A DNA stretch of 60,834 bases, counting the filler, from Nitrospirota bacterium (GTDB taxonomy: Bacteria > JACPQY01): assembly GCA_016180645.1 (NCBI GenBank). It is 3 parts of 3 records of this genome, joined end to end, with 100 filler letters (N's around TTAATTAATTAA, not from the genome) between each part and the next. Parts side by side here need not be neighbours in the genome. Positions count along the whole stretch, not along the records: positions 19,626 to 45,435 come from JACPAV010000059.1; 2 more parts are not named here. One strand, given 5' to 3'. Made by a program: the position numbers and the translations under genes. The notes under the pieces are model-generated. The model did no database searches. It was not told where the DNA came from and saw only the letters and a list, made by a program, of their open reading frames with translations. Positions 1 through 60,834 of this stretch are shown here, in pieces (position 1 is the first letter of the stretch; the number at the start of each line of letters is the position of its first letter).

Positions 1-179
1 GGAAAACGGCTCCTGTCTCAAAATTCACGGCGTGGAAATGGCCTTCCCTCGTGAAGTGATGTTCACACAGCATGGAAAAATGGCAAAAGTCGAGCTTAGG
101 GGACATGCCTTTCGGTTACCCTTATTTACTGATCCTGGTCATGTTCTGTTCTACGCGTTAGAGAGCATATTTTTCGCGG

Positions 180-1274
180 ATGGCAAAACGGAGGCGCTGC
201 ACCCGAATCGTGAAGGGTGTTCGGGACACCGTGAGCCTGCTCTTGGTCGCCCCCTTCCTTCTGCTCGTTCCAAGATCCGCCTGGGCCGCGGACGGGAACG
301 CGCACCTCGACGTCTTCGGAAACGTGGATCTCACGGTTGCCGACAAGCCGAAGACACGAGGCTTCGCTCTGGGAATGATGGATCTCGTGCTCACGGGCTC
401 TCCCATCCCAGGCGTCCGGGGTCTCGCCGAAACGGTCCTCCAGGGCGAGGAAGATGGGGAGTTCGAGATCGAGATCGAGCGGCTTTCGATCACCTACGAT
501 TTCCGAGACTACTTGTCCGTCACGGCCGGCAAGATCCACACGCCGGTCGGCTACTACAACACGGCCTATCACCACGGGAGAATGCTGGAGTCGGCGGCCA
601 CCCGGCCGTTGACGTTCCGATTTGAAGATCAGGGAGGCATCCTCCCCCTCCATCTCACGGGCGTTGCGCTGAATGGCTCGGCGGACCTGCCGGGAAGCCT
701 CCGGTGGACGTACGACCTGGGAGTCGCCAACGGCCGCGGGACCAATACCAACAGGCAGCAAATCGTCGGCGACGACAACGACTGGAAAGCCATTGCGGCC
801 CGCCTGACACTTCAGCCGATGGTCGTTCCGGGCTTGGAGGGAGGCTTCAGCACCTACCTGGATCGAGCGCCGCCGGGCGTTCCCCCGGAAGGTCTCGGGG
901 AAACCACCCATGAGCAGCTCTACTCGGCCCACCTCGCATACCGCGAGACCCCTTGGGAGTTACTGGCGGAATTCGTGACCTACCGTCGCCTCCTCGAACA
1001 ATCCCGTGCCGAGTCCTGGAACATGGGAACGTACGCCCAGCTTGCCTACAGCATCGACAAGGTGACCCCTTACGCGCGCGGCGAATTCCTCGATGCGGAG
1101 AAAGATCCGTACGCCGCGCAGACGGCCGACCTCTTGTGGTCCCGTTCCGTTCTCGCCGGGATCCGCTTCGACGCGGACGCGAACCTCGCCCTAAAGGCGG
1201 AGGGCGCGTCGGACAATCTGAGAGGATCGCGGGACGCCCGCCGGCTCACCTTTCAAGTCGCCTTCACATTCTAA
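180..1274 (+). CDS. Outer-membrane porin-like beta-barrel protein
   Basis: Signal peptide ending AWA, amphipathic strands, C-terminal Phe (QVAFTF); true start may be slightly downstream. Confidence 0.7.
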   Translation: MAKRRRCTRIVKGVRDTVSLLLVAPFLLLVPRSAWAADGNAHLDVFGNVDLTVADKPKTRGFALGMMDLVLTGSPIPGVRGLAETVLQGEEDGEFEIEIERLSITYDFRDYLSVTAGKIHTPVGYYNTAYHHGRMLESAATRPLTFRFEDQGGILPLHLTGVALNGSADLPGSLRWTYDLGVANGRGTNTNRQQIVGDDNDWKAIAARLTLQPMVVPGLEGGFSTYLDRAPPGVPPEGLGETTHEQLYSAHLAYRETPWELLAEFVTYRRLLEQSRAESWNMGTYAQLAYSIDKVTPYARGEFLDAEKDPYAAQTADLLWSRSVLAGIRFDADANLALKAEGASDNLRGSRDARRLTFQVAFTF

Positions 1275-1280
1275 GACGCC

Positions 1281-1763
1281 GTGGCTTTCCGGCTGCTGGT
1301 CTTCGCATGCGCCGCCCTCCTGGCGCTTGATGCTCCCCGGACGACCGCGGGGAGAAGACTTGTCGTCATCGTCCATCGGCATAACCCGGTCGAGAAGCTC
1401 ACCCTGCCGGAACTCCGAAAATATTTCCGCGCGGAGCGCAAGCACTGGCCGGACGGCGAGCCGGTCGTCCTGGTCATGCGGGAAGCCTACGCAAGCGAAC
1501 GAACCTTGTTCCTCACGAAGGTGTATCAGATGGACGATACCCGGTACCGTCGCTTCTGGCTGGAGAAAATCTTCCGCGGCGAAGCCGACCGGCCGCTGAC
1601 GGCCATGTCGGCGGAATCCATGAGGCAGCTCGTCAGCCGCGAAAAGGGCGCGGTCGGCTTTCTTTGGGAGGACGAAGCGGACGCGTCGGTGAAGGTCATC
1701 CTGATCGACGGAACGGATCCCCTCACCGTGGTCGGGCCGGAGTCCGCCAGGGGGTCCCCATAG
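1281..1763 (+). CDS. Small periplasmic substrate-binding (PBP-like) protein
   Basis: Signal peptide, VVIVH.NPVEKLT..ELRKYF and GAVGF motifs typical of the porin-associated PBP-like family. Confidence 0.7.
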   Translation: MAFRLLVFACAALLALDAPRTTAGRRLVVIVHRHNPVEKLTLPELRKYFRAERKHWPDGEPVVLVMREAYASERTLFLTKVYQMDDTRYRRFWLEKIFRGEADRPLTAMSAESMRQLVSREKGAVGFLWEDEADASVKVILIDGTDPLTVVGPESARGSP

Positions 1764-1765
1764 AA

Positions 1766-3220
1766 ATGTTTCGAACTCTTCGAGCGCGCCTCATTGTATC
1801 GATCCTTTTTCTTCTCCTATCCGCCTTCTTCGCCTACTCCTGGTTCACTTTCCGATGGTTGGAAGGCTCCCTCACCCGATCGCAGGAAATCCGGACCGTG
1901 CTCCTGGGCGAAACCATCAAGCGCGGCCTCATGGTGACGATGCTTCTGGGTGAAGGGAAAAACATTCAAACCATCATCGAGGCGATGGCCCAGCATGAGG
2001 AAATTGAGACCATCCGAATTTTCGATACGCAGGGGCGGATCAAGAAATCATCGAGACTCCGCGAAATCGGCGCCTTCGTTCCGTCGTCGCTCGTGGAGGC
2101 CGGCCTCCGGGACCAGCCCCAGGTTTTCCGCGACAAGGGGATAGACGGTGAACCCGTATTCACCTCGCTCCAGAGGATCGATAACCTGGCGCAATGCCAC
2201 CGGTGCCATGGGAGTGATCACAAAGTCCGCGGGATCCTGGAGCTCCAGGTCACCCTGGCGGGCGTCCTGGCCGAAGTGGATGCCCAGCGCACCCGGCTCA
2301 TCTGGACGGCGGCCGGAACATTCCTGTTCCTTTCGGTCGGCCTCTGGTTCATGCTGCTCCGGGTGGTGGCCGGTCCCGTGGAACAACTTTCCCTCGCCAT
2401 GCAAACGGCGCAAGGCGGCGACCTGTCGGTCCGGGCGCCGGAAGGCGGTCCTGAGGAGATCGCGCTGCTCGGTCGGGGGCTGAATTCCACCCTGGCCGCG
2501 CTCTCGGAAGCGCGCCGGAAATTCGAAGAGGCCCGCCACGCCGAGATGCTGCACATGGAGAGGCTTGCCTCCATCGGCGAAATGGCCTCCGGGATCGCGC
2601 ACGACATCAAGAATCCCCTCGCCGGAATCGCCGGTTCCGCCGAAGTGATCCGCGATCAACTCCCGCGCGATGACCCCCGCAAAGAAGTCCTGAATGCCAT
2701 CCTCTCCCATGTTCAGCGCCTGCATCACTCCATCGAAGGTGTCCTCTCCTACGTGCGGATCACGCCCCCCCACAGGATCGCCATCCCCTTGAAAAATCTC
2801 CTCGACAGGCTTCTCCTCCTCTGCGGTCCCGAGTTCGAAAAGAAGTCGATTGCGGTGCGTGTGGACACGCCCGATTCCCTGCCCCTTCTCCGGGTGGACA
2901 CGGAGCGGATCCAGCAGGCTCTCATGAACCTCACGATCAACGCAGTCCAGGCCATGGGCAAGGGGGGCACCCTCGACTTCTCCGCGCGCGAGATCCTCGC
3001 GGGTAGGGTCGAACTCCGCATCTCGGATACCGGCGTCGGAATCCCATCCGAGAATCTCAACAAAATTTTTGAGCCGTTCTACACCACGCGGGAAAAGGGT
3101 ACGGGACTCGGCCTCGCCACAACCCGGAGAATCATTGAAGAACACGATGGACAGATCACCGTGGAAAGCACCCCGGGTGCAGGGACCACATTCATCATTG
3201 TCCTGGAGGCGGCGCCGTGA
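1766..3220 (+). CDS. Sensor histidine kinase with periplasmic CxxCH motif and HAMP domain
   Basis: Two TM helices, CHRCH, HAMP, H-box AHDIKNPL, N/G1/F/G2 boxes (DTGVGI, FEPFYTT, GTGLGL). Confidence 0.92.
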   Translation: MFRTLRARLIVSILFLLLSAFFAYSWFTFRWLEGSLTRSQEIRTVLLGETIKRGLMVTMLLGEGKNIQTIIEAMAQHEEIETIRIFDTQGRIKKSSRLREIGAFVPSSLVEAGLRDQPQVFRDKGIDGEPVFTSLQRIDNLAQCHRCHGSDHKVRGILELQVTLAGVLAEVDAQRTRLIWTAAGTFLFLSVGLWFMLLRVVAGPVEQLSLAMQTAQGGDLSVRAPEGGPEEIALLGRGLNSTLAALSEARRKFEEARHAEMLHMERLASIGEMASGIAHDIKNPLAGIAGSAEVIRDQLPRDDPRKEVLNAILSHVQRLHHSIEGVLSYVRITPPHRIAIPLKNLLDRLLLLCGPEFEKKSIAVRVDTPDSLPLLRVDTERIQQALMNLTINAVQAMGKGGTLDFSAREILAGRVELRISDTGVGIPSENLNKIFEPFYTTREKGTGLGLATTRRIIEEHDGQITVESTPGAGTTFIIVLEAAP

Positions 3221-4575
3221 GAATCGTCGTCATCGATGATGAACAGCTCATCCAGTGGTTCCTCAAGGAGGGACTCGCCGAGCGCGGGTACGACGTGGCC
3301 ATCGCCAAGTCCGGCGAGGAGGGGCTCGACCTGATCGAACGCGATCTTCCCGATCTGGTGATTTTGGATCTGAAACTTCCCGGCCTCTCCGGTCTCCAGG
3401 TGTTGGAACGGCTCAAGCGCGACCACCCCGATGTGGTCGTCGTGATGATCACGGCGCATGGGGACGTGAACTCCGCCGTCCAAGCCATGAAATTGGGCGC
3501 GCACGACTTCATTCCGAAGCCTTTCAAGATGGAGGAAATGGCTTTGGTATTGAACAAGGCGCTCGCCACGGCGCGCCTCCGCGCCGAAGTTACGGCTTTG
3601 CGGCGCGCCCGCCGGCCCTCCTGCTGCCCGTCCGAGCTCGTCGGGACCTCCCCGGCCATCATGGACGTGATGGCGCTGGTCGAGAAAGTTGCGCCCACCG
3701 ATGCCATCGTGCTGATCCAGGGTGAAAGCGGAACGGGAAAGGATCTCACCGCCCGGATCATCCACGACCGCAGCCCGCGTTCAACGGAGATGTTTCTGGA
3801 GGTGGACTGTACTTCGCTGCCGTCTACTCTCTTCGAGAGCGAAATTTTCGGACATGAAAAAGGGGCGTTCACGGATGCCAAGACGGCCAAGAAGGGCCTG
3901 ATTGAAACCGCCGAGCGCGGAACCGTTCTTCTGAACGAGATTGCGGACGTTCCGCTCCCCGTGCAAGCCAAGCTCCTCCGCCTGATCGAGCAGAAAGCGT
4001 TCCGTCGCCTCGGAGGCACCCGCGACATCCAAGTCGACGCGCGCCTGATCGCCTGCACCAACCGCGACCTCCAGAAAGAGGTCGCCAAGGGTGGGTTCCG
4101 CGAGGACCTCTATTACAGGCTCAAAGTGTTCCCTCTGACTCTCCCTCCGCTCCGGGAGCGCGCCAAGGACATCCCCGAACTGGTACGGTGTTTCGTTGCC
4201 GATGCGGCCTCGAGCATGAGGAAACCGCTCCCCCCAATCGGCGCGGAGGCGATGGATCTTCTCGGGGTCTACCCCTGGCCGGGGAATGTGCGCGAACTCA
4301 AGAATGTGATCGAACGCGCCATGATCCTCGCGGAAGGCGGGCCGATCCTTCCGCTCCACCTCCCAACCGAAATCGTGGAAACACAAGCCGTGCTGCCCAA
4401 CCACAAGCCACCCGTCACTCTGCCCGACCAAGGCGCTTCCCTCGGGGAAATCGAGAAGGAACTCATCGCCCAAGCATTGGCCAAGACCGGCGGCAATCAA
4501 TCGCAGGCCGCCCGGCTCCTCGGCATCAGCCGCGACACCCTCCGCTACCGCATGGAGAAACATGGCCTTGCGTGA
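3217..4575 (+). CDS. Sigma-54-dependent response regulator (NtrC family)
   Basis: Receiver domain, [21 protein letters not shown], Fis HTH; 4-bp overlap with kinase. Confidence 0.95.
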   Translation: MRIVVIDDEQLIQWFLKEGLAERGYDVAIAKSGEEGLDLIERDLPDLVILDLKLPGLSGLQVLERLKRDHPDVVVVMITAHGDVNSAVQAMKLGAHDFIPKPFKMEEMALVLNKALATARLRAEVTALRRARRPSCCPSELVGTSPAIMDVMALVEKVAPTDAIVLIQGESGTGKDLTARIIHDRSPRSTEMFLEVDCTSLPSTLFESEIFGHEKGAFTDAKTAKKGLIETAERGTVLLNEIADVPLPVQAKLLRLIEQKAFRRLGGTRDIQVDARLIACTNRDLQKEVAKGGFREDLYYRLKVFPLTLPPLRERAKDIPELVRCFVADAASSMRKPLPPIGAEAMDLLGVYPWPGNVRELKNVIERAMILAEGGPILPLHLPTEIVETQAVLPNHKPPVTLPDQGASLGEIEKELIAQALAKTGGNQSQAARLLGISRDTLRYRMEKHGLA

Positions 4576-4584
4576 AAGATGCGT

Positions 4585-4688
4585 TCAGCAGTCAGCCGTC
4601 AGCACTCAGCTTCGGAACCGGAGCGAACGACGTACTGAAGAATCTCAAGTCTCATTCAGAGGCTGAAAGCTGACCGCTGATGGCTGAA
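4585..4688. repeat. Inverted clusters of degenerate heptamer repeats (TCAGC.. / ..GCTGA)
   Basis: cagcagtcagccgtcagcactcagc ... gctgaaagctgaccgctgatggctga. Confidence 0.55.
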
Positions 4689-4695
4689 CGCCACT

Positions 4696-4730
4696 TGGGG
4701 CATTTCACTCACCCTGCGTGAGATGGCCCA
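4696..4730. promoter_or_regulatory. Candidate enhancer (UAS) for sigma-54 activator
   Basis: Imperfect inverted repeat TGGGGCATTTCAC-N9-GTGAGATGGCCCA (11/13), 150-185 bp upstream of the -24 box. Confidence 0.45.
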
Positions 4731-4879
4731 CCAGACGAGATTGAGCAAGGGTCTCCGTTCCGCTCAATCCTGCTGTTGGTCATGATGGTCTGCTGATGCC
4801 GATCAACTCTTCTCGCAGGAATCAAGCCATTTCCTGACCGCCGTCAGGTTCCTTCCTTGTGCCTGAGCACTCTGTGATC

Positions 4880-4894
4880 TGGCATTGTCGTTGC
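4880..4894 (+). promoter_or_regulatory. Sigma-54 -24/-12 promoter
   Basis: TGGCA-TTGTCG-TTGC with exact GG-N10-GC spacing upstream of the cytochrome gene. Confidence 0.85.
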
Positions 4895-4970
4895 GCTTTA
4901 GTCAGTCGGACAGGAGTCCAACCAGAATGGAAAGAACGGAAGATTGGGTGAGCAGGAAAGGAGGTGTCGC

Positions 4971-5657
4971 ATGACGGCACTGAAAAACAATGTGAGACAA
5001 TCCGGAGCCTACGCCGGCCTGATTACGCTCCTTTTCGTGGTTGTCTGGACGCTGGCGACCATCTTCGCCAAGCAGGTCCTCGCGGCGGACAACGTCAGCA
5101 CGACGAAGCACAACCTGAGCGCGAACGCCGTGGCCTACGGGATCACGAACTACGGTGAAATCTGCGTGTACTGCCACACGCCCCACAACGGCAACACGAC
5201 GGCCAAGCCTCTGTGGAACAAGAACCTGCCGGCCGGACCGTTCACCATGTACAACAACGGCTGGAGCTCCACGGTCGACGAAACCGTGGACGCTTCACCG
5301 GGCGGCGTCTCCGCGGCCTGCCTCGGTTGCCATGACGGTTCGATCGGACTGGACACGATGGTAAACCGTCCGGGATCGAGCGGATGGGCGGCGCCGACGA
5401 ACGCCCTCATCGCCAACGGCGCGAGTGCGGACTACCAGCCCCGGCTGGGGACGGACATGCGGAACGACCACCCGGTCTCCATCACCTATCGCACGGTCGA
5501 TATCACCGGATTCAAGGCGGCCCCCGCCAGCGCGAAGCTTTACAGCAACAAAGTCGAGTGTGGCTCGTGTCACAACCCACACGAAGACACGAACGCTACG
5601 TTCCTGCGCATCTCCAACGCGGCCTCAGCGCTATGCCTGGATTGCCATAACAAGTAG
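4971..5657 (+). CDS. omcE: OmcE-like tetraheme c-type cytochrome (candidate nanowire subunit)
   Basis: RBS AGGAGGTG; signal peptide; TKHNLS..ICVYCHTPH..PLWN..CLGCHDG..LGTD..NDHPV..ECGSCH..H..FLR..LCLDCHNK matches the Geobacter OmcE motif layout as I recall it. Confidence 0.8.
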   Translation: MTALKNNVRQSGAYAGLITLLFVVVWTLATIFAKQVLAADNVSTTKHNLSANAVAYGITNYGEICVYCHTPHNGNTTAKPLWNKNLPAGPFTMYNNGWSSTVDETVDASPGGVSAACLGCHDGSIGLDTMVNRPGSSGWAAPTNALIANGASADYQPRLGTDMRNDHPVSITYRTVDITGFKAAPASAKLYSNKVECGSCHNPHEDTNATFLRISNAASALCLDCHNK

Positions 5658-5686
5658 CCTCGCCTAGCCAGGAACGAAAAAACGTC

Positions 5687-5726
5687 AAGGGCCGGGATAG
5701 CCGCTGAGGTTTTCCCGGCCCTTTTT
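5687..5726 (+). terminator. Intrinsic terminator after omcE-like gene
   Basis: AAGGGCCGGGA / TCCCGGCCCTT stem followed by T run. Confidence 0.75.
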
Positions 5727-5866
5727 CTCGAAAGGGCGGGAGGGCGACAACGGGCCATGGAACGGTCTGGCAGAATCAATGCCCTACACCATCAAAAAAG
5801 ACTGAAATGACGACGGTCATACTTTGGACCTCGGCGGTCATGATATCAGCGAGGGGGCGGTTGGAC

Positions 5867-7006
5867 ATGGTTCTTAGGAAAGGGTTCTTCACGGCAATGG
5901 CCTTCCTCTTGGCTTCGTGCGCCGGCAATCGGGTATTGGGGCCACGACCCCTGCTTGTATGGCCCCTCCCTCCCGACCCGCCGCGCATCCGATACGTCCG
6001 CAGTCTGGCCACATCCGCCGACCTGAACGATTCCCCCACGTTCGTGGAGCGGATCAAACAGCTCCTCGTCGGCGTCAGGGCCGTTCCCGTTTTCACGAAA
6101 CCTTTCGGCGTCTGCTCCGGAAAAGGCAGGATCTTCGCCACCGACCCCTCCGAAGGGCGCGTGGTGGTCTTCGACATGGAGAAGAAGAAGCAGTACTTCC
6201 TCGGCCAGACCGGAGCCCATGCGTTGGCGCGACCCCACGGCTGCGCGGTAGGCCCCAAAGAAGAACTGTACGTCGTCGACCGCGGCTTGTTGAGGGCCAT
6301 GAGATACACACCGGAAGGCGAGTTCATGGCGGCCTATGGAGGGAATGAGATGTTTTTGAACCCTATCGATGCCGCGGTCAGCCCGGATGGAAAGCGTCTC
6401 TATGTGTCGGACAGCTACCTCCACCAGGTTCTGGTCTTTGACCCGGAAGGGAAACTTGTCCTCACGATCGGCAAGCAGGGGAAGGAGCCCGAACCCGTTC
6501 CCCCAGGGGCACATGGGAGCGATCGCTATTGGAACCGGGGATCGGGAGAAGGAGAGTTCAACTTTCCAACCTACCTAGCGCTCGACAAGAACGGCCTCCT
6601 CTACGTTGTCGATGCCATGAATTTCAGGATCCAGATCTTCGACTCTTCGGGCGCATACGTGAGATCGATCGGAAGCCTCGGCAGGGGATTTGGCAATTTC
6701 GCCAGGCCGAAAGGGATCGCAGTGGACGCCGACGGCAACCTCTACGTGGCGGACGGGGCATTCAACAACGTTCAGATCTTCAATGCCGAGGGGCAGCTCC
6801 TGATGTTTTTCGGCGCGGTCGGCCACGATCCCGGCCAATTCTGGCTGCCGCAAGGCGTGGCCGTAGAGGGAGACCGAATCTTGGTCGTGGACCAATACAA
6901 CCATCGCCTCCAAGTCTTCGAACTCGTGGCCGCCGACGCCGGCGCGAAACCTGTGGATGCTCCCGCGAACGGGACCTCGACAGCATCGAAAGACGGCCCG
7001 CCGTGA
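5867..7006 (+). CDS. NHL-repeat beta-propeller lipoprotein
   Basis: Lipobox LASC, WPLPPDPPRI, repeated F..P.GIAVD..G.LYVAD..N.RIQIF blades. Confidence 0.88.
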   Translation: MVLRKGFFTAMAFLLASCAGNRVLGPRPLLVWPLPPDPPRIRYVRSLATSADLNDSPTFVERIKQLLVGVRAVPVFTKPFGVCSGKGRIFATDPSEGRVVVFDMEKKKQYFLGQTGAHALARPHGCAVGPKEELYVVDRGLLRAMRYTPEGEFMAAYGGNEMFLNPIDAAVSPDGKRLYVSDSYLHQVLVFDPEGKLVLTIGKQGKEPEPVPPGAHGSDRYWNRGSGEGEFNFPTYLALDKNGLLYVVDAMNFRIQIFDSSGAYVRSIGSLGRGFGNFARPKGIAVDADGNLYVADGAFNNVQIFNAEGQLLMFFGAVGHDPGQFWLPQGVAVEGDRILVVDQYNHRLQVFELVAADAGAKPVDAPANGTSTASKDGPP

Positions 7007-7617
7007 AACGAGTCATCCTTTTCTCAGCTCTCCTGCCGCTCATCCTGGGCGCGGTCTGGGCCTGCTCGCCAAAGGCGCGATGGAAAGTCCTGAATACGCT
7101 CTTCGACGCCGTCCCACCCCCCGAAGAGAAAGCCGATAAATCGAAAACACCGGCGCCTCCAAAGGCGGCATCGCGCGCGACGCTCGAAAACCAGAGCCGC
7201 ACTCCGCCCAAGGTCCCCGGCATCCCGGCCGAGAAACTCTCCGACTGGAAACAGGTGGAAGAACTTCTGCCGAAGGACGATTCAGGCGGCGTGGATTGGG
7301 TGGCCGCGCTCCGCGAGGGGATCATCGAGCCGTGGGCGGGGCTGACGGAAGACGCGCCCCCGAAAAGGGACTTCGGTTTCGACTTCATCTACAAGGCCGA
7401 AAGCAAGGATGACGACGCGGTCTTTTTTCACAGTTCCCATGCCGAATGGCTCGCGTGCAACAACTGCCATCCCGCCGTCTTCGAAGGGTTCGATTTCTCT
7501 CGCGGCGAGCTGAACATGGATGCCGTCGATGAAGGCAAGTATTGCGGCCGCTGCCACGGCACGGTGGCCTTTCCGCGAGGCGACGAAAACTGCACCCGAT
7601 GTCATCCCAACCAATAG
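7003..7617 (+). CDS. c7-type triheme cytochrome lipoprotein
   Basis: GTG overlapping upstream stop, lipobox VWAC, VDWVAAL, CNNCH/CGRCH/CTRCH. Confidence 0.85.
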   Translation: MKRVILFSALLPLILGAVWACSPKARWKVLNTLFDAVPPPEEKADKSKTPAPPKAASRATLENQSRTPPKVPGIPAEKLSDWKQVEELLPKDDSGGVDWVAALREGIIEPWAGLTEDAPPKRDFGFDFIYKAESKDDDAVFFHSSHAEWLACNNCHPAVFEGFDFSRGELNMDAVDEGKYCGRCHGTVAFPRGDENCTRCHPNQ

Positions 7618-7624
7618 GCTCGGC

Positions 7625-8062
7625 ATGAGGACACGTCTCGTCGTCATGGCGCTGCTGACAGGCTTGGCAACGGCGGCGGTTCGCTTCCCGGATTCCGCGG
7701 GCTCGGAGGAGCCGACTCAGCCCCCATCGTCGGAGAAGCCGTCCCTCCCGTCCATCGGAACGGAGTACGACCCTGTGTACGGCGACATCGTGTTCAAACG
7801 TCTGACGGGCGAAATCGGCACCGTCCCTCCCGCGGTCTTCAGTCACTGGGTCCACCGAATGCGATTCCGATGCTACGTCTGCCACGATTCGATTTTCAAA
7901 ATGAAAAAGGGCGCCAACAAGGTGGTGAAGGACGACATCAGGAAAGGAAAGTTCTGCGGAGTCTGCCACACCGGAAAGCTGGCCTGGCAGATCACCGATG
8001 AGAACTGCCACCGGTGCCACAAGGGGCCGGTCCCGAAACCGGTGGCGGAGAAGACACCGTGA
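7625..8062 (+). CDS. c7-type triheme cytochrome
   Basis: Signal peptide, VFSHWVH, CYVCH/CGVCH/CHRCH. Confidence 0.88.
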   Translation: MRTRLVVMALLTGLATAAVRFPDSAGSEEPTQPPSSEKPSLPSIGTEYDPVYGDIVFKRLTGEIGTVPPAVFSHWVHRMRFRCYVCHDSIFKMKKGANKVVKDDIRKGKFCGVCHTGKLAWQITDENCHRCHKGPVPKPVAEKTP

Positions 8063-9969
8063 CGCGATTCTTCATCGCCCTCCTCGGGGTAGGGGGCGTC
8101 CTCCTCCCCACCACCGCTCTCGCGCAGGAATGGCTCCAAGTCTCGCCCCTCCAAGGCGGGATCCAGGGGCAGACGCGCGCCGGCTGGGGGTACCAGTCGG
8201 AATCGGGCGATTCGCAAGATTTGTATTGGGCCACGAGGGTGTTGATCCGGAACCGGGTCTCTCTCCTCGATCCGGGCCTGCTGTCGCTCGGCGTCGCCGG
8301 GAGCATCGGATTTTTTCAGGACCGGCTCCAGTCGCAGAACACCGCCAGCCGGAGCAACTCGATGCCCGTCGAATACGACCTGGGTGTCTCGGCCCTCGAC
8401 AAGAGCAAGTTTCCAACGCATCTGCATGCGGCCCGATCGCAACGGGTCACCCGCCTGGACCTTGGAGGGCTTTCACGAAACGATTCGGAAAACGCCGAGG
8501 GTTCCATTCGGTGGAGGAACGGGGTCCTGGAACCCTCCCTCAACTTCAACCGGACGCAGTCGCGCGAAACGGTTCGGCAAGGCGTTACGGGCGCCACCAG
8601 CGAAAGAGAAGATAGGTCCATACGGGGAGGGGGAAGCCTGAGCCGAGCCGGGCCCACCACCCAACTCAACGCCGACTACGGCATTCTGAACCTGGAGGAC
8701 CTCGTCGATCCCGCTCGAGACTACAACGCCCAAGACGCCTCATTCCACCACAAGGCCGGCGTCTCACGGCGGTTCTCGACCTCGGTCAATTTTCACAGGC
8801 GCGGCCCCTTCCTTGCGCAACAACAGTTTCGCGCCGCCGAAGACGTGAGCCTCGACCACACGCCGACTCTATCCTCACAACACGGCTATTCCTTCGCCCG
8901 TTCAGACTCCCAGGATCTTTTCACGGCCACCCATGCCGCAAAAACAGGGATCAGCCACCAACTGTTCGGCAGTCTCAACGAACGGCTTGACCTCGCCGGC
9001 ACACGGCGTGACTTCACGAGCGGGCGCGAGACCGAGGGCGGCCCGAACGGCCGCCTGGGCTACAGGAAAAAGGCCGGACCGGGAGACATCCTGGCCGGAG
9101 TCGGCGGCGGGTACAACCTCGCCTCCCGGAAGGCGGACGCCGCCCCACTCAGGTCCGTCAACGAGACACATGCGCTCGAAGACGGCCTCCCCGTTCTTCT
9201 CGAACAGAGAGACGCAGATGCCGAATCGGTCGTCGTGACGGACGCCGAACGCGAACTCCTCTACCAGAGAGGATTCGACTACGACCTCACGACCCGGGAA
9301 GGGTACGTCGAACTCGTCCGCCTCCCCGGAGGCCGAATCCGGGACAATCAGGAAGTCTGGGTCAGCTACACCCACAGCGTCCCCGGCTCCGCCGTGTATG
9401 ACCGTCGCTCCGTCGGATACGATCTCGGGTACGACCTCCACTGGCTGCGCCTCTTCTACCAACAGAACCGGCTCCGCTTGCACCCCCTGAAAGGCGGCAT
9501 TCAGAGTTCATCGACCCTGTCCGACAATGTGGGAGTGGAAGGCCGATTCGGCGGCAGCCCGCTCCTGTTCTCACCCCTTGCGGAAAGGCGCTCCCTTCGG
9601 CAAGACACCATATCCTACGTTACGTACATCGTCCGACAGCCTCTGGCCTGGGAGGCGACCTCCCGCATGAAGCTCCAGCTTACCTTCGAAGAGTTATTCT
9701 TCAGTATGCCGGGCAATGGGGATTTCCAGACGTACTCCGCCGAGCTGTCCGGAACGGCGGACTTCAGCGTATGGACGGTTCGACCGGGTACCCGCTACTG
9801 GCTGCGGTATCTCGACGGTTCGGAGAAGCTGTGGACCTCCTTCATCGATTTTTCCGGCAGGATCGGAAAGCTGGAAAGCTCCCTCGGCCTCGATTACAAC
9901 AGGTGGAACGTGCGCGGATCGGCGCGGCAAGAATTCCGAACGGACTTCTCGGTCACGCGATGGTTCTGA
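8059..9969 (+). CDS. Large outer-membrane beta-barrel protein
   Basis: Signal peptide ending ALA, strand-rich, C-terminal SVTRWF; embedded in cytochrome operon. Confidence 0.7.
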   Translation: MTRFFIALLGVGGVLLPTTALAQEWLQVSPLQGGIQGQTRAGWGYQSESGDSQDLYWATRVLIRNRVSLLDPGLLSLGVAGSIGFFQDRLQSQNTASRSNSMPVEYDLGVSALDKSKFPTHLHAARSQRVTRLDLGGLSRNDSENAEGSIRWRNGVLEPSLNFNRTQSRETVRQGVTGATSEREDRSIRGGGSLSRAGPTTQLNADYGILNLEDLVDPARDYNAQDASFHHKAGVSRRFSTSVNFHRRGPFLAQQQFRAAEDVSLDHTPTLSSQHGYSFARSDSQDLFTATHAAKTGISHQLFGSLNERLDLAGTRRDFTSGRETEGGPNGRLGYRKKAGPGDILAGVGGGYNLASRKADAAPLRSVNETHALEDGLPVLLEQRDADAESVVVTDAERELLYQRGFDYDLTTREGYVELVRLPGGRIRDNQEVWVSYTHSVPGSAVYDRRSVGYDLGYDLHWLRLFYQQNRLRLHPLKGGIQSSSTLSDNVGVEGRFGGSPLLFSPLAERRSLRQDTISYVTYIVRQPLAWEATSRMKLQLTFEELFFSMPGNGDFQTYSAELSGTADFSVWTVRPGTRYWLRYLDGSEKLWTSFIDFSGRIGKLESSLGLDYNRWNVRGSARQEFRTDFSVTRWF

Positions 9970-12900
9970 TGAAAGCCATCAGGGGTCGGCTTCCTACCAG
10001 GAACTCTCGCATCCCGGTAGCCGCAGGCTTTATGCCTGCGCCCAAGACGCGGGCTAAAGCCCGCGCCTACCAGGGTGGAAGTAAACGGGCGAGGGGGAAA
10101 CGCATCGTCCTCACGTCTTTTCTCACAGGACTGATCCTCGCCGCCTGCGCCCTCCTCGGCCGCAACCGGCCCGCGCCGATGCCGTTCAGGGTGTGGCCGG
10201 GCCCGCCGGACTCTCCCCGGATTGAACTCGTGATGAGCTTCAGCTCGCCGGACGATCTCGGCTTTCCCCGCGGGTTCTGGAGCCGCGTAGCGCAGATCCT
10301 CTTCGGCTCCGGCCCCCCCAGAATGCTCCGGCCCTACGCCATCGCCGTCCGCGGCCAGACCGTTGCCATTACAGACACCAAGTTGGGCGCCGTCCACCTG
10401 TATCGTTTCGACAAGAAAGACTACCGCCAGATCGGGCGGGGCTCCGGAGGTCTCATCTCCCCGGTAGGCCTGGCCATCGACCGACAGGGACGCGTATGGG
10501 TCTCCGACTCCGTGCTGGCAGAGGTGCGCATTTACAGGCCGGACGGCAAGCTGGAGAAAAAAATCCATCCTTTCAATCGGCCGACCGGCCTCACCTATGA
10601 TGAGGAACACGGCGCCATCTGGGTGGCGGACGTTGCACGGCACAGCCTGGTGAAGCTGGACGAAAACGGAGAGTTCCTGGGGCAGGTTGGCGAACGCGGA
10701 GGACAGCCCGTTCCGGCCGAAACCTATTCCATATCCACGCGGTTTGAACTCCTGCCCGAATCCTCACCCCGGCCCTCCTCCTCCCAGGGAAAGGTAGCCC
10801 CGATCCCCAACGGTATGAAGGCGCAGAGTGAAGGCTTGCATTTCAACTTCCCCGCCCATCTTTCCTATCGGTCCGGCCGTCTCTTCGTAACGGACACACT
10901 CAACTTCCGGATCCAAGTGCTTGACACGGAGGGACACCCCGTCAGCCGGTTCGGCCGCCATGGCAACGGGTCCGGCGACTTCGCCATGCCCAAGGGCGTG
11001 GGCGTGGACAGCGAGGGCCATGTCTACGTGGTCGACTCCATGTTCGGAGCGTTCCAGATATTTGACGCGCAGGGGAACCTCCTTCTCGGCGTGGGGGCCA
11101 CCGGCCAGGCCCCCGGCGACTTCTGGCTGCCTTCCGGCTTGTTCGCGGACGAACAGGACCGCATTTGGGTTGCGGACAGTTTCAACCAGCGTGTGCAGGT
11201 CTTTCAGTACCTGCGCGAAGGCCGCGCGCCGAGAGGGCCCGTCTCGTCCCGCGCGCAATACGATTGGCTCTTCGGGATTCGCGAAGCCTTCGCCGTACCC
11301 AACATCTCCACCACCCTTCACAACCTCTCCACGTCGGGAACAAGCACGTTCAAAAGCGGGACGATCAACGAGGTCTGCGTGTTCTGCCACACGCCGCACA
11401 ACTCCCAACAGAAGCGCCCGCTGTGGAACCGGTCGGACCCGGGCGGACCCTATACGCTCTACTCCTCCTCGACTCTCAACGCCACTTTGGGCCAGCCGTC
11501 GGGCTCATCCAAGAATTGCTTCTCCTGCCACGACGGCACGATCGCACTGGGGTCCTTGACCAACTCGCCAACCGGCCAGGTGAACGACCTCACCGCAAGC
11601 TTCCTCAGCGGACGGGCCCTGCTGGGTACGGGCCTCACGGACGACCATCCCGTCTCGTTCACATACGACGCCGCGCTCGCCGCCGCCGATCCCGAACTCA
11701 AAGACCCCGCCACGCTCACCGGCGTCATCCTCGAAAACAACCAAGTTCAATGCGCCAGTTGCCACGAACCCCACGACAACACGAACGCCCCCTTCCTCCG
11801 CGTCTCCACCAATAACGGCGATCTCTGCACTCGCTGCCACGTGAAGGTGGATTGGAGCACGTCCAGCCATTCCACGTCCGCCGCCATCTGGAACGGTCTC
11901 GGCACCGACCCGTGGGCCGAACGGAAAGCGGCGTGGAGGCAGACGACGGTGTCCGGAAACTCGTGCATGAACTGTCACGATCCCCACAACGCGGCCAACC
12001 CGACGCGCCTCCTCAAGCAGGCGGGCGACGAGGAAAACACCTGCTACCCCTGCCACAACGCCAACGTGGCCGTGAAAAACGTCCAGGGCGATTTCGGAAA
12101 GACCTATCGGCACCCCGTCGCCACGTACTCGGGCGTACACAACCCCACCGAGGACCCTCTCACGATGGCCACCCACGTCGAATGCACGGACTGCCACAAC
12201 CCTCACGTCGTCAGCAATGCCTCCTCGTTCGCCGCCTCCCCCTACGGGGCCCCGCTCGGCGTCGGAAGCCGCCTCCAGAAAATCAAGGGCGTGGACACGA
12301 ACGGCGCCAACGTCAATCCCTCAACCTACCTCTATGAAGTCTGTTACAAGTGCCACGGACTCTCGAACGCCCACACGTCCAATTTTACGAACGTCGTTCG
12401 CCGGGATGCCACCTACAATCTCCGCCTGAAGTTCGACACGGCGAATCCCTCCTTTCATCCGGTCGAGGCCGTGGGGAAAAACGCCAATGTCCCGTCCCTC
12501 CTCGCCCCCTATACGACGGGTAGCATCATCTCCTGCATCGACTGCCACAACAGCGACGCCTCCCCGTGGGTCGGCGGCGCCGGAGCGAACGGCCCCCACG
12601 GCTCAACGTGGGGTCCCGGCTTATTCATCCAGAACTACAAGATGATCGACGACGTCTCAAATGTGTGGCCCGACTTCGACATGTGCCTCCGATGCCACAG
12701 CCAGGCCAGCCTCAACGCGGGTACCAGCACCCCCAAACACGGGCACATCCTGGGCTGCCAGAAGGCCCCCTGCATGAACTGCCACGATCCGCACGGCTCC
12801 ACCGTGTCCAATCACCTCATCAATTTCCTCAAGGTCGACCGGTTCGGAAATGTGGTCGTCCAGAAGGGCACCCTCGCCGGTTGCGACCCCTACCCAGAGC

Positions 12901-12983
12901 CCACATTCGTGGATTTGGGAACATACACGGGGCAATGCTACCTCAAATGCCACGGCACCAACCACTGCTCCAAATCGTACTGA
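9969..12983 (+). CDS. NHL-repeat / multiheme cytochrome fusion lipoprotein (11 CxxCH + 1 CxxxCH)
   Basis: Lipobox LAAC, NHL blades, OmcE-like 4-heme module, 8 further heme motifs in one open frame; start uncertain. Confidence 0.85.
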   Translation: MKAIRGRLPTRNSRIPVAAGFMPAPKTRAKARAYQGGSKRARGKRIVLTSFLTGLILAACALLGRNRPAPMPFRVWPGPPDSPRIELVMSFSSPDDLGFPRGFWSRVAQILFGSGPPRMLRPYAIAVRGQTVAITDTKLGAVHLYRFDKKDYRQIGRGSGGLISPVGLAIDRQGRVWVSDSVLAEVRIYRPDGKLEKKIHPFNRPTGLTYDEEHGAIWVADVARHSLVKLDENGEFLGQVGERGGQPVPAETYSISTRFELLPESSPRPSSSQGKVAPIPNGMKAQSEGLHFNFPAHLSYRSGRLFVTDTLNFRIQVLDTEGHPVSRFGRHGNGSGDFAMPKGVGVDSEGHVYVVDSMFGAFQIFDAQGNLLLGVGATGQAPGDFWLPSGLFADEQDRIWVADSFNQRVQVFQYLREGRAPRGPVSSRAQYDWLFGIREAFAVPNISTTLHNLSTSGTSTFKSGTINEVCVFCHTPHNSQQKRPLWNRSDPGGPYTLYSSSTLNATLGQPSGSSKNCFSCHDGTIALGSLTNSPTGQVNDLTASFLSGRALLGTGLTDDHPVSFTYDAALAAADPELKDPATLTGVILENNQVQCASCHEPHDNTNAPFLRVSTNNGDLCTRCHVKVDWSTSSHSTSAAIWNGLGTDPWAERKAAWRQTTVSGNSCMNCHDPHNAANPTRLLKQAGDEENTCYPCHNANVAVKNVQGDFGKTYRHPVATYSGVHNPTEDPLTMATHVECTDCHNPHVVSNASSFAASPYGAPLGVGSRLQKIKGVDTNGANVNPSTYLYEVCYKCHGLSNAHTSNFTNVVRRDATYNLRLKFDTANPSFHPVEAVGKNANVPSLLAPYTTGSIISCIDCHNSDASPWVGGAGANGPHGSTWGPGLFIQNYKMIDDVSNVWPDFDMCLRCHSQASLNAGTSTPKHGHILGCQKAPCMNCHDPHGSTVSNHLINFLKVDRFGNVVVQKGTLAGCDPYPEPTFVDLGTYTGQCYLKCHGTNHCSKSY
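10016..10070. repeat. GTAG-type REP pair inside coding sequence
   Basis: GTAGCCGCAGGCTTTATGCCTGCG and CGCGGGCTAAAGCCCGCGCCTAC; same family at 53510-53575. Confidence 0.7.
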
Positions 12984-13050
12984 GGATAGAGTAGGGGGTC
13001 AGAGCTTGACTATTGACTTCAGACCCATGACACATGACGGCTGAAGAGAG

Positions 13051-13308
13051 CTACGGCTTGAAGAACGCGAAGAGGATGGCTGTGAGAACGCCGACAATGG
13101 ACGCGAATTGCCCGATCCAGTAGATGAACATCCATCGGATCAGGCGTGCCTCAAGTTTGGCCAAGTCTTCTTTCATGGCAAACCGCTCAGACTCGCGGAC
13201 GAATCTGCCCTCCAGCGCCGGGTCAAACTTCTCCGCCGCGGACTTGGCCTTGGCATCATCGGCCCCCGCCGACCGGAGAGCCTCATATATTTCCAGCGCA
13301 ACCGCCAT
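13051..13308 (-). CDS. Small coiled-coil membrane-anchored protein (DUF1640/CCDC90-like)
   Basis: LEIYEALRSAG..AMKEDLAKLEARLIRWMF + C-terminal TM. Confidence 0.7.
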   Translation of the reverse strand: MAVALEIYEALRSAGADDAKAKSAAEKFDPALEGRFVRESERFAMKEDLAKLEARLIRWMFIYWIGQFASIVGVLTAILFAFFKP

Positions 13309-13381
13309 GATTCAGAATCCATTATACCCTCCGGCAAAGGTCCCGCAAGTCCACCCCATATGGGACCACGACGCGTAACCC

Positions 13382-14809
13382 ATGACTCCTAACGCATGGT
13401 TCGCCACTCTATTGCTCGCCGCGTCGGGGACCGACAAGACGTCGATGATCCAGGCCGGCTGCCCGCCGATCAGCGAGTCCCTCGTCGAGACGGTTCTGAC
13501 CGCAAAGGGCTCGTCACCTGAGGGAGTACAATCCGCGGCCCGACATGCCCTTGACTCGCTCGCACGGCACACCACCGACCAAGCCCGCGACCAATGCGCA
13601 AAATGGGGAAAACGGTTCAATCGCCATTCCGACGAACAAAAGCTGGCCGAGATCGAGCGCATCGTGGCGGGAGAAGGTGACGCGCCGTCCGAATGCCTGG
13701 CGGCGCTGCTCGCCGCGGACCTTCCCCCGCCCCTCGCGACTCTGGCCAGAGCCGCCGCCTCCTACAAAGGTGAACCAACGGCCATACTCTCGTTTCCCCA
13801 AGACATGGAGGACGACTCTTTCCGCGCCGCTCTCATCCACTTCATGAGCCGGGGGATGACGCCGTCCCCGGCCTTTGCGTGGGTGGCTCTCCGGTCGAAC
13901 GATACGGAAGTCCAGACCGCCCTCGCGCCCCTCCTGGTCCGAATCAACGAACCCTCCCTCATCGAGCCGCTCCTCGAATCCATGTCGGACCCGGACCTTC
14001 GTGTGGGGGCGCGCGAGGCTCTTATGCGCTGGGCGAAAGACCCGCGCTATACGGCCTCTCTTGTGCGTACTCTCGAACACCCCCAACACCGGAAATGGAC
14101 CCTCGAAATCCTCTGGCAAACACACGAAACCGCCGTCGCCCACGAACTGGAGAAGGCACTCACACACCCGTCGGCGGGTGTCCGCGCGGATGTCGCCGGC
14201 GTCCTCGGGAATGTAGGCGACCCGCACTCCATCCTACCCTTGGTCCATGCCCTGAAAGACGCCGATCCGCTCGTGCGTCGAAATGCGACGATCTCTCTCG
14301 GGAACCTCAAATACCTTCAAGCCGTGCCGTACATCGTGGAGGCCCTGAAAGACGCCGACCCCCGCGTCCGATTCGATGCGGCGTGGTCCCTGGCCCGCAT
14401 CTTGCGCGAGCGGGACGGCAAACCCGTCACGCCAGACCCAAACGTGGTGGAGGCCCTTCGCCAAGCATTGACCGATGACGACTCCGAAGTTCGCCGCGCT
14501 GGAGCCGGAGCCTTCATGCTCCTGAAAGTGCCCGCGGTCGTGCAGGATCTAAGGGCGCTCCTGAAGGATGCCGTCGCCGAAGTTCGCATAGATGCGGTGG
14601 TGGCCATTGCGGAAATCCACTCAGCGGAGGCTACGGAGGCCATGCTGAGCGCCCTCGGCAGCAAGGACGAGGGGCTGCGGCTGCGCACAGTCAAACTCCT
14701 CGCCTTCCGTCTTGACAAAACCGTACGGGCCAGGCTCGCGGCCCTCAGCCGGTCCGACCCCTCTCCCCTCGTCCGCCGGGCCGCGGCTGAGGCCATCCAA
14801 CAACCATGA
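13382..14809 (+). CDS. HEAT-repeat protein
   Basis: Repeated AL.D.DP.VR..AA.LG motifs. Confidence 0.85.
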   Translation: MTPNAWFATLLLAASGTDKTSMIQAGCPPISESLVETVLTAKGSSPEGVQSAARHALDSLARHTTDQARDQCAKWGKRFNRHSDEQKLAEIERIVAGEGDAPSECLAALLAADLPPPLATLARAAASYKGEPTAILSFPQDMEDDSFRAALIHFMSRGMTPSPAFAWVALRSNDTEVQTALAPLLVRINEPSLIEPLLESMSDPDLRVGAREALMRWAKDPRYTASLVRTLEHPQHRKWTLEILWQTHETAVAHELEKALTHPSAGVRADVAGVLGNVGDPHSILPLVHALKDADPLVRRNATISLGNLKYLQAVPYIVEALKDADPRVRFDAAWSLARILRERDGKPVTPDPNVVEALRQALTDDDSEVRRAGAGAFMLLKVPAVVQDLRALLKDAVAEVRIDAVVAIAEIHSAEATEAMLSALGSKDEGLRLRTVKLLAFRLDKTVRARLAALSRSDPSPLVRRAAAEAIQQP

Positions 14810-15642
14810 GGGGAAGACGCCGCATGCCTCGATCCAGGTCGCCGATCCGCCTTGCCTTGACGGGCGCCGCCTTGGGTCTTGGCGCACCCGCCGGCTGGCT
14901 TGCGCTCCGCTATCTCAGCAGGTCGTCGCAGGGTCACGGCGTAAACGGATGGCTGCTCCAAGAGATCGCGGATTCCAGCATGCTCTATGCCTACCTTGCC
15001 GTTTCCACTGTGACCGTTTTTGCCGTGTACGGCTGGCGCCTGGGCAGTATGGTCCAGAAACTGAAACGACAGACGCATGAGAAAATGAAGCTGCATCGGC
15101 TCTCGATCACGGACTCCTTGACCGGCCTCTACAATCGGGGATTTTTTGACCGGTGCGTTGAGGATGAACTGGCCCGCGCCCGAAGGCTCTACTACCCTCT
15201 ATCCCTGCTGCTCCTGGACATGGACGATCTGAAGGCCATCAATGACCGATACGGCCATCCGGTCGGAGACGAGGTCCTCGCCAAGATCGGTTTTGCCATC
15301 GACCAGGCGCTTCGTGAAACCGATCTCGCCTTCCGGTACGGCGGAGATGAATTCGTCGTCCTGCTGCCTAACTGCGATGAAGGAGACCTCGCGGAGGTCG
15401 AGCAACGTCTCCTCGCTTTGATCGATGAGCATGCTCAGCCGGCCGTTCCCCTTCCGAGGCGTGTCAGTGTCTCGGTCGGCCGCACCACCTTCCATCCCGG
15501 AAAAGATTCCTCCGGCACGGAGATGGTCAGACAAGCCGACCGGGAATTATACGGGCAGAAAAAAACGAAGAAGCCGGCGGTGCGCCTCGCATCACACACC
15601 GCCCGCACATCGGCTGCGGACTCCATGGGGGGCGCGCCATGA
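14806..15642 (+). CDS. Membrane-bound diguanylate cyclase
   Basis: Two TM, DSLTGLYNR, RETD I-site, GGDEF. Confidence 0.92.
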   Translation: MRGRRRMPRSRSPIRLALTGAALGLGAPAGWLALRYLSRSSQGHGVNGWLLQEIADSSMLYAYLAVSTVTVFAVYGWRLGSMVQKLKRQTHEKMKLHRLSITDSLTGLYNRGFFDRCVEDELARARRLYYPLSLLLLDMDDLKAINDRYGHPVGDEVLAKIGFAIDQALRETDLAFRYGGDEFVVLLPNCDEGDLAEVEQRLLALIDEHAQPAVPLPRRVSVSVGRTTFHPGKDSSGTEMVRQADRELYGQKKTKKPAVRLASHTARTSAADSMGGAP

Positions 15643-17183
15643 ACCAGAGCCGATGGCGAATTCTCGATCTGGTCGCCCTCTGGGGGCTCACGATTCTGGT
15701 GATTTTCGGGGGATACGAACTGGCCGAGCGCTTTTGGCTGGGTGCCCTGGAACCGGGCCTCATCCGCCGGTTGCACATCGCGCGTGGCATCGGCGCATCG
15801 GCGCTGACCGCCATCCTCGTCGGGATCTACCTGGCCCGGAGGCAGCCGCCCTCCATGATTCTGGGCGGTGGAGCCGCGTACCTCCCGAAGCCGGAGATCG
15901 AACTGGTCCGCGACCAAGCCGCGTGGTTCGTCCGGATGCGGTGGTTCGCAGCCGGTCTGGCCGCCCTGGGTTGCGTCATCGCCACCCGGCTGATCAGCCT
16001 CCTCCCTGCGGAGAATCTTGTGCCTCTGCTGACCTGCGTTCTGGGTCTCATGGCGGCCAACGCAATCTTCACGTTCCGGGTCTCCAGGACGGACAAACCA
16101 TACCGGCTCATCGTCATCCAGGCCGCGGTGGACCTGCTGATCCTCACCTATCTTCTGCACTTCTCCGGCGGAATTGAGAATCCCTTCTACCTCGTCTACC
16201 TCCCTCACGTTATCATCGCGGGGATCATTCTGTCCCGTCGCGATGCGTTCTTTGTCACCCTTCTCACCTGCCTCCTGTTCCTCAGCTTGGCTGTTCTGGA
16301 ATACACGGATGTGTGGCATCATTCGTTCATCGGACTTTCGCCCCACGGGAACGACCACGATGAGCACGGCGCCTCCAGACTGGTTTTCGTCGTCGGCGAA
16401 TCCATCCCCTTCCTGCTGGTCACGCTGTTCACGGCCTATTTCACCATCCTTCTCCGCGACCAGATTCATCGGGACCAGGCGAACGTTCTTCAAGCGAGCA
16501 AGTTGGCCACGATCGGCGAGCTGGCGGGCCGCTTAGCCCATGAAGTCAACAACCCCATCGGCATCATCAGCACCAACGCGAAGCTCCTCCTGGAAAACAA
16601 GTCACTGCCCAAGGACGCCGTGCCCCTTATCGAGAAAATCGATCGCCACAGCGAACGAATCGCCGCCCTTACACGGGGCTTGCTTTCCTTCAGCAGGCCT
16701 TCGCCGGGTCAACGGACCTCCGTGGATCTCAATCGAATCGTCCGCGATTCCCTCCGCCTCGTCGAACCGGAAGCCGCAGGGGCCGGAATTCGCATCGAGA
16801 AAAAATTGGCGGATCCGTTGCCTCCCATCCATGCCAACGGCAACGACCTCCAGCACGTGATTCTCAATCTGGCCAGCAACGCGGTGGCCGCGATGCCGAG
16901 AGGGGGAACGTTGCGACTCGAAACCGGGCATGACGGGAACGGATGGGTATCGTTGGCGCTTGCAGATACGGGGACCGGTATTCCTGCCCGCATCGTCGAC
17001 CATATCTTCGATCCCTTCTTCACGACGAAACCGGAGGACAAGGGCACGGGCCTGGGTCTTTCGATCGTGCAGGGAATCGTCCGAAGCCACGGCGGGATCA
17101 TCGACGTGTGGACGCGGGAAGGGAAAGGCACCACCTTCACCGTCCGGCTGCCTATCTTGAAGAATGAAAGGGGGAGCGCATGA
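15639..17183 (+). CDS. Multi-TM sensor histidine kinase
   Basis: About 8 TM, AHEVNNPI, DTGTGI, FDPFFTTK, GTGLGL. Confidence 0.92.
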   Translation: MNQSRWRILDLVALWGLTILVIFGGYELAERFWLGALEPGLIRRLHIARGIGASALTAILVGIYLARRQPPSMILGGGAAYLPKPEIELVRDQAAWFVRMRWFAAGLAALGCVIATRLISLLPAENLVPLLTCVLGLMAANAIFTFRVSRTDKPYRLIVIQAAVDLLILTYLLHFSGGIENPFYLVYLPHVIIAGIILSRRDAFFVTLLTCLLFLSLAVLEYTDVWHHSFIGLSPHGNDHDEHGASRLVFVVGESIPFLLVTLFTAYFTILLRDQIHRDQANVLQASKLATIGELAGRLAHEVNNPIGIISTNAKLLLENKSLPKDAVPLIEKIDRHSERIAALTRGLLSFSRPSPGQRTSVDLNRIVRDSLRLVEPEAAGAGIRIEKKLADPLPPIHANGNDLQHVILNLASNAVAAMPRGGTLRLETGHDGNGWVSLALADTGTGIPARIVDHIFDPFFTTKPEDKGTGLGLSIVQGIVRSHGGIIDVWTREGKGTTFTVRLPILKNERGSA

Positions 17184-18595
17184 AAAAGGCTTGCGTGCTC
17201 ATCGTGGATGATGAGCCGGACATGCTGGAGACCTGCGCAAACGTCCTCGGTTCCGAGAATCTTGACGTCCGCACCGAGCCGAGCGCTGCGGCCGCCGCCC
17301 GCCGGTTGGGTGACGAAAGATTCGACCTCCTGATCACCGACATCACCATGCCGGAAATGAACGGCATGGAGCTCCTCGAACGAGTTCGTTCCGCGTCTCC
17401 GGAAACCGTTGTCATCATGCTCACCGCGTTTCCCACCGTGGAAACCGCCGTCGATTCCGTCAAGCAGGGGGCCTTCGATTACATCACGAAGCCTTTCACC
17501 CCCGATCAACTTCGCGTGGCCGTCAGCCGGGCCCTCGCTCATAGACGCCTGAAAGAAGAGAACGTCCTTCTCAGCCGCGAAGTCGAACGGACCGCCCGTT
17601 TTGACGCTCTGATCGGCCGCAGCCCCAAGATGCGCGCCGTCTTCAAGCTCATCGAACAGGTCTCTTCCTCGGATTCAGACGTCTTGATCCTGGGCGAAAG
17701 CGGGACCGGCAAGGAGTTGATCGCCCGGAGCCTTCATACCCGAGGCCGGAGGAGGGAGAACCGGCTCGTGCCGGTGGATTGCGGAGCGATTCCGGACAAC
17801 CTTCTGGAAAACGAACTCTCGGGGCACGAAAGGGGAGCCTTCACGGGGGCGCAGACGTCCAGTCTGGGCCTGCTCGATCTCGCGCACCGGGGGACTCTTT
17901 TCCTGGACGAGATTTGCGAGCTGCCCGCTTCACTTCAGGCGAAACTGTTGCGCGTGCTCCAGGAAAGGCAGTTCCGAAGGGTTGGCGGGCGGGACCTTAT
18001 CGATGTGGACATCCAGGTTATTGCCGCCACCAATCGAGACATCGAAACGGAAGTTCGGGAGAAACGATTTCGGGAGGACCTTTTCTATCGGGTCAACGTC
18101 GTACGGATCGAGGTGCCTCCGCTTCGCGAGCGCGCGGAAGATGTTCCCCTGTTGGCCGCCCATTTTCTGGAACGATATGCGAAAAAGTGGGGGAATTCCG
18201 ACCGCCCCTCAGGAAGCCGCACCCTTCACGGGTGCGTCCGATCCATCGAGAAAGACGCCATGGAGGTGCTCTGCCGGTATTCGTGGCCGGGAAACGTGAG
18301 GGAACTCCAGAACGTGATCCAGCGGGCCATGGTGGTGTGCCGTTCGGATCAAATCGCCGTGGCCGACCTGCCCGCCGAGGTCTTCGAAAGCGGTACACCA
18401 TCGAGCACACCCGGCGGTTTCTTTGCCTTCCGAAATACCCGACTGGCCGCGTTCGAAGGCGACTATCTCCGCGAACTTCTCACGCGTCACACCGGCGATG
18501 TCGCGATGGCGGCGGAAGAAGCCCGCCTGCCGAGGGGAACCCTCTACCGGCTTCTCAAGAAACACGGCCTCAGGCCCGAGTCCTTCCGGAATTGA
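17180..18595 (+). CDS. Sigma-54-dependent response regulator
   Basis: Receiver, GESGTGK, GAFTGA, LFLDEI, HTH. Confidence 0.95.
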
Positions 18596-18668
18596 CCCGG
18601 AATGGCAAGTGCCCCGTTACGGGCCGTTCCTTTTCCGCATCGCAGGTGAGACCCTACAGGGACTCGCT

Positions 18669-18719
18669 CCCAGTGTGGCCACGCCGTTCACGTTGACGTT
18701 CTTCGGAATGGCCCCTAAA
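18669..18719 (+). repeat. Dispersed 51-bp repeat, copy 1
   Basis: Identical to 58333-58383. Confidence 0.9.
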
Positions 18720-18926
18720 CCCGAAGAGTCGGCTGTGAAGCGGCCAAGAGCAGTTGACCAAGGCAACCTGTCCGGCATGAACTTCGGACGGTGCGGTACT
18801 GATTCCCACCGGCAGGGTCGAGAGAGCTTTGCAAGCCCATGGTGTCGCGGCAAGTTATTCAATCTGCAAAAGCGACCCCATGCACCCCATGCACCACTCC
18901 TCGTGCATACGAATGCACGAATGCCC

Positions 18927-19427
18927 CTATTCGCACTGGTTCGGCAGGAGTTCGCAGACGGAATTCTCCCTTGGAAGCCCGTTTGGAAACTGGGTGGAAA
19001 GTTGATAATCGGCGACCAACTGACGCTGGCCAGACTGGAGATCGGTAGCGAAGATTCTCACGCCATCGCCTATCGTAATCCGCCCTCCTGTAGCAAGAAT
19101 CAATTGGACGTCTCCACCCGTAACCCACACCAATCTGCCCTCGTCCATGTCCTGTAAGGGCCACGGGGAGCATCTCAAGCCATTCCGATCATCATCTACA
19201 GTTATGCGAAGAAGGATTCCATTCTCGATCCTGATGGCGTAGATATCCCGAAGCTCCCTCATACAGTTCGCAGGCTCAATAAGGCTTTCGATTGGGCTAT
19301 AGGCCGGAAAAGCAACGTACTGGCCGTCCGTCAATACTGGAGGATCTGGAAGTGGAGTTGGAGTTAGAAGCCGGTGTGCTTCTAGGTCGAGCTTGTCATT
19401 GTCTGGTACGTATCCAACAGTAGACAC
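18927..19427 (-). CDS. Hypothetical protein (lower GC, near contig end)
   Basis: 166-aa ORF, no recognised motif. Confidence 0.35.
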   Translation of the reverse strand: MSTVGYVPDNDKLDLEAHRLLTPTPLPDPPVLTDGQYVAFPAYSPIESLIEPANCMRELRDIYAIRIENGILLRITVDDDRNGLRCSPWPLQDMDEGRLVWVTGGDVQLILATGGRITIGDGVRIFATDLQSGQRQLVADYQLSTQFPNGLPRENSVCELLPNQCE

Positions 19428-19525
19428 TAAATATAACCACTAATGTACTCTAACATATTGATCGCCCAGGCTTCTGATGGACTTGGGGTTCCTGTTCATG
19501 CGCCGCAGGCTGCGGCCGAGGACTA

Positions 19526-19625
19526 NNNNNNNNNNNNNNNNNNNNNNNNNNNNNNNNNNNNNNNNNNNNTTAATTAATTAANNNNNNNNNNNNNNNNNNN
19601 NNNNNNNNNNNNNNNNNNNNNNNNN
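19526..19625. other. Artificial contig linker
   Basis: N run containing TTAATTAATTAA (stops in all frames). Confidence 0.97.
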
Positions 19626-19658
19626 CTATGATTGCCAGAGGCCATGAAATGACCTCCC

Positions 19659-20294
19659 ATGGGACCGAAAACTGTAACCCATTTACCCCAGGGGGACCTG
19701 GGACATAAGCTCCGGGACAGAACATTGTACACGGGTCGCGAATTTGACCCTCAAACAGGGCTTCAGTATTTCCGAAGGCGCTACTATGATCCAAGTGCAG
19801 GGAGATTCTTGCAGAGAGACCCCATCTCGATAGCCAGTTGGCGCGTTCCCGTTCAATTCTCCTTGGAGGCGATGTTCGCAGGGAACCTGACATCACCACT
19901 GTTTCGTCTGCTTCGGGCGGGTCTGAACTCATACACGTACGTATTTAACAACCCGCTAAGTCTTACTGATCCATGGGGACTCTTGGGGGGCGAAGGAAAT
20001 AGACCTCCCGGCGGTGCTCAACCGACATCTGGCGATTTTCCTTGGCCGCAGGTACCACCATCCACTTCACGCGAGCCTCTACCCCCACCCGGGCCGCCGT
20101 CACCGGAAGCGGAGGATCCCAACATCCCGCACGATATGGGCATGCCAAGATTGTACTGTCCGGCCCTATGCTTACTGGCGGACATGTCCGCTTTCGCGGG
20201 CGGTAGGGCGGCGGCAGGAGGCGCAGGAGGAGCCGCAGCCGGCCTGATATGCACAGTTGTCTCTGAGTCATTGTGCGAACTGATGTGCCCCTAG
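19659..20294 (+). CDS. Orphan RHS core + C-terminal toxin-like domain
   Basis: YTGREFD..GLQYFRRRYYDP..GRFLQRDPI..YTYVFNNPL..TDPWGL. Confidence 0.85.
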   Translation: MGPKTVTHLPQGDLGHKLRDRTLYTGREFDPQTGLQYFRRRYYDPSAGRFLQRDPISIASWRVPVQFSLEAMFAGNLTSPLFRLLRAGLNSYTYVFNNPLSLTDPWGLLGGEGNRPPGGAQPTSGDFPWPQVPPSTSREPLPPPGPPSPEAEDPNIPHDMGMPRLYCPALCLLADMSAFAGGRAAAGGAGGAAAGLICTVVSESLCELMCP

Positions 20295-20298
20295 CGGC

Positions 20299-20634
20299 AT
20301 GTGGCGGATTCCCAACGATATTGGTGGCTGGGTACTTCTGGTCGCGGCACTGTTGTTTCTATCGCGTCTGAAATGGAGTGATCTTCGCATGCCCTCTTCG
20401 CCTTTGCGGCGCAGAGTTGTGGTTACGATGCTGCTGATGCTATCGCTTCCGGGGCTGGTATTCTTTGCCTACATCGGCTTCAGGATATTCAAGCCTGTGC
20501 CTGACGTTGCCGGCAAGTATTCAGACATGTTGGCTGACTTTGTTGCCTTCGCGTTGTTTCTGCTGGCCGGTGTAGCGATAGCGTGGTTTCGGTGGAAGTT
20601 GTCTAGACGAAGCGAAGTGCCCCCACACGAATAG
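20299..20634 (+). CDS. Putative immunity membrane protein
   Basis: 3-TM ORF 4 bp after the Rhs CT. Confidence 0.5.
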   Translation: MWRIPNDIGGWVLLVAALLFLSRLKWSDLRMPSSPLRRRVVVTMLLMLSLPGLVFFAYIGFRIFKPVPDVAGKYSDMLADFVAFALFLLAGVAIAWFRWKLSRRSEVPPHE

Positions 20635-20852
20635 AGAAATGAATCGGGTCAGATCGAGCAAGTGGTGACGAAGGTCTTGCCCGGACCTGGTTTTTCCCAA
20701 AGGGACCATGGGGTCAGTCGTCATGGCCGGCTGGCCACCCGCGAACGATGAAAATGATCTTGTAGCGGGTTCATCGTGGCCTACAAGATGTTGCGTGTGG
20801 AAGAGCATTTTCGACGTAGACATGTATATCTTGACAATCTTATGTTCGACAC

Positions 20853-21287
20853 TTGCGATCGAGCGGCCCGGCCCTTTCCACGTTTGAGTACGCGTATGAT
20901 AAGGTAGGGAACAGGACGAGCATGAAGACGCTCGACGGCTTGCACCAATACACATACGATCCCCTCTACCGGCTCACCAAGGCCGATTATCCAAATGGCT
21001 ATCCGTTCAAAGACGAGGAGTTCCAGTACGACCCCGTGGGCAACCGATTGGCCCGCCTGACACCCACGGAACAGGAACGCCTGCACAAGTATGACGCTGC
21101 CAACCGCCTCTTGGAAGACGACCAGTTCAAATACGAGTGGGACATGAACGGCAACATGATTTCCAAGACTCCGAAGTGCCCGACCCCTAACCCCTGTGCC
21201 CTGACCCCTACTCGATACCGTTACGACGCCGAGAACATGCTCGTTCATGCAGCATGCCGGGGGTCAGGTCTTTCGCTGATGCATTGA
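20853..21287 (+). pseudogene. RHS/YD-repeat fragment
   Basis: YAYDKVGNR, YTYDPLYRL, YDAANRL, YDAENML; truncated at both ends. Confidence 0.8.
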
Positions 21288-21467
21288 CAGGCTATTATGC
21301 TCGCATGTCTGGGGCGGTGGCGGGATCGGAACGGACCGTGATTGCGCCTCGCCCGCCTGATGCTCGGGTTCGAATCTTGACGAAGCCCTCGAAGTTCATG
21401 CCATACAACTTGCCATGGTGGTCAGCGCCCAACTTGGCCAGCCGGTTTGACGAGGAACCGAGGATTG

Positions 21468-21511
21468 AGGGGCCATTCCGAAGAACGTCAACGCGAACGG
21501 CGTTGGCACAC
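21468..21511 (-). repeat. Dispersed repeat, copy 2 (inverted, 41/44 identical)
   Basis: AGGGGCCATTCCGAAGAACGTCAACGCGAACGGCGTTGGCACAC. Confidence 0.85.
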
Positions 21512-21642
21512 GCTCGGTGATGGTCTCGCGGCCGAGATTCCTGATCGACTCCTTGACCTCAACCTGCAAAGTGTTCAGTTCGGGTTTACGAATAACTCGA
21601 TGTTCTTTGTTGATCGCCGCCGGGGCGGGGTAGGACCTGACC

Positions 21643-22779
21643 TCAGGCGTGCGGCTTCCGTTCCGATTGGACCCGAAACTTCCAGAGCCCCTTCGCGCGG
21701 TCGACCGGAGCGATAACGTTTTCCCTTGCAAGTAGCTGGAGCCAGCCTTCGATGTCCCGCCGGAGGAAGGCGAGATTCACTTTGAAGTGTTTATTCAGGA
21801 ACCGCTGAATAGCCAGCACCGCGAAGGGTTTCGAGGCGTGGACGAATCGGTGGAACGCCGCCGCCCTCCAGAGTATCTGGACTGCCGATCCACCGTGGAC
21901 TCCCTTCATGAGAGGGACGCTCTCCTTTCCGATCTTGAATTCCAAGAAATCGCGCCAGCGGAAGTCGAGCGGGTGGGGGCCGTCTTCCATTCGCCAGTGG
22001 TCCCGGAGCCGTTGGACCACCTCTTGGATTTTTGGATCCGCCGATCGGCCGGCTTCCTTGAGAAGCGAATCTAACTCAGAGTAGGCCGGGGTCGGCTCGG
22101 CGAGCGCCGTGGCCGCGGACGTGCCTTCGACGGCCAGCTGATAGGCGTGCGCCGCAGGCGCGAGCGTGGTCACCGGTCTGGCGGAGGTGGGGGCGAGGGC
22201 GTTCTCCGGGAACAGAATCTCCCAGAAAGTGCTACTTTCGCCTGAGAAGGCGTATAGCAGCCGTCCGGGCGCGTGCTTCTGGAGGTATCTCTCTCCGGGA
22301 CTCAGCGAGAAACCCCAACCTCTCCGGAGCAGGAAGTGCCGTCCTCCGGTCGAGAACCGTTCCCCTCCGTCCAGGATCCAGATGATCTTTGCACCCGCCT
22401 TCGCGTAGTCGGTCTCCCGCGCCCGGATCTCCCTCGGATCGATGGGAGAGACCTGGCATTCCACCACGTACGGGTATCCCGATCGCTCGAAGTAGACATC
22501 GGCCACTCTCATGATTTTGGGGAAGAAGCGTTCCATCTGCACGGATCGGTTGTCGGGATCCTTGGCGAGGTGTTCGTGGACCGTCTCCTGCATCTGATAG
22601 TGGCGCGGAGTCTTGCCGTGATTGACGCAGGTGGAATGGGCCTTGTGTGCAAAGTGGGGGACTCGAACCGTGCCTTTCCGGAGGATCACCAATTCGGAGC
22701 ACACGGGACATTGGTAGTGATCTCCCCGGCTCGCCGCCCGGGCGGCAGTTCGTTCTCCTTCGTGGATGGCAACCAGCAC
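21643..22779 (-). CDS. CoiA-family nuclease-like protein
   Basis: YQCPVC..VILRKG.VRVPHFAH, RVADVY..VVECQVSPI..RARE..Y. Confidence 0.8.
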   Translation of the reverse strand: MLVAIHEGERTAARAASRGDHYQCPVCSELVILRKGTVRVPHFAHKAHSTCVNHGKTPRHYQMQETVHEHLAKDPDNRSVQMERFFPKIMRVADVYFERSGYPYVVECQVSPIDPREIRARETDYAKAGAKIIWILDGGERFSTGGRHFLLRRGWGFSLSPGERYLQKHAPGRLLYAFSGESSTFWEILFPENALAPTSARPVTTLAPAAHAYQLAVEGTSAATALAEPTPAYSELDSLLKEAGRSADPKIQEVVQRLRDHWRMEDGPHPLDFRWRDFLEFKIGKESVPLMKGVHGGSAVQILWRAAAFHRFVHASKPFAVLAIQRFLNKHFKVNLAFLRRDIEGWLQLLARENVIAPVDRAKGLWKFRVQSERKPHA

Positions 22780-22942
22780 GCGATGAACCTATCACCCCAT
22801 CAGGGGGTGTTCAAAGAAGTGCCGGCCGGACGGGGGGAGTAGATTGGTTGTGAAATTCAGTCGCCGGCTCCCGGCACCTGAGATTTTCGAAGGGCCAAGG
22901 AGAGACGTGCGATCTTTGGAGTGCCGAGCCCTTGCGCTGCGC

Positions 22943-23500
22943 TCAAACCTGCTGTGCGGTCGCCCGCGGAAGCGCCGGCTCGCGGGGGAGGCTCTGTCCG
23001 TTCGATCGTCCGATCTGTGCACGGGCCAGGTCGGCCAGCGCCGATCCGATCCACGGGAGGACAGCGCGGCTCAAGTCCGAATCGTGTGCGAGTACGTTGT
23101 CGCGTATCGTGCGCAAGAGAACAAAAGGATCTTCCGCTGTCGATCCACCCTTCAACATGCAATCCAGCGCCAGCCACAGCTTGGTCCTCGCCCGACTCAG
23201 CAGTTTGTCGTCGTCGGCTTGGTCCACCTCCGTGGTCGCCAGGAGCAGAATGATGGAACGGAGACCCTGAACGATTTCACCCACGGGGCATGGCTTTCGG
23301 GTCTCAGCCTTCTCACGTTGGACGGCGATTCTGAGTTTCGCAAGGGCCTTGCGTTCGGTCTTGAGCACGGCGGCCGGCGTGACCGAGAAGAGTTTTGCGA
23401 GTTGAGCAAGGGTCATGCCCGGTCCTGCCTCTCCTGATGTCGTCGCGGATCCTTCCGGTTCAAGTGCGGCTTCGTCCATCTGCAATACCAGTTGTCTCAT
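22943..23500 (-). CDS. Sigma-70 region-4-like HTH protein
   Basis: MTLAQLAKLFSVT..V..TERKALAKLR; RBS GGAGAGG. Confidence 0.6.
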   Translation of the reverse strand: MRQLVLQMDEAALEPEGSATTSGEAGPGMTLAQLAKLFSVTPAAVLKTERKALAKLRIAVQREKAETRKPCPVGEIVQGLRSIILLLATTEVDQADDDKLLSRARTKLWLALDCMLKGGSTAEDPFVLLRTIRDNVLAHDSDLSRAVLPWIGSALADLARAQIGRSNGQSLPREPALPRATAQQV

Positions 23501-23621
23501 GGCCTCTCCTTTCCCTGATTCATCGGATCACTGTCTCTCTCCCATTGCCTGCATCCTACCATATACCATATCTTAGTACAGAATACTACAGTATGGGTTA
23601 TGGTCCCGATCCGGGGGCGGG

Positions 23622-24113
23622 TCAGGCGGACGGCCGGTTTCGCGAAGGTCCTTCGAGCCAGGCCTCGGCCGGTAGCCACCAGGGGACTCCGGCCTCGCGC
23701 CGATTCCGAACGGCAGCCCGGCTGTCGATCTCGAATCGTTTCTCGATCACCTCGATACTCTCCTCCGTGAACGACACTCCAGCGAGCTCCTCTGACATGA
23801 CTTCGGGGAGGAAGATGCTCCACGTCCCGGTTCCCATGAAGGTCTGGGCCACGTCGTCCTTTTCGTCCAGAGGCTCACCGGGATTCCATGACCATGAAGG
23901 ATTTCCGTCGTTCCGTTTGATCTCCCTGACGAGCGCGATTCGGCGATTTAGAGCGACGGACTGGAGTCGGAGCTTGGTATGGGCATCCAGATCGTTCCAA
24001 GCCACCTCAAGAAGGTACTTCTCCAGGAATAGGAATCTCTCCCTTCGCCCTTCGGGCCCCATGAGATACGCCTCGAAAGGGTCTCCGGCCTCGGTGTCAG
24101 GTTGCCGGACCAT
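23622..24113 (-). CDS. Hypothetical protein
   Basis: 163-aa ORF tightly packed in minus-strand cluster. Confidence 0.55.
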   Translation of the reverse strand: MVRQPDTEAGDPFEAYLMGPEGRRERFLFLEKYLLEVAWNDLDAHTKLRLQSVALNRRIALVREIKRNDGNPSWSWNPGEPLDEKDDVAQTFMGTGTWSIFLPEVMSEELAGVSFTEESIEVIEKRFEIDSRAAVRNRREAGVPWWLPAEAWLEGPSRNRPSA

Positions 24114-24114
24114 C

Positions 24115-24969
24115 TCAGTCGGTTTGGACGATCCGGATCTCCAGTTCCGGATTGGGGCCGGAGGGCCGCGCGAACGGATCTTGGTCTTTCTGAACGGCAG
24201 CTGCGGGTTGGGGGAGGGCGGCGGCAGGAGACAGAATCTCCCAGAATCCTCCTGACACGAAGATCGCCCTTACCGGAACGAGAGCGATCACGATCCAGGC
24301 GGGGATGGCAATGAGGAGATTGAGCGCGGTGGGAAAAGAATGTTCAAGGAGATTGATCCGAGCGCCCGAGTAGATAGAAGCCGCGAACTCACCGAGAAGG
24401 AGGGGCGCATAGCGACTGGGACTGAGGACGGCGTTTCCGGGCTCCAGGATCTGCTCCAGCCAGGCCGCGTAGACGAGGAGCGTGGCCAGAGAGGTCAGTG
24501 CGAACGCGAGCCGGACCGATCGGGTCTGGGCCGGCCTGCGGACGGCCATAAGGAGATCCGGCATCCGAACGAGGACGGCGTGGATTTTCGGCAACCGTTC
24601 AAAAAGGGTTTCCGGCCACCGGCAGACTCGGCTAAGGCCTGATTGGAGCCGGCTGCAATCGGGATCGGCCAGGAGGCAGTAGACCGTCGTGAACACGCCC
24701 ATCCAAAACGTGAAGGCGGCGGCCTGTCCGTGCTGGGCCAGGAGCCAGAGGCTCTGGAGATGGCAGGTTCGTCCGGCCCAAGAAAGCAGGCGTTCGGGGT
24801 GACCGCCCCTGGAGAAGGCGAGCAGCAGGATGCCAACCGCCGAGAGCCGTCGGAGAGGTTTGTAGTCGCCGGCTTTGGCGGATGCGGCCGCCTGCACTGT
24901 GGGTAGCAGGGCGATTACGAACAGGGACTCCACCACGTACGCGAGTCCGGCCCGGCGGTAGAGGGACAT
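24115..24969 (-). CDS. Hypothetical membrane protein
   Basis: Several hydrophobic segments; abuts next gene. Confidence 0.55.
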   Translation of the reverse strand: MSLYRRAGLAYVVESLFVIALLPTVQAAASAKAGDYKPLRRLSAVGILLLAFSRGGHPERLLSWAGRTCHLQSLWLLAQHGQAAAFTFWMGVFTTVYCLLADPDCSRLQSGLSRVCRWPETLFERLPKIHAVLVRMPDLLMAVRRPAQTRSVRLAFALTSLATLLVYAAWLEQILEPGNAVLSPSRYAPLLLGEFAASIYSGARINLLEHSFPTALNLLIAIPAWIVIALVPVRAIFVSGGFWEILSPAAALPQPAAAVQKDQDPFARPSGPNPELEIRIVQTD

Positions 24970-25011
24970 CGAAGCTATCGTCTCGGGATCTCACCCGCTC
25001 TGGCCCCGTGC

Positions 25012-25362
25012 TCATTGCTCTTCATCAGGGTCCTCCTCGAGGGCGTCCTCCACCGCCTGGAAGAATCGGTAGGCGGATGCGGACAGTATGAAGGTGAGCA
25101 AGAGAAATACAATCCACGAACCGCCCCGGACAAGAGGCGGGATCTCGACGCCATTCCGCATCAGATAAGTGCTCCAGATGAGTTCAAAGGCGGCGATCCA
25201 AAAGAGCAGGAAATCGGCGGCGGTTTCCCTGGCGTGCCGGAGGAGGGATCGCTCTGTCGGCGAGAGATCGCGGAGTTTCCGCCGGAGTTCCGACATGGTC
25301 ATGGCGGGGATGCCGAACAAACGGCACGCGGTCTTGAGGGCGGCGTCTCGAATGTTTCTCAT
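25012..25362 (-). CDS. Hypothetical 2-TM protein
   Basis: 116-aa ORF with two TM helices. Confidence 0.55.
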   Translation of the reverse strand: MRNIRDAALKTACRLFGIPAMTMSELRRKLRDLSPTERSLLRHARETAADFLLFWIAAFELIWSTYLMRNGVEIPPLVRGGSWIVFLLLTFILSASAYRFFQAVEDALEEDPDEEQ

Positions 25363-25390
25363 GGGATGAGTCTACCACCCGAAGTCTGTC

Positions 25391-27661
25391 TCATTTACCG
25401 CCATCGTCTGCGAACAGATTTTCCGCAGTGTTTCCATGATTCCTTCTTCTGCGGATGTGCAACACGCGCCGCGCCAGATGTTGGACAACGGCCCCGGCCT
25501 CGACGAACCGCTGTCTGCGTCTGGTATCCTTCATGGTGCATCCAGGCGGCGGGGTCTTCGTCACATGCAGATGGGGTTCCCGGTACATCCGGTGGGCGGC
25601 CTGGACGGAAACGCCAAGGAGGGGAGCTACCTGCCGCACCGGGAGCCAAATCTGGCCTGTGGGACTATCCAGATGTGTGGAAAGCGCCCTTTCCTGGGCA
25701 ATCGGAAAAACGTGAACATAGAACGAGAGCGTCAAAGCCAGCTCAGCGTGACCGGCGAGCTTGGAGGCGGCCTCCAGGGGCATGCCGGCGAGGATCGCCT
25801 GGCAGATGGCCGAAGCCCGCAAGTCGTGCGCGGTCAACCTGCGAGCCAAGACGGTCCGAGACAGCTTGGCGAGCGCTCGATCAAGGTCATGCAAGGTCAG
25901 CCTGGAAGGGAGGATGGGCGGGCCTTCCCATTGGGAGGAGGTGGGTCCCTCAAGGGCAATCGAGCGGTCGATGCCATCCTGCACGAGCGATTTCTCGAGT
26001 TCTTTCCCTCGCTTTACGGCGCACGCGAGGACGATCGACGCCGGAGTGCTCATGAACGGTTGGTACAGAGGCACGCGTCTCCGGGACCGGCGGGTTTTCG
26101 TACCCTCGACCCACATCTCCGGCCAACCCCAAGAATCGACACCGGTTGCCCGCTGACGAGCGGCTTCTCGCTTTCGAAGAGTAAGGGCGCAGAGGGCCGT
26201 CAGCGTGCGGAGGGTTTCCGCCGGAACAGTCCCAACGGATCCGGCTTGCTTGATGAGCCGTTCGACGTCCTGCTGCGTTGGAATGAGCCTCTCCGGTCCC
26301 AAGATTGGGGAAGGGTTGCCGCGAAGTTTTGGAACTTTTCCCGTGCAGCCGGCTGCCGACCACATGAGTGAAAGCGTCCAGCCGTACACCTCCGCGTCAT
26401 TCCACTTTGATGTCCCAACCCGGTTCTTCCCCGGTGGTGAGTTGAGCTGACAAATGGGAAGGCCGCCAAGCCAGTCCAGAAGGGCCGCGCCCGTGGAGAT
26501 GAGTGTGGCAAGCGTGGCTCCACTGGTCGTGTGTTCGGCCTGCGACCGGGCTGCGGCAATGAGGGCCCACAGATTGAAAAGCCGTCCCCCGTTGGAAGGC
26601 GTGGCGAGCGGGCCGGCTTTCGTCTGTCGAAGGACTGGGGACCGGAGGAGGTCTTGGCAGGCGGATTGGAAGCTGCGGGCGGCGTCCAGGCTGTATCGAC
26701 CCTGGAGGTGCCGCCGCCTTGCCAGGCTCAAGTCTTGTCGGATCGCGAGCTCGGGCTTTTCGGGTGGAGAGGCCCAACTCGCCGGCCTGGGGACGTCCGG
26801 CTTCAATCTGGAAGGCTTTGCGATCTCGACAAGACCCGATAGCGCCGAGACCATCCAGGGTGGATAGACCTCGATGAGATAGCGGATTTCGCTCGACCGG
26901 GTCTGAGAGACGGTTCTTGGCCGCGCCTTACCCATGAAAGCGAGCCACTTGAGGTATCCTTCTGGGGAGACCGACTCTCCAATCGGCCGATTGGGGGAGG
27001 AACGAAGCGCCCTCAGCAAGGCGATGCGCTGCATGGGATGGCACGACCAGCGGAGCCATGTGGCTCCCTGGCGCCGATATGCAAGCAGGCCTGATCGGGG
27101 ATCGTAGTCCCGCGCGGGAACAATTCCGCTCACGATCTGGAAAAACTCTTCGCCGCACGGCCCGCCGAAGAGCTGTAGACTTGAGAGCGCCTGCAAACGC
27201 AACTCATCAGCATCATGGTATCCGAGCATGCGATCGAGAAGCAGGTTTTGCCATGTTCGCCACCGGCTCGCCGGGACAAGCGCTCGGTCGAGAGGGTCGA
27301 AGACGGCCTCACGCTGGGGTTTCCCGTGGGCGAGGGGAATCCGAATCGAGATTCTGCCCTCAGCGGCGGACTGGAAGAGCGTGTGAAACAGAAGTGACTC
27401 GGCCTTGTACCGCCGGCTGGCTTGACTCCGTGCCGGAAATCTTTGCCGAATTTTCTCCTGAGCCTCCTGGAGATCCGGCAGATCAAACGCGGTCGGGGCT
27501 TGGGGGTGCTTCGCCAGCCAGGAAGCAAGGATGTCCTCGATCAGACGGGCTTCGGGCCGTTCCTTTTCCGTAGGCGCTTCACCGGTGGAATCAAAGGCGA
27601 GCTCGGAGAGGGCGAGCGCGATTTTCTCGCGAACCTCGGACCTTGGACCGGGCGATGTCAT
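25391..27661 (-). CDS. Large tyrosine recombinase (756 aa)
   Basis: LR.RE, GTKT, HDLRAS, LAGH, FYVH catalytic pattern. Confidence 0.82.
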   Translation of the reverse strand: MTSPGPRSEVREKIALALSELAFDSTGEAPTEKERPEARLIEDILASWLAKHPQAPTAFDLPDLQEAQEKIRQRFPARSQASRRYKAESLLFHTLFQSAAEGRISIRIPLAHGKPQREAVFDPLDRALVPASRWRTWQNLLLDRMLGYHDADELRLQALSSLQLFGGPCGEEFFQIVSGIVPARDYDPRSGLLAYRRQGATWLRWSCHPMQRIALLRALRSSPNRPIGESVSPEGYLKWLAFMGKARPRTVSQTRSSEIRYLIEVYPPWMVSALSGLVEIAKPSRLKPDVPRPASWASPPEKPELAIRQDLSLARRRHLQGRYSLDAARSFQSACQDLLRSPVLRQTKAGPLATPSNGGRLFNLWALIAAARSQAEHTTSGATLATLISTGAALLDWLGGLPICQLNSPPGKNRVGTSKWNDAEVYGWTLSLMWSAAGCTGKVPKLRGNPSPILGPERLIPTQQDVERLIKQAGSVGTVPAETLRTLTALCALTLRKREAARQRATGVDSWGWPEMWVEGTKTRRSRRRVPLYQPFMSTPASIVLACAVKRGKELEKSLVQDGIDRSIALEGPTSSQWEGPPILPSRLTLHDLDRALAKLSRTVLARRLTAHDLRASAICQAILAGMPLEAASKLAGHAELALTLSFYVHVFPIAQERALSTHLDSPTGQIWLPVRQVAPLLGVSVQAAHRMYREPHLHVTKTPPPGCTMKDTRRRQRFVEAGAVVQHLARRVLHIRRRRNHGNTAENLFADDGGK

Positions 27662-30063
27662 GCGAAAGAAGGATCCTTCGGCAGTACGCGGGCGAGAATC
27701 CGGTCTGTAGACTCTCGAAATTCTGACTGGAGAATTGGGATGCTCTCCGAGCTCAACCGGTGATAGACGGTGGTCGTTTCCGTCGTGTGGCCGAAGGCGT
27801 CATTGACGGCTTCGGAGCGGACCCCCTCCAATTCGAGCTGAGTTCTAAGCCAATGCCGGAGATGCGATGGAGCACACGCCTTCCAGTCGTCGTGCAACCC
27901 ATACCTGCAAATCAGGCGGTCCAAATCGCCAAAACGGATGGGTCGCGGTCCGCCGTCCACATGGACGTGAAAAATGTGACGTCGACCCCGTGCGAACCGG
28001 CGGTACACGGGAGAATCCAGGTAACGGGACAACCACCGGGTGACGGATTTCCCGAGGGGGACTTCGCGCGCCTCCCGAAAGAATGAACTCTGTTTACCTT
28101 GGATGCGGAGGAGGGCCGTCGCGGGGTCGAACCTGCTGACATTGAGGTTCCCCAGCTCAACCTTCTCACGGATCCCCGTCCCAGCCAGCACGACACCGGC
28201 TGTGAGCATCGTGAGCAGGTTGAATCGGTCGGATTCGGCTGCGACCGCGGAGAGCGTCCGCCATGCGGCTTCCAGCGTGCGCTTCAGACGTGCCGTATCC
28301 ACGGTGAACATGGCTCCATATTGGCCATCGATAAGGAAGGAGGGTGGGGGAACGGGATCCGTTGCGAGGGGGATCTGGTCGGCTGGGGGGATCACTTGGC
28401 CAACAAGCTCGATCATTCTTGACTGGAGCGTTGAAAATCTTTCCCAGAACGAGCGAGTCGGGTAGGAGACGTAGTGGAGGAGGACGCGTTCGTGATAATT
28501 GGGAGATCCGGAGGACACCGCAGTGAGCAGAGGTGAATAGCCGGCGTTTCGGGCGTACGTCTTGAGCGTCCTGCGGAGCCTCGCGAATGTGAGTCCCGGG
28601 GGAAGCGGAGAGATTGTTCTTCCAGCGATCTGAAGCCACTGGAGAACTTCTGCTTCCGGAATAGGTTTTCCGTTCCGCCGCTGAAGAAAAGGCCCTCCCG
28701 GCGGGGGAGATGATTCCGATCCCCGCCACAAGGCGTTGGCCAGTGGGCCTAAAATTCGGGGCAGGGGGACACGGACCGTATTCAAAGGAGGGCTAGCGTG
28801 CGGGGAAACCCCGGCAGCTCCCGATTCAGGGGCCCGCAGCCAGATGATTCCGGCTTTGGGACAAATGACCACCCAGTCATCGGTACGACTTGCCAACATG
28901 GGTTCTTTCTTCCGCAGCCATTCTTCGATCACCGCGGGCGGACCATTCCATATGGTCGCTTTCATCAGGCGACTCTCCGGGATGCCGGTAAAAGCCGCGA
29001 GGCCCAGGAAGTACCAAGGTCTGATTTCCCGCCCTACGTCGCCCGCGCGGCAGATCCGTATCACCAGCCGGGTGAGTTCATTCGGAGTGAGCGCGGTTCC
29101 GTCCCAGATCTGGGGATACCAGTCGGATCTCGGTGCGGACCGGCTCCAATTGAAGGACAATCCTTTCGGCTGAATCCACTCAGCCTCCTCGAGAGGATGC
29201 GAAGGGTCATCCGCTATTTGCTCCGGGCATGCCAGGAGAGCCCGCCGGGAGCCGTCCGCCTCGGAAGGCATGAGGGCCATCACTCGAATTGGACTGCCAC
29301 TTGCCGATCGACCGCAATACCGAGCGAGTTCAGGCCACTGGTCCGACGTGCAGATTCTTTGCCGCGCAAATGCGGACTTCTTGATGGAGAGGGCCTTGGC
29401 CACGCTTTCGGCATACTGCAACGCCGTGTGCTCAAGCTTGATTCCCCTTTGTGACAATCGATAGGCCCGGAAAGCCTCGAAGATATCTTGATAGGCGACT
29501 TGGCCGATGACCCTCTCTCCGGCGAGGCGCGAGGTCGGGAAGAAGTGAATGAACATTGCAAGCACGTACGGCAGGCGCTGGACCTCATCGCGTTGAACGT
29601 CCGCCCTCTGGGGCCAGTGTACCAAGGCTTGTTCGAGTGCACCCGTGCAGATTGGCAAGAGCGTCCGCAACGCGGGGGGGCGTTTCTTGGTTGCTGCGTG
29701 AGCGCGCGTGACCTGGTGAAGAAAGTATCGGATGGGATCGCGAGAGAGTTCCGGAACTTCGGTGATCTGGGGCCACAGTGGAGACAGCTTGCGCAGGACG
29801 GCAAACACCTTCCGTCCGCTGGCCGCCGATTCTCCGGACGGCTCGATCACCTGTCGTAGGACGGAAGCGGCGTGCTGAAGATGGACAAGTCCATAGAGGG
29901 GGTCGGCGGGACGGTGTGGACAGGAGGGAATCGATCGGAGGACATTGTGAAGCGACTCGATCATGTCGGGATTTGATTGTGAGAGGCGCACGAAGGTCGC
30001 CATGAAGCCTTTGGGCAGGGTGAACGGGGCCTCGGTTCGGGCTAGACCGGTATTGTCTGACAT
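27658..30063 (-). CDS. Large tyrosine recombinase-like protein (801 aa)
   Basis: TGIRE, IQGK, SHLRHWLRT, AFGH, VYHR at C-terminus; ATGA overlap with partner. Confidence 0.75.
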   Translation of the reverse strand: MSDNTGLARTEAPFTLPKGFMATFVRLSQSNPDMIESLHNVLRSIPSCPHRPADPLYGLVHLQHAASVLRQVIEPSGESAASGRKVFAVLRKLSPLWPQITEVPELSRDPIRYFLHQVTRAHAATKKRPPALRTLLPICTGALEQALVHWPQRADVQRDEVQRLPYVLAMFIHFFPTSRLAGERVIGQVAYQDIFEAFRAYRLSQRGIKLEHTALQYAESVAKALSIKKSAFARQRICTSDQWPELARYCGRSASGSPIRVMALMPSEADGSRRALLACPEQIADDPSHPLEEAEWIQPKGLSFNWSRSAPRSDWYPQIWDGTALTPNELTRLVIRICRAGDVGREIRPWYFLGLAAFTGIPESRLMKATIWNGPPAVIEEWLRKKEPMLASRTDDWVVICPKAGIIWLRAPESGAAGVSPHASPPLNTVRVPLPRILGPLANALWRGSESSPPPGGPFLQRRNGKPIPEAEVLQWLQIAGRTISPLPPGLTFARLRRTLKTYARNAGYSPLLTAVSSGSPNYHERVLLHYVSYPTRSFWERFSTLQSRMIELVGQVIPPADQIPLATDPVPPPSFLIDGQYGAMFTVDTARLKRTLEAAWRTLSAVAAESDRFNLLTMLTAGVVLAGTGIREKVELGNLNVSRFDPATALLRIQGKQSSFFREAREVPLGKSVTRWLSRYLDSPVYRRFARGRRHIFHVHVDGGPRPIRFGDLDRLICRYGLHDDWKACAPSHLRHWLRTQLELEGVRSEAVNDAFGHTTETTTVYHRLSSESIPILQSEFRESTDRILARVLPKDPSFA

Positions 30064-30158
30064 GTGTACATATTATTATGTATAGGTATCTCAGGTATAG
30101 GAATAATGATAAAGTTTATTTTTAGTCCAAGCGCAGGAGGCTTGATCTAGCGGCCCGA

Positions 30159-30340
30159 GCGGACCTTGGCCATCTTCTCCTGGGTGCGTGTGGTCCAGAA
30201 ACTCGTTTGCTGGCTTGCTGGGCTCCCGATCATTACGGCTGGGCGTGCCGGGATCGGGTCTCATGGCCTGATGACGGCCGCCAACCCCGGGAGCGCGACG
30301 TCGGTCGGGGAGTCGGACAGGACTCGACGGGGATGCTCAT
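30159..30340 (+). repeat. ~182-bp direct repeat, copy 1
   Basis: Aligns end to end with 31470-31652. Confidence 0.9.
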
Positions 30341-30670
30341 TTTGTGGACCGCAGGCGGTCAGAGGCATGGTTCGTAAGATGCCGTGGAGGAGCGCGGTCA
30401 CCGCGCCGCAGCTTGACGATGGTGGGCGCCTTCGGCGTCGTTTGATCCGGAGGACGTGCCTACGAAATCGCCTCCGTCCAAACCCAGTCGGGCAAGAGGT
30501 ACGTATCGGTGTGGGCCTACAGCGCTCGGGGGCGGATCATCAGGCAGTTCCTCACCGATGCGGATGCGGCACGCGAAATCGGCACGATGTTGCCGCGGGT
30601 GGATGGCGATCCGCCCGCGGCGGGAGCGATGACATTCCCCCGTGACCGGAGTATCCTTGGGAAAGGAGCG

Positions 30671-31003
30671 ATGAAGAGGAAAAGCCAATCTGTAAACGGA
30701 AATATCCGCAAAATGGTTCGCCGGATCGTCGCGCAGTTCCGTCCGGAACAGGTCTACCTGTTCGGATCTCGTGCGCGAGGGAGCGAGAGAAAGGACAGCG
30801 ATGCGGACCTGCTTGTGGTCATGCCCGTGGAAGGGTCCAAGCGGGAGAAGCGCTTGGCCATTCGCGGCGCGTTGCATGACATACCCATGGCCGTTGACGT
30901 AGTGGTTGTCACCCCGAACGAAATGGAAAGCTGGAAAGACATCCCGGCCACGATCCCGCGGGTGGCACTCAAGGAGGGAAAGCTTCTCTATGCCCGATCC
31001 TGA
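30671..31003 (+). CDS. Minimal nucleotidyltransferase (MNT) antitoxin
   Basis: YLFGSRARG..DSDADLLVV; RBS AAGGAG. Confidence 0.9.
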   Translation: MKRKSQSVNGNIRKMVRRIVAQFRPEQVYLFGSRARGSERKDSDADLLVVMPVEGSKREKRLAIRGALHDIPMAVDVVVVTPNEMESWKDIPATIPRVALKEGKLLYARS

Positions 31004-31421
31004 TGCACTGCTTGAGATCGTGGGCGCTTGGGTTCAAAAGGCCGAGAATGATCTCAAGAACGCGACTCTGACGCTGAAGTTCGAAGACGACTGTCCGACC
31101 GACACCGTTTGCTTCCATGTTCAGCAATGTGTGGAGAAGTACCTCAAGGCGTTCCTCACCCATCGCGGAATCGATTTCCCGAAAGTACATGACCTCAAAC
31201 GGATCGTCGCACTTCTGCCTCCGGAACTTGCAATCCCTCTGAGTCCAGGAGACCAGGACAGGCTCACCGAGTACGCCACTGTGATGCGGTATCCAGGGGA
31301 CTATGAGCCCATCGGCCTGAAGGAGGCCCGTCGGGCGGTGCGGACGGCGCGACACGTTCGGAAGATTATCAGGGGGAAACTGCCCAAGGAAGCCCTGACG
31401 CGTCGCCGGGCAAAAGCCTGA
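30990..31421 (+). CDS. HEPN-domain protein
   Basis: W..KAENDL..CFHVQQCVEKYLKA..PKVHDL..RYPG. Confidence 0.9.
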   Translation: MPDPDALLEIVGAWVQKAENDLKNATLTLKFEDDCPTDTVCFHVQQCVEKYLKAFLTHRGIDFPKVHDLKRIVALLPPELAIPLSPGDQDRLTEYATVMRYPGDYEPIGLKEARRAVRTARHVRKIIRGKLPKEALTRRRAKA

Positions 31422-31469
31422 GATCCGACGGACTGTTCGAGTCTATCTCCGGGTAGATCCCGGACCCTC

Positions 31470-31652
31470 GCGGACCTTGGCCATCCTCTCCTGGGTGTTT
31501 GTGGTCCAGGAACTCGCTTGTCGGCTTGCTGGGCTCCCGATCATTGCGGCTGGGCGTGCCCGGGATAGGGTCTCATGGCCTGATGACGGCCGCCAACGCC
31601 GGGAGCGCGACGTCGGTCGGGGAGTCGGACAGGACTCGACGGGGATGTTCAT
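31470..31652 (+). repeat. ~182-bp direct repeat, copy 2
   Basis: Aligns with 30159-30340. Confidence 0.9.
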
Positions 31653-31789
31653 CGTGAGGGTGAAACCCGAGGATGGGGGATCAAGTCTGTAGTACATTTC
31701 CAAGCTCCAACGCGATCACCTTGTGCCCATTCAAGATTCGACCTTGCCCGTTCTGCGTGCAATGGTCTCCGATGGTCCCCTCGTCGCCC

Positions 31790-31839
31790 TTGACGAATCC
31801 CCGGTGCGATGCCATTCTACTCAGATAGCAAGAGTGCTA
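31790..31839 (+). promoter_or_regulatory. Sigma-70 promoter and operator for the AbiE operon
   Basis: TTGACG-17-CATTCT with TG extension; palindrome TAGCA-AGAG-TGCTA. Confidence 0.55.
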
Positions 31840-31844
31840 CTGTC

Positions 31845-32453
31845 ATGAAATGGATGGAGATTGACAAGATCGTGGCCCGGTCCGGCCTGCGAGCGTTCAC
31901 CGATCGCGAATTCCGCGCCGTCACGGGGACAACGGCCATGTCGGCGAAGTTCATGCTCATCCGGTACACCCGCCGCGGCCTTCTCAAACGTCTCAAGCGC
32001 GGCCTCTATGCGGTTGAAGGCCGGCTCCCGCCCAAGTGGGCGCTCGCCAACCGGCTCTATCAACCCTCTTACATCTCCCTTGAGTCGGCCCTCTCGTACT
32101 ACGGGATCATCCCCGAAACCGTCTACTCCGTCACCTCCGTCGGCACGAAAAGTACCCGCGAGTTCGAGGTCCTCGGTACGCGCTATCTCTTCCGAACCGT
32201 CACGCGCCGTGTCTTCACGGGATACCGCAACGTGGAGATCGAAGGGCAGCCCGTGCTCATCGCCGAGAAGTCCAAGGCCCTCGCCGACTACCTTTACTTC
32301 GTGTTTCTCAAGAAGGCGCGTCTCAACACCCGACTCCGGCTGAAAGCCGTCAGCCGGCGCGACCTGATGAACAGTCTGGAGGCGTTTGGAAACGCCCGCT
32401 TCCTGCGGTGGTTCAAGCATGATCTCACAGTCTCAGATCACCGAACTGAGTGA
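31845..32453 (+). CDS. AbiEi-like type IV antitoxin
   Basis: RLKRGLY..PSYISLESALSYYGIIPE..KALADYLY. Confidence 0.88.
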   Translation: MKWMEIDKIVARSGLRAFTDREFRAVTGTTAMSAKFMLIRYTRRGLLKRLKRGLYAVEGRLPPKWALANRLYQPSYISLESALSYYGIIPETVYSVTSVGTKSTREFEVLGTRYLFRTVTRRVFTGYRNVEIEGQPVLIAEKSKALADYLYFVFLKKARLNTRLRLKAVSRRDLMNSLEAFGNARFLRWFKHDLTVSDHRTE

Positions 32454-33144
32454 CCGCTGGCAGACTCCCGAGTCCAACGTGGCGCGGGAATTCGTCCAGC
32501 ACGTGCTCCTGTGCGCTCTTTTCCAGATCAGGGGCGCGGACTCGAAGCTCGCGTTCAAGGGCGGGACGGCTCTCCACCTCCTGAGACGCAGCCCGCGATT
32601 TTCGGAGGATCTGGACTTCACGGCCTGGGCCAGGCCGTTTCACATAGGAGAGTGGATCAAGCAAGCGGCCAAGGAAGCCGGGCGGGCGGGGCTCAACTTC
32701 AAGACGGTCGAGTCGAACCCGACCTCGGGAGGGTGGTTGGCGCTGACGGAGACGCGCGTCCACGACTGGCCCGTTCAAATCGAATGGAATGTCTCCCTCC
32801 GAGGCGGGAGAGTCTCCCCCGCGCACGAGACCGTCCTCGTCACAACCCCTCTCTGGACACCGTACACGGTCACCGCCCTTTCAATGGACCAGATGGTCCA
32901 GGAGAAGATCGAAGCCTTGCTCCGGCGACAGGAGCCGCGGGACTTCTTCGACCTCTATTTCGTGATCCGCGAGCGCCTCGGAATCAAAAAGATCGTCGCC
33001 CGGAAGGAGAAGTTGCTCCGCCTGGCACGGGAGATCAACCTCAGAGCGGCCGCAAGGGAACTGAAAGAATTCCTGCCGCGGACCCATTGGGCGGTCATCA
33101 AGCAACTCCCCAAGATCCTCTCCCAAGAGATCGAGCGCTTGTAG
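32419..33144 (+). CDS. AbiEii/AbiGii nucleotidyltransferase toxin
   Basis: FKGGTAL..RFSEDLDF..EKI.AL..R..PRDFFDL. Confidence 0.9.
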   Translation: MISQSQITELSDRWQTPESNVAREFVQHVLLCALFQIRGADSKLAFKGGTALHLLRRSPRFSEDLDFTAWARPFHIGEWIKQAAKEAGRAGLNFKTVESNPTSGGWLALTETRVHDWPVQIEWNVSLRGGRVSPAHETVLVTTPLWTPYTVTALSMDQMVQEKIEALLRRQEPRDFFDLYFVIRERLGIKKIVARKEKLLRLAREINLRAAARELKEFLPRTHWAVIKQLPKILSQEIERL

Positions 33145-33392
33145 CCTGCACGGCCTGGAAGACCACTGCCTGAGACTCGGGCAGCTTCCGTCGCTCGCGT
33201 ACGGCGGCATTCGTGCGGCCACGAGTTCAGGATTTGGCCTCAAGACAAGTTCGTCAACCACTGGACGCTGGCACGGGAGACCTGGAGGCAGGGGAAACGG
33301 TGCATCAGGGCGATCGGTTTCGACGCATCCGAGACGCGAAGGACCTACCGGGTCTCAACCTGCTTCAGGCGGATGAACGGCCTGAGGCGGAC

Positions 33393-33450
33393 GCCGCCGC
33401 CGTTGTCCATCATCTGACTGTCGTAACGCGCAATGTGCGCGACATCACGC
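33393..33450 (+). pseudogene. VapC/PIN toxin C-terminal remnant
   Basis: AAAVVHHLTVVTRNVRDI resembles the PIN C-terminal motif; no N-terminus seen. Confidence 0.45.
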
Positions 33451-33709
33451 GTTACGAAAATGGGGGATCCGAAATACGCGCATTGGTAACCGCTCATCGA
33501 GCGGGGCCTGACGCGCTCCGACTGCATTGCCCGAATCCGCGAGGAGAGACTGAGCCTGCCCCCAGAAAAGCTCCTGCTTCTTCTGCCCGGTGATGAAGCG
33601 CCAGGAGATCCTCGACCTGCACGCTCGTCATCCGTATCTTGTGCGGCGGGCTCTACAGATGGAGGAAAAATAGGCAAAAAGCTCCTAGGCCAAGGGATCG
33701 ACGCGGGGC

Positions 33710-33979
33710 TTGGCCCCAGAGACGGAGTTGGAAAGAGATCCTGCTCTAGGAAGAAGAGAGAAGAAGGACGGCTTCGCTATGGAACAAGCCGACGGGAACG
33801 GAGGCCATGGGGCCGACGACGCTCCCATGACGCCTTCCGCTGACGGGATTCTCGATCGTCTGAAGCTCGACGGAGCCCTCCTCAAGGAGAATCCCAAGAA
33901 CGGACGCCGGGAGTTCATTCACGAGCCGACGGAAACGTATCTCGGATACCTCGGTCGAGGCCGGACCGGGCGGCGCTGA
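33710..33979 (+). CDS. Small hypothetical protein
   Basis: 89-aa ORF; start uncertain. Confidence 0.35.
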   Translation: MAPETELERDPALGRREKKDGFAMEQADGNGGHGADDAPMTPSADGILDRLKLDGALLKENPKNGRREFIHEPTETYLGYLGRGRTGRR

Positions 33980-34077
33980 AGTATTGAATCCCTGGGATTG
34001 ATCGAATGCGGCTCGAAGACGGTCCGTCCTGACATTTTGGAAACAGACGCCTAAAGCGTGACGGCTGTCGAGAGGAC

Positions 34078-35784
34078 CTATCGCAATCGGCAAGCTGGTT
34101 TCGGGCGAAGAGCCATGAAGCTGGAGATGTACCGCTCAGCTTGGCCCTTGGAAAGCTTGGCCTTCCGGAGCTCGCCGGCGGAAATGGTCGAAAGCCTCGA
34201 TAGAAGGCCCACCTGACGATCCGTCATCGGGTCCGGACTCCGCCTCCATTTGGCCCTGGCATTCGAAACTTCGATCAAATCACGATCGACGTGCAGGGGC
34301 AGCAGCCTCTCGAGGGCTTTTATGGTCTCGTCTTGAGATCCCGCGACCGTCAGAGTCTTTCGGATTCCGTTCTCCGTCTCCAAGACCGCACAGAAGATGC
34401 TCCCGTGTTGGGCGATGGAAACCGTGCTCCCACCGACCAAGCTCAAGAAGACTGCCCCACCAGGAAGTTTCAGAAATGGGAGGCCGGTGACGCGGTCCAA
34501 GACGTCGCTGATACGCCACTCCTCGTGTGGCTCGCTGAACGAAGGTGGCTCATATCGATTGATCAACCTTACGAGCGTGTGATGGAGCGCCTGACGCGTT
34601 CTCGCGCGCCGCGCGTTCTCAAGGTTGGCGGCATGCTCGGCCATCAGCTGTCCGTTCGGGAAATCTCCATCTTCCCCGGTAAAGTGCATAGGCACCTTCG
34701 GGCAGCTCCGGCTATGGCGTTGGTCGATGAGCTGAATCACGATCGCGTAGGCTTTCCCCGGCCAAGTGCGCAGGGTGCGGCCGACCTGCTGAAGCATGAG
34801 GACACGCGCTGAGAATTCCGTGAAGGGTCGCAGAAGGAGAACACAACGCACCTGCGGACAATCAAACCCTTCGGCCAGCAACCCACACGTCACCAAGACT
34901 TGGATTGCCCCCTCCCGAAACGCCTCCAAGATCTCCAGCCTTTCCTTTCGGCTGAGCTTGCTGTGGATTGCGCGAGCCGCCAGTCGCTCCCTCCGGAACC
35001 GCTCGGCCACCGACTCTGCGTGCACGATATCCGCGCAAAACGCGATGGCCTGCTCATCTTCTCCCCACTCCAGGTACGCCTCGAGAGCCATTTGATTCCG
35101 CCAGTCAACATCAACCTTCTGCCCAAGATTTCCCGGATGAAAATCTCCTTCCTGGCCGACGCTTACTTCTGAGACATCCATGAATGTATTGCGACCGTAG
35201 AAACGGCCGTCGACCAGATGCCCCATCTCGATGAGCTCTCGCAGGCCCAGGTAAGACACAATTGGACCGAACTCAGTGAGGCAGACCCCATCACCTCGGA
35301 CCGGTGTAGCGGTAAGGAGCACAAGAAACGATTCCTTATACACATCACGCCACCTGCGGAAACTATGGGCCAGCATATGGTGCCCTTCATCCATCACGAC
35401 CGTATGGAAAGATTCCGGTGCGAGGCCCCCTGGAGGCTTCTGAGCAAACACACTCGCTATCGCAATGTCCTCGCCGCGACTCACGTTGACTTGCGGTGAG
35501 AAGCTCACCCTGTGGCCGGAGGCACCGTGCCGCATGCGGGTCACCTCGTGCAGTTTTTCCGCCCACTGCCGAAAGAGCACATCCTGATGAGCGAGGACAG
35601 ACCCATAGGGGCCGGCCTTCTCACAGGCGAGCGTAAGGATCGACGCGCCGACGTCGGTCTTGCCGGCGCCGGGCGGCATCACAAGGACCACGGTCTTCCC
35701 GACTTCGTGCAGCCGGAGCGCAACATCCACGGCTTCGAGCTGATAAGGTCGAAGCCGCCATTGGCTTAGTGCATGCTGAGCCAT
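34078..35784 (-). CDS. SF2 DExH helicase (ResIII/IRC3-like)
   Basis: LRPYQ, PPGAGKT, DEGHH, TATP, EGFDCP, QQVGRTLR. Confidence 0.9.
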   Translation of the reverse strand: MAQHALSQWRLRPYQLEAVDVALRLHEVGKTVVLVMPPGAGKTDVGASILTLACEKAGPYGSVLAHQDVLFRQWAEKLHEVTRMRHGASGHRVSFSPQVNVSRGEDIAIASVFAQKPPGGLAPESFHTVVMDEGHHMLAHSFRRWRDVYKESFLVLLTATPVRGDGVCLTEFGPIVSYLGLRELIEMGHLVDGRFYGRNTFMDVSEVSVGQEGDFHPGNLGQKVDVDWRNQMALEAYLEWGEDEQAIAFCADIVHAESVAERFRRERLAARAIHSKLSRKERLEILEAFREGAIQVLVTCGLLAEGFDCPQVRCVLLLRPFTEFSARVLMLQQVGRTLRTWPGKAYAIVIQLIDQRHSRSCPKVPMHFTGEDGDFPNGQLMAEHAANLENARRARTRQALHHTLVRLINRYEPPSFSEPHEEWRISDVLDRVTGLPFLKLPGGAVFLSLVGGSTVSIAQHGSIFCAVLETENGIRKTLTVAGSQDETIKALERLLPLHVDRDLIEVSNARAKWRRSPDPMTDRQVGLLSRLSTISAGELRKAKLSKGQAERYISSFMALRPKPACRLR

Positions 35785-35942
35785 AGGGTTTCCACGGCAG
35801 TTTGGGACCGCTTCTCCGGGCATCCTGGACAATAGGTCCCCGTGTTCGAACGGAAGTACTCACAGTGGCCGGCGTCGCGTAGCGGGACGTTACACGACCG
35901 CAGCCTGCGACGCGGGAGATGCCTGTAGATCAGCGTGTGCAA

Positions 35943-36503
35943 TCACTCCTCGACTTCTGAATTCAGAGCGTCCTCGCTTGCCCCATATCCCAGGAGCGTT
36001 TCGCTGGCGCAATAGGCATCACTCAGAATTCTGTCGAAACCGAAGACCATCGAGAGTGCAACACGCTCCCCATCCTTGTGCGCTCTCAGGAGTCTCCCGA
36101 TGCGCGGGTTGCCGTTGTCGACACGGAACACATACACGGGTTCAGGACCCGCGCTAAACGTGTCGATTACCAACCGTCGCGCGTGATCGATGGTGAGGGA
36201 AGGACCCCGGCAGGCCCCAATTAGGCTGTCGTTCACACATATCAACGGGTCATCGTCATGGCACTCAATGAGACGATCGATCTGTTCGGGTTCCAGTCGG
36301 ACTCCGTCATCGCACTCGAACCGGAAAATCAACCTTGGAGCCCAGCAGATGTCGGTTATCATCCCGATTCCCAAACTCACGATTTCCCCCCGGTCCCGAA
36401 CGCCACCGGGTGCTTCCACAGCCACCTCCTCGCGCTTCCCCCCTGAGTCGCAAATACGTGCCACACTCGCGTGTCGAAAACGCAGCAAATTCACGGAGAA
36501 CAA
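35943..36503 (-). CDS. Hypothetical protein
   Basis: 186-aa ORF, no motif; start uncertain. Confidence 0.4.
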   Translation of the reverse strand: MFSVNLLRFRHASVARICDSGGKREEVAVEAPGGVRDRGEIVSLGIGMITDICWAPRLIFRFECDDGVRLEPEQIDRLIECHDDDPLICVNDSLIGACRGPSLTIDHARRLVIDTFSAGPEPVYVFRVDNGNPRIGRLLRAHKDGERVALSMVFGFDRILSDAYCASETLLGYGASEDALNSEVEE

Positions 36504-36886
36504 ATTGCGGTATCGCTGGACACTCGACCGACCGGCTCAGGGTGAGCCGGTGGAGGCGGAGCAAGAGCTATGGGGCGCGAACTGAAGGATCCTTTCCTTG
36601 TGGGAACTCGGATCCGGAGACACCGGCTGCCCATCCCAAGAGCCAATGCCTGAAATGTTTGGCGAATGGTGGCCCAGCCCAATTCCGAATCTTTGGCCTG
36701 GGCTCGGTGGTGAGAGGACGGACGTGCAGGAGTTTTCTCCCCGCCCGACATAGTGAGACGCTCCGCTTTCTCGCCTTTTCCTCATTCGGATTTTCGCGGG
36801 GGCGGGGAGGGTCTCACTATGTCATGTCGGCGTAATCGGGCCCGCCCCAGGTAAATGACCACGCCTCACTCCCTTACAATAGTCCC

Positions 36887-38068
36887 ATGCAAACGCTTGC
36901 CGGATACTTCGCGGAGCACAACCTCTTTGACGAGACGACCCTTCGGGAGCACGGCCGGGCGCGCGGCGTCCGGGTGGCGACCTCTCCGCGGTTTCCCCAC
37001 CTCAGACTTCTGGAATATGGCACCCTCGTGCAGATCGAAAAGATCCCGTGGGACCTCTTCAACCGGCGTTGCCGCGGCATCGTTGTCGACTTGGAGAGGA
37101 AGCGCCTCTTGGCCTTTCCCTTCCACAAGTTCTTCAATCTCGGGGAAAAGCCTGAAACGGCGGTCAACCGCCTCCTTGAACTGGGCACCTTCACCGCCAC
37201 GGAAAAACTGGACGGATCGATGGGCATCCTCTTCTACGACGAGGCCTCAGGACGCTTCCACATCACGACTCGGGGGAGTTTCGACTCGACGCAGGCCCTA
37301 TGGTCCTCGGAGCGCATTCCGGCCTCCGTGCAGGACACCAATCTCGTCGAGGCCTACACTCTGATTTTCGAGATCATCGCCTATCGGGTTCGGGGTCTCG
37401 ATAACATCATCGACTATCGTAAGAAAGGTTTGGCCGAGGGCCTGTATCTCGTGGGGATGCGCCACCGGATCTCCGAAACTCTTCTTCCCCACGCCGAGCT
37501 CTTCCGCTTTGCGAAGGCGCGGGGTCTGCCCACACCGAGGGTCCATGCGTTCGCTTCTCTCGATGCCTGCACGTCGCATGCGAAGACCCTCGATTGGATG
37601 GATGAAGGGTTCGTGCTGGAGTTCCGCGACGGCACGCTGGTCAAGGTGAAGAGCCCCGAATACTTGAGAGTCCACCGGTTCGTCTCGGGGTACAGCGATC
37701 GCAGGGTGCTGGAAGCCCTGCGTGACGGGAAGTCCGACATCATGTTGGCGGGCGTGCCGGAGGAGTACCGAGGACCGGTGGAGGCGGACTTCGAGAAGTG
37801 GCGACGGAAGGCCCTGGATCTCCGCAACGAGGCTTATGCGCAGCTCGCGCGCGCCCCGCAGGGCGACCGGAAGGCCCTTGCCTTGTGGTGCAATGAGCAC
37901 GTTGCCCACCATCTGATCCCGTTCGTTTTCCTTGCCCTGGACAACCGACTCACTCTCGATGGGTTGTACGGATATCTCCTGAAGGGGCTCGGACCGGGGG
38001 AAACGGATCGGAGGAACTTGGCCCGGGGAAGCCGGCCGGCAGATTCCGGGGAGCCTCCCGAAGGGTGA
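36887..38068 (+). CDS. T4 Rnl1-family RNA ligase
   Basis: CRGIV..FHKFFNLGE, motif I EKLDGS, TRGS, IFEII, EGFVL, VKVKS. Confidence 0.88.
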   Translation: MQTLAGYFAEHNLFDETTLREHGRARGVRVATSPRFPHLRLLEYGTLVQIEKIPWDLFNRRCRGIVVDLERKRLLAFPFHKFFNLGEKPETAVNRLLELGTFTATEKLDGSMGILFYDEASGRFHITTRGSFDSTQALWSSERIPASVQDTNLVEAYTLIFEIIAYRVRGLDNIIDYRKKGLAEGLYLVGMRHRISETLLPHAELFRFAKARGLPTPRVHAFASLDACTSHAKTLDWMDEGFVLEFRDGTLVKVKSPEYLRVHRFVSGYSDRRVLEALRDGKSDIMLAGVPEEYRGPVEADFEKWRRKALDLRNEAYAQLARAPQGDRKALALWCNEHVAHHLIPFVFLALDNRLTLDGLYGYLLKGLGPGETDRRNLARGSRPADSGEPPEG

Positions 38069-38940
38069 AAACGTTCGCGCAGGCTGCGCTCTTTCCGACG
38101 GAAGCCCCGCTGGATCCGACCCTTCCGGATCTGCTGCCTTTCTATCGGGACCACCTGATTGCTTCGAAGAAGAGCCATCACACCGTGGCCAGCTATCTGA
38201 GGATCCTTCGATCGTTCGTTCGGGATGCCGGGGCCGGCCGGCGACTCAACGCCTACTCGGTCCGGACGATCGAGGCGTACATTGCCCGGGTCCGATACGG
38301 AGACGGCGCTGACAAGACGGTGGAGCTGAACGCCGCGGCCCTCCGGCACTTCTTCCGGTGGGCGAGGGAAAACGAGTTTATGAGGGAGGATCCGGGCCAA
38401 CGGCTCATCTTCCCCCGTGCGCAGATCAAGCTCCCGGAGATCCCATCCATCAAAGAGGTGGACAAACTCCTGGAGACCGCGGCGGTTGACCCCCACGATC
38501 TTCTCCTGCTCCTCCTGTTCGCTGAAGGGGGCCTCAAGCGGGAGGAGGTCCTGGCGCTCCTGCCAAAGCATGTAAACGTGCGACATCCGCTCCACGTTGA
38601 AATCACCGTCCCGGCGTCCAGTCCGAGGAAGGTTCGAGTCGCGCGGATTCCGAGGGACTACGCGGTGGTGATTGAGGCGATCCTGGAAGAGGCCCACCCC
38701 GAGATCCCCGTTTGCACCTTCTCCCCGCCGTCGGTCTCGGCTCGTGTAGAGGCGATGGGACGCCTGGCAGGAGTCCGCCCTAGGATCACGCCGGCATCTC
38801 TCAGGCACTTCTGCGCGGTGAGGATTCTGAAGGCGGGGAGAACTATCGACGAAGTCCACGCCTATCTCGGGCTCGCCTCACCTAAGGACAGCCCGATCAT
38901 GCGGGACATCTACGTCACCCTCGCGAAGCTTCCTCTGTGA
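38065..38940 (+). CDS. XerC/D-like tyrosine recombinase with degenerate active site
   Basis: S.HTVASY, ALRHFF SAM-like domain; GLKREE, PASLRH, YLGL, IY. Confidence 0.75.
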   Translation: MKTFAQAALFPTEAPLDPTLPDLLPFYRDHLIASKKSHHTVASYLRILRSFVRDAGAGRRLNAYSVRTIEAYIARVRYGDGADKTVELNAAALRHFFRWARENEFMREDPGQRLIFPRAQIKLPEIPSIKEVDKLLETAAVDPHDLLLLLLFAEGGLKREEVLALLPKHVNVRHPLHVEITVPASSPRKVRVARIPRDYAVVIEAILEEAHPEIPVCTFSPPSVSARVEAMGRLAGVRPRITPASLRHFCAVRILKAGRTIDEVHAYLGLASPKDSPIMRDIYVTLAKLPL

Positions 38941-39080
38941 TGGAGAGATGGCCGATGCGCGGATTGCAACAGTTGCCAAACTAGGTTAGAAGTGCGGGGT
39001 TCTGCAATCTGCCTCCACCCCTGGTTATAACCAATGGGGAGAGGCTGGAGCGAGAGCAATAGAATGAAGGAGGATGATTC

Positions 39081-39536
39081 GTGGCAAAATCAAAGAGAAA
39101 GAAAGCCAGGGGCAAGGTCATCCTGGCAGGTGAGTACGCGCGCAAGTCACTAACCGCGCTCAGACCGTCGTCGATCAACGATCTTGTCAAGAAAGTGAAG
39201 GCAGTCACCGGGCGCAGACTCGCGTTTGCAACGGCGAAGGCCCTGTATCAGGAGTTCCGCGCCAAAGTGGGTGCTCCCGCTCCGACGGCGGACAGGCCCG
39301 CACCACGTGCGCGTCGTGCCCCGGCCCGCCGGCCATCGGCTGGACAGAACGGCGAGCAGTACCTGGTGGTAACCCGGGATCGGGGCTTTAGGCTTGAAGT
39401 CCTGCGCTACATGGACAAGGGGCAGGCGGAGAGAAAGGCAACCGAGATGATCGGAGCGGGGCGAAAAACGCGCGTCCTGGTCGCGAACACGCGAGCATCG
39501 CATCGCGCTGAGAGAGGAGGTTCACATGGTAGATAG
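39081..39536 (+). CDS. Basic hypothetical protein
   Basis: RBS AAGGAGG, GTG start, Lys/Arg-rich. Confidence 0.65.
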   Translation: MAKSKRKKARGKVILAGEYARKSLTALRPSSINDLVKKVKAVTGRRLAFATAKALYQEFRAKVGAPAPTADRPAPRARRAPARRPSAGQNGEQYLVVTRDRGFRLEVLRYMDKGQAERKATEMIGAGRKTRVLVANTRASHRAERGGSHGR

Positions 39537-39680
39537 GAAACCGTTCGGAGGCATGACGATTGACTTCGGAGGCCGGAAAGTTATATCGAGATCGTCATAA
39601 CCTTCCTTATGTGCAGGCCCAGCGAGATGACGAAGAAACTCTGGGCGTTCGTCAAAGCCAAGAAGCTTGTGAAGCGGTAG
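39526..39680 (+). pseudogene. Frameshifted SWIB-like mini-protein
   Basis: RBS AGGAGG, MVDRKPFGG.. in one frame and PSEMTKKLWAFVKAKKL in another; span 155 nt. Confidence 0.5.
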
Positions 39681-39984
39681 TTCATTCGATTCCCCAGACC
39701 GCAATTCGGACGCCCCCTGTCACATGCCACGGGGCGCCCGGAGTTCCGTCCTACGGAAAGTGCTCGTGAGCGGGGTCTGGCGCCGCTCTGTTGCCCACTT
39801 GGCGGGGCCAGTCAGGAGATGGATGCGTCCCGGAGCCTCCGGTCGGAACGGAGATGGGATCGTTAGGCAACCATTCACGGCGCAGGCAAACAAGAGCACG
39901 CAAGGTGAGGTCGTGTCAGAAGTGCCCCCAGTTTCCCCGCCAGAGTTTGAGTATGTGAACATATTTCATTATGTATCTTATGCA

Positions 39985-40013
39985 TTGATTGACATACTGT
40001 AGTATGTTATGCT
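39985..40013 (+). promoter_or_regulatory. Promoter with overlapping operator (likely leaderless mRNA)
   Basis: TTGATT-17-TATGCT ending 6 nt before ATG; palindrome ACATACT-GT-AGTATGT in the spacer. Confidence 0.55.
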
Positions 40014-40019
40014 TGTGGC

Positions 40020-40487
40020 ATGAGAAAACATTCCCGGCCGTTCAATCTTGCGGTGGACGAGCAATTTCCAAGCCTGGAAACTCACCCGCTCGTTCGCCGT
40101 GCCCGGAGGGCACCGGTCGGCCGACAAATCCGGTGGATCCGTCTGAGGATCGGGATGACCCAGAAACAACTGGCCCGAAGGGCGGGGATCTCGCAGCAAC
40201 ACGTAGCTCTCTTGGAGAAGGACGGCTCACAAGCGGAGCTCAGGACGCTGACCAAGGTGACCGAAGCGCTGGAGTGTACCCTCGCCGTTCTCGTCTCCCC
40301 GCGCGACAAGTTGAGTCGCATGATCCGCAAGCAAGCGGAGAAGGTTGCCGGAAAGAGACTCTCGAAGGTGATGGGGAATATGGCGCTTGAGGGCCAGGAG
40401 CCTTCATCGGCGATGTCGAAGCGGCTTCTTGAAGACGAGATCAAGAACCTCTCGATCAAACCATCTTCGGAGCTCTGGGAGGAATGA
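40020..40487 (+). CDS. Mobile mystery protein A (XRE HTH)
   Basis: IR..IGMTQKQLA..GISQQ, MALEGQ, ELWEE. Confidence 0.85.
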   Translation: MRKHSRPFNLAVDEQFPSLETHPLVRRARRAPVGRQIRWIRLRIGMTQKQLARRAGISQQHVALLEKDGSQAELRTLTKVTEALECTLAVLVSPRDKLSRMIRKQAEKVAGKRLSKVMGNMALEGQEPSSAMSKRLLEDEIKNLSIKPSSELWEE

Positions 40488-41092
40488 AGCCGACCTTGAG
40501 ACAGCCGGAGGGCGCCACGCCGCTGACGGATGTCTCCGGACTGTTATTGGAAAACGTTGCGACCCTCGACGCGCTCAACGTTGTGGAATCGGCGAATATC
40601 CTTGACGCAACCCGGGAGCATCTTCGACGGCGGCATGGCTCCAAGAGGAGATGGATCACCGTGGCGTATCTGTTGCGCGTACACCGCGACATGTACGGGG
40701 AGGTTTGGCGCTGGGCGGGCGAAATTCGCCGGACGGAAAAGAACATAGGCATCGAAGCGTACCGGATCCGAGAGGAGTTGGAGAAACTGTGCGGCGACGT
40801 GAACTTCTGGGATACGCAGGAAACGTCGATGCCGGTCCTCGAAAGAGGCGTGCGCATTCACCATAGACTGGCCTGGATACACGCGTTCGAAAACGGCAAC
40901 GGACGCCACGCCCGACTCATGGCGGATATCTATCTCCATGCACATCGCCAGCCGCTCCCCGAATGGCCATCGAGCAACCTCGTAAAAGTCGGCAACGCCC
41001 GCAGATCGTATCTGGAAGCCATGAGGGCGGCTGACGGCGGAAATGTGGAGCCGCTCCTCCAACTCACTGCACGCTTCATCAAGAGCGCCTGA
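40484..41092 (+). CDS. Mobile mystery protein B (Fic domain)
   Basis: PEGATPL, VWRWAG..R.TEKNIG, HAFENGNGRHAR. Confidence 0.9.
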   Translation: MKPTLRQPEGATPLTDVSGLLLENVATLDALNVVESANILDATREHLRRRHGSKRRWITVAYLLRVHRDMYGEVWRWAGEIRRTEKNIGIEAYRIREELEKLCGDVNFWDTQETSMPVLERGVRIHHRLAWIHAFENGNGRHARLMADIYLHAHRQPLPEWPSSNLVKVGNARRSYLEAMRAADGGNVEPLLQLTARFIKSA

Positions 41093-41218
41093 TCCGACGC
41101 GCCTGCGTACCCCTGTTCAACCGGTGCGTCGAAAGCCGGTACCGCCTGCCGGAGGAATTCTGATCCGAAGGCGCTTCGTTCAGCCTCATTTCCCCGACAG
41201 AACCGTCACTTGAACTTC

Positions 41219-41292
41219 CGGTCCCGGCCGGACTTGAACCGGCTTTCTCCGCCTTGACAGGGCGGCGTCTCGACGGCTTCGACTTCGGGACC
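41219..41292 (-). tRNA. tRNA-Asp(GTC)
   Basis: Cloverleaf, loop CTGTCAA. Confidence 0.85.
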
Positions 41293-41294
41293 AT

Positions 41295-41400
41295 CGCTCC
41301 TGCCCGGATTTGAACCGAGGTCCCATGGCTGAGAACCACGTGTCCTGATCAACCTGGGCGGGCCGCTTCCGTGGCGTTGCAGGTGGTGGGACCATCGAGC
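41295..41400 (-). pseudogene. tRNA-Glu(CTC), 5' part disrupted
   Basis: Anticodon arm (TTCTCAG), T arm and 3' acceptor present; ~35 extra nt in D region, poor acceptor pairing. Confidence 0.6.
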
Positions 41401-41403
41401 CTC

Positions 41404-41478
41404 TGGTAGCGGGTCCAGGATTTGCACCTGGGATCTCGTGGTTATGAGCCACACGAGATACTACTTCTCCAACCCGCG
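41404..41478 (-). tRNA. tRNA-Met(CAT), initiator-like, CCA encoded
   Basis: C1 mismatch, loop CTCATAA. Confidence 0.85.
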
Positions 41479-41568
41479 ATCAGAAACTCGACGATTGAAT
41501 GGTGTGTGGTAGGTTATCGCTCGCGCATTCGCGGGCGATCTTCGTAGAAGGACTCCGCGCCCATCCGG

Positions 41569-41639
41569 ACACGGCTGCGGGAGTTGCACCCGCCTGATGT
41601 GGGTTGCAGCCACACGCCTACCTGCTCGGCCAAGCCGTG
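41569..41639 (-). tRNA. tRNA-Cys(GCA)
   Basis: Loop CTGCAAC, U73. Confidence 0.82.
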
Positions 41640-41691
41640 ATCAGATGGACGCAGACTACAGTTCGATAGATGCTTCATCACGTTGCCTCCG

Positions 41692-41764
41692 CTGGGGAGG
41701 TGAGTCTCGATCTCACAACTTCCTGATTAACAGTCAGGCCCGTTGCCAATTGCGGTACTCCCCA
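41692..41764 (-). tRNA. tRNA-Asn(GTT)
   Basis: Loop CTGTTAA; T-loop ATCGAGA. Confidence 0.82.
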
Positions 41765-41854
41765 GCGCAGACCACGCACCAGAAAGTTCCTATTGCTCGG
41801 ACCCAGTTTCTTCATGCTGTTCATGGTACTCCTCTCCTCCCGATTGTCAAACTG

Positions 41855-41927
41855 CGGGGGTCGGGAGACTCGAACTCCCACGAGCCGTTTTGGAGACGGC
41901 GCGGCTATCCTGTTACCACAGACCCCC
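41855..41927 (-). tRNA. tRNA-Trp(CCA)
   Basis: Loop CTCCAAA. Confidence 0.82.
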
Positions 41928-41931
41928 TAGC

Positions 41932-42003
41932 TCGGCGCGGGTGGACTCGGACCACCATCAGTCGGTTATAAGCCAACCGCTCTAACCCTTGAGCTACACG
42001 CCG
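41932..42003 (-). tRNA. tRNA-Ile(TAT)
   Basis: Loop CTTATAA, full cloverleaf. Confidence 0.8.
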
Positions 42004-42010
42004 TAACCTT

Positions 42011-42100
42011 CGGAAGCTGAGGGAATTGAACCCCCGTCCCATCACAGGCGGGATTCCCCTTAGCAGGGGGATGCGACAAACCGACAGTCGCCTACCTTCC
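42011..42100 (-). tRNA. tRNA-Ser(GCT)
   Basis: Loop CTGCTAA, long variable arm. Confidence 0.82.
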
Positions 42101-42107
42101 CAAACTG

Positions 42108-42179
42108 AGCCGAGGGACGGTTTCGATCCGTCATCTCCGCATTACGGGTGCGGTGCTCTGCCGACTGAGCTACCCCGGC
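42108..42179 (-). tRNA. tRNA-Thr(CGT)
   Basis: Loop CCCGTAA (C33). Confidence 0.82.
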
Positions 42180-42183
42180 ATTG

Positions 42184-42257
42184 AGCCGCCGGTCGGGGTC
42201 GATCCGACACCTTTCCGCTTACAGGGCGGATGCACTCCCTTGTTGTGCTACGGCGGC
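42184..42257 (-). tRNA. tRNA-Thr(TGT)
   Basis: Loop CCTGTAA (C33). Confidence 0.82.
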
Positions 42258-42264
42258 GTAAACG

Positions 42265-42336
42265 TGTGGGAGGCGGGGGTCGATCCCGCGTATCCGGCTT
42301 GGAAGGCCGGTGCCTGATCCGTTCGGCCACTCCCAC
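42265..42336 (-). tRNA. tRNA-Gly(TCC)
   Basis: Loop CTTCCAA. Confidence 0.82.
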
Positions 42337-42343
42337 ATAACCT

Positions 42344-42415
42344 TGCGCGGGGCCGGCCTCGATCCGGCATGGACCTGTGCGTAGGACAGGCGGCTCTCCA
42401 TTCACCTACCCACGC
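42344..42415 (-). tRNA. tRNA-Val(TAC)
   Basis: Loop CCTACGC (C33), weak D stem. Confidence 0.72.
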
Positions 42416-42422
42416 TCAAACT

Positions 42423-42494
42423 TGTGGGAGACAGGATTCGCACCTGCGTGATCCGACCTGGCAAGCCGGCGCCTGACTTCTAGGCTACTCCCAC
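42423..42494 (-). tRNA. tRNA-Gly(GCC)
   Basis: Loop TTGCCAG. Confidence 0.82.
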
Positions 42495-42497
42495 TCA

Positions 42498-42569
42498 AGC
42501 CCCCACGGAGCGTCGATCTCCGGTCGCCACGTTACCGATGCGGTGCTCTGCCGACTGAGCTACAGGGGC
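42498..42569 (-). tRNA. tRNA-Thr(GGT)
   Basis: Loop TCGGTAA (C33). Confidence 0.78.
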
Positions 42570-42575
42570 GCAAAT

Positions 42576-42664
42576 TGGCGGAAGGGGAGGGATTCGGACC
42601 CTCAACGCCCTTTCGAGCGCACCCGCTTTCGAGGCGGGCCGACTACCCGTTATCGCACCCTTCC
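42576..42664 (-). tRNA. tRNA-Ser(CGA), CCA encoded
   Basis: Loop CTCGAAA, long variable arm. Confidence 0.85.
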
Positions 42665-42669
42665 AAACT

Positions 42670-42756
42670 TGGCGGTGAGAGCAGGAATCGAACCCGCGAC
42701 GGATTTCCCGTTCTCCGCTTCCAACGGAGCGCCTTCAACCGCTCGGCCATCTCACC
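42670..42756 (-). tRNA. tRNA-Ser(GGA), CCA encoded
   Basis: Loop TTGGAAG, long variable arm. Confidence 0.88.
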
Positions 42757-42762
42757 ACAATT

Positions 42763-42849
42763 CGGTGGAGGCGGGATTCGGACCCGCGTCCGCCGGTCGG
42801 CGGAATCCGTTTTCAGGACGGACGGTTTCAACCACTCACCCACTCCACC
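42763..42849 (-). tRNA. tRNA-Ser(TGA)
   Basis: Loop CCTGAAA (C33), long variable arm. Confidence 0.82.
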
Positions 42850-42855
42850 AAAACT

Positions 42856-42938
42856 TGGCCCCGCCAGGACTTGCACCTGGACGGCCTTCTCGGCCGGCGG
42901 GTCTTAAGCCCGCTGCGTCTCCGTTCCGCCACGGGGCC
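42856..42938 (-). tRNA. tRNA-Leu(TAA)
   Basis: Loop CTTAAGA, long variable arm. Confidence 0.85.
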
Positions 42939-42974
42939 GGTTTCTCTCTTTCGTTGTCAAAGAACCGTCAAACT

Positions 42975-43057
42975 TACCCGGAGAGGGATTTGCACCCCCA
43001 CGCCCGTTACGGCACCTGGGCCTGAGCCAGGCGCGTCTGCTGTTCCGCCATCCGGGT
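42975..43057 (-). tRNA. tRNA-Leu(CAG)
   Basis: Loop CTCAGGC, long variable arm. Confidence 0.85.
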
Positions 43058-43182
43058 GTCAAACGTCTCGGAGTCGCGACTCGAATCCGGACGCCAAAAA
43101 CTTCATCCCGTAGCACGGGGTTCATTGCCTCTCCTCCAAAATGCAGGGACAGACCAAATGAAAACATTCCACGGTCACGGTT

Positions 43183-43309
43183 GGCTCCTCGAGTGTTTTG
43201 TTCGGGGGCTCGCCGCGACCTATAAGGTCTGCGTGCCGAGCGATCCGACTGTGAGCAGTATCGTGGCCGCGATGGACCACAACACTGATAGGACAAACGA
43301 GAAGGAGCC
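43183..43309 (-). ncRNA. Putative ~127-nt three-way-junction RNA in tRNA array
   Basis: Closing stem GGCTCCTT/GAGGAGCC, 13-bp G-U-containing hairpin, second long interrupted hairpin. Confidence 0.45.
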
Positions 43310-43382
43310 TGGCCACTCCAGGAATCGAACCTGGCTCTGTCCCTTTTCAGGGGACCGCATCGACCACGGTTGCTCAGTGGCC
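43310..43382 (-). tRNA. tRNA-Phe(GAA)
   Basis: Loop CTGAAAA. Confidence 0.82.
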
Positions 43383-43459
43383 AGGTTCGTAAAGAACGGG
43401 TCTTTCTTCTTCTCGTTCATGTTCGTACCCTCATTGTGCCAGATTGAACTCCCAAGTCA

Positions 43460-43535
43460 ATGCCGGGGTGGGAATCGAACCCACGACCACGACGTTTAAG
43501 GCGTCGGCTCCGATGCCAACACAGAGTGCCCGGCA
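43460..43535 (-). tRNA. Gln-type tRNA with TTA anticodon (ochre suppressor-like)
   Basis: Stem CGACG/CGTCG, loop CCTTAAA; U1-A72 and D arm shared with neighbouring Gln(CTG). Confidence 0.72.
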
Positions 43536-43544
43536 ACTAACTTG

Positions 43545-43620
43545 ATCCCAGGGAAGGAGTCGAACCTTCAACCAACGGTTTCAGAGACCGTGCTCCGATG
43601 CCGGTACAGAGTGCCTGGGA
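43545..43620 (-). tRNA. tRNA-Gln(CTG)
   Basis: Loop CTCTGAA, enlarged D loop. Confidence 0.8.
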
Positions 43621-43623
43621 ATA

Positions 43624-43697
43624 TGCCCCCGGCAGGATTCGAACCCGTATCTCTCAGTTACGGTGTTCCGGGTAGAAACCGGAGCCGGTACGGGGGC
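43624..43697 (-). tRNA. D-armless tRNA-Arg(TCT)-like RNA
   Basis: Perfect acceptor, anticodon (TTTCTAC) and T arms; 7-nt connector instead of D arm; 18-nt variable region. Confidence 0.65.
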
Positions 43698-43704
43698 CTG
43701 AACT

Positions 43705-43776
43705 AGCCCTCGGCGGGAGTTGCACCCGCACCCATCCGCTTAGGAGGCGGACCCCTGTCTGTTCGGGATCGAGGGC
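43705..43776 (-). tRNA. tRNA-Arg(CCT)
   Basis: Loop CTCCTAA. Confidence 0.78.
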
Positions 43777-43847
43777 GGTACCTGGTTTTAGGAGTGAAGT
43801 GTCGGCGTAGAGGGACTACGCCTGTCTTTGCCGGTGGGACCTGAACT

Positions 43848-43935
43848 TGGTGGAGGCGGCAGGACTCGAACCTGCGAAGAGGTTTCCCTCAACTGCTCTA
43901 CAGGCAGCCGCATTTGCCGCTGATGCTACACCTCC
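43848..43935 (-). tRNA. tRNA-Tyr(GTA), CCA encoded
   Basis: Loop CTGTAGA, long variable arm. Confidence 0.88.
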
Positions 43936-44002
43936 GAAATCCTCGGAGTCCGCACCAGCAGTGCTATACAGCAGGTTCATCCGTGTCTTCATGCCGATGA
44001 GT

Positions 44003-44149
44003 CTACCTCTGTCTCGTCGCTTCGTCAATTTCCTTCTTCATGGCCTCTTCCTCGGCCCGAAGCTGAGGTGTCTTCTTGGGCGCCAAGCCCTTCTTGTGCG
44101 GCTTGCACAGGCCGCACGAGCGCCTCTTACGTTTGTACACGGCACCCAT
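44003..44149 (-). CDS. 48-aa basic CxxC protein within tRNA array
   Basis: MGAVYKRKRRSCGLCKPHKKG.. fills the spacer between tRNAs. Confidence 0.6.
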   Translation of the reverse strand: MGAVYKRKRRSCGLCKPHKKGLAPKKTPQLRAEEEAMKKEIDEATRQR

Positions 44150-44170
44150 GCCGAGATTGTCCCAAAAACT

Positions 44171-44263
44171 TGCCCTCGGTGGGCCTCGATCCCACAATCT
44201 TCAGGCTCGGAACCTGACGTGCCCCGTAATGCGGGGCGCGCGATCCCTTCGCACCGCGAGGGC
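44171..44263 (-). tRNA. tRNA-Arg(CCG) with ~19-nt palindromic insertion in D arm
   Basis: Loop TTCCGAG; extra GCCCCGCATTACGGGGC hairpin. Confidence 0.7.
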
Positions 44264-44307
44264 GCGAAGGGGAAAAGAAAGGGGCACCCCTCTTTCCCCT
44301 CCAAACT

Positions 44308-44379
44308 TGGGACCGGAAGGAGTCGAACCTTCGACCTCTCGCATGTCGAGCGAACGTTCCACCGCTGAACTACGGTCCC
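44308..44379 (-). tRNA. tRNA-Val(GAC)
   Basis: Loop TCGACAT (C33). Confidence 0.85.
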
Positions 44380-44380
44380 G

Positions 44381-44452
44381 TGGAGCCGACTGGAATCGAA
44401 CCAGCAGTATCGACAATGCCATTGTCGCGTGTTCCCGTTACACCACGGCCCC
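44381..44452 (-). tRNA. tRNA-Ala(GGC)
   Basis: Loop ATGGCAT, G3-U70. Confidence 0.88.
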
Positions 44453-44460
44453 CAAAACTC

Positions 44461-44603
44461 TGCGGCTGGTGAGATTCGAACTCACACGCTGCTCCGTCCG
44501 TACCTGGCCAGGATGGCTTGGTACTGCGAGACGATGCAGCGCCAGGACGGCGCTGCATATAACCGCTGTAGCGGAGTGGCCTCTCCAATTGACCGACAGC
44601 CGC
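44461..44603 (-). tRNA. tRNA-Arg(ACG) interrupted in the anticodon by a 68-bp insertion
   Basis: Removing the insert restores CTCCG-CTACGGA-CGGAG and a 75-nt cloverleaf. Confidence 0.8.
44500..44570 (+). mobile_element. Miniature structured insertion element, copy A (GTA duplication)
   Basis: Homologous to copies B and C; antisense to host tRNA. Confidence 0.75.
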
Positions 44604-44613
44604 GCAAACCTAC

Positions 44614-44687
44614 GGTGGCCGACCGGAATCGAACCGGCGTGAGCGTGGGCCACAACCACGCGCCTTACCAACATCGGCCACGGCCAC
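44614..44687 (-). tRNA. tRNA-His(GTG)
   Basis: Loop TTGTGGC, C73; G-1 not encoded. Confidence 0.85.
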
Positions 44688-44700
44688 ACTTCAATAAACT

Positions 44701-44755
44701 TCGGGACGGCGCCAGGATGGCTTGGCCATCCCGCGACTGGCCGGATGCCACCAAG
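44701..44755. repeat. 54-bp palindromic insertion duplicating the tRNA-Pro 3' acceptor strand
   Basis: CGGGACG at 44702-44708 and 44756-44762 flanks GCCAGGATGGC-type hairpins. Confidence 0.65.
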
Positions 44756-44826
44756 CGGGACGCTAGGATTCGGACCTGGGGCCACTCGCTCCCCGAACGA
44801 GTGCTCTATCTCTGAGCTACGTCCCG
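44755..44826 (-). tRNA. tRNA-Pro(GGG)
   Basis: Loop TCGGGGA (C33). Confidence 0.8.
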
Positions 44827-44832
44827 CAAGTT

Positions 44833-44906
44833 TCAGGGCGGTGAGAATCGAACTCACGGCCTCCCGGTTCCAAGCCGGGTGCTCTTGTCCCCTGAGCTAC
44901 GCCCTG
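44833..44906 (-). tRNA. tRNA-Pro(TGG)
   Basis: Loop CTTGGAA. Confidence 0.87.
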
Positions 44907-44945
44907 TCTTCATTTCGGGCTGCTCGGAATCGAGCCGAGTCCACA

Positions 44946-45014
44946 TGCCACGTTGATCGCCCCGCATCCTGCGGGGCTTTCCTATCGTGGTACCAGGACT
45001 CCCTGTCCAGGTGC
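44946..45014 (-). mobile_element. Miniature structured insertion element, copy C (GCA duplication)
   Basis: In anticodon stem of tRNA-Pro(CGG); diverged but same architecture as A and B. Confidence 0.7.
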
Positions 45015-45037
45015 TCCCGAAGCATGGATGCGACCAC

Positions 45038-45106
45038 TACAGCGTTATATGCAGGCCATCCTGGCCTGCTTCCTTTCGCAGTACCAAGCCGTCCTCGGCC
45101 AGGTAC
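45038..45106 (-). mobile_element. Miniature structured insertion element, copy B (GTA duplication)
   Basis: In D arm of tRNA-Pro(CGG); reverse-complement homolog of copy A. Confidence 0.75.
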
Positions 45107-45117
45107 ACCACACCCCG

Positions 45118-45191
45118 TGGTGCGCCGGGATGGAGTTGAACCATCATCTCCGCGTTATCGGCACGGTGCTCTGCCGTTGAGCTACGGGCGC
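45118..45191 (-). tRNA. tRNA-Ile(GAT), CCA encoded
   Basis: Loop CCGATAA (C33). Confidence 0.83.
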
Positions 45192-45201
45192 GTTCACACT
45201 T

Positions 45202-45274
45202 TGGGTCCGGTGGGATTTGCACCCACAGCTCCCCGGTTAAAGGCCGGGTACTCTGTCTGTTGAGTTACGGACCC
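45202..45274 (-). tRNA. tRNA-Lys(TTT)
   Basis: Loop CCTTTAA (C33). Confidence 0.85.
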
Positions 45275-45277
45275 GTG

Positions 45278-45337
45278 ATCCCACCACCTGTCACTAGGTC
45301 GAAAACCTGCCTTCCGGCAGTGACAAGGTGGTGGGAT
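45278..45337. repeat. 60-bp palindromic MITE/REP-like element
   Basis: ATCCCACCACCTGTCACT ... AGTGACAAGGTGGTGGGAT. Confidence 0.7.
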
Positions 45338-45435
45338 GATGACAAAACACCTGCGCAAGCATCTTTCTGGTAAGGGTTGGAGTTCTGGAAAGACCCTTGC
45401 GCTTACCGTGCCGCTGGACGCGGGACGGCGATGCG

Positions 45436-45535
45436 NNNNNNNNNNNNNNNNNNNNNNNNNNNNNNNNNNNNNNNNNNNNTTAATTAATTAANNNNNNNNN
45501 NNNNNNNNNNNNNNNNNNNNNNNNNNNNNNNNNNN
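45436..45535. other. Artificial contig linker
   Basis: N run containing TTAATTAATTAA. Confidence 0.97.
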
Positions 45536-45786
45536 GTCGCACGCCTGACAATCGATGAAAAAGAAACCTCGAAAACATACCCCCACGGCAGCCCCCGGAA
45601 AAGCCAAATTCACGCCGGATTCAGGTTAAGGCTCCGCTACAAGGGGAGGGCGAAGAAGGGATGGGGAGGGTGCAGCGGGTGGAGGGAAAGGGGAAGGTAT
45701 TTGGATCGAGGGGTGGCCTCGGAAAAGTGTTTACGCAACGCTCGATGGTTCTGGAGTTTCGAGGTCAACATCGATAGACTCGGCCG

Positions 45787-46668
45787 ATGAGCAATCCCCA
45801 TTCGCACCTCCTCCTTGGCGCGCATGAATCGATCGCCGACGGATTTCATTCGGCCTGCGTGAGGGGGGAGGAGGATTCCTGCGAGGTCATCCAAATCTTC
45901 ACCCGCAGCTCGCGCCAGTGGTCGGCGCCCAAGCTGAACCCCGAAGACGTGTCCGAATGGGAGAATGCCGTGGCGCGATCCACCGCCCGGCCGTTCCTTG
46001 TTCACGATTCCTACCTCATCAACCTCGGCTCGCCGAAGAAACGCATCCACGCCGCTTCGATGCGCGCGTTCAAGGACGAACTGGTTCGGGCCGAAGCCCT
46101 CTCGATCCCCAATCTGGTCATGCATCCCGGCGCGCACATGGGGGAGGGGGAAGAAGTCGCGCTGGAGCGCATCGCGGAGAGCATCACGAAAGCCATCCAG
46201 GAAACGTCAGGCCACCGCGTTCGCATTCTTCTCGAAAACACGGCAGGCCAGGGCAGCACGGTGGGATATCGATTCGAACACCTGCGGCGGATCCTAGACC
46301 TTGTGAATAATGAAGACCGTATGGGGGTGTGTCTCGATACATGCCATCTGTTCACATCGGGTTACGACATCCGCACGAGCGAGGGGTATCACCGCGTGTT
46401 CCAGGAGTTCGAGCGAATCGTCGGCCTAAAGTGGCTCAAGGCCTTCCACTTGAACGATTCGAAGAAGCCACTCGATTCCCGCGTGGATCGTCACGAGCAC
46501 ATCGGGCTCGGTCATATCGGTCTCGATCCATTCCGATGGCTGATGAACGACGAGCGGTTCGCCCACTTGGGCGGAGTATTGGAAACTCCAGTCCGCGAAA
46601 ACCGCCGAACGTTCAAGGAGGATCTGGAGGTGCTTCGAGGCCTCAGGATCAACCCCAAATCGGCTTGA
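45787..46668 (+). CDS. nfo: Endonuclease IV
   Basis: GAHES, VHDSYLINL, HPGAH, ENTAGQG, DTCH, HLNDSK, DRHEHIG, ETP. Confidence 0.95.
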   Translation: MSNPHSHLLLGAHESIADGFHSACVRGEEDSCEVIQIFTRSSRQWSAPKLNPEDVSEWENAVARSTARPFLVHDSYLINLGSPKKRIHAASMRAFKDELVRAEALSIPNLVMHPGAHMGEGEEVALERIAESITKAIQETSGHRVRILLENTAGQGSTVGYRFEHLRRILDLVNNEDRMGVCLDTCHLFTSGYDIRTSEGYHRVFQEFERIVGLKWLKAFHLNDSKKPLDSRVDRHEHIGLGHIGLDPFRWLMNDERFAHLGGVLETPVRENRRTFKEDLEVLRGLRINPKSA

Positions 46669-46700
46669 CTTTGCGGCATCGCACGAGTAGCGTAGCCAGA

Positions 46701-48701
46701 ATGCGTACTTCTATGAAAACCTGTGGGAATCCCCGCGAGATCTCATTTCGACTCGGCGCCCTCGCCGCGTTGCCGCTCCTCATCGCGTCCTGCGGAGGCG
46801 GAGGAGGGGGCGGGGCGAAAACGGTCATCACCCAAAAGTGCCAACCAGACATTGAATGCACTCTCAAATACGAGCCCGAGATCAACGGCGCAAAGAAGCT
46901 GCTATTTGAGCTCTCTATCCCCGCAGGCGCACTGGAAGAGGCAGTGGAGATTTCGATCGAGAAATCGGACGAGGAAGACCCGGGGCTGTCTGCGGAAGCG
47001 ACCTACAAGGTACTTCCGGAGTCGCTCAAGTTCGTCGCCGGCAAGAAGGCAGGTCTCATCCTGGGGTACGGAGAGGAACTTGACAAGCTCACGGAGGAAC
47101 AGAAGCTCGAGCTGGCTCTCAGCGAAGAAGGGCTTCGGATTGGAAAAAGGAATCTTGAGGGAGGGTTCGACCTCGTGAAGGATTCCGGTCCTCCCCGCCT
47201 GGATGTGGATCAGATCACGGGCGAAGTGACCGGCCCCGGTGAATACGCCGTGGTGTACAACCCCCTCATTTTTTCCGTCTCTCCGGAAGTAGGGCGTCCG
47301 ACCACCGTCGATCCAGCGGGCACGAAAACTGACGGTACGACCATCACGGTATCGGGGCTGAACTTCAAGGCTGATGAGGGCACTCTGGTTGTCATGTTCA
47401 ACAAGATTCCGGTCACGGAGGACATCAAATATGCCGACGGCAAGGGCGACTCGGAATTCACCCTCATTCTGCCTGAGCTCTCCGCAGGAAAGAAGGAAGA
47501 GGACCTCAAAGGCGCGCTGACCATTACCGTGACGAACAGCAGCGGCAAGAAACGGACAAGCAACGCTGTGATGTGGGGCTTCGGGACCGGATTCGACGCG
47601 GCGGTGTATGATTTGTCCATCTCGAAGGGCAAGCTGGCCCAGCCGGGATCGGAGTGCACGGAGGCCGAGTGTTTTACTCAGCCGTGGGGAATCGCCGTGG
47701 ATCAATTTGATTGCATCTACGTCGCGGATTCCGCCAACCATCGCATCAAGAAATTTACGTCCTCGATCACGCCCGTGAGCAAAGATACGGCGTGCGTGGC
47801 ATTCGATCCCACCGGAAGTGCCCCCACCTTCATGATTGGGAAGAAGGGCGATCCCGCGGTGGACGACAAAGGCGCAAGCACCGAGATCGGAAAGGAACCC
47901 CTCTTTAACACGCCGTTGGGTCTGGCGGTGGATGTGAAGGGAAATATTTACGTGGCGGACAGTTTGAACCACCGGGTCGTCATGTTGGACAAACTCGGAA
48001 AGGTGGTCGCCCTCTTCGGCAAGTATGGAACCGGGACCGACAAGACGACTGAGAAGGCAACCGAGGACGAGCTCAACCAGCCCTCCGGCATCGCCGTGGA
48101 CCCGGATGGGAACCTATACGTTGTGGATACCCTCAACAACCGGATCGTCTATTTCAAGATAACCACCGCGACGACCAAGAACGATAAGGACATCGAAACG
48201 ACAACCACCACGGCGAAACAGGACACCGCCCGCAAGCTCGGACCCACTCTCGGCGATGCTGTGGGGAAGGCGACGGCCATCAACTTCCTGGGGGAACCTT
48301 CGGCCGTAGCCTACGACTCCGCCAGCACGCCGCATCGAATTTTCTTTGCGGATCCCGGCAACTACCGGGTGGTCTACTTCAAGCGGAATGCGGACAAGAA
48401 GATCGATGAACTCGACAAGGCGGTCGGGCAGCCGGCCCGGACGAACGAAGGAAAGGATGATCTGTTCCTGAAGCCTGTCGGGGTGACGGTGGACATCCGC
48501 AGTTCAATCTACGTGGTGGACAAGCTCGCGGCCCGCGTTCAGAAGTTCGATCGCAGCGTCAGGGCTCTTCCAAGCTCGGTGGGGAATTCGAAGGACAGGA
48601 CCCAGCTCTCCGAACCCACAACGATGGTCGTGGATTCCAAGGCCAGCTTATATGTCCTCGACCGTGCGCTGAGCAAGGTCCAGAAGTTCTCGCCCCGTTA
48701 G
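46701..48701 (+). CDS. NHL-repeat surface lipoprotein
   Basis: Lipobox IASC + Gly run, Ig-like middle, NHL blades; start 46701 or 46713. Confidence 0.8.
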   Translation: MRTSMKTCGNPREISFRLGALAALPLLIASCGGGGGGGAKTVITQKCQPDIECTLKYEPEINGAKKLLFELSIPAGALEEAVEISIEKSDEEDPGLSAEATYKVLPESLKFVAGKKAGLILGYGEELDKLTEEQKLELALSEEGLRIGKRNLEGGFDLVKDSGPPRLDVDQITGEVTGPGEYAVVYNPLIFSVSPEVGRPTTVDPAGTKTDGTTITVSGLNFKADEGTLVVMFNKIPVTEDIKYADGKGDSEFTLILPELSAGKKEEDLKGALTITVTNSSGKKRTSNAVMWGFGTGFDAAVYDLSISKGKLAQPGSECTEAECFTQPWGIAVDQFDCIYVADSANHRIKKFTSSITPVSKDTACVAFDPTGSAPTFMIGKKGDPAVDDKGASTEIGKEPLFNTPLGLAVDVKGNIYVADSLNHRVVMLDKLGKVVALFGKYGTGTDKTTEKATEDELNQPSGIAVDPDGNLYVVDTLNNRIVYFKITTATTKNDKDIETTTTTAKQDTARKLGPTLGDAVGKATAINFLGEPSAVAYDSASTPHRIFFADPGNYRVVYFKRNADKKIDELDKAVGQPARTNEGKDDLFLKPVGVTVDIRSSIYVVDKLAARVQKFDRSVRALPSSVGNSKDRTQLSEPTTMVVDSKASLYVLDRALSKVQKFSPR

Positions 48702-48808
48702 AGGTTTCCTCGAGTGGTTTCGCGGAGCCTGAAGGCTCCGCTACGGAATCATCGTTTCTCCCTTGTAGCCGGCCTTTTGGGGTCCTCGTCGAACCGCCCC
48801 TGAATGAG

Positions 48809-49633
48809 CTACAGTCTCGTCAACTCCACCAGGACAACGGTGATGTTGTCCATCCCACCCGCGATCTTCGCGCGCTCGATCAGGTCATCGGCCATCGTGT
48901 CGAGGTTGTCCCCGCTCAGCGCCTCCAGGATTTCGTCCGCACGGATCATATTCGTCAGGCCGTCCGAGCAAAGCAGGTAGCGGTCTTTCTCGCGCAGTTC
49001 GTTCTGGAAAACATCCACGTCCACGTGCTCGTCAAGCCCCACGCATCGCGTCACCACATTTTTCAAATAGTGGGCCTCCGCCTCCACACTGGATAGCCGC
49101 CCCTCGCGAACCTGCTCCTGGACCCACGAGTGGTCCTGGGTTACGAGATGGAGTTCTCCCTCCCGGACCAGGTAGGTGCGGCTGTCTCCGAGGTTGGCGA
49201 CGTAGGTGTACAAGCCGTCCTCATTCGCCGGGTCCACCCACAAGGATGTGAGCGTGGTCCCCATGCCTTTGTATTTCGGATTGTTCTTGGCGTACTCGTA
49301 AACGATGCGGTTGGCTTCCTCCATCGACTTCCGCAGGATGACTTCGTGTGCGTCCCGAGGGGCGGCCGGTCCTTTGAACGCGCGGGTGAGACGGTGGAAG
49401 AGCGGTTGCCGCTGGGTGGATTCCGGATCATCCGCCGAACGCTCTCGCACATGTCGCAGGAGGCCGTCTTGAAGCCCCTTGACACAGAGTTGGCTCGCCA
49501 GTCCCCCGCCGATGTGTCCGCCCATGCCGTCGGCCACGGCGTAGAGACCCATTTCCTCATTCACGAGGAAGGAGTCCTCGTTCTTCTCGCGCCAGTTGCC
49601 GATGTCCGTTCGAGCCGCATGCCGGATGATCAT
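48809..49633 (-). CDS. PP2C-family Ser/Thr phosphatase (Stp1-like)
   Basis: TDIG..R..NED, VADGMGG, GMGTT, GDSR, LCSDGL, GG.DNIT. Confidence 0.93.
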   Translation of the reverse strand: MIIRHAARTDIGNWREKNEDSFLVNEEMGLYAVADGMGGHIGGGLASQLCVKGLQDGLLRHVRERSADDPESTQRQPLFHRLTRAFKGPAAPRDAHEVILRKSMEEANRIVYEYAKNNPKYKGMGTTLTSLWVDPANEDGLYTYVANLGDSRTYLVREGELHLVTQDHSWVQEQVREGRLSSVEAEAHYLKNVVTRCVGLDEHVDVDVFQNELREKDRYLLCSDGLTNMIRADEILEALSGDNLDTMADDLIERAKIAGGMDNITVVLVELTRL

Positions 49634-49646
49634 GGTCGTAGGCCTG

Positions 49647-49751
49647 CACCCCCACCCACACCCTCCCCCTTCGAGGGGGAGGGGAACAAAGGTTCGCGCC
49701 GCTCCCTCTCGTCCCTTCCCCCCTTGAGGGGGAAGGTGGGGATGGGGGGTG
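49647..49751. repeat. REP-like inverted pair
   Basis: CCCTCCCCCTTCGAGGGGGAGGG and CCTTCCCCCTTGAGGGGGAAGG. Confidence 0.75.
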
Positions 49752-49769
49752 CTGAAAGGATGGTCATGG

Positions 49770-51128
49770 TCAGTTCCCGCTGATCTGAAGGTTTGAGACG
49801 AGGAGCGAGGGGGAGCCGATCGATCCCATGAATCGGAGGTCGTTGGCCACGGCATCCACGTGCTTGAAAAGCGTTTTCAGGTTCCCCGCAATCCCGAATC
49901 CGCGAAGGGGGCCGGCGGGCTTCCCTTTCGCAATCTCCTGCCCCACGGCGCCGAGCGAGAATTCGCCCGAAATTGGATCTGCCGTGTGGAGGCCGATGAC
50001 CTCCGTGATGAGCACGCCGCTTCCGCACTCTGAATGGAGACGGTCCGGAGACCACGTTCCGGCTTCCACGTGCAAGTTGGAGGGTGCGAGGACGGGGGCA
50101 GATTGGCTCGCGCCGCGCCGCGCGTTTCCCGTCGAGCCGCGCCGGCTCTTGTTGCCCCAGTAAGTGTCGCAGAGGAGGGTGCGAAGCAGGCCTCGTTCCA
50201 CAACCGTGGAGCGCTGGGCCGGCACGCCTTCGCCGTCGAAGGGCGCCGCGTTCGCCCCGCGGGTTTCCAAGCCATTGTCGACCAGCGTGAGATGTTTCGA
50301 GAGGATCAACCGGCCCACCGCATCGCCCCAAAGCGACTTCTTCTTCATCGTATTCTCGACGAGAAACGAGGGCGCAAGGAGGGATAGAAATTCGGCGGCC
50401 ACGTGGTTTTCCAGGACCACGGGACACTCCCGGGTTTTCGGAACACGGCCTCCCAGTCGGGATACGGCTTTGCGGGCGACTTTTTTCCCGAGCGCTTCGG
50501 CGTCGAGTTCGTGGAGAAACGAGGAAAATTGGAAATCCCACGCGTTTTCCGATTCTCCGCCTTTCTCCGCCACGGCCATGAGACTCAGACTGCAATAGGT
50601 TTTCGAGTAACTCGACTGGAGTCCGTTCGAATTGGCGAGATAGACCGTTCCGAAGATCTCATCGTAGGCGGACTTCCGAACGCGCTTCACGGCCCGGTGG
50701 GCCCGGAGCGAGGAGGCTTCCAGCTCGAGCGCGAGCTTGATCTTCTCCTCATCGGGCGTGGAAGGGACGTGTGCGTCGTACAGGTTGACCGCGGGGAGTG
50801 GTGCGGGTGTCGACTTGGGGAAGGCATGGTGTTCGTCCGCATCCAGGCACCGAGCCGTTCCCGCGGCAAATTGAAGCGCCCGGCGCACGGCATCCGGCGT
50901 GAGTTGAGTGGCATATGAAAAGCCCATGCGTCCGTCTAGAAGGAGGCGGACCCCTAGGGTCGTCGTCTCTGCACGGTCTCTCGCATGGATCTCCTGCCCT
51001 TTGACTTCGATGCTTTGCTCCGCGAGATGGGCTACGTAGGCTTCCCACTGGCGGGCCTTGAGGCGCCTGGATTCGATCAGGATCGTTTCCAGGATCCGTT
51101 CAATCGCGCCCTCTTCCAAAGCCTGCAC
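49770..51128 (-). CDS. pmbA: TldD/PmbA family protein (PmbA-type)
   Basis: PFDGEG, STGNA, SGEFS, IAGNL, GSPSLLV; no HExxxH. Confidence 0.88.
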   Translation of the reverse strand: MQALEEGAIERILETILIESRRLKARQWEAYVAHLAEQSIEVKGQEIHARDRAETTTLGVRLLLDGRMGFSYATQLTPDAVRRALQFAAGTARCLDADEHHAFPKSTPAPLPAVNLYDAHVPSTPDEEKIKLALELEASSLRAHRAVKRVRKSAYDEIFGTVYLANSNGLQSSYSKTYCSLSLMAVAEKGGESENAWDFQFSSFLHELDAEALGKKVARKAVSRLGGRVPKTRECPVVLENHVAAEFLSLLAPSFLVENTMKKKSLWGDAVGRLILSKHLTLVDNGLETRGANAAPFDGEGVPAQRSTVVERGLLRTLLCDTYWGNKSRRGSTGNARRGASQSAPVLAPSNLHVEAGTWSPDRLHSECGSGVLITEVIGLHTADPISGEFSLGAVGQEIAKGKPAGPLRGFGIAGNLKTLFKHVDAVANDLRFMGSIGSPSLLVSNLQISGN

Positions 51129-51130
51129 GG

Positions 51131-51583
51131 TTACAACTCCCGGATGACGGCGATTTCCTGGCAGTCCTTAAACCGCGAGCAGTAGACACAGTCTTTCCAC
51201 ACCTTCTGTGGAAAGCTGAGACGATCGGCCACGGCGAATCCGGTCCGCTTGAAAAACTCGGGCCGGTAGGTGAGTGCGAACACCCGGCGCAGGCCGAGTT
51301 TGCGCGCCTGCCGCAGGCAGCGCCGCACGAGTTTGATGCCCCAATCCTGGCCGCGATGGCCGGCGTCGACCACGAGCGATCGGATCTCGCACAACTCCGG
51401 AGAGTAGATTTTGAGGGCGCACGTTCCGATCATACTCCTCGATCGGTTGGTTGCCACGACAATGGTGGGGAGGTCCTTCGTGATGTCCTCCTCGTCGCGC
51501 GGCAGGATTTCCCCCCTTTGCGCCTCCTGCGAGATGAGACGCAGGATTTTCGGGATGTCCGAGGTGGTGGCGGGACGGATCAT
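51131..51583 (-). CDS. GNAT N-acetyltransferase (short ArgA-like)
   Basis: ILPR, EIRSLVV, VFALTY.PEFF, PQKVWKDC. Confidence 0.85.
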   Translation of the reverse strand: MIRPATTSDIPKILRLISQEAQRGEILPRDEEDITKDLPTIVVATNRSRSMIGTCALKIYSPELCEIRSLVVDAGHRGQDWGIKLVRRCLRQARKLGLRRVFALTYRPEFFKRTGFAVADRLSFPQKVWKDCVYCSRFKDCQEIAVIREL

Positions 51584-51651
51584 CCCACCACCCTCTTCAA
51601 AATCTCACATTTCAAATTTGAAATCTCAAATTCGGAGGAAGGGGGTGGGAT
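51582..51651. repeat. Palindromic element with ATCCCACC termini
   Basis: ATCCCACCACC ... AT-rich heptamers ... GGGGGTGGGAT. Confidence 0.6.
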
Positions 51652-51736
51652 CATGGCCTGCGACTCGGCAAGGAATTCCTTCTCAAACGACACGGCGGGG
51701 AACGGCGAAACTCCCATCCGAACGGATCGGTCGATG

Positions 51737-53434
51737 CTAGCGTGGAGCTATCCGCAGCAACTCTGCGGCGTAGGCACGCGCCTTATCCGATATTTTTTCT
51801 CCCCCGAGCATGCGGGCCAGCTCTTCGAGCCGTTCCTCGCGGCCGAGTTCGACAATTTCCGTAACCGTCCGCGATCCCGCGCGGCGTTTGCGAACGAGAA
51901 AATGGGCGTCCCCGAAACAGGCGATCTGCGGCAGATGCGTGATGCAGAGGATCTGGTGGCGACGCGACAGCTCGCGCAGTTTTCGCCCTACGGCTTCCGC
52001 CACGGCGCCTCCGATTCCGGCATCGACTTCATCGAAGATCAGTGTCGCACCTTCCTTTTTTTTCGACAAGATGTTCTTGAGGACGAGCATGATGCGGGAC
52101 CGCTCCCCGCCGGAAGCGATCCGGCTGAGGTCCCGGAGGGGCTCGCCGGGGTTGGCCGAAAAATCGTATCCGATCGTCATCGTCGGCGTGGCGGAGACGA
52201 GCCACTTTCCCGCGTCGTCCACCTTCGCCGGCTTGCCGTCCTGGTCCATCCAACCGGGCGTGAGCGTCACGGCGAAACGGGCTTTGGCCAGCCCCACCTC
52301 CTCGCATCCGGCTTCCACTTCGCGGGCCAGCCGATCCGCGAACCTGCGGCGCTCCTTCAAGAACTTTTCGGCGCGGACCGCAAAGGCTTCCCAATCGGCC
52401 TCAAATCTCTTGGCCAGCGCGCCCCGGTCCGTTTCCTTCCTGGAAAGCTCCTCGATCTCCCTCGCCCCCTCCTCGGCCAGCCGCAACACGCTGTCCAGAT
52501 CCGGCCCGTACTTCTTCTTGAGTCGATCGAGCTGATAGAGGCGCTCCTCCACGGATTCGAGCCGCTTCGGATCGAATTCCATACTGCCCAGGTAGGAGGA
52601 GATGTCGCGTGCGGCGTCCTGGATCAGGGATTTCGCCGAGGCCAGCCCCTCGGCCATGGGAGTAAGACGCGGATCGATTTCACCGAGGGTCCGAATGGAT
52701 TCCGCGTGTCGTCCGACCTGCTCCACCACGGATCCATCGGTCGAGTAGAGAGCGCGGTCCGCCTCCCCGAGGGCTTGGGCGATTTTTTCGGCGTGGGCGA
52801 GGATGTTCCGCTCGGACTCCAATTCGTGATCTTCATTCGGCCGGATGCGGGCCCCTTCGATCTCGTGGACCTGGAAGGAAAGAAGATCAATGCGTTCCCT
52901 GCGGGCTTTTTCCAGGCGGTCAAAATCGCGAAGTTCTTCATACAATCGGGCCACGGTCCTGCGTTCCTCTTCAAGTTTCTCGGCGGCTTCCTCCAGTCCT
53001 CCGAACTCATCGAGGTACGCCATCTGTTTTGCCGTGAGAACGAGGTCCATGTACTCGTGCTGGCCGTAGATTCCCACGAGCCGGCGGCCGAGATCCTCAA
53101 GCTGGCCGAGGGTGGCGCCGTCTTCATTGAACGTGACTTTGCCCCGGCCTTCGCGGGTGATCTTCCGTCGGATCGTGAGTGCGGTCCCGTTCGAAGAAGC
53201 GGGCGCTGCCTGCGCAATCCCGCGCGTGTCGAATTGCGCCTCGAGGACGGCTTCCTCCCGCTCGGCACGGATCAGGTCGGCATGGGCCCTCGCGCCCAGG
53301 AGGAGATCGAGCGCGCCGATGATGATGCTCTTTCCGGCGCCGGTTTCGCCGGTGATCACGTTGAACCCTTCGCCGAGGTTGAGCTGGACCTCGTCGATGA
53401 TCGCGAAATCCTTGATGCGCAGTTGCCGGAGCAT
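51737..53434 (-). CDS. recN: DNA repair protein RecN
   Basis: TGETGAGKS, GQHE, ASGGE, FDEVDAGIGG, ITHLPQIA. Confidence 0.96.
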   Translation of the reverse strand: MLRQLRIKDFAIIDEVQLNLGEGFNVITGETGAGKSIIIGALDLLLGARAHADLIRAEREEAVLEAQFDTRGIAQAAPASSNGTALTIRRKITREGRGKVTFNEDGATLGQLEDLGRRLVGIYGQHEYMDLVLTAKQMAYLDEFGGLEEAAEKLEEERRTVARLYEELRDFDRLEKARRERIDLLSFQVHEIEGARIRPNEDHELESERNILAHAEKIAQALGEADRALYSTDGSVVEQVGRHAESIRTLGEIDPRLTPMAEGLASAKSLIQDAARDISSYLGSMEFDPKRLESVEERLYQLDRLKKKYGPDLDSVLRLAEEGAREIEELSRKETDRGALAKRFEADWEAFAVRAEKFLKERRRFADRLAREVEAGCEEVGLAKARFAVTLTPGWMDQDGKPAKVDDAGKWLVSATPTMTIGYDFSANPGEPLRDLSRIASGGERSRIMLVLKNILSKKKEGATLIFDEVDAGIGGAVAEAVGRKLRELSRRHQILCITHLPQIACFGDAHFLVRKRRAGSRTVTEIVELGREERLEELARMLGGEKISDKARAYAAELLRIAPR

Positions 53435-53509
53435 GGCGGGCTGCGACTACGACCCCAGGTCGGGACAGCTCCACCTGTCCGCCGCCCCTGGTCTGGGGCG
53501 TGAAATGTC

Positions 53510-53575
53510 CGCAGGCATAAAGCCTGCGCCTACCCAGGGTGCGGGTTCTTGGTAGCCGCGGGCTTCAGACCGCGT
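53510..53575. repeat. GTAG-type REP pair
   Basis: CGCAGGCATAAAGCCTGCGCCTAC ... GTAGCCGCGGGCTTCAGACCGCG. Confidence 0.7.
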
Positions 53576-53595
53576 CCCCGGATTCGTGTCTCTAA

Positions 53596-54468
53596 CTACC
53601 GACCGCCCCACTTGAGTTTCGTGCGGAGAATCTCGAAGGGATCGGGGGCGGCGTGGTTGAGTTTGATGACGTTCAAATCCTGCGAGGCCCGGTGAACTTC
53701 GAGTACGTCCTGGCTCACCAGGGGGCAGCCGACCTGGCCGTCGAGCGTGAGCTGCGTGTCGGAGGGGTCTTTGGCGTTCAATACGATTCGCACCCGGGAG
53801 GTGGCCGGGAGGACGAGTGGGCGGTTGGTGAGCGTATGAGGACAGATCGGTGTGAGCACGAGGCAGTCCAGCGTGGGGGAAACGATCGGCCCGCCCGCGG
53901 CCAGGGAGTAGGCCGTCGATCCGGTCGGGGTGGACACGATCAAGCCGTCCGCCCGGAACACCGTCACCGGCTTCCCGTCCACTTCGGTCGACATTTCGAT
54001 CATCCGCGCGATCGCGCTCTTGGTGATGACGGCATCGTTCAGGGCGGACTCGGAGAGCAGTGTCCGCCCGTCGCGAAGGAGCGTCGCTTCAAGCCGCATG
54101 CGATGCGCGATCTTGTAGTCACCCGCGATCAACTGCTCCATCGCCTGCGTGGCGCCGTCGAGCGGAACTTCCGTGAGATATCCCAGACTGCCGAGATTGA
54201 CGCCCAAAACCGGAACGCCCGTGTCGCTTACGAGCCGTGCTCCCCACAGGAACGTTCCGTCGCCGCCCAAGACGAGCAGCGCGTCGGTGTCCCGATGGAC
54301 CAGTTGCCGTTCGGGAATGCCTTCCTTGCCGATCAGAGCGGCGGCGCCCGCTTCGAGTGAAAAGCGGACCTTCCTGTCAGTCAACCATTCTGAAAGATGA
54401 CGAACCACCCGGGCCGCATCCTTGTGCTCCCGTTTCGCCAGAACGGCAACATTCGAAACTTTTTTCAC
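53596..54468 (-). CDS. nadK: NAD+ kinase
   Basis: LGGDGT, NLGSLGYL, ALND, DGLIVSTPTGSTAYSLAAGGP. Confidence 0.96.
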   Translation of the reverse strand: MKKVSNVAVLAKREHKDAARVVRHLSEWLTDRKVRFSLEAGAAALIGKEGIPERQLVHRDTDALLVLGGDGTFLWGARLVSDTGVPVLGVNLGSLGYLTEVPLDGATQAMEQLIAGDYKIAHRMRLEATLLRDGRTLLSESALNDAVITKSAIARMIEMSTEVDGKPVTVFRADGLIVSTPTGSTAYSLAAGGPIVSPTLDCLVLTPICPHTLTNRPLVLPATSRVRIVLNAKDPSDTQLTLDGQVGCPLVSQDVLEVHRASQDLNVIKLNHAAPDPFEILRTKLKWGGR

Positions 54469-54574
54469 GTTGAACCGGAGGCGAAATTAGCACATCGATG
54501 GGGTGGAGTCCACGCGCGGCCCGCCCGCCCGAGCATTCCCGCCGAAAAACCCCAAAGATTACTTTAGGTTACGC

Positions 54575-54621
54575 ATACCATATCTTGTAGCGCAATGCGG
54601 CCTACCACTCCATATAGTGAT
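54575..54621. promoter_or_regulatory. Tandem NrdR-box-like sites upstream of smc
   Basis: ATACCATATCTTGTAG and CACTCCATATAGTGAT, 31 bp apart. Confidence 0.6.
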
Positions 54622-54663
54622 TTTTGCTTTACAAACCGAACCTCGTTTGTTAGGCTACCGCGA

Positions 54664-57600
54664 ATGCGAATTCGCAAGCTGACCCTTCTGGGTTTCAAGT
54701 CCTTCCCGGAGAAAACGGAGTTCGTCTTTCCCGAGGGATTGACGTGCATCGTCGGTCCAAACGGCTGCGGCAAGACGAACATCGTGGACGCCATCCGTTT
54801 CTGTCTCGGCGAGCAAAGCGCCAAGAAACTCCGCGGAAAATCGGTGGTGGACATGGTGTTTGGGGGCACCTCGGGCAAGGCGGCGATGAATTTCGCCGAC
54901 GTCTCCATGACCTTCGACGTTCAGAAGGGAGAACTTCCCGAGCCGTATCATGAAATCGAGGAGTTCGAAGTCCGCCGCGTGCTCTACCGATCGGGCGAAA
55001 GCGAATACTACATCAACCGCACCCCCAGCCTGTTGAAGGATATCTACGACCTTTTCTACGGCACGGGTCTTTCGCCGTACTCCTACGGCATCATGGATCA
55101 ATCGGATGTGACCCGGCTCATCACCATGCACGTGGAGGAGCGGCGCCTCCTTCTGGAAGAGGCCGCCGGCATCACGAAGTTCCGTCGGAAACGGCAGGAA
55201 GCCGAGCGAAAGATGGAACGCACGAGGGTGAATCTCCAGCGCGTCGAGGACGTCCTTGCCGAGGTGGAGCGCCAGAAGCGGAGCCTCGAACGACAGGCGA
55301 AAAAAGCTCAGAAGCTCAAAGAATTGAACGAAGAGCTCCGGGCGAAGGAGCTGATCATGTACAAGGCCCAGTGGCGGGGCCTGAGAGCCGCGCTGGACCG
55401 TGTGGAGCAGGAGGAGACGGAGGAGCAGCGGCTGCGGGATGAATTGAGCGCTTCCTTGAGCACGCTGGAGTCCGAGCGGGAGCGCATCGAACTGGAATCA
55501 GTGCAGGTAGAGGAAGACCTCCGGCGGCTCCGCGAGGAGTTCCACCGCGCGGAGATCGACCAGGAGCAGTGTCGCGGGCAGATCGAGAAACACCGGGCGG
55601 ACAAGGCCGCGTTGGAGCGCCGGACAAGCGAGCTCCGCGCTCAGGCCGACGCGCTTCGGGCCGACGTGGAGGCGGCGGATCGGAAGCTCGCCGAACTGGA
55701 CGCCGAGCGCCGGGACGTGGAAGAAAATCTAAACCGGCTCCGGCTCCAGCTCTCCGAGAGGCGCCCGCGCCGCGAGGAATTGATCGCCCGCATGCAGTCA
55801 CTTCGGGAGCAGGAAGACCGCCTCGAACAGGAACGCCTGGAGCGAATGGCCCAGGTTGCGGAACTCGAACGTGTGGTCGCTTCCGCCGAGGGGCGCCGCC
55901 ATGAAACGGAAAAGCGCCGCGTGGAGCTGGAAAGCCGCCGCCAACAGCTCTTGTTCTCCGAACAGGAGATGGTGGAACAGACCAGGGGAATCGAAGATCT
56001 CCGCGCGAAAACGGCGGTGCTCCTGGAGGAAAATGGTCGTCGCCTCGAAAGCGTCGAAGAGCACCTTCGGAACCTTTCCCGGGTGTACGGCGAGCGGATC
56101 AATGACCGCCGCCAGAAACGGGACGACGTCGAGCGCCTGAGCGCCACTCGCACCTCCCTCCAAACGCTGCAAGAGACGTACTCGGGTTTCCATGAGGGCG
56201 CCCGTCAGATTCTTCTCAAGTGGGGCCGGAACGGAATTAAAGGCACCGTGGCGGAAGTGTTGGACGTGCCCGAGCGCTATCGCCAGGCGGTGGAAGCCTC
56301 GCTCGGCGTCCTGCTGGAGGCGATCGTCACCGATACAAGAAGCTACGGAATGCAGGCCATGGACTATCTTCGTTCCGAAGACCTCGGCCGGGCATTTTTC
56401 GTCGCCCTGGACGCGCCCGCCGGAAACGGCGCCTCGCCCATGGAGGATCCGAGGCCGGAGAACGCGGAGCGTCTGATCGAAAAAATTCAACCGAAGCCCG
56501 GCTATGAGAGCGTGGCCGAGCGCCTCCTGTCGCACGTCTGGGTGGTGGACCGGATTGAAGACGTGTTCGCGCTTCCGCCCTCCTCTAGGGCGACCTACGT
56601 CACGAAGTGGGGCGAGGTGAGTCATCCGCAAGGCGTGCTCGCGGGCGGCGCCCAGGCCAAACAGGAAACCGCCTCGCTGGCCTGGCTCGAACGGAAGGAG
56701 AAACTTCAACAGATCGACGAGCAGCTCACGGCGATGCAGTCCGCCCTTTCGCAGATCGAAGAGGAAATTCCTTTGATGGAAGCGCGGCGAACCGAGCTGG
56801 AATCGGAGCGGGAAAAGGAACGCCTCGCGCAGGTGGACCTCCAGGCCCAGATCGCCCGGTTTCAGGCGGAGAAGGAGGGCGTGGCCCGAGTGATGCAGAC
56901 CTCCGGTTCGGCCGCGGTTTCGCAGGAGGAAGACAGCATCCAGCGCACCATCGGTGAACTTTCCACCGTTCTGGACACCGCGCAGCAATCGCTGGATCAA
57001 TTCCGGGGACAGCAGCAGGCCCTCGCGGAGAAAATCGCCGGGGTGAGGCGGGAGCACGAGGCGGCCGGCCTGGGCCTGGCCGAGACCGAAAAAGGGATCA
57101 ACGAACTGGCGTTCACTGAGGTCCAACTCGACGAACGGCATCAGCAATTGGCGAAGGCTTCGGTGGAGATCGAACGGGGGCGGGAACAGGTTTTGGAGCG
57201 TTTCGAGCGGCTCGAGGCGGAGATCGGGGAATCGGCGGCACCCGTGGCCGCGTTGGACAAGGCGATCGCGGAGGCCGAATCGCGGCTTTCCGATCTCCAG
57301 GAACAGGCCCGCATGGCGCGGGAAGAAGTGGCCAAGGCGGAAGAGACCATCCGCCAACTCCGGGATCGCCGGGGAGCTTTGGAATCCGACGCCAAATCCA
57401 CCCGGGAGCGTCTACGCCAGGTGGAGGAGCGCGTGGCGGAGTTGTCGGTGGAAAAGGCGACATCGGCCATGCACATGGATCGCACCAACCAGGAAGCTCG
57501 AGAGCGTTGGGGGGTGGAGGATCTGGCGGCACTGGAAGCGGCTCCGCCCGAGGACCTCGAAGCGCTGACGGCCTCGGTTGCCGAACTGCGGGATCGGAAA

Positions 57601-58248
57601 ACGAAAATGGGTGACGTGAATATGGAGTCTCTCGCGGAATACGATGAACTTAGTCAGCGGTTCACCTTCCTGACTGAGCAGAGGGACGACATTCAGAAAT
57701 CGATCGAGCAGCTCCGCGAAGCGATCGCCAAGATCAACCGGGTTTGCCGCGAACGGTTTGATCAGATTTTCGAGGAGGTCAGCAAGAAATTTTCTGAGGT
57801 ATTTGCCGGCTTGGTCCGAGGGGGGAAGGGCGAACTCCGGCTGATCGAGCCGCCGCCGCTCCCCGAAGGCGAGATCGAGGACGAAGAGGCGGCTTCGCGG
57901 CGGTCCAAGCGAGAACGCGGCGTGGATATCTACGCCAAGATGCCCGGCAAGACCATGGCGAGCCTCAACCTCCTGTCCGGTGGTGAGAGGGCCCTGACGG
58001 CGTTCTCGCTCCTGCTCTCGCTATTCCTCGTTCGTCCGAGTCCGTTCTGCATTCTCGACGAGGTGGACGGCCCGTTGGACGATTCCAACGTCCATCGATT
58101 CGCCCAGACCATCGGCGAGATGGGGAAAACCAACCCCTTCCTGGCCATCACGCACAACAAAGTGACGATGAAATACGCAGGCACCCTCATCGGCGTCACC
58201 ATGGAAGAGGACGGCATCTCCAAACTCGTCTCCGTCAAAGTCGCGTAG
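54664..58248 (+). CDS. smc: Chromosome segregation protein SMC
   Basis: GFKSF, GPNGCGKTN, coiled coils, hinge, LSGGE, LDEVD. Confidence 0.96.
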   Translation: MRIRKLTLLGFKSFPEKTEFVFPEGLTCIVGPNGCGKTNIVDAIRFCLGEQSAKKLRGKSVVDMVFGGTSGKAAMNFADVSMTFDVQKGELPEPYHEIEEFEVRRVLYRSGESEYYINRTPSLLKDIYDLFYGTGLSPYSYGIMDQSDVTRLITMHVEERRLLLEEAAGITKFRRKRQEAERKMERTRVNLQRVEDVLAEVERQKRSLERQAKKAQKLKELNEELRAKELIMYKAQWRGLRAALDRVEQEETEEQRLRDELSASLSTLESERERIELESVQVEEDLRRLREEFHRAEIDQEQCRGQIEKHRADKAALERRTSELRAQADALRADVEAADRKLAELDAERRDVEENLNRLRLQLSERRPRREELIARMQSLREQEDRLEQERLERMAQVAELERVVASAEGRRHETEKRRVELESRRQQLLFSEQEMVEQTRGIEDLRAKTAVLLEENGRRLESVEEHLRNLSRVYGERINDRRQKRDDVERLSATRTSLQTLQETYSGFHEGARQILLKWGRNGIKGTVAEVLDVPERYRQAVEASLGVLLEAIVTDTRSYGMQAMDYLRSEDLGRAFFVALDAPAGNGASPMEDPRPENAERLIEKIQPKPGYESVAERLLSHVWVVDRIEDVFALPPSSRATYVTKWGEVSHPQGVLAGGAQAKQETASLAWLERKEKLQQIDEQLTAMQSALSQIEEEIPLMEARRTELESEREKERLAQVDLQAQIARFQAEKEGVARVMQTSGSAAVSQEEDSIQRTIGELSTVLDTAQQSLDQFRGQQQALAEKIAGVRREHEAAGLGLAETEKGINELAFTEVQLDERHQQLAKASVEIERGREQVLERFERLEAEIGESAAPVAALDKAIAEAESRLSDLQEQARMAREEVAKAEETIRQLRDRRGALESDAKSTRERLRQVEERVAELSVEKATSAMHMDRTNQEARERWGVEDLAALEAAPPEDLEALTASVAELRDRKTKMGDVNMESLAEYDELSQRFTFLTEQRDDIQKSIEQLREAIAKINRVCRERFDQIFEEVSKKFSEVFAGLVRGGKGELRLIEPPPLPEGEIEDEEAASRRSKRERGVDIYAKMPGKTMASLNLLSGGERALTAFSLLLSLFLVRPSPFCILDEVDGPLDDSNVHRFAQTIGEMGKTNPFLAITHNKVTMKYAGTLIGVTMEEDGISKLVSVKVA

Positions 58249-58316
58249 CCCCTGGAAGCCGATCCCCAAACCTTTCGGGGGAGAGGTATGTTCTTTTCTA
58301 GTGCCATGGCGTGAAT

Positions 58317-59962
58317 TCAGTCCTGGCACACCCCCAGTGTGGCCACGCCGTTCACGTTGACGTTCTTCGGAATGGCCCCTAAATCGCTACCGGATCGAAA
58401 CTCTCCGAGGGGGATCGTATGTCGGATCACGAGTTGACCGTCTTGGACGATGACACGATCGAGCACGAGGCGCAAGATCTTCACCTTCGACTCGAAGTTC
58501 GGACGTTCGAGTGCCCCGTGAATATTCTTACAGAAGACCTCCACACCTTCGACCAGGTGCAAGCTCCTCTGCCGCTCTTTTTGTTTCTCCTCGATTTCCT
58601 TCAGCCGCGCCTCCATGAGCGTCTGATGAGCGGCAATCGACTCGCGCCTCTGCTTGAGATCCTCCAGCGCTAGGATGCCCGCCTGGTAGCCGTCGATGAG
58701 ACGTTGGTCCTCGCGCTCCAAGGCCCGTAGGCGCGTGTGGAGCCGCTTGATCTCCTGATCCTCGATGAGGTCTTGGGATGCTTCTCCGTGGCCTCGGGCG
58801 TACTGCTCCAAGAGGATCTTCGGATCGAGGAGCATCTGTCGCACCGTGTCCCACACCCGCTCTTCCACCGGCTGTGCGGCAACGAAGCCCCCGCACACCG
58901 ATCGGGGCGATACGACGGATATCGGGCGGTACAAAGATAGCGTCGGTAGTGGGGCGTGCGCGTCGAGGTCAGCCCGTGCATGCGCCGCCCACACGCACCG
59001 CAGACGAGGAGACTCTTGAGCAGGTATCGCCCGGGGGTCGCGTGGCCCGGATTCCACGTTCGATTCTTCTCGATCTGTTTCTGGGCCTTCTCCCAGATCT
59101 CCTCCGACACAAGGGCCGGAGCCGGAACGGGAATCCATTCCGCGGGGGGTCTCTTCCGGCGACTCCTCGCGATCCCCGGTCGAAGGTCCTTGAAGCTCTG
59201 GGCACCCCGCGGACGGGCGGGGGGCGTGTCCACCGTCGTCAGCACGTTGTAGTACCGAAGCCCCTTGTACACGGAGTTCTTGACCATCCCCGTCAAACCG
59301 GAGACATGCCACCGAGTCTTCCCCTCCTGGGTCGGAACGGCCCGCTCGGTCAAGCGATGCGCGATCCGCCCGAGCGAGAGTTCCTCCTCGACGAGCCAGC
59401 GATAGATTTCACGCGCAACCTCCGCCTCCGGCTCGTACACCTTGAGCAGGCCTCCCCCTCCCTCCGCCCGCTTCCACGTCCGATACCCGTACGGGGCACG
59501 GCCGCTCGTGATCCGACCCTGACGGGCCAGGTAAATCCGTCCACGCCTGGTTCTTTCAGCGATGAGTTTTCTTTCATACTCGCTGAACACGCCCTGGATC
59601 TGGAGGAGCATCTGGTCCTCCGACCGATCTGAATAGGTCCGGTTGAGAAACACGATTTCGACACCCGCCCGGCGAAACTCCTCCAAGAGAATCACCTGAT
59701 ACGGAAACTGCCGGGCGAGTCGGTCGGGGGCATAGGCCAGAATCGCCTCCAGCTTCCCCTCGTACACGTCGTCCCTCAGCCGCTCCAAACCCGGACGGTC
59801 CAGACGGGACCCCGTGAACACATCGGTGTACTCGCGGCTCCCGTCCACCCGATACTCGTGCTCGCTCGCGTATCGATGAAGCGCGTCGAGCTGGCTCTCC
59901 ATCGTCGCCTCGTCCTCCTGCCGGTCCGTCGATACACGCGCATAAATGGCTGCAATCTTCAT
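58317..59962 (-). pseudogene. Large serine recombinase, -1 frameshift at 58888-58892
   Basis: RBS AGGAGG, YARVST, DRLAR, EYER..I.ER..RG, APYGY, Zn ribbon CGACG; coiled-coil C-terminus in a second frame. Confidence 0.88.
58333..58383 (+). repeat. Dispersed 51-bp repeat, copy 3
   Basis: Identical to 18669-18719; overlaps the recombinase 3' end. Confidence 0.9.
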
Positions 59963-59978
59963 CTCGTCCTCCTTGATC

Positions 59979-60170
59979 TTATGTTCCTGTGGCCTTCTGG
60001 ATCGCTTCCGATTCCACCCGCGCAGCCGGGTCTTCTGTTTCCGGACTCGGTAAAGTCCGCGCAATCGGCGGGCTCCGAAGAAGCTGAAACACTCGCCCCA
60101 GTCTCTCGACCTCGTCGCGACACGGCACCTTCTCGATCTCGATTCTCCATGCGTGGGATCTCTTCTTCAT
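59979..60170 (-). CDS. Small accessory protein upstream of serine recombinase
   Basis: 63-aa ORF (..RDEVERLGRVFQLL..) just upstream of the recombinase RBS. Confidence 0.5.
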   Translation of the reverse strand: MKKRSHAWRIEIEKVPCRDEVERLGRVFQLLRSPPIARTLPSPETEDPAARVESEAIQKATGT

Positions 60171-60834
60171 GGCATCGTCCCTCTCGTCCCCCCGCTTGAT
60201 CCCTCCACCAAGGTTTCTGGAGAAGATCGGACACGGACGATCCGTTCGTACCCACAACGAAAACGTCACCCACAAGCTCGTCAGAACAGAGCAGGACGCT
60301 CCGGAAACCTCTCATGACCCTCCAACTTGCCGGAGCCGAGGACGGACCGTGTGAAAAGGCTCTAAGATTTCAAACTCAAGGTATGTTTCGATCCCGTGCA
60401 GATTTCGCCCTCAACCCGAAAGGAGCGGAACGCTACTCTGGCACCCATCCGCGGCGGCCGCGGCCTTCAGTCGGCGTTGATCCCGCGGACAAGCGCCCGT
60501 ACCTACCTCACGGCTTGATCATCCGGATGCGGTGGTTACGACGGTCGGCCACGCGCCGCCTGCCGTCAGACTTGATTCTCTTGTACGTCCCGGATACAAC
60601 CCTGACGTGAGGCCGACCAGACGACAAGTGGAGTTTCTGATTGAGGTGCTAAAGACTTGGGGCCTTTTGGCCGTTCCTGGGGGCGCCGCAGATTCCGTAA
60701 TCGACGGGACACGCCGCGGGTGGGACCTAAATATTCCCACTAATGTACTTTAACATATTCTCCATATCTGCTATGCTCTCCTCAACAAGGAGGGTTCATG
60801 GCCAGAACGATTCGGTTGACGCGGCGCGTGCCCG

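What the first reader, a model, noticed from the sequence alone, without database searches (positions are those of the whole stretch)
44461..45117. One family of 66-68-bp structured mini-elements inserted three times inside tRNA genes
Seen: copy A (44500-44570) splits the ACG anticodon of tRNA-Arg. Copies B (45038-45106) and C (44946-45014) sit in the D arm and anticodon stem of tRNA-Pro(CGG). Each is bounded by a 3-bp direct repeat (GTA, GTA, GCA), and precise removal restores a cloverleaf. Shared layout: GYACCTG-hairpin-GGTAC, YRCGA, purine linker, second hairpin with an AGGAY loop, AAC..GYA. Stems covary (GCC/GGC vs GAC/GTC; GCAG/CTGC vs GCCC/GGGC). A is antisense and B/C are sense to the tRNA; A and B both hit a GTAG. 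Inference: a non-autonomous MITE/REP-like element moving as structured DNA with a preference for tRNA genes. RNA-level excision as an intron, with Rnl1 on the same contig, is possible but less likely given both orientations.
Basis: partly seen in the sequence, partly recalled or inferred. Interest (0 to 1): 0.85.

Follow-up and report, generated by a model that had tools for sequence, protein, structure and literature searches.

The report
Hairpin-seeking mini mobile DNA in tRNA genes
Three copies of a 66-68-base structured mobile DNA element really do break two spare tRNA genes, but the same element family is scattered about a hundred times through a related bacterium's genome, where it lands in small DNA hairpins and never in tRNA genes, so it is a genome-wide selfish repeat and not a tRNA-specific element or an intron.

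Summary
Copies A, B and C sit at the stated coordinates. They score 84-89 bits with a covariance model, against a next-best window hit of 11 bits. Removing them in silico restores tRNA-Arg(ACG) and tRNA-Pro(CGG).

The claimed tRNA preference does not hold. A related Nitrospirae MAG (G001) has 94 matches. None of the 77 simple copies I examined restores a tRNA when excised. They lie in GTAG-headed REP hairpins, for which empty versions exist, or nested inside other copies.

Four subfamilies share one rule. The two bases left of the element equal its last two bases, and both are complementary to an internal stretch beside hairpin 1 (63 of 77 rows).

One DNA contig from another groundwater study skips element A by exactly 68 nt.

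Best reading: a non-autonomous single-strand-DNA element of the IS200/IS605 or REP kind. Its target dinucleotide is set by internal base pairing, and it favours hairpin loops. The tRNA genes were hit because they fold like such hairpins, sit in a dispensable island array, and offer GTA/GCA sites.

The transposase is unknown. An RNA intron is very unlikely. Verdict: a new variant of a known kind, of moderate interest.

The parts
44500..44570 (+). Copy A, TA-type subfamily. The top strand is antisense to the tRNA. The net insert is 68 nt, lying 3' of a GTA in the anticodon loop of tRNA-Arg(ACG).
   Evidence: Scores 85.6 bits. Excision restores the tRNA. One contig in run X5 skips 44500-44567 exactly.
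45038..45106 (-). Copy B, TA-type subfamily, sense to the tRNA. The net insert is 66 nt, lying 3' of G12-T13-A14 in the D arm of tRNA-Pro(CGG).
   Evidence: Scores 88.5 bits. Excision together with C restores the tRNA. It is 94% identical to a G001 copy.
44946..45014 (-). Copy C, CA-type subfamily, sense to the tRNA. The net insert is 66 nt, lying 3' of a GCA in the 3' strand of the anticodon stem of tRNA-Pro(CGG). Its internal guide reads TA, so pair 2-24 is a C.A mismatch.
   Evidence: Scores 83.8 bits. It is 84% identical to a CA-type copy in G001.
44461..44603 (-). tRNA-Arg(ACG) gene, split by copy A.
   Evidence: ARAGORN finds it only after excision.
44915..45117 (-). tRNA-Pro(CGG) gene, split twice, by B and by C.
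   Evidence: ARAGORN finds it only after both excisions.
44707..44760 (+). Probable fourth small insertion, 'D', about 54 nt with two small hairpins carrying AGGAT and CGGAT loops. It lies in the 3' acceptor end of tRNA-Pro(GGG). Its last bases rebuild the acceptor strand, so that gene stays intact.
   Evidence: Contigs of runs X5 and X9 skip 54 nt here. Depth is 9- to 11-fold above the flanks in X2 and X4, so it is a high-copy repeat. The R1 model gives only 10.1 bits. The fold is not significant, z -1.1. It is absent from G001.
41219..45274 (-). tRNA array of 31 intact genes plus the 2 split ones, at the end of a mobile or defence island. It is the landing ground for the insertions.
   Evidence: ARAGORN finds 30 genes and Rfam adds one at 41219-41292. 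Island genes were identified.

Best explanation
A, B and C are members of a dispersed family of non-autonomous mobile elements. Each adds 63-68 nt. The family occurs in a groundwater Nitrospirota lineage.

Anatomy. The active strand folds into three helices:
- Hairpin 1 (P1) has a conserved T.T mismatch and an AGGAY loop.
- A short helix (P2) stacks on P1.
- P2 encloses hairpin 2 (P3), whose loop is also AGGAY.
The two hairpins lie in direct orientation. There are no terminal inverted repeats.

Proposed mechanism (inferred). The element moves as single-stranded DNA, in the manner of IS200/IS605 elements and REPs, using a trans-acting HUH tyrosine transposase. It is cut 3' of a short word at both ends. 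That word reads N-Y-A, N-C-C or N-T-C according to subfamily. Both copies of the word can pair with the same internal 'guide', bases 23-25 on the 3' side of hairpin 1. The element integrates 3' of the same word in a single-stranded target. The target word is kept once after excision.

Shown here:
- Target words are used mainly where they lie in or at the edge of a hairpin loop. Such sites are REP hairpins, the loop of hairpin 2 of other copies, and here the anticodon and D arms of tRNA genes.
- The two tRNA genes are broken at the DNA level.

Inferred consequence. The insertions are probably tolerated because the array sits on an accessory island.

The enzyme and the single-strand chemistry are inferred, not shown.
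For: 1. Genome-wide family.
- There are 94 matches at E<=0.01 in the 3.3-Mb MAG G001, with 150 of 398 candidates scored. Many lie at contig ends.
- 100 matches were aligned from 76 sources.

2. The structure is real.
- 94.9% of 1558 cells pair, against 77.2% in shuffles and 34-41% when the partners are slid.
- 11 of 20 pairs show changes on both sides.

3. Filled and empty sites.
- G001 holds 18 and 9 exact 'empty' GTAG-headed hairpins, with 0 hits to the reversed control patterns.
- Their filled versions carry the element directly after the 5' stem strand.
- TC-type copies sit inside the ATCCT loop of hairpin 2 of other copies, for example L007, L092, L093, L097 and L105.
- Three tRNA reconstructions work.
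- One DNA contig in run X5 skips A by exactly 68 nt with 3 ambiguous bases. Filled contigs occur in X5 and X9.

4. Guide rule.
- In 63 of 77 distinct rows the left dinucleotide equals the terminal dinucleotide and is the Watson-Crick complement of bases 23-24. The four types are TA, CA, CC and TC.
- The base before it varies on the left: G 41, A 26, C 6, T 4. At the right end it is G in 76 of 77 rows.
- This fits a target-derived left word and an element-derived right word.

5. Hairpin targets.
- 42 of 71 reconstructed empty sites place the insertion point in a hairpin loop or at its edge, against 145 of 400 random sites.
- Mean folding energy is -17.7 against -12.2 kcal/mol.

6. Literature, from passages read.
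- IS608 has subterminal hairpins on one strand.
- It cuts sites chosen by pairing with guide bases.
- It inserts 3' of a tetranucleotide that is kept without gain or loss.
- REP-associated transposases use the GTAG word in a similar way.

7. Candidate enzymes. G001 encodes 8 Y1_Tnp proteins. The one I scanned scores best against the REP-associated tyrosine transposase model, though below its cut-off.
Against: - No transposase is linked to the element. None of the 8 Y1 loci has a copy within 1.5 kb; the best hit is 12 bits. The window encodes no Y1 protein (tblastn).
- The putative guide lies 3' of hairpin 1. In IS608 the guides lie 5' of the hairpin foot.
- A 2-bp target duplication made by some other enzyme fits the junctions equally well.
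- The four subfamilies amount to only about three independent changes of the guide rule.
- Many G001 sites are copies of a few REP classes, so the count of independent insertion events is unknown.
- The orientation of the window copies is mixed: A is antisense, B and C are sense. There is therefore no simple strand bias.
- The empty allele rests on one 131-nt contig with only 27 nt on one side, laid at 85% likeness.
- In this window all copies lie in tRNA genes and none in the other 56 kb. Some true tRNA bias in this organism is therefore not excluded.
Confidence: 0.7

Rival explanations
1. The family is an ordinary cut-and-paste or copy-and-paste miniature element. A double-strand transposase (DDE or other) mobilises it and makes a 2-3-bp target duplication. 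The hairpins are incidental, or they serve the host, for example as terminators or in RNA stability.
For: - The junctions are formally compatible with a 2-bp duplication of TA, CA, CC or TC.
- In the window the repeat is 3 bp in all three cases.
- No HUH enzyme could be tied to the element.
Against: - There are no terminal inverted repeats.
- The two hairpins are in direct orientation and share the same loop, like the ends of IS200/IS605 elements.
- The duplicated dinucleotide is complementary to an internal stretch in 73 of 77 rows. A duplication made from arbitrary target DNA gives no reason for that.
- The first base of the 'repeat' differs between left and right in 36 of 77 rows.
Confidence: 0.15
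2. The inserts are introns. They are transcribed within the pre-tRNA, cut out at the RNA level, and the halves are rejoined, perhaps by the Rnl1-type ligase of the island. The tRNA genes therefore remain functional.
For: - Precise removal restores cloverleaves.
- The inserts are compact, independently folding domains.
- An Rnl1-family ligase gene lies at 36887-38068.
Against: - A is antisense while B and C are sense.
- The same family sits in at least 77 non-tRNA sites in G001, including REP loops and other copies.
- The insertion points (anticodon 33-35, D arm, anticodon stem) fit no known bacterial tRNA intron.
- Rfam reports nothing but tRNA matches at gathering score anywhere in the window, so no intron or ribozyme family.
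- A 66-nt RNA is far below group I size (established knowledge).
- tRNA-Pro(CGG) carries two inserts, as expected of a dead gene.
Confidence: 0.03
3. The family is a static structural repeat, with a REP/BIME-like host function. It spreads by recombination or gene conversion rather than by transposition. The tRNA interruptions would then be rare accidents of such recombination.
For: - Many G001 copies share identical flanks. The composite REP-plus-element units may be copied as blocks.
- Copies are much better conserved than the genomes: 94% for B against a G001 copy, versus 66-68% for syntenic housekeeping genes.
Against: - Insertions are precise, with clean empty sites, in unrelated contexts: three tRNA positions, three REP classes, and the element's own loop.
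- Site A is polymorphic between populations.
- Nested insertions occur in both orientations.
Confidence: 0.07

Closest known systems
IS200/IS605 family single-strand transposons (IS608, ISDra2) and their non-autonomous derivatives (palindrome-associated transposable elements)
   Same: - One active strand.
- Near-identical subterminal hairpins at both ends in direct orientation, one of them imperfect.
- No inverted terminal repeats.
- Insertion 3' of a short word that is kept once on excision.
- Cleavage and target words that match an internal DNA stretch by base pairing.
The IS608 features are from passages of PMC3201880 read.
   Different: - It is only 63-68 nt long, with no room between the hairpins.
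- The word is 2-3 nt, not 4-5.
- The same word is used at both ends.
- The complementary stretch lies 3' of hairpin 1 and simply extends its stem. It is not 5' of the hairpin foot.
- No IS200-type TnpA or TnpB was found. PF07282 gave 0 hits in G001. The one Y1 protein I scanned against NCBIfam is RAYT-like.
REP / BIME / REPIN elements with REP-associated tyrosine transposases (RAYT, TnpA-REP)
   Same: - High copy number, GC-rich hairpins, lineage-restricted, apparently extragenic.
- The same genome (G001) holds classical GTAG-headed REP hairpins and 8 RAYT-like genes.
- RAYT cleavage-site choice through a guide-like word is reported in passages of PMC8266576.
   Different: - The mini-element has no GTAG head of its own.
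- It has two hairpins in direct, not inverted, orientation.
- It is not found beside the RAYT-like genes.
- It behaves as an invader of REP hairpins rather than as a REP.
Insertion sequences that target REP hairpins (IS1397, ISKpn1, ISPpu9 and other IS110-family members)
   Same: The REP stem-loop serves as a preferred landing site. For the literature I saw only the search listings and abstracts of PMC1525189, PMC8450116 and PMC12288879.
   Different: - Those are autonomous elements of 1-2 kb with their own transposases.
- The single IS110-family gene of G001 shows no similarity to the element.
Bacterial tRNA group I introns and archaeal bulge-helix-bulge tRNA introns
   Same: An intervening sequence inside a tRNA gene whose exact removal restores the cloverleaf.
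   Different: - The size does not fit.
- One of the three copies is antisense.
- The positions do not fit.
- Rfam finds no intron family.
- The bulk of the family lies outside tRNA genes.

Membership tests
IS200/IS605-type single-strand elements (non-autonomous derivative) | Subterminal hairpins at both ends on the same strand, and no terminal inverted repeats | tested here: met
   Two hairpins in direct orientation carry the same AGGAY loop, and hairpin 1 is imperfect (T.T). The ends are not inverted repeats.
IS200/IS605-type single-strand elements (non-autonomous derivative) | Insertion 3' of a fixed short target word that is retained once, with no gain or loss on excision | tested here: inconclusive
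   Empty and filled sites fit this: tRNAs, REP hairpins and the skip of 68 nt. A 2-bp duplication would look the same.
IS200/IS605-type single-strand elements (non-autonomous derivative) | Cleavage and target words recognised by pairing with guide bases 5' of the hairpin foot | tested here: inconclusive
   Complementarity between the target/end word and an internal stretch is seen in 73 of 77 rows. The full three-way rule holds in 63 of 77. However, the stretch lies 3' of hairpin 1, not 5' of it (compare).
IS200/IS605-type single-strand elements (non-autonomous derivative) | A Y1 HUH transposase (TnpA) that mobilises it | tested here: inconclusive
   There is none in the window. G001 has 8 Y1_Tnp genes, RAYT-like on the one I scanned, and none has a copy within 1.5 kb. 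Activity cannot be tested here.
IS200/IS605-type single-strand elements (non-autonomous derivative) | Orientation bias with respect to replication (lagging-strand template) | not testable with these tools
   Only MAG contigs and a 60-kb window are available. The window copies are 1 antisense and 2 sense relative to the tRNA strand.
REP / REPIN with RAYT | A 20-40-nt palindrome headed by a conserved GTAG (or CGTC) word | tested here: not met
   The element adds about 66 nt, has two hairpins and has no internal GTAG head. The hairpins it invades in G001 do have one.
REP / REPIN with RAYT | Copies flank the RAYT gene (REPtron arrangement) | tested here: not met
   0 of 8 Y1 loci hold a model match better than 12 bits.
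Classical MITE (DDE-derived) | Terminal inverted repeats and a fixed-length target duplication | tested here: not met
   There are no inverted ends. The first base of the 3-bp 'repeat' differs between left and right in 36 of 77 rows.
tRNA introns (group I or bulge-helix-bulge) | Sense orientation, a recognisable catalytic core or splice motif, and spliced RNA | tested here: not met
   A is antisense. Rfam reports nothing but tRNA matches at gathering score. Spliced RNA could not be tested because no RNA run holds the locus.
IS110/IS1111 REP-targeting elements | A DEDD transposase with adjacent non-coding ends related to the element | tested here: not met
   G001 has one PF01548 gene. The best model hit in its locus is 10.3 bits.

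The most novel reading that the evidence does not exclude
The family is a previously undescribed, ultra-compact class of single-strand-DNA transposon. It adds about 63-68 nt and consists of nothing but two enzyme-binding hairpins.

Its target is 'programmed' by two or three bases that extend hairpin 1. Subfamilies have retargeted themselves to TA, CA, CC and TC simply by changing those bases together with their own 3' end.

The family seeks hairpin loops in single-stranded DNA. REPs, its own copies and tRNA genes therefore become hot spots.

If true, tRNA arrays on mobile islands could be eroded specifically by such elements. The guide rule would also be a natural, minimal example of DNA-guided target choice.
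Probability: 0.45. Interest if true: 0.6.

Novelty: new variant of a known kind. Interest (0 to 1): 0.4.

Why it matters
- It turns an apparent tRNA-specific element, or new kind of tRNA intron, into a testable case of a hairpin-seeking selfish repeat.
- It shows that accessory tRNA arrays can be knocked out gene by gene by such repeats. Here Arg(ACG) and Pro(CGG) are lost.
- Gene finders silently miss these tRNAs, which matters when tRNA arrays on islands and phages are annotated.
- The three-way rule (target word = element end = complement of an internal stretch) across four subfamilies gives a simple hypothesis that can be tested in vitro. It concerns how very small single-strand elements choose and change their targets.
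- The same data show REP hairpins acting as traps for a second layer of mobile DNA.

Tried and rejected
- **Own genome.** No whole genome is held for the window. Copy distribution in the organism itself could not be measured.
- **Phage origin.** There are no close matches in the phage collection, only single tRNA matches of 78-83% identity. The pattern gave 0 hits in viral contigs.
- **Genome-collection pattern scan.** 4 of the 8 loci (L001, L004, L005, L006) are chance matches, scoring at most 17.6 bits.
- **Metagenome pattern scan.** It gave 4 loci and none is a family member; the best score 22.8 and 17 bits.
- **Empty alleles or the same array in relatives of G001.** Not found in the 60 genomes searched with the 4.1-kb array. 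Only single tRNA matches and G001's own element copies came up.
- **Family distribution.** The model matched 1 of 120 genomes, G001 itself, using stricter filters and at most 42 candidates scored per genome.
- **Expression.** No RNA holder was listed for the locus, so expression and splicing could not be examined.
- **Transposase hunt.**
  - The Y1 loci hold no copies.
  - AGGAN-loop hairpins are not enriched around them: 6 in 25.5 kb, against 28 in the 60.8-kb window.
  - One suggestive run of GGGCC-AGGAC-GGCCC hairpins lies upstream of the L041 gene, but it is a single case.
  - The IS110 locus is unrelated.
  - No TnpB was found.
- **Open-frame test for an intergenic location.** It was weakly informative in this GC-rich DNA. 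29 of 60 copies lie in an open frame running at least 150 nt on both sides, against 124 of 151 random sites.
- **GTAG density.** It is only about 2-fold higher in tRNA genes (7.8 per kb against 3.7 per kb). Word supply alone does not explain three hits in tRNA genes.
- **Element D.** It is not found in G001.
- **Earlier notes of this scan.** They held nothing on this locus.
- **Literature.** My searches turned up no description of this family or of REP-like repeats in Nitrospirae. Supplementary files were not consulted.
Full report
**Setting**

The window is a piece of bacterial chromosome. It carries sigma-54 two-component systems, NHL/multihaem cytochromes, SMC, NAD kinase and a TldD/PmbA-family (PmbA_TldD) peptidase. 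Earlier notes of this scan on other pieces of the same genome call the organism an uncultured Nitrospirae/Nitrospirota bacterium. Its right-hand genes are syntenic, at 66-68% nucleotide identity, with a Nitrospirae groundwater MAG referred to here as G001.

An accessory island lies between about 18.6 and 45.4 kb. It holds:
- a CoiA-like nuclease;
- two very large tyrosine recombinases in tandem, and a third, smaller one;
- an AbiEi/AbiEii pair;
- a helicase;
- an Rnl1-family RNA ligase;
- a Fic protein.

The island ends in a tRNA array, 41219-45274, all on the minus strand. ARAGORN finds 30 genes there and Rfam adds one more.

Copies A (44500-44570, +), B (45038-45106, -) and C (44946-45014, -) align over their whole length. 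Each folds into the same three-helix shape far better than shuffled sequence, as RNA or as DNA and on either strand.

A covariance model built from the three (R1) scores them 84-89 bits. Nothing else in the window exceeds 11.2 bits with filters off.

ARAGORN finds no tRNA in the native stretches, nor after removing only B or only C. After precise removal of 68, 66 and 66 nt it finds tRNA-Arg(ACG) and tRNA-Pro(CGG).

The insertion points are:
- A: the anticodon loop;
- B: the D stem/loop edge;
- C: the 3' strand of the anticodon stem.

A is antisense to its tRNA; B and C are sense.

Contigs assembled independently from two other samples of the same study reproduce A, and B plus C, without a single difference. 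Misassembly is therefore excluded.

**The family is genome-wide elsewhere and avoids tRNA genes there**

A degenerate pattern taken from hairpin 1 found eight places in the species-representative genome collection. Four are chance matches. The other four lie on four contigs of one MAG, G001.

Running R1 over G001 gave 94 matches at E<=0.01, with 150 of 398 candidates scored. Many lie at contig ends, as expected of an assembly-breaking repeat.

The evidence on tRNA genes in G001:
- ARAGORN finds no tRNA in 29 of the 30 best loci. The 30th has one 685 nt away.
- I fetched 40 more sites and aligned 100 matches.
- I then excised each of the 80 simple copies (66-73 nt). None of the 77 G001 copies restores a tRNA.

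The model matched no other genome among 120 relatives of G001, under stricter filters. It found nothing in viral contigs and no true member in the JGI metagenome contigs.

**What the copies land in**

Several classes of site recur in G001.

- Many CC-type and CA-type copies lie just after the 5' strand of a 7-bp stem that is preceded by GTAG. This is the hallmark of REP sequences. The corresponding empty hairpins exist in G001, with 18 and 9 exact matches to two patterns and 0 to the reversed controls. They differ from the filled sites by exactly the element.
- TC-type copies sit in the ATCCT loop, the antisense of AGGAT, of hairpin 2 of other copies.
- CA-type copies also sit just 3' of the foot of that hairpin.
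- Some TA-type copies sit after the GTA of a REP's GTAG head.

Across 71 distinct reconstructed empty sites, 42 place the insertion point in a hairpin loop or at its edge. The figure for random sites of the same loci is 145 of 400. The empty sites also fold more stably, at -17.7 against -12.2 kcal/mol. These sites are not all independent, because composite REP-plus-element units seem to have been copied further.

**The structure and the three-way rule**

On the 100-row alignment the three helices pair in 94.9% of cells. Column shuffles give 77.2%, and slid partners give 34-41%. Eleven of 20 pairs change on both sides.

Four subfamilies exist. In 63 of 77 distinct rows three things coincide:
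- the two bases just left of the conserved CC of hairpin 1 (TA, CA, CC or TC);
- the last two bases of the element, which are the same;
- bases 23-24 on the 3' side of hairpin 1, which are their Watson-Crick complement.

The base before the dinucleotide varies on the left (G 41, A 26, C 6, T 4). At the right end it is G in 76 of 77 rows.

The tRNA reconstructions, the REP empty sites and the read-level skip all show that only one copy of the word belongs to the target. The target word of each subfamily is therefore matched to an internal stretch of that subfamily.

In the folded strand, helix P2 brings the 3' end next to the base of hairpin 1. The left word and the right word can thus pair alternately with the same three bases.

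**Mechanism proposed**

These features are those of single-strand transposition by HUH tyrosine transposases. In the passages of PMC3201880 that I read, IS608:
- has near-identical subterminal hairpins on one strand;
- is cut at words chosen by pairing with guide bases;
- inserts 3' of a tetranucleotide that is preserved without gain or loss.

In the passages of PMC8266576 that I read, REP-associated transposases use the GTAG word in a comparable way.

I therefore propose that the element is excised and integrated as single-stranded DNA, 3' of a guide-matched 2-3-nt word. It does this preferentially where that word is exposed in or beside a hairpin loop.

What is shown:
- the anatomy;
- the dispersal;
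- the clean filled and empty sites;
- the three-way rule;
- the hairpin context.

What is inferred:
- the single-strand chemistry;
- the enzyme.

G001 has eight Y1_Tnp genes. The one I scanned is RAYT-like, below the model's cut-off, and has a weak DnaA-C-like tail. None has a copy nearby, and the window has none. One IS110-family gene is unrelated to the element, and no TnpB was found.

**Why tRNA genes here**

tRNA arms are hairpins. Both TA-type copies sit after GTA|G, and the CA-type copy sits after GCA.

GTAG is only about twice as dense in the tRNA genes as in the rest of the window. Word supply alone therefore does not explain three hits in 650 bp. Hairpin context, local hopping and the dispensability of an island array probably all contribute. 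These three points are inference.

In a different groundwater study (run X5) one DNA contig joins 44499 to 44568. It skips exactly the 68 nt of A, with three ambiguous bases. Other contigs of X5 and X9 carry A. The side of the joint is only 27 nt, so this is supportive rather than decisive.

The same analysis shows a 54-nt skip at 44711-44764 in X5 and X9, and 9- to 11-fold excess depth over 44705-44751 in X2 and X4. This points to a fourth small repeat, D, inserted in the 3' acceptor end of tRNA-Pro(GGG). D's last bases rebuild the acceptor strand. D has a similar two-hairpin layout. However, it scores only 10 bits with R1, folds no better than shuffles and is absent from G001. Its kinship to the family is open.

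**The intron alternative**

This reading is very unlikely, for these reasons:
- One copy is antisense.
- The family lives overwhelmingly outside tRNA genes.
- The positions fit no known bacterial tRNA intron.
- Rfam finds nothing but tRNAs.
- One gene carries two inserts.

No RNA data exist for the locus, so direct proof is lacking.

**Age and spread**

B is 94% identical to a G001 copy, and C is 84% identical to a CA-type G001 copy. A and B are only 64-65% identical to C. The two genomes' syntenic housekeeping genes are 66-68% identical.

The subfamilies are thus older than the insertions. They are either strongly constrained or exchanged horizontally.

**Verdict**

The family is a real, undescribed member of the world of small hairpin repeats. 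It is closest in logic to IS200/IS605 derivatives and to REPs. It has an unusually compact build and a neat guide rule.

It is not tRNA-specific and it is not an intron. It is a new variant of a known kind, of moderate interest.

Noticed in passing
window 44707-44760: A roughly 54-nt high-copy repeat ('D') is inserted in the 3' acceptor end of tRNA-Pro(GGG). It is skipped by contigs of two other studies. Its end regenerates the acceptor strand, so the gene is still called intact.
   Followed up: partly
window 45276-45336: A 61-nt long-hairpin (REPIN-like) repeat lies directly beside tRNA-Lys. Its fold has z -6.2. Depth in runs X2 and X4 is 4- to 5-fold above the neighbouring sequence. Contigs that skip it have short sides and may come from other organisms.
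   Followed up: partly
window 49633-49777 and 13051-13334: Two further short stretches have several matches of 72-85% identity scattered over G001 contigs. They are probably other dispersed repeat families shared by the two genomes.
   Followed up: no
window 18600-45400: The tRNA array belongs to an accessory island. Its genes are a CoiA-like nuclease (21643-22779), two tandem giant tyrosine recombinases (25391-30063), AbiEi/AbiEii (31809-33144), a helicase (34078-35832), an Rnl1-type RNA ligase (36887-38068), another recombinase (38065-38940) and Fic/DOC (40484-41092). An RNA ligase and an AbiEii nucleotidyltransferase next to a tRNA array suggest a tRNA damage and repair conflict.
   Followed up: partly
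window 43460-43535 and 44171-44263: ARAGORN calls a tRNA with anticodon UUA (an ochre-suppressor type) and an odd 93-nt 'tRNA-Asn(att)'. Neither reaches Rfam's gathering score.
   Followed up: no
G001 loci L039-L046, L111-L129: G001 carries at least three classes of GTAG-headed REP hairpins and eight paralogous Y1 genes with open frames of about 280-340 aa. The one scanned against NCBIfam, L039, is RAYT-like and has a DnaA-C-like tail. A GGTAGCC word occurs within 1.5 kb of 4 of the 8 genes. Upstream of the L041 gene lies a run of GGGCC-AGGAC-GGCCC hairpins that resemble hairpin 1 of the mini-element.
   Followed up: partly
window copies against G001 copies: Element copies are far better conserved between the two genomes (up to 94%) than their syntenic housekeeping genes (66-68%). 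This hints at strong constraint or horizontal exchange of the family.
   Followed up: no
window 18706-18785: An 80-nt stretch at the left edge of the island matches G001 contig C33 at 81%. It is possibly a conserved small RNA gene or the island's attachment site.
   Followed up: no
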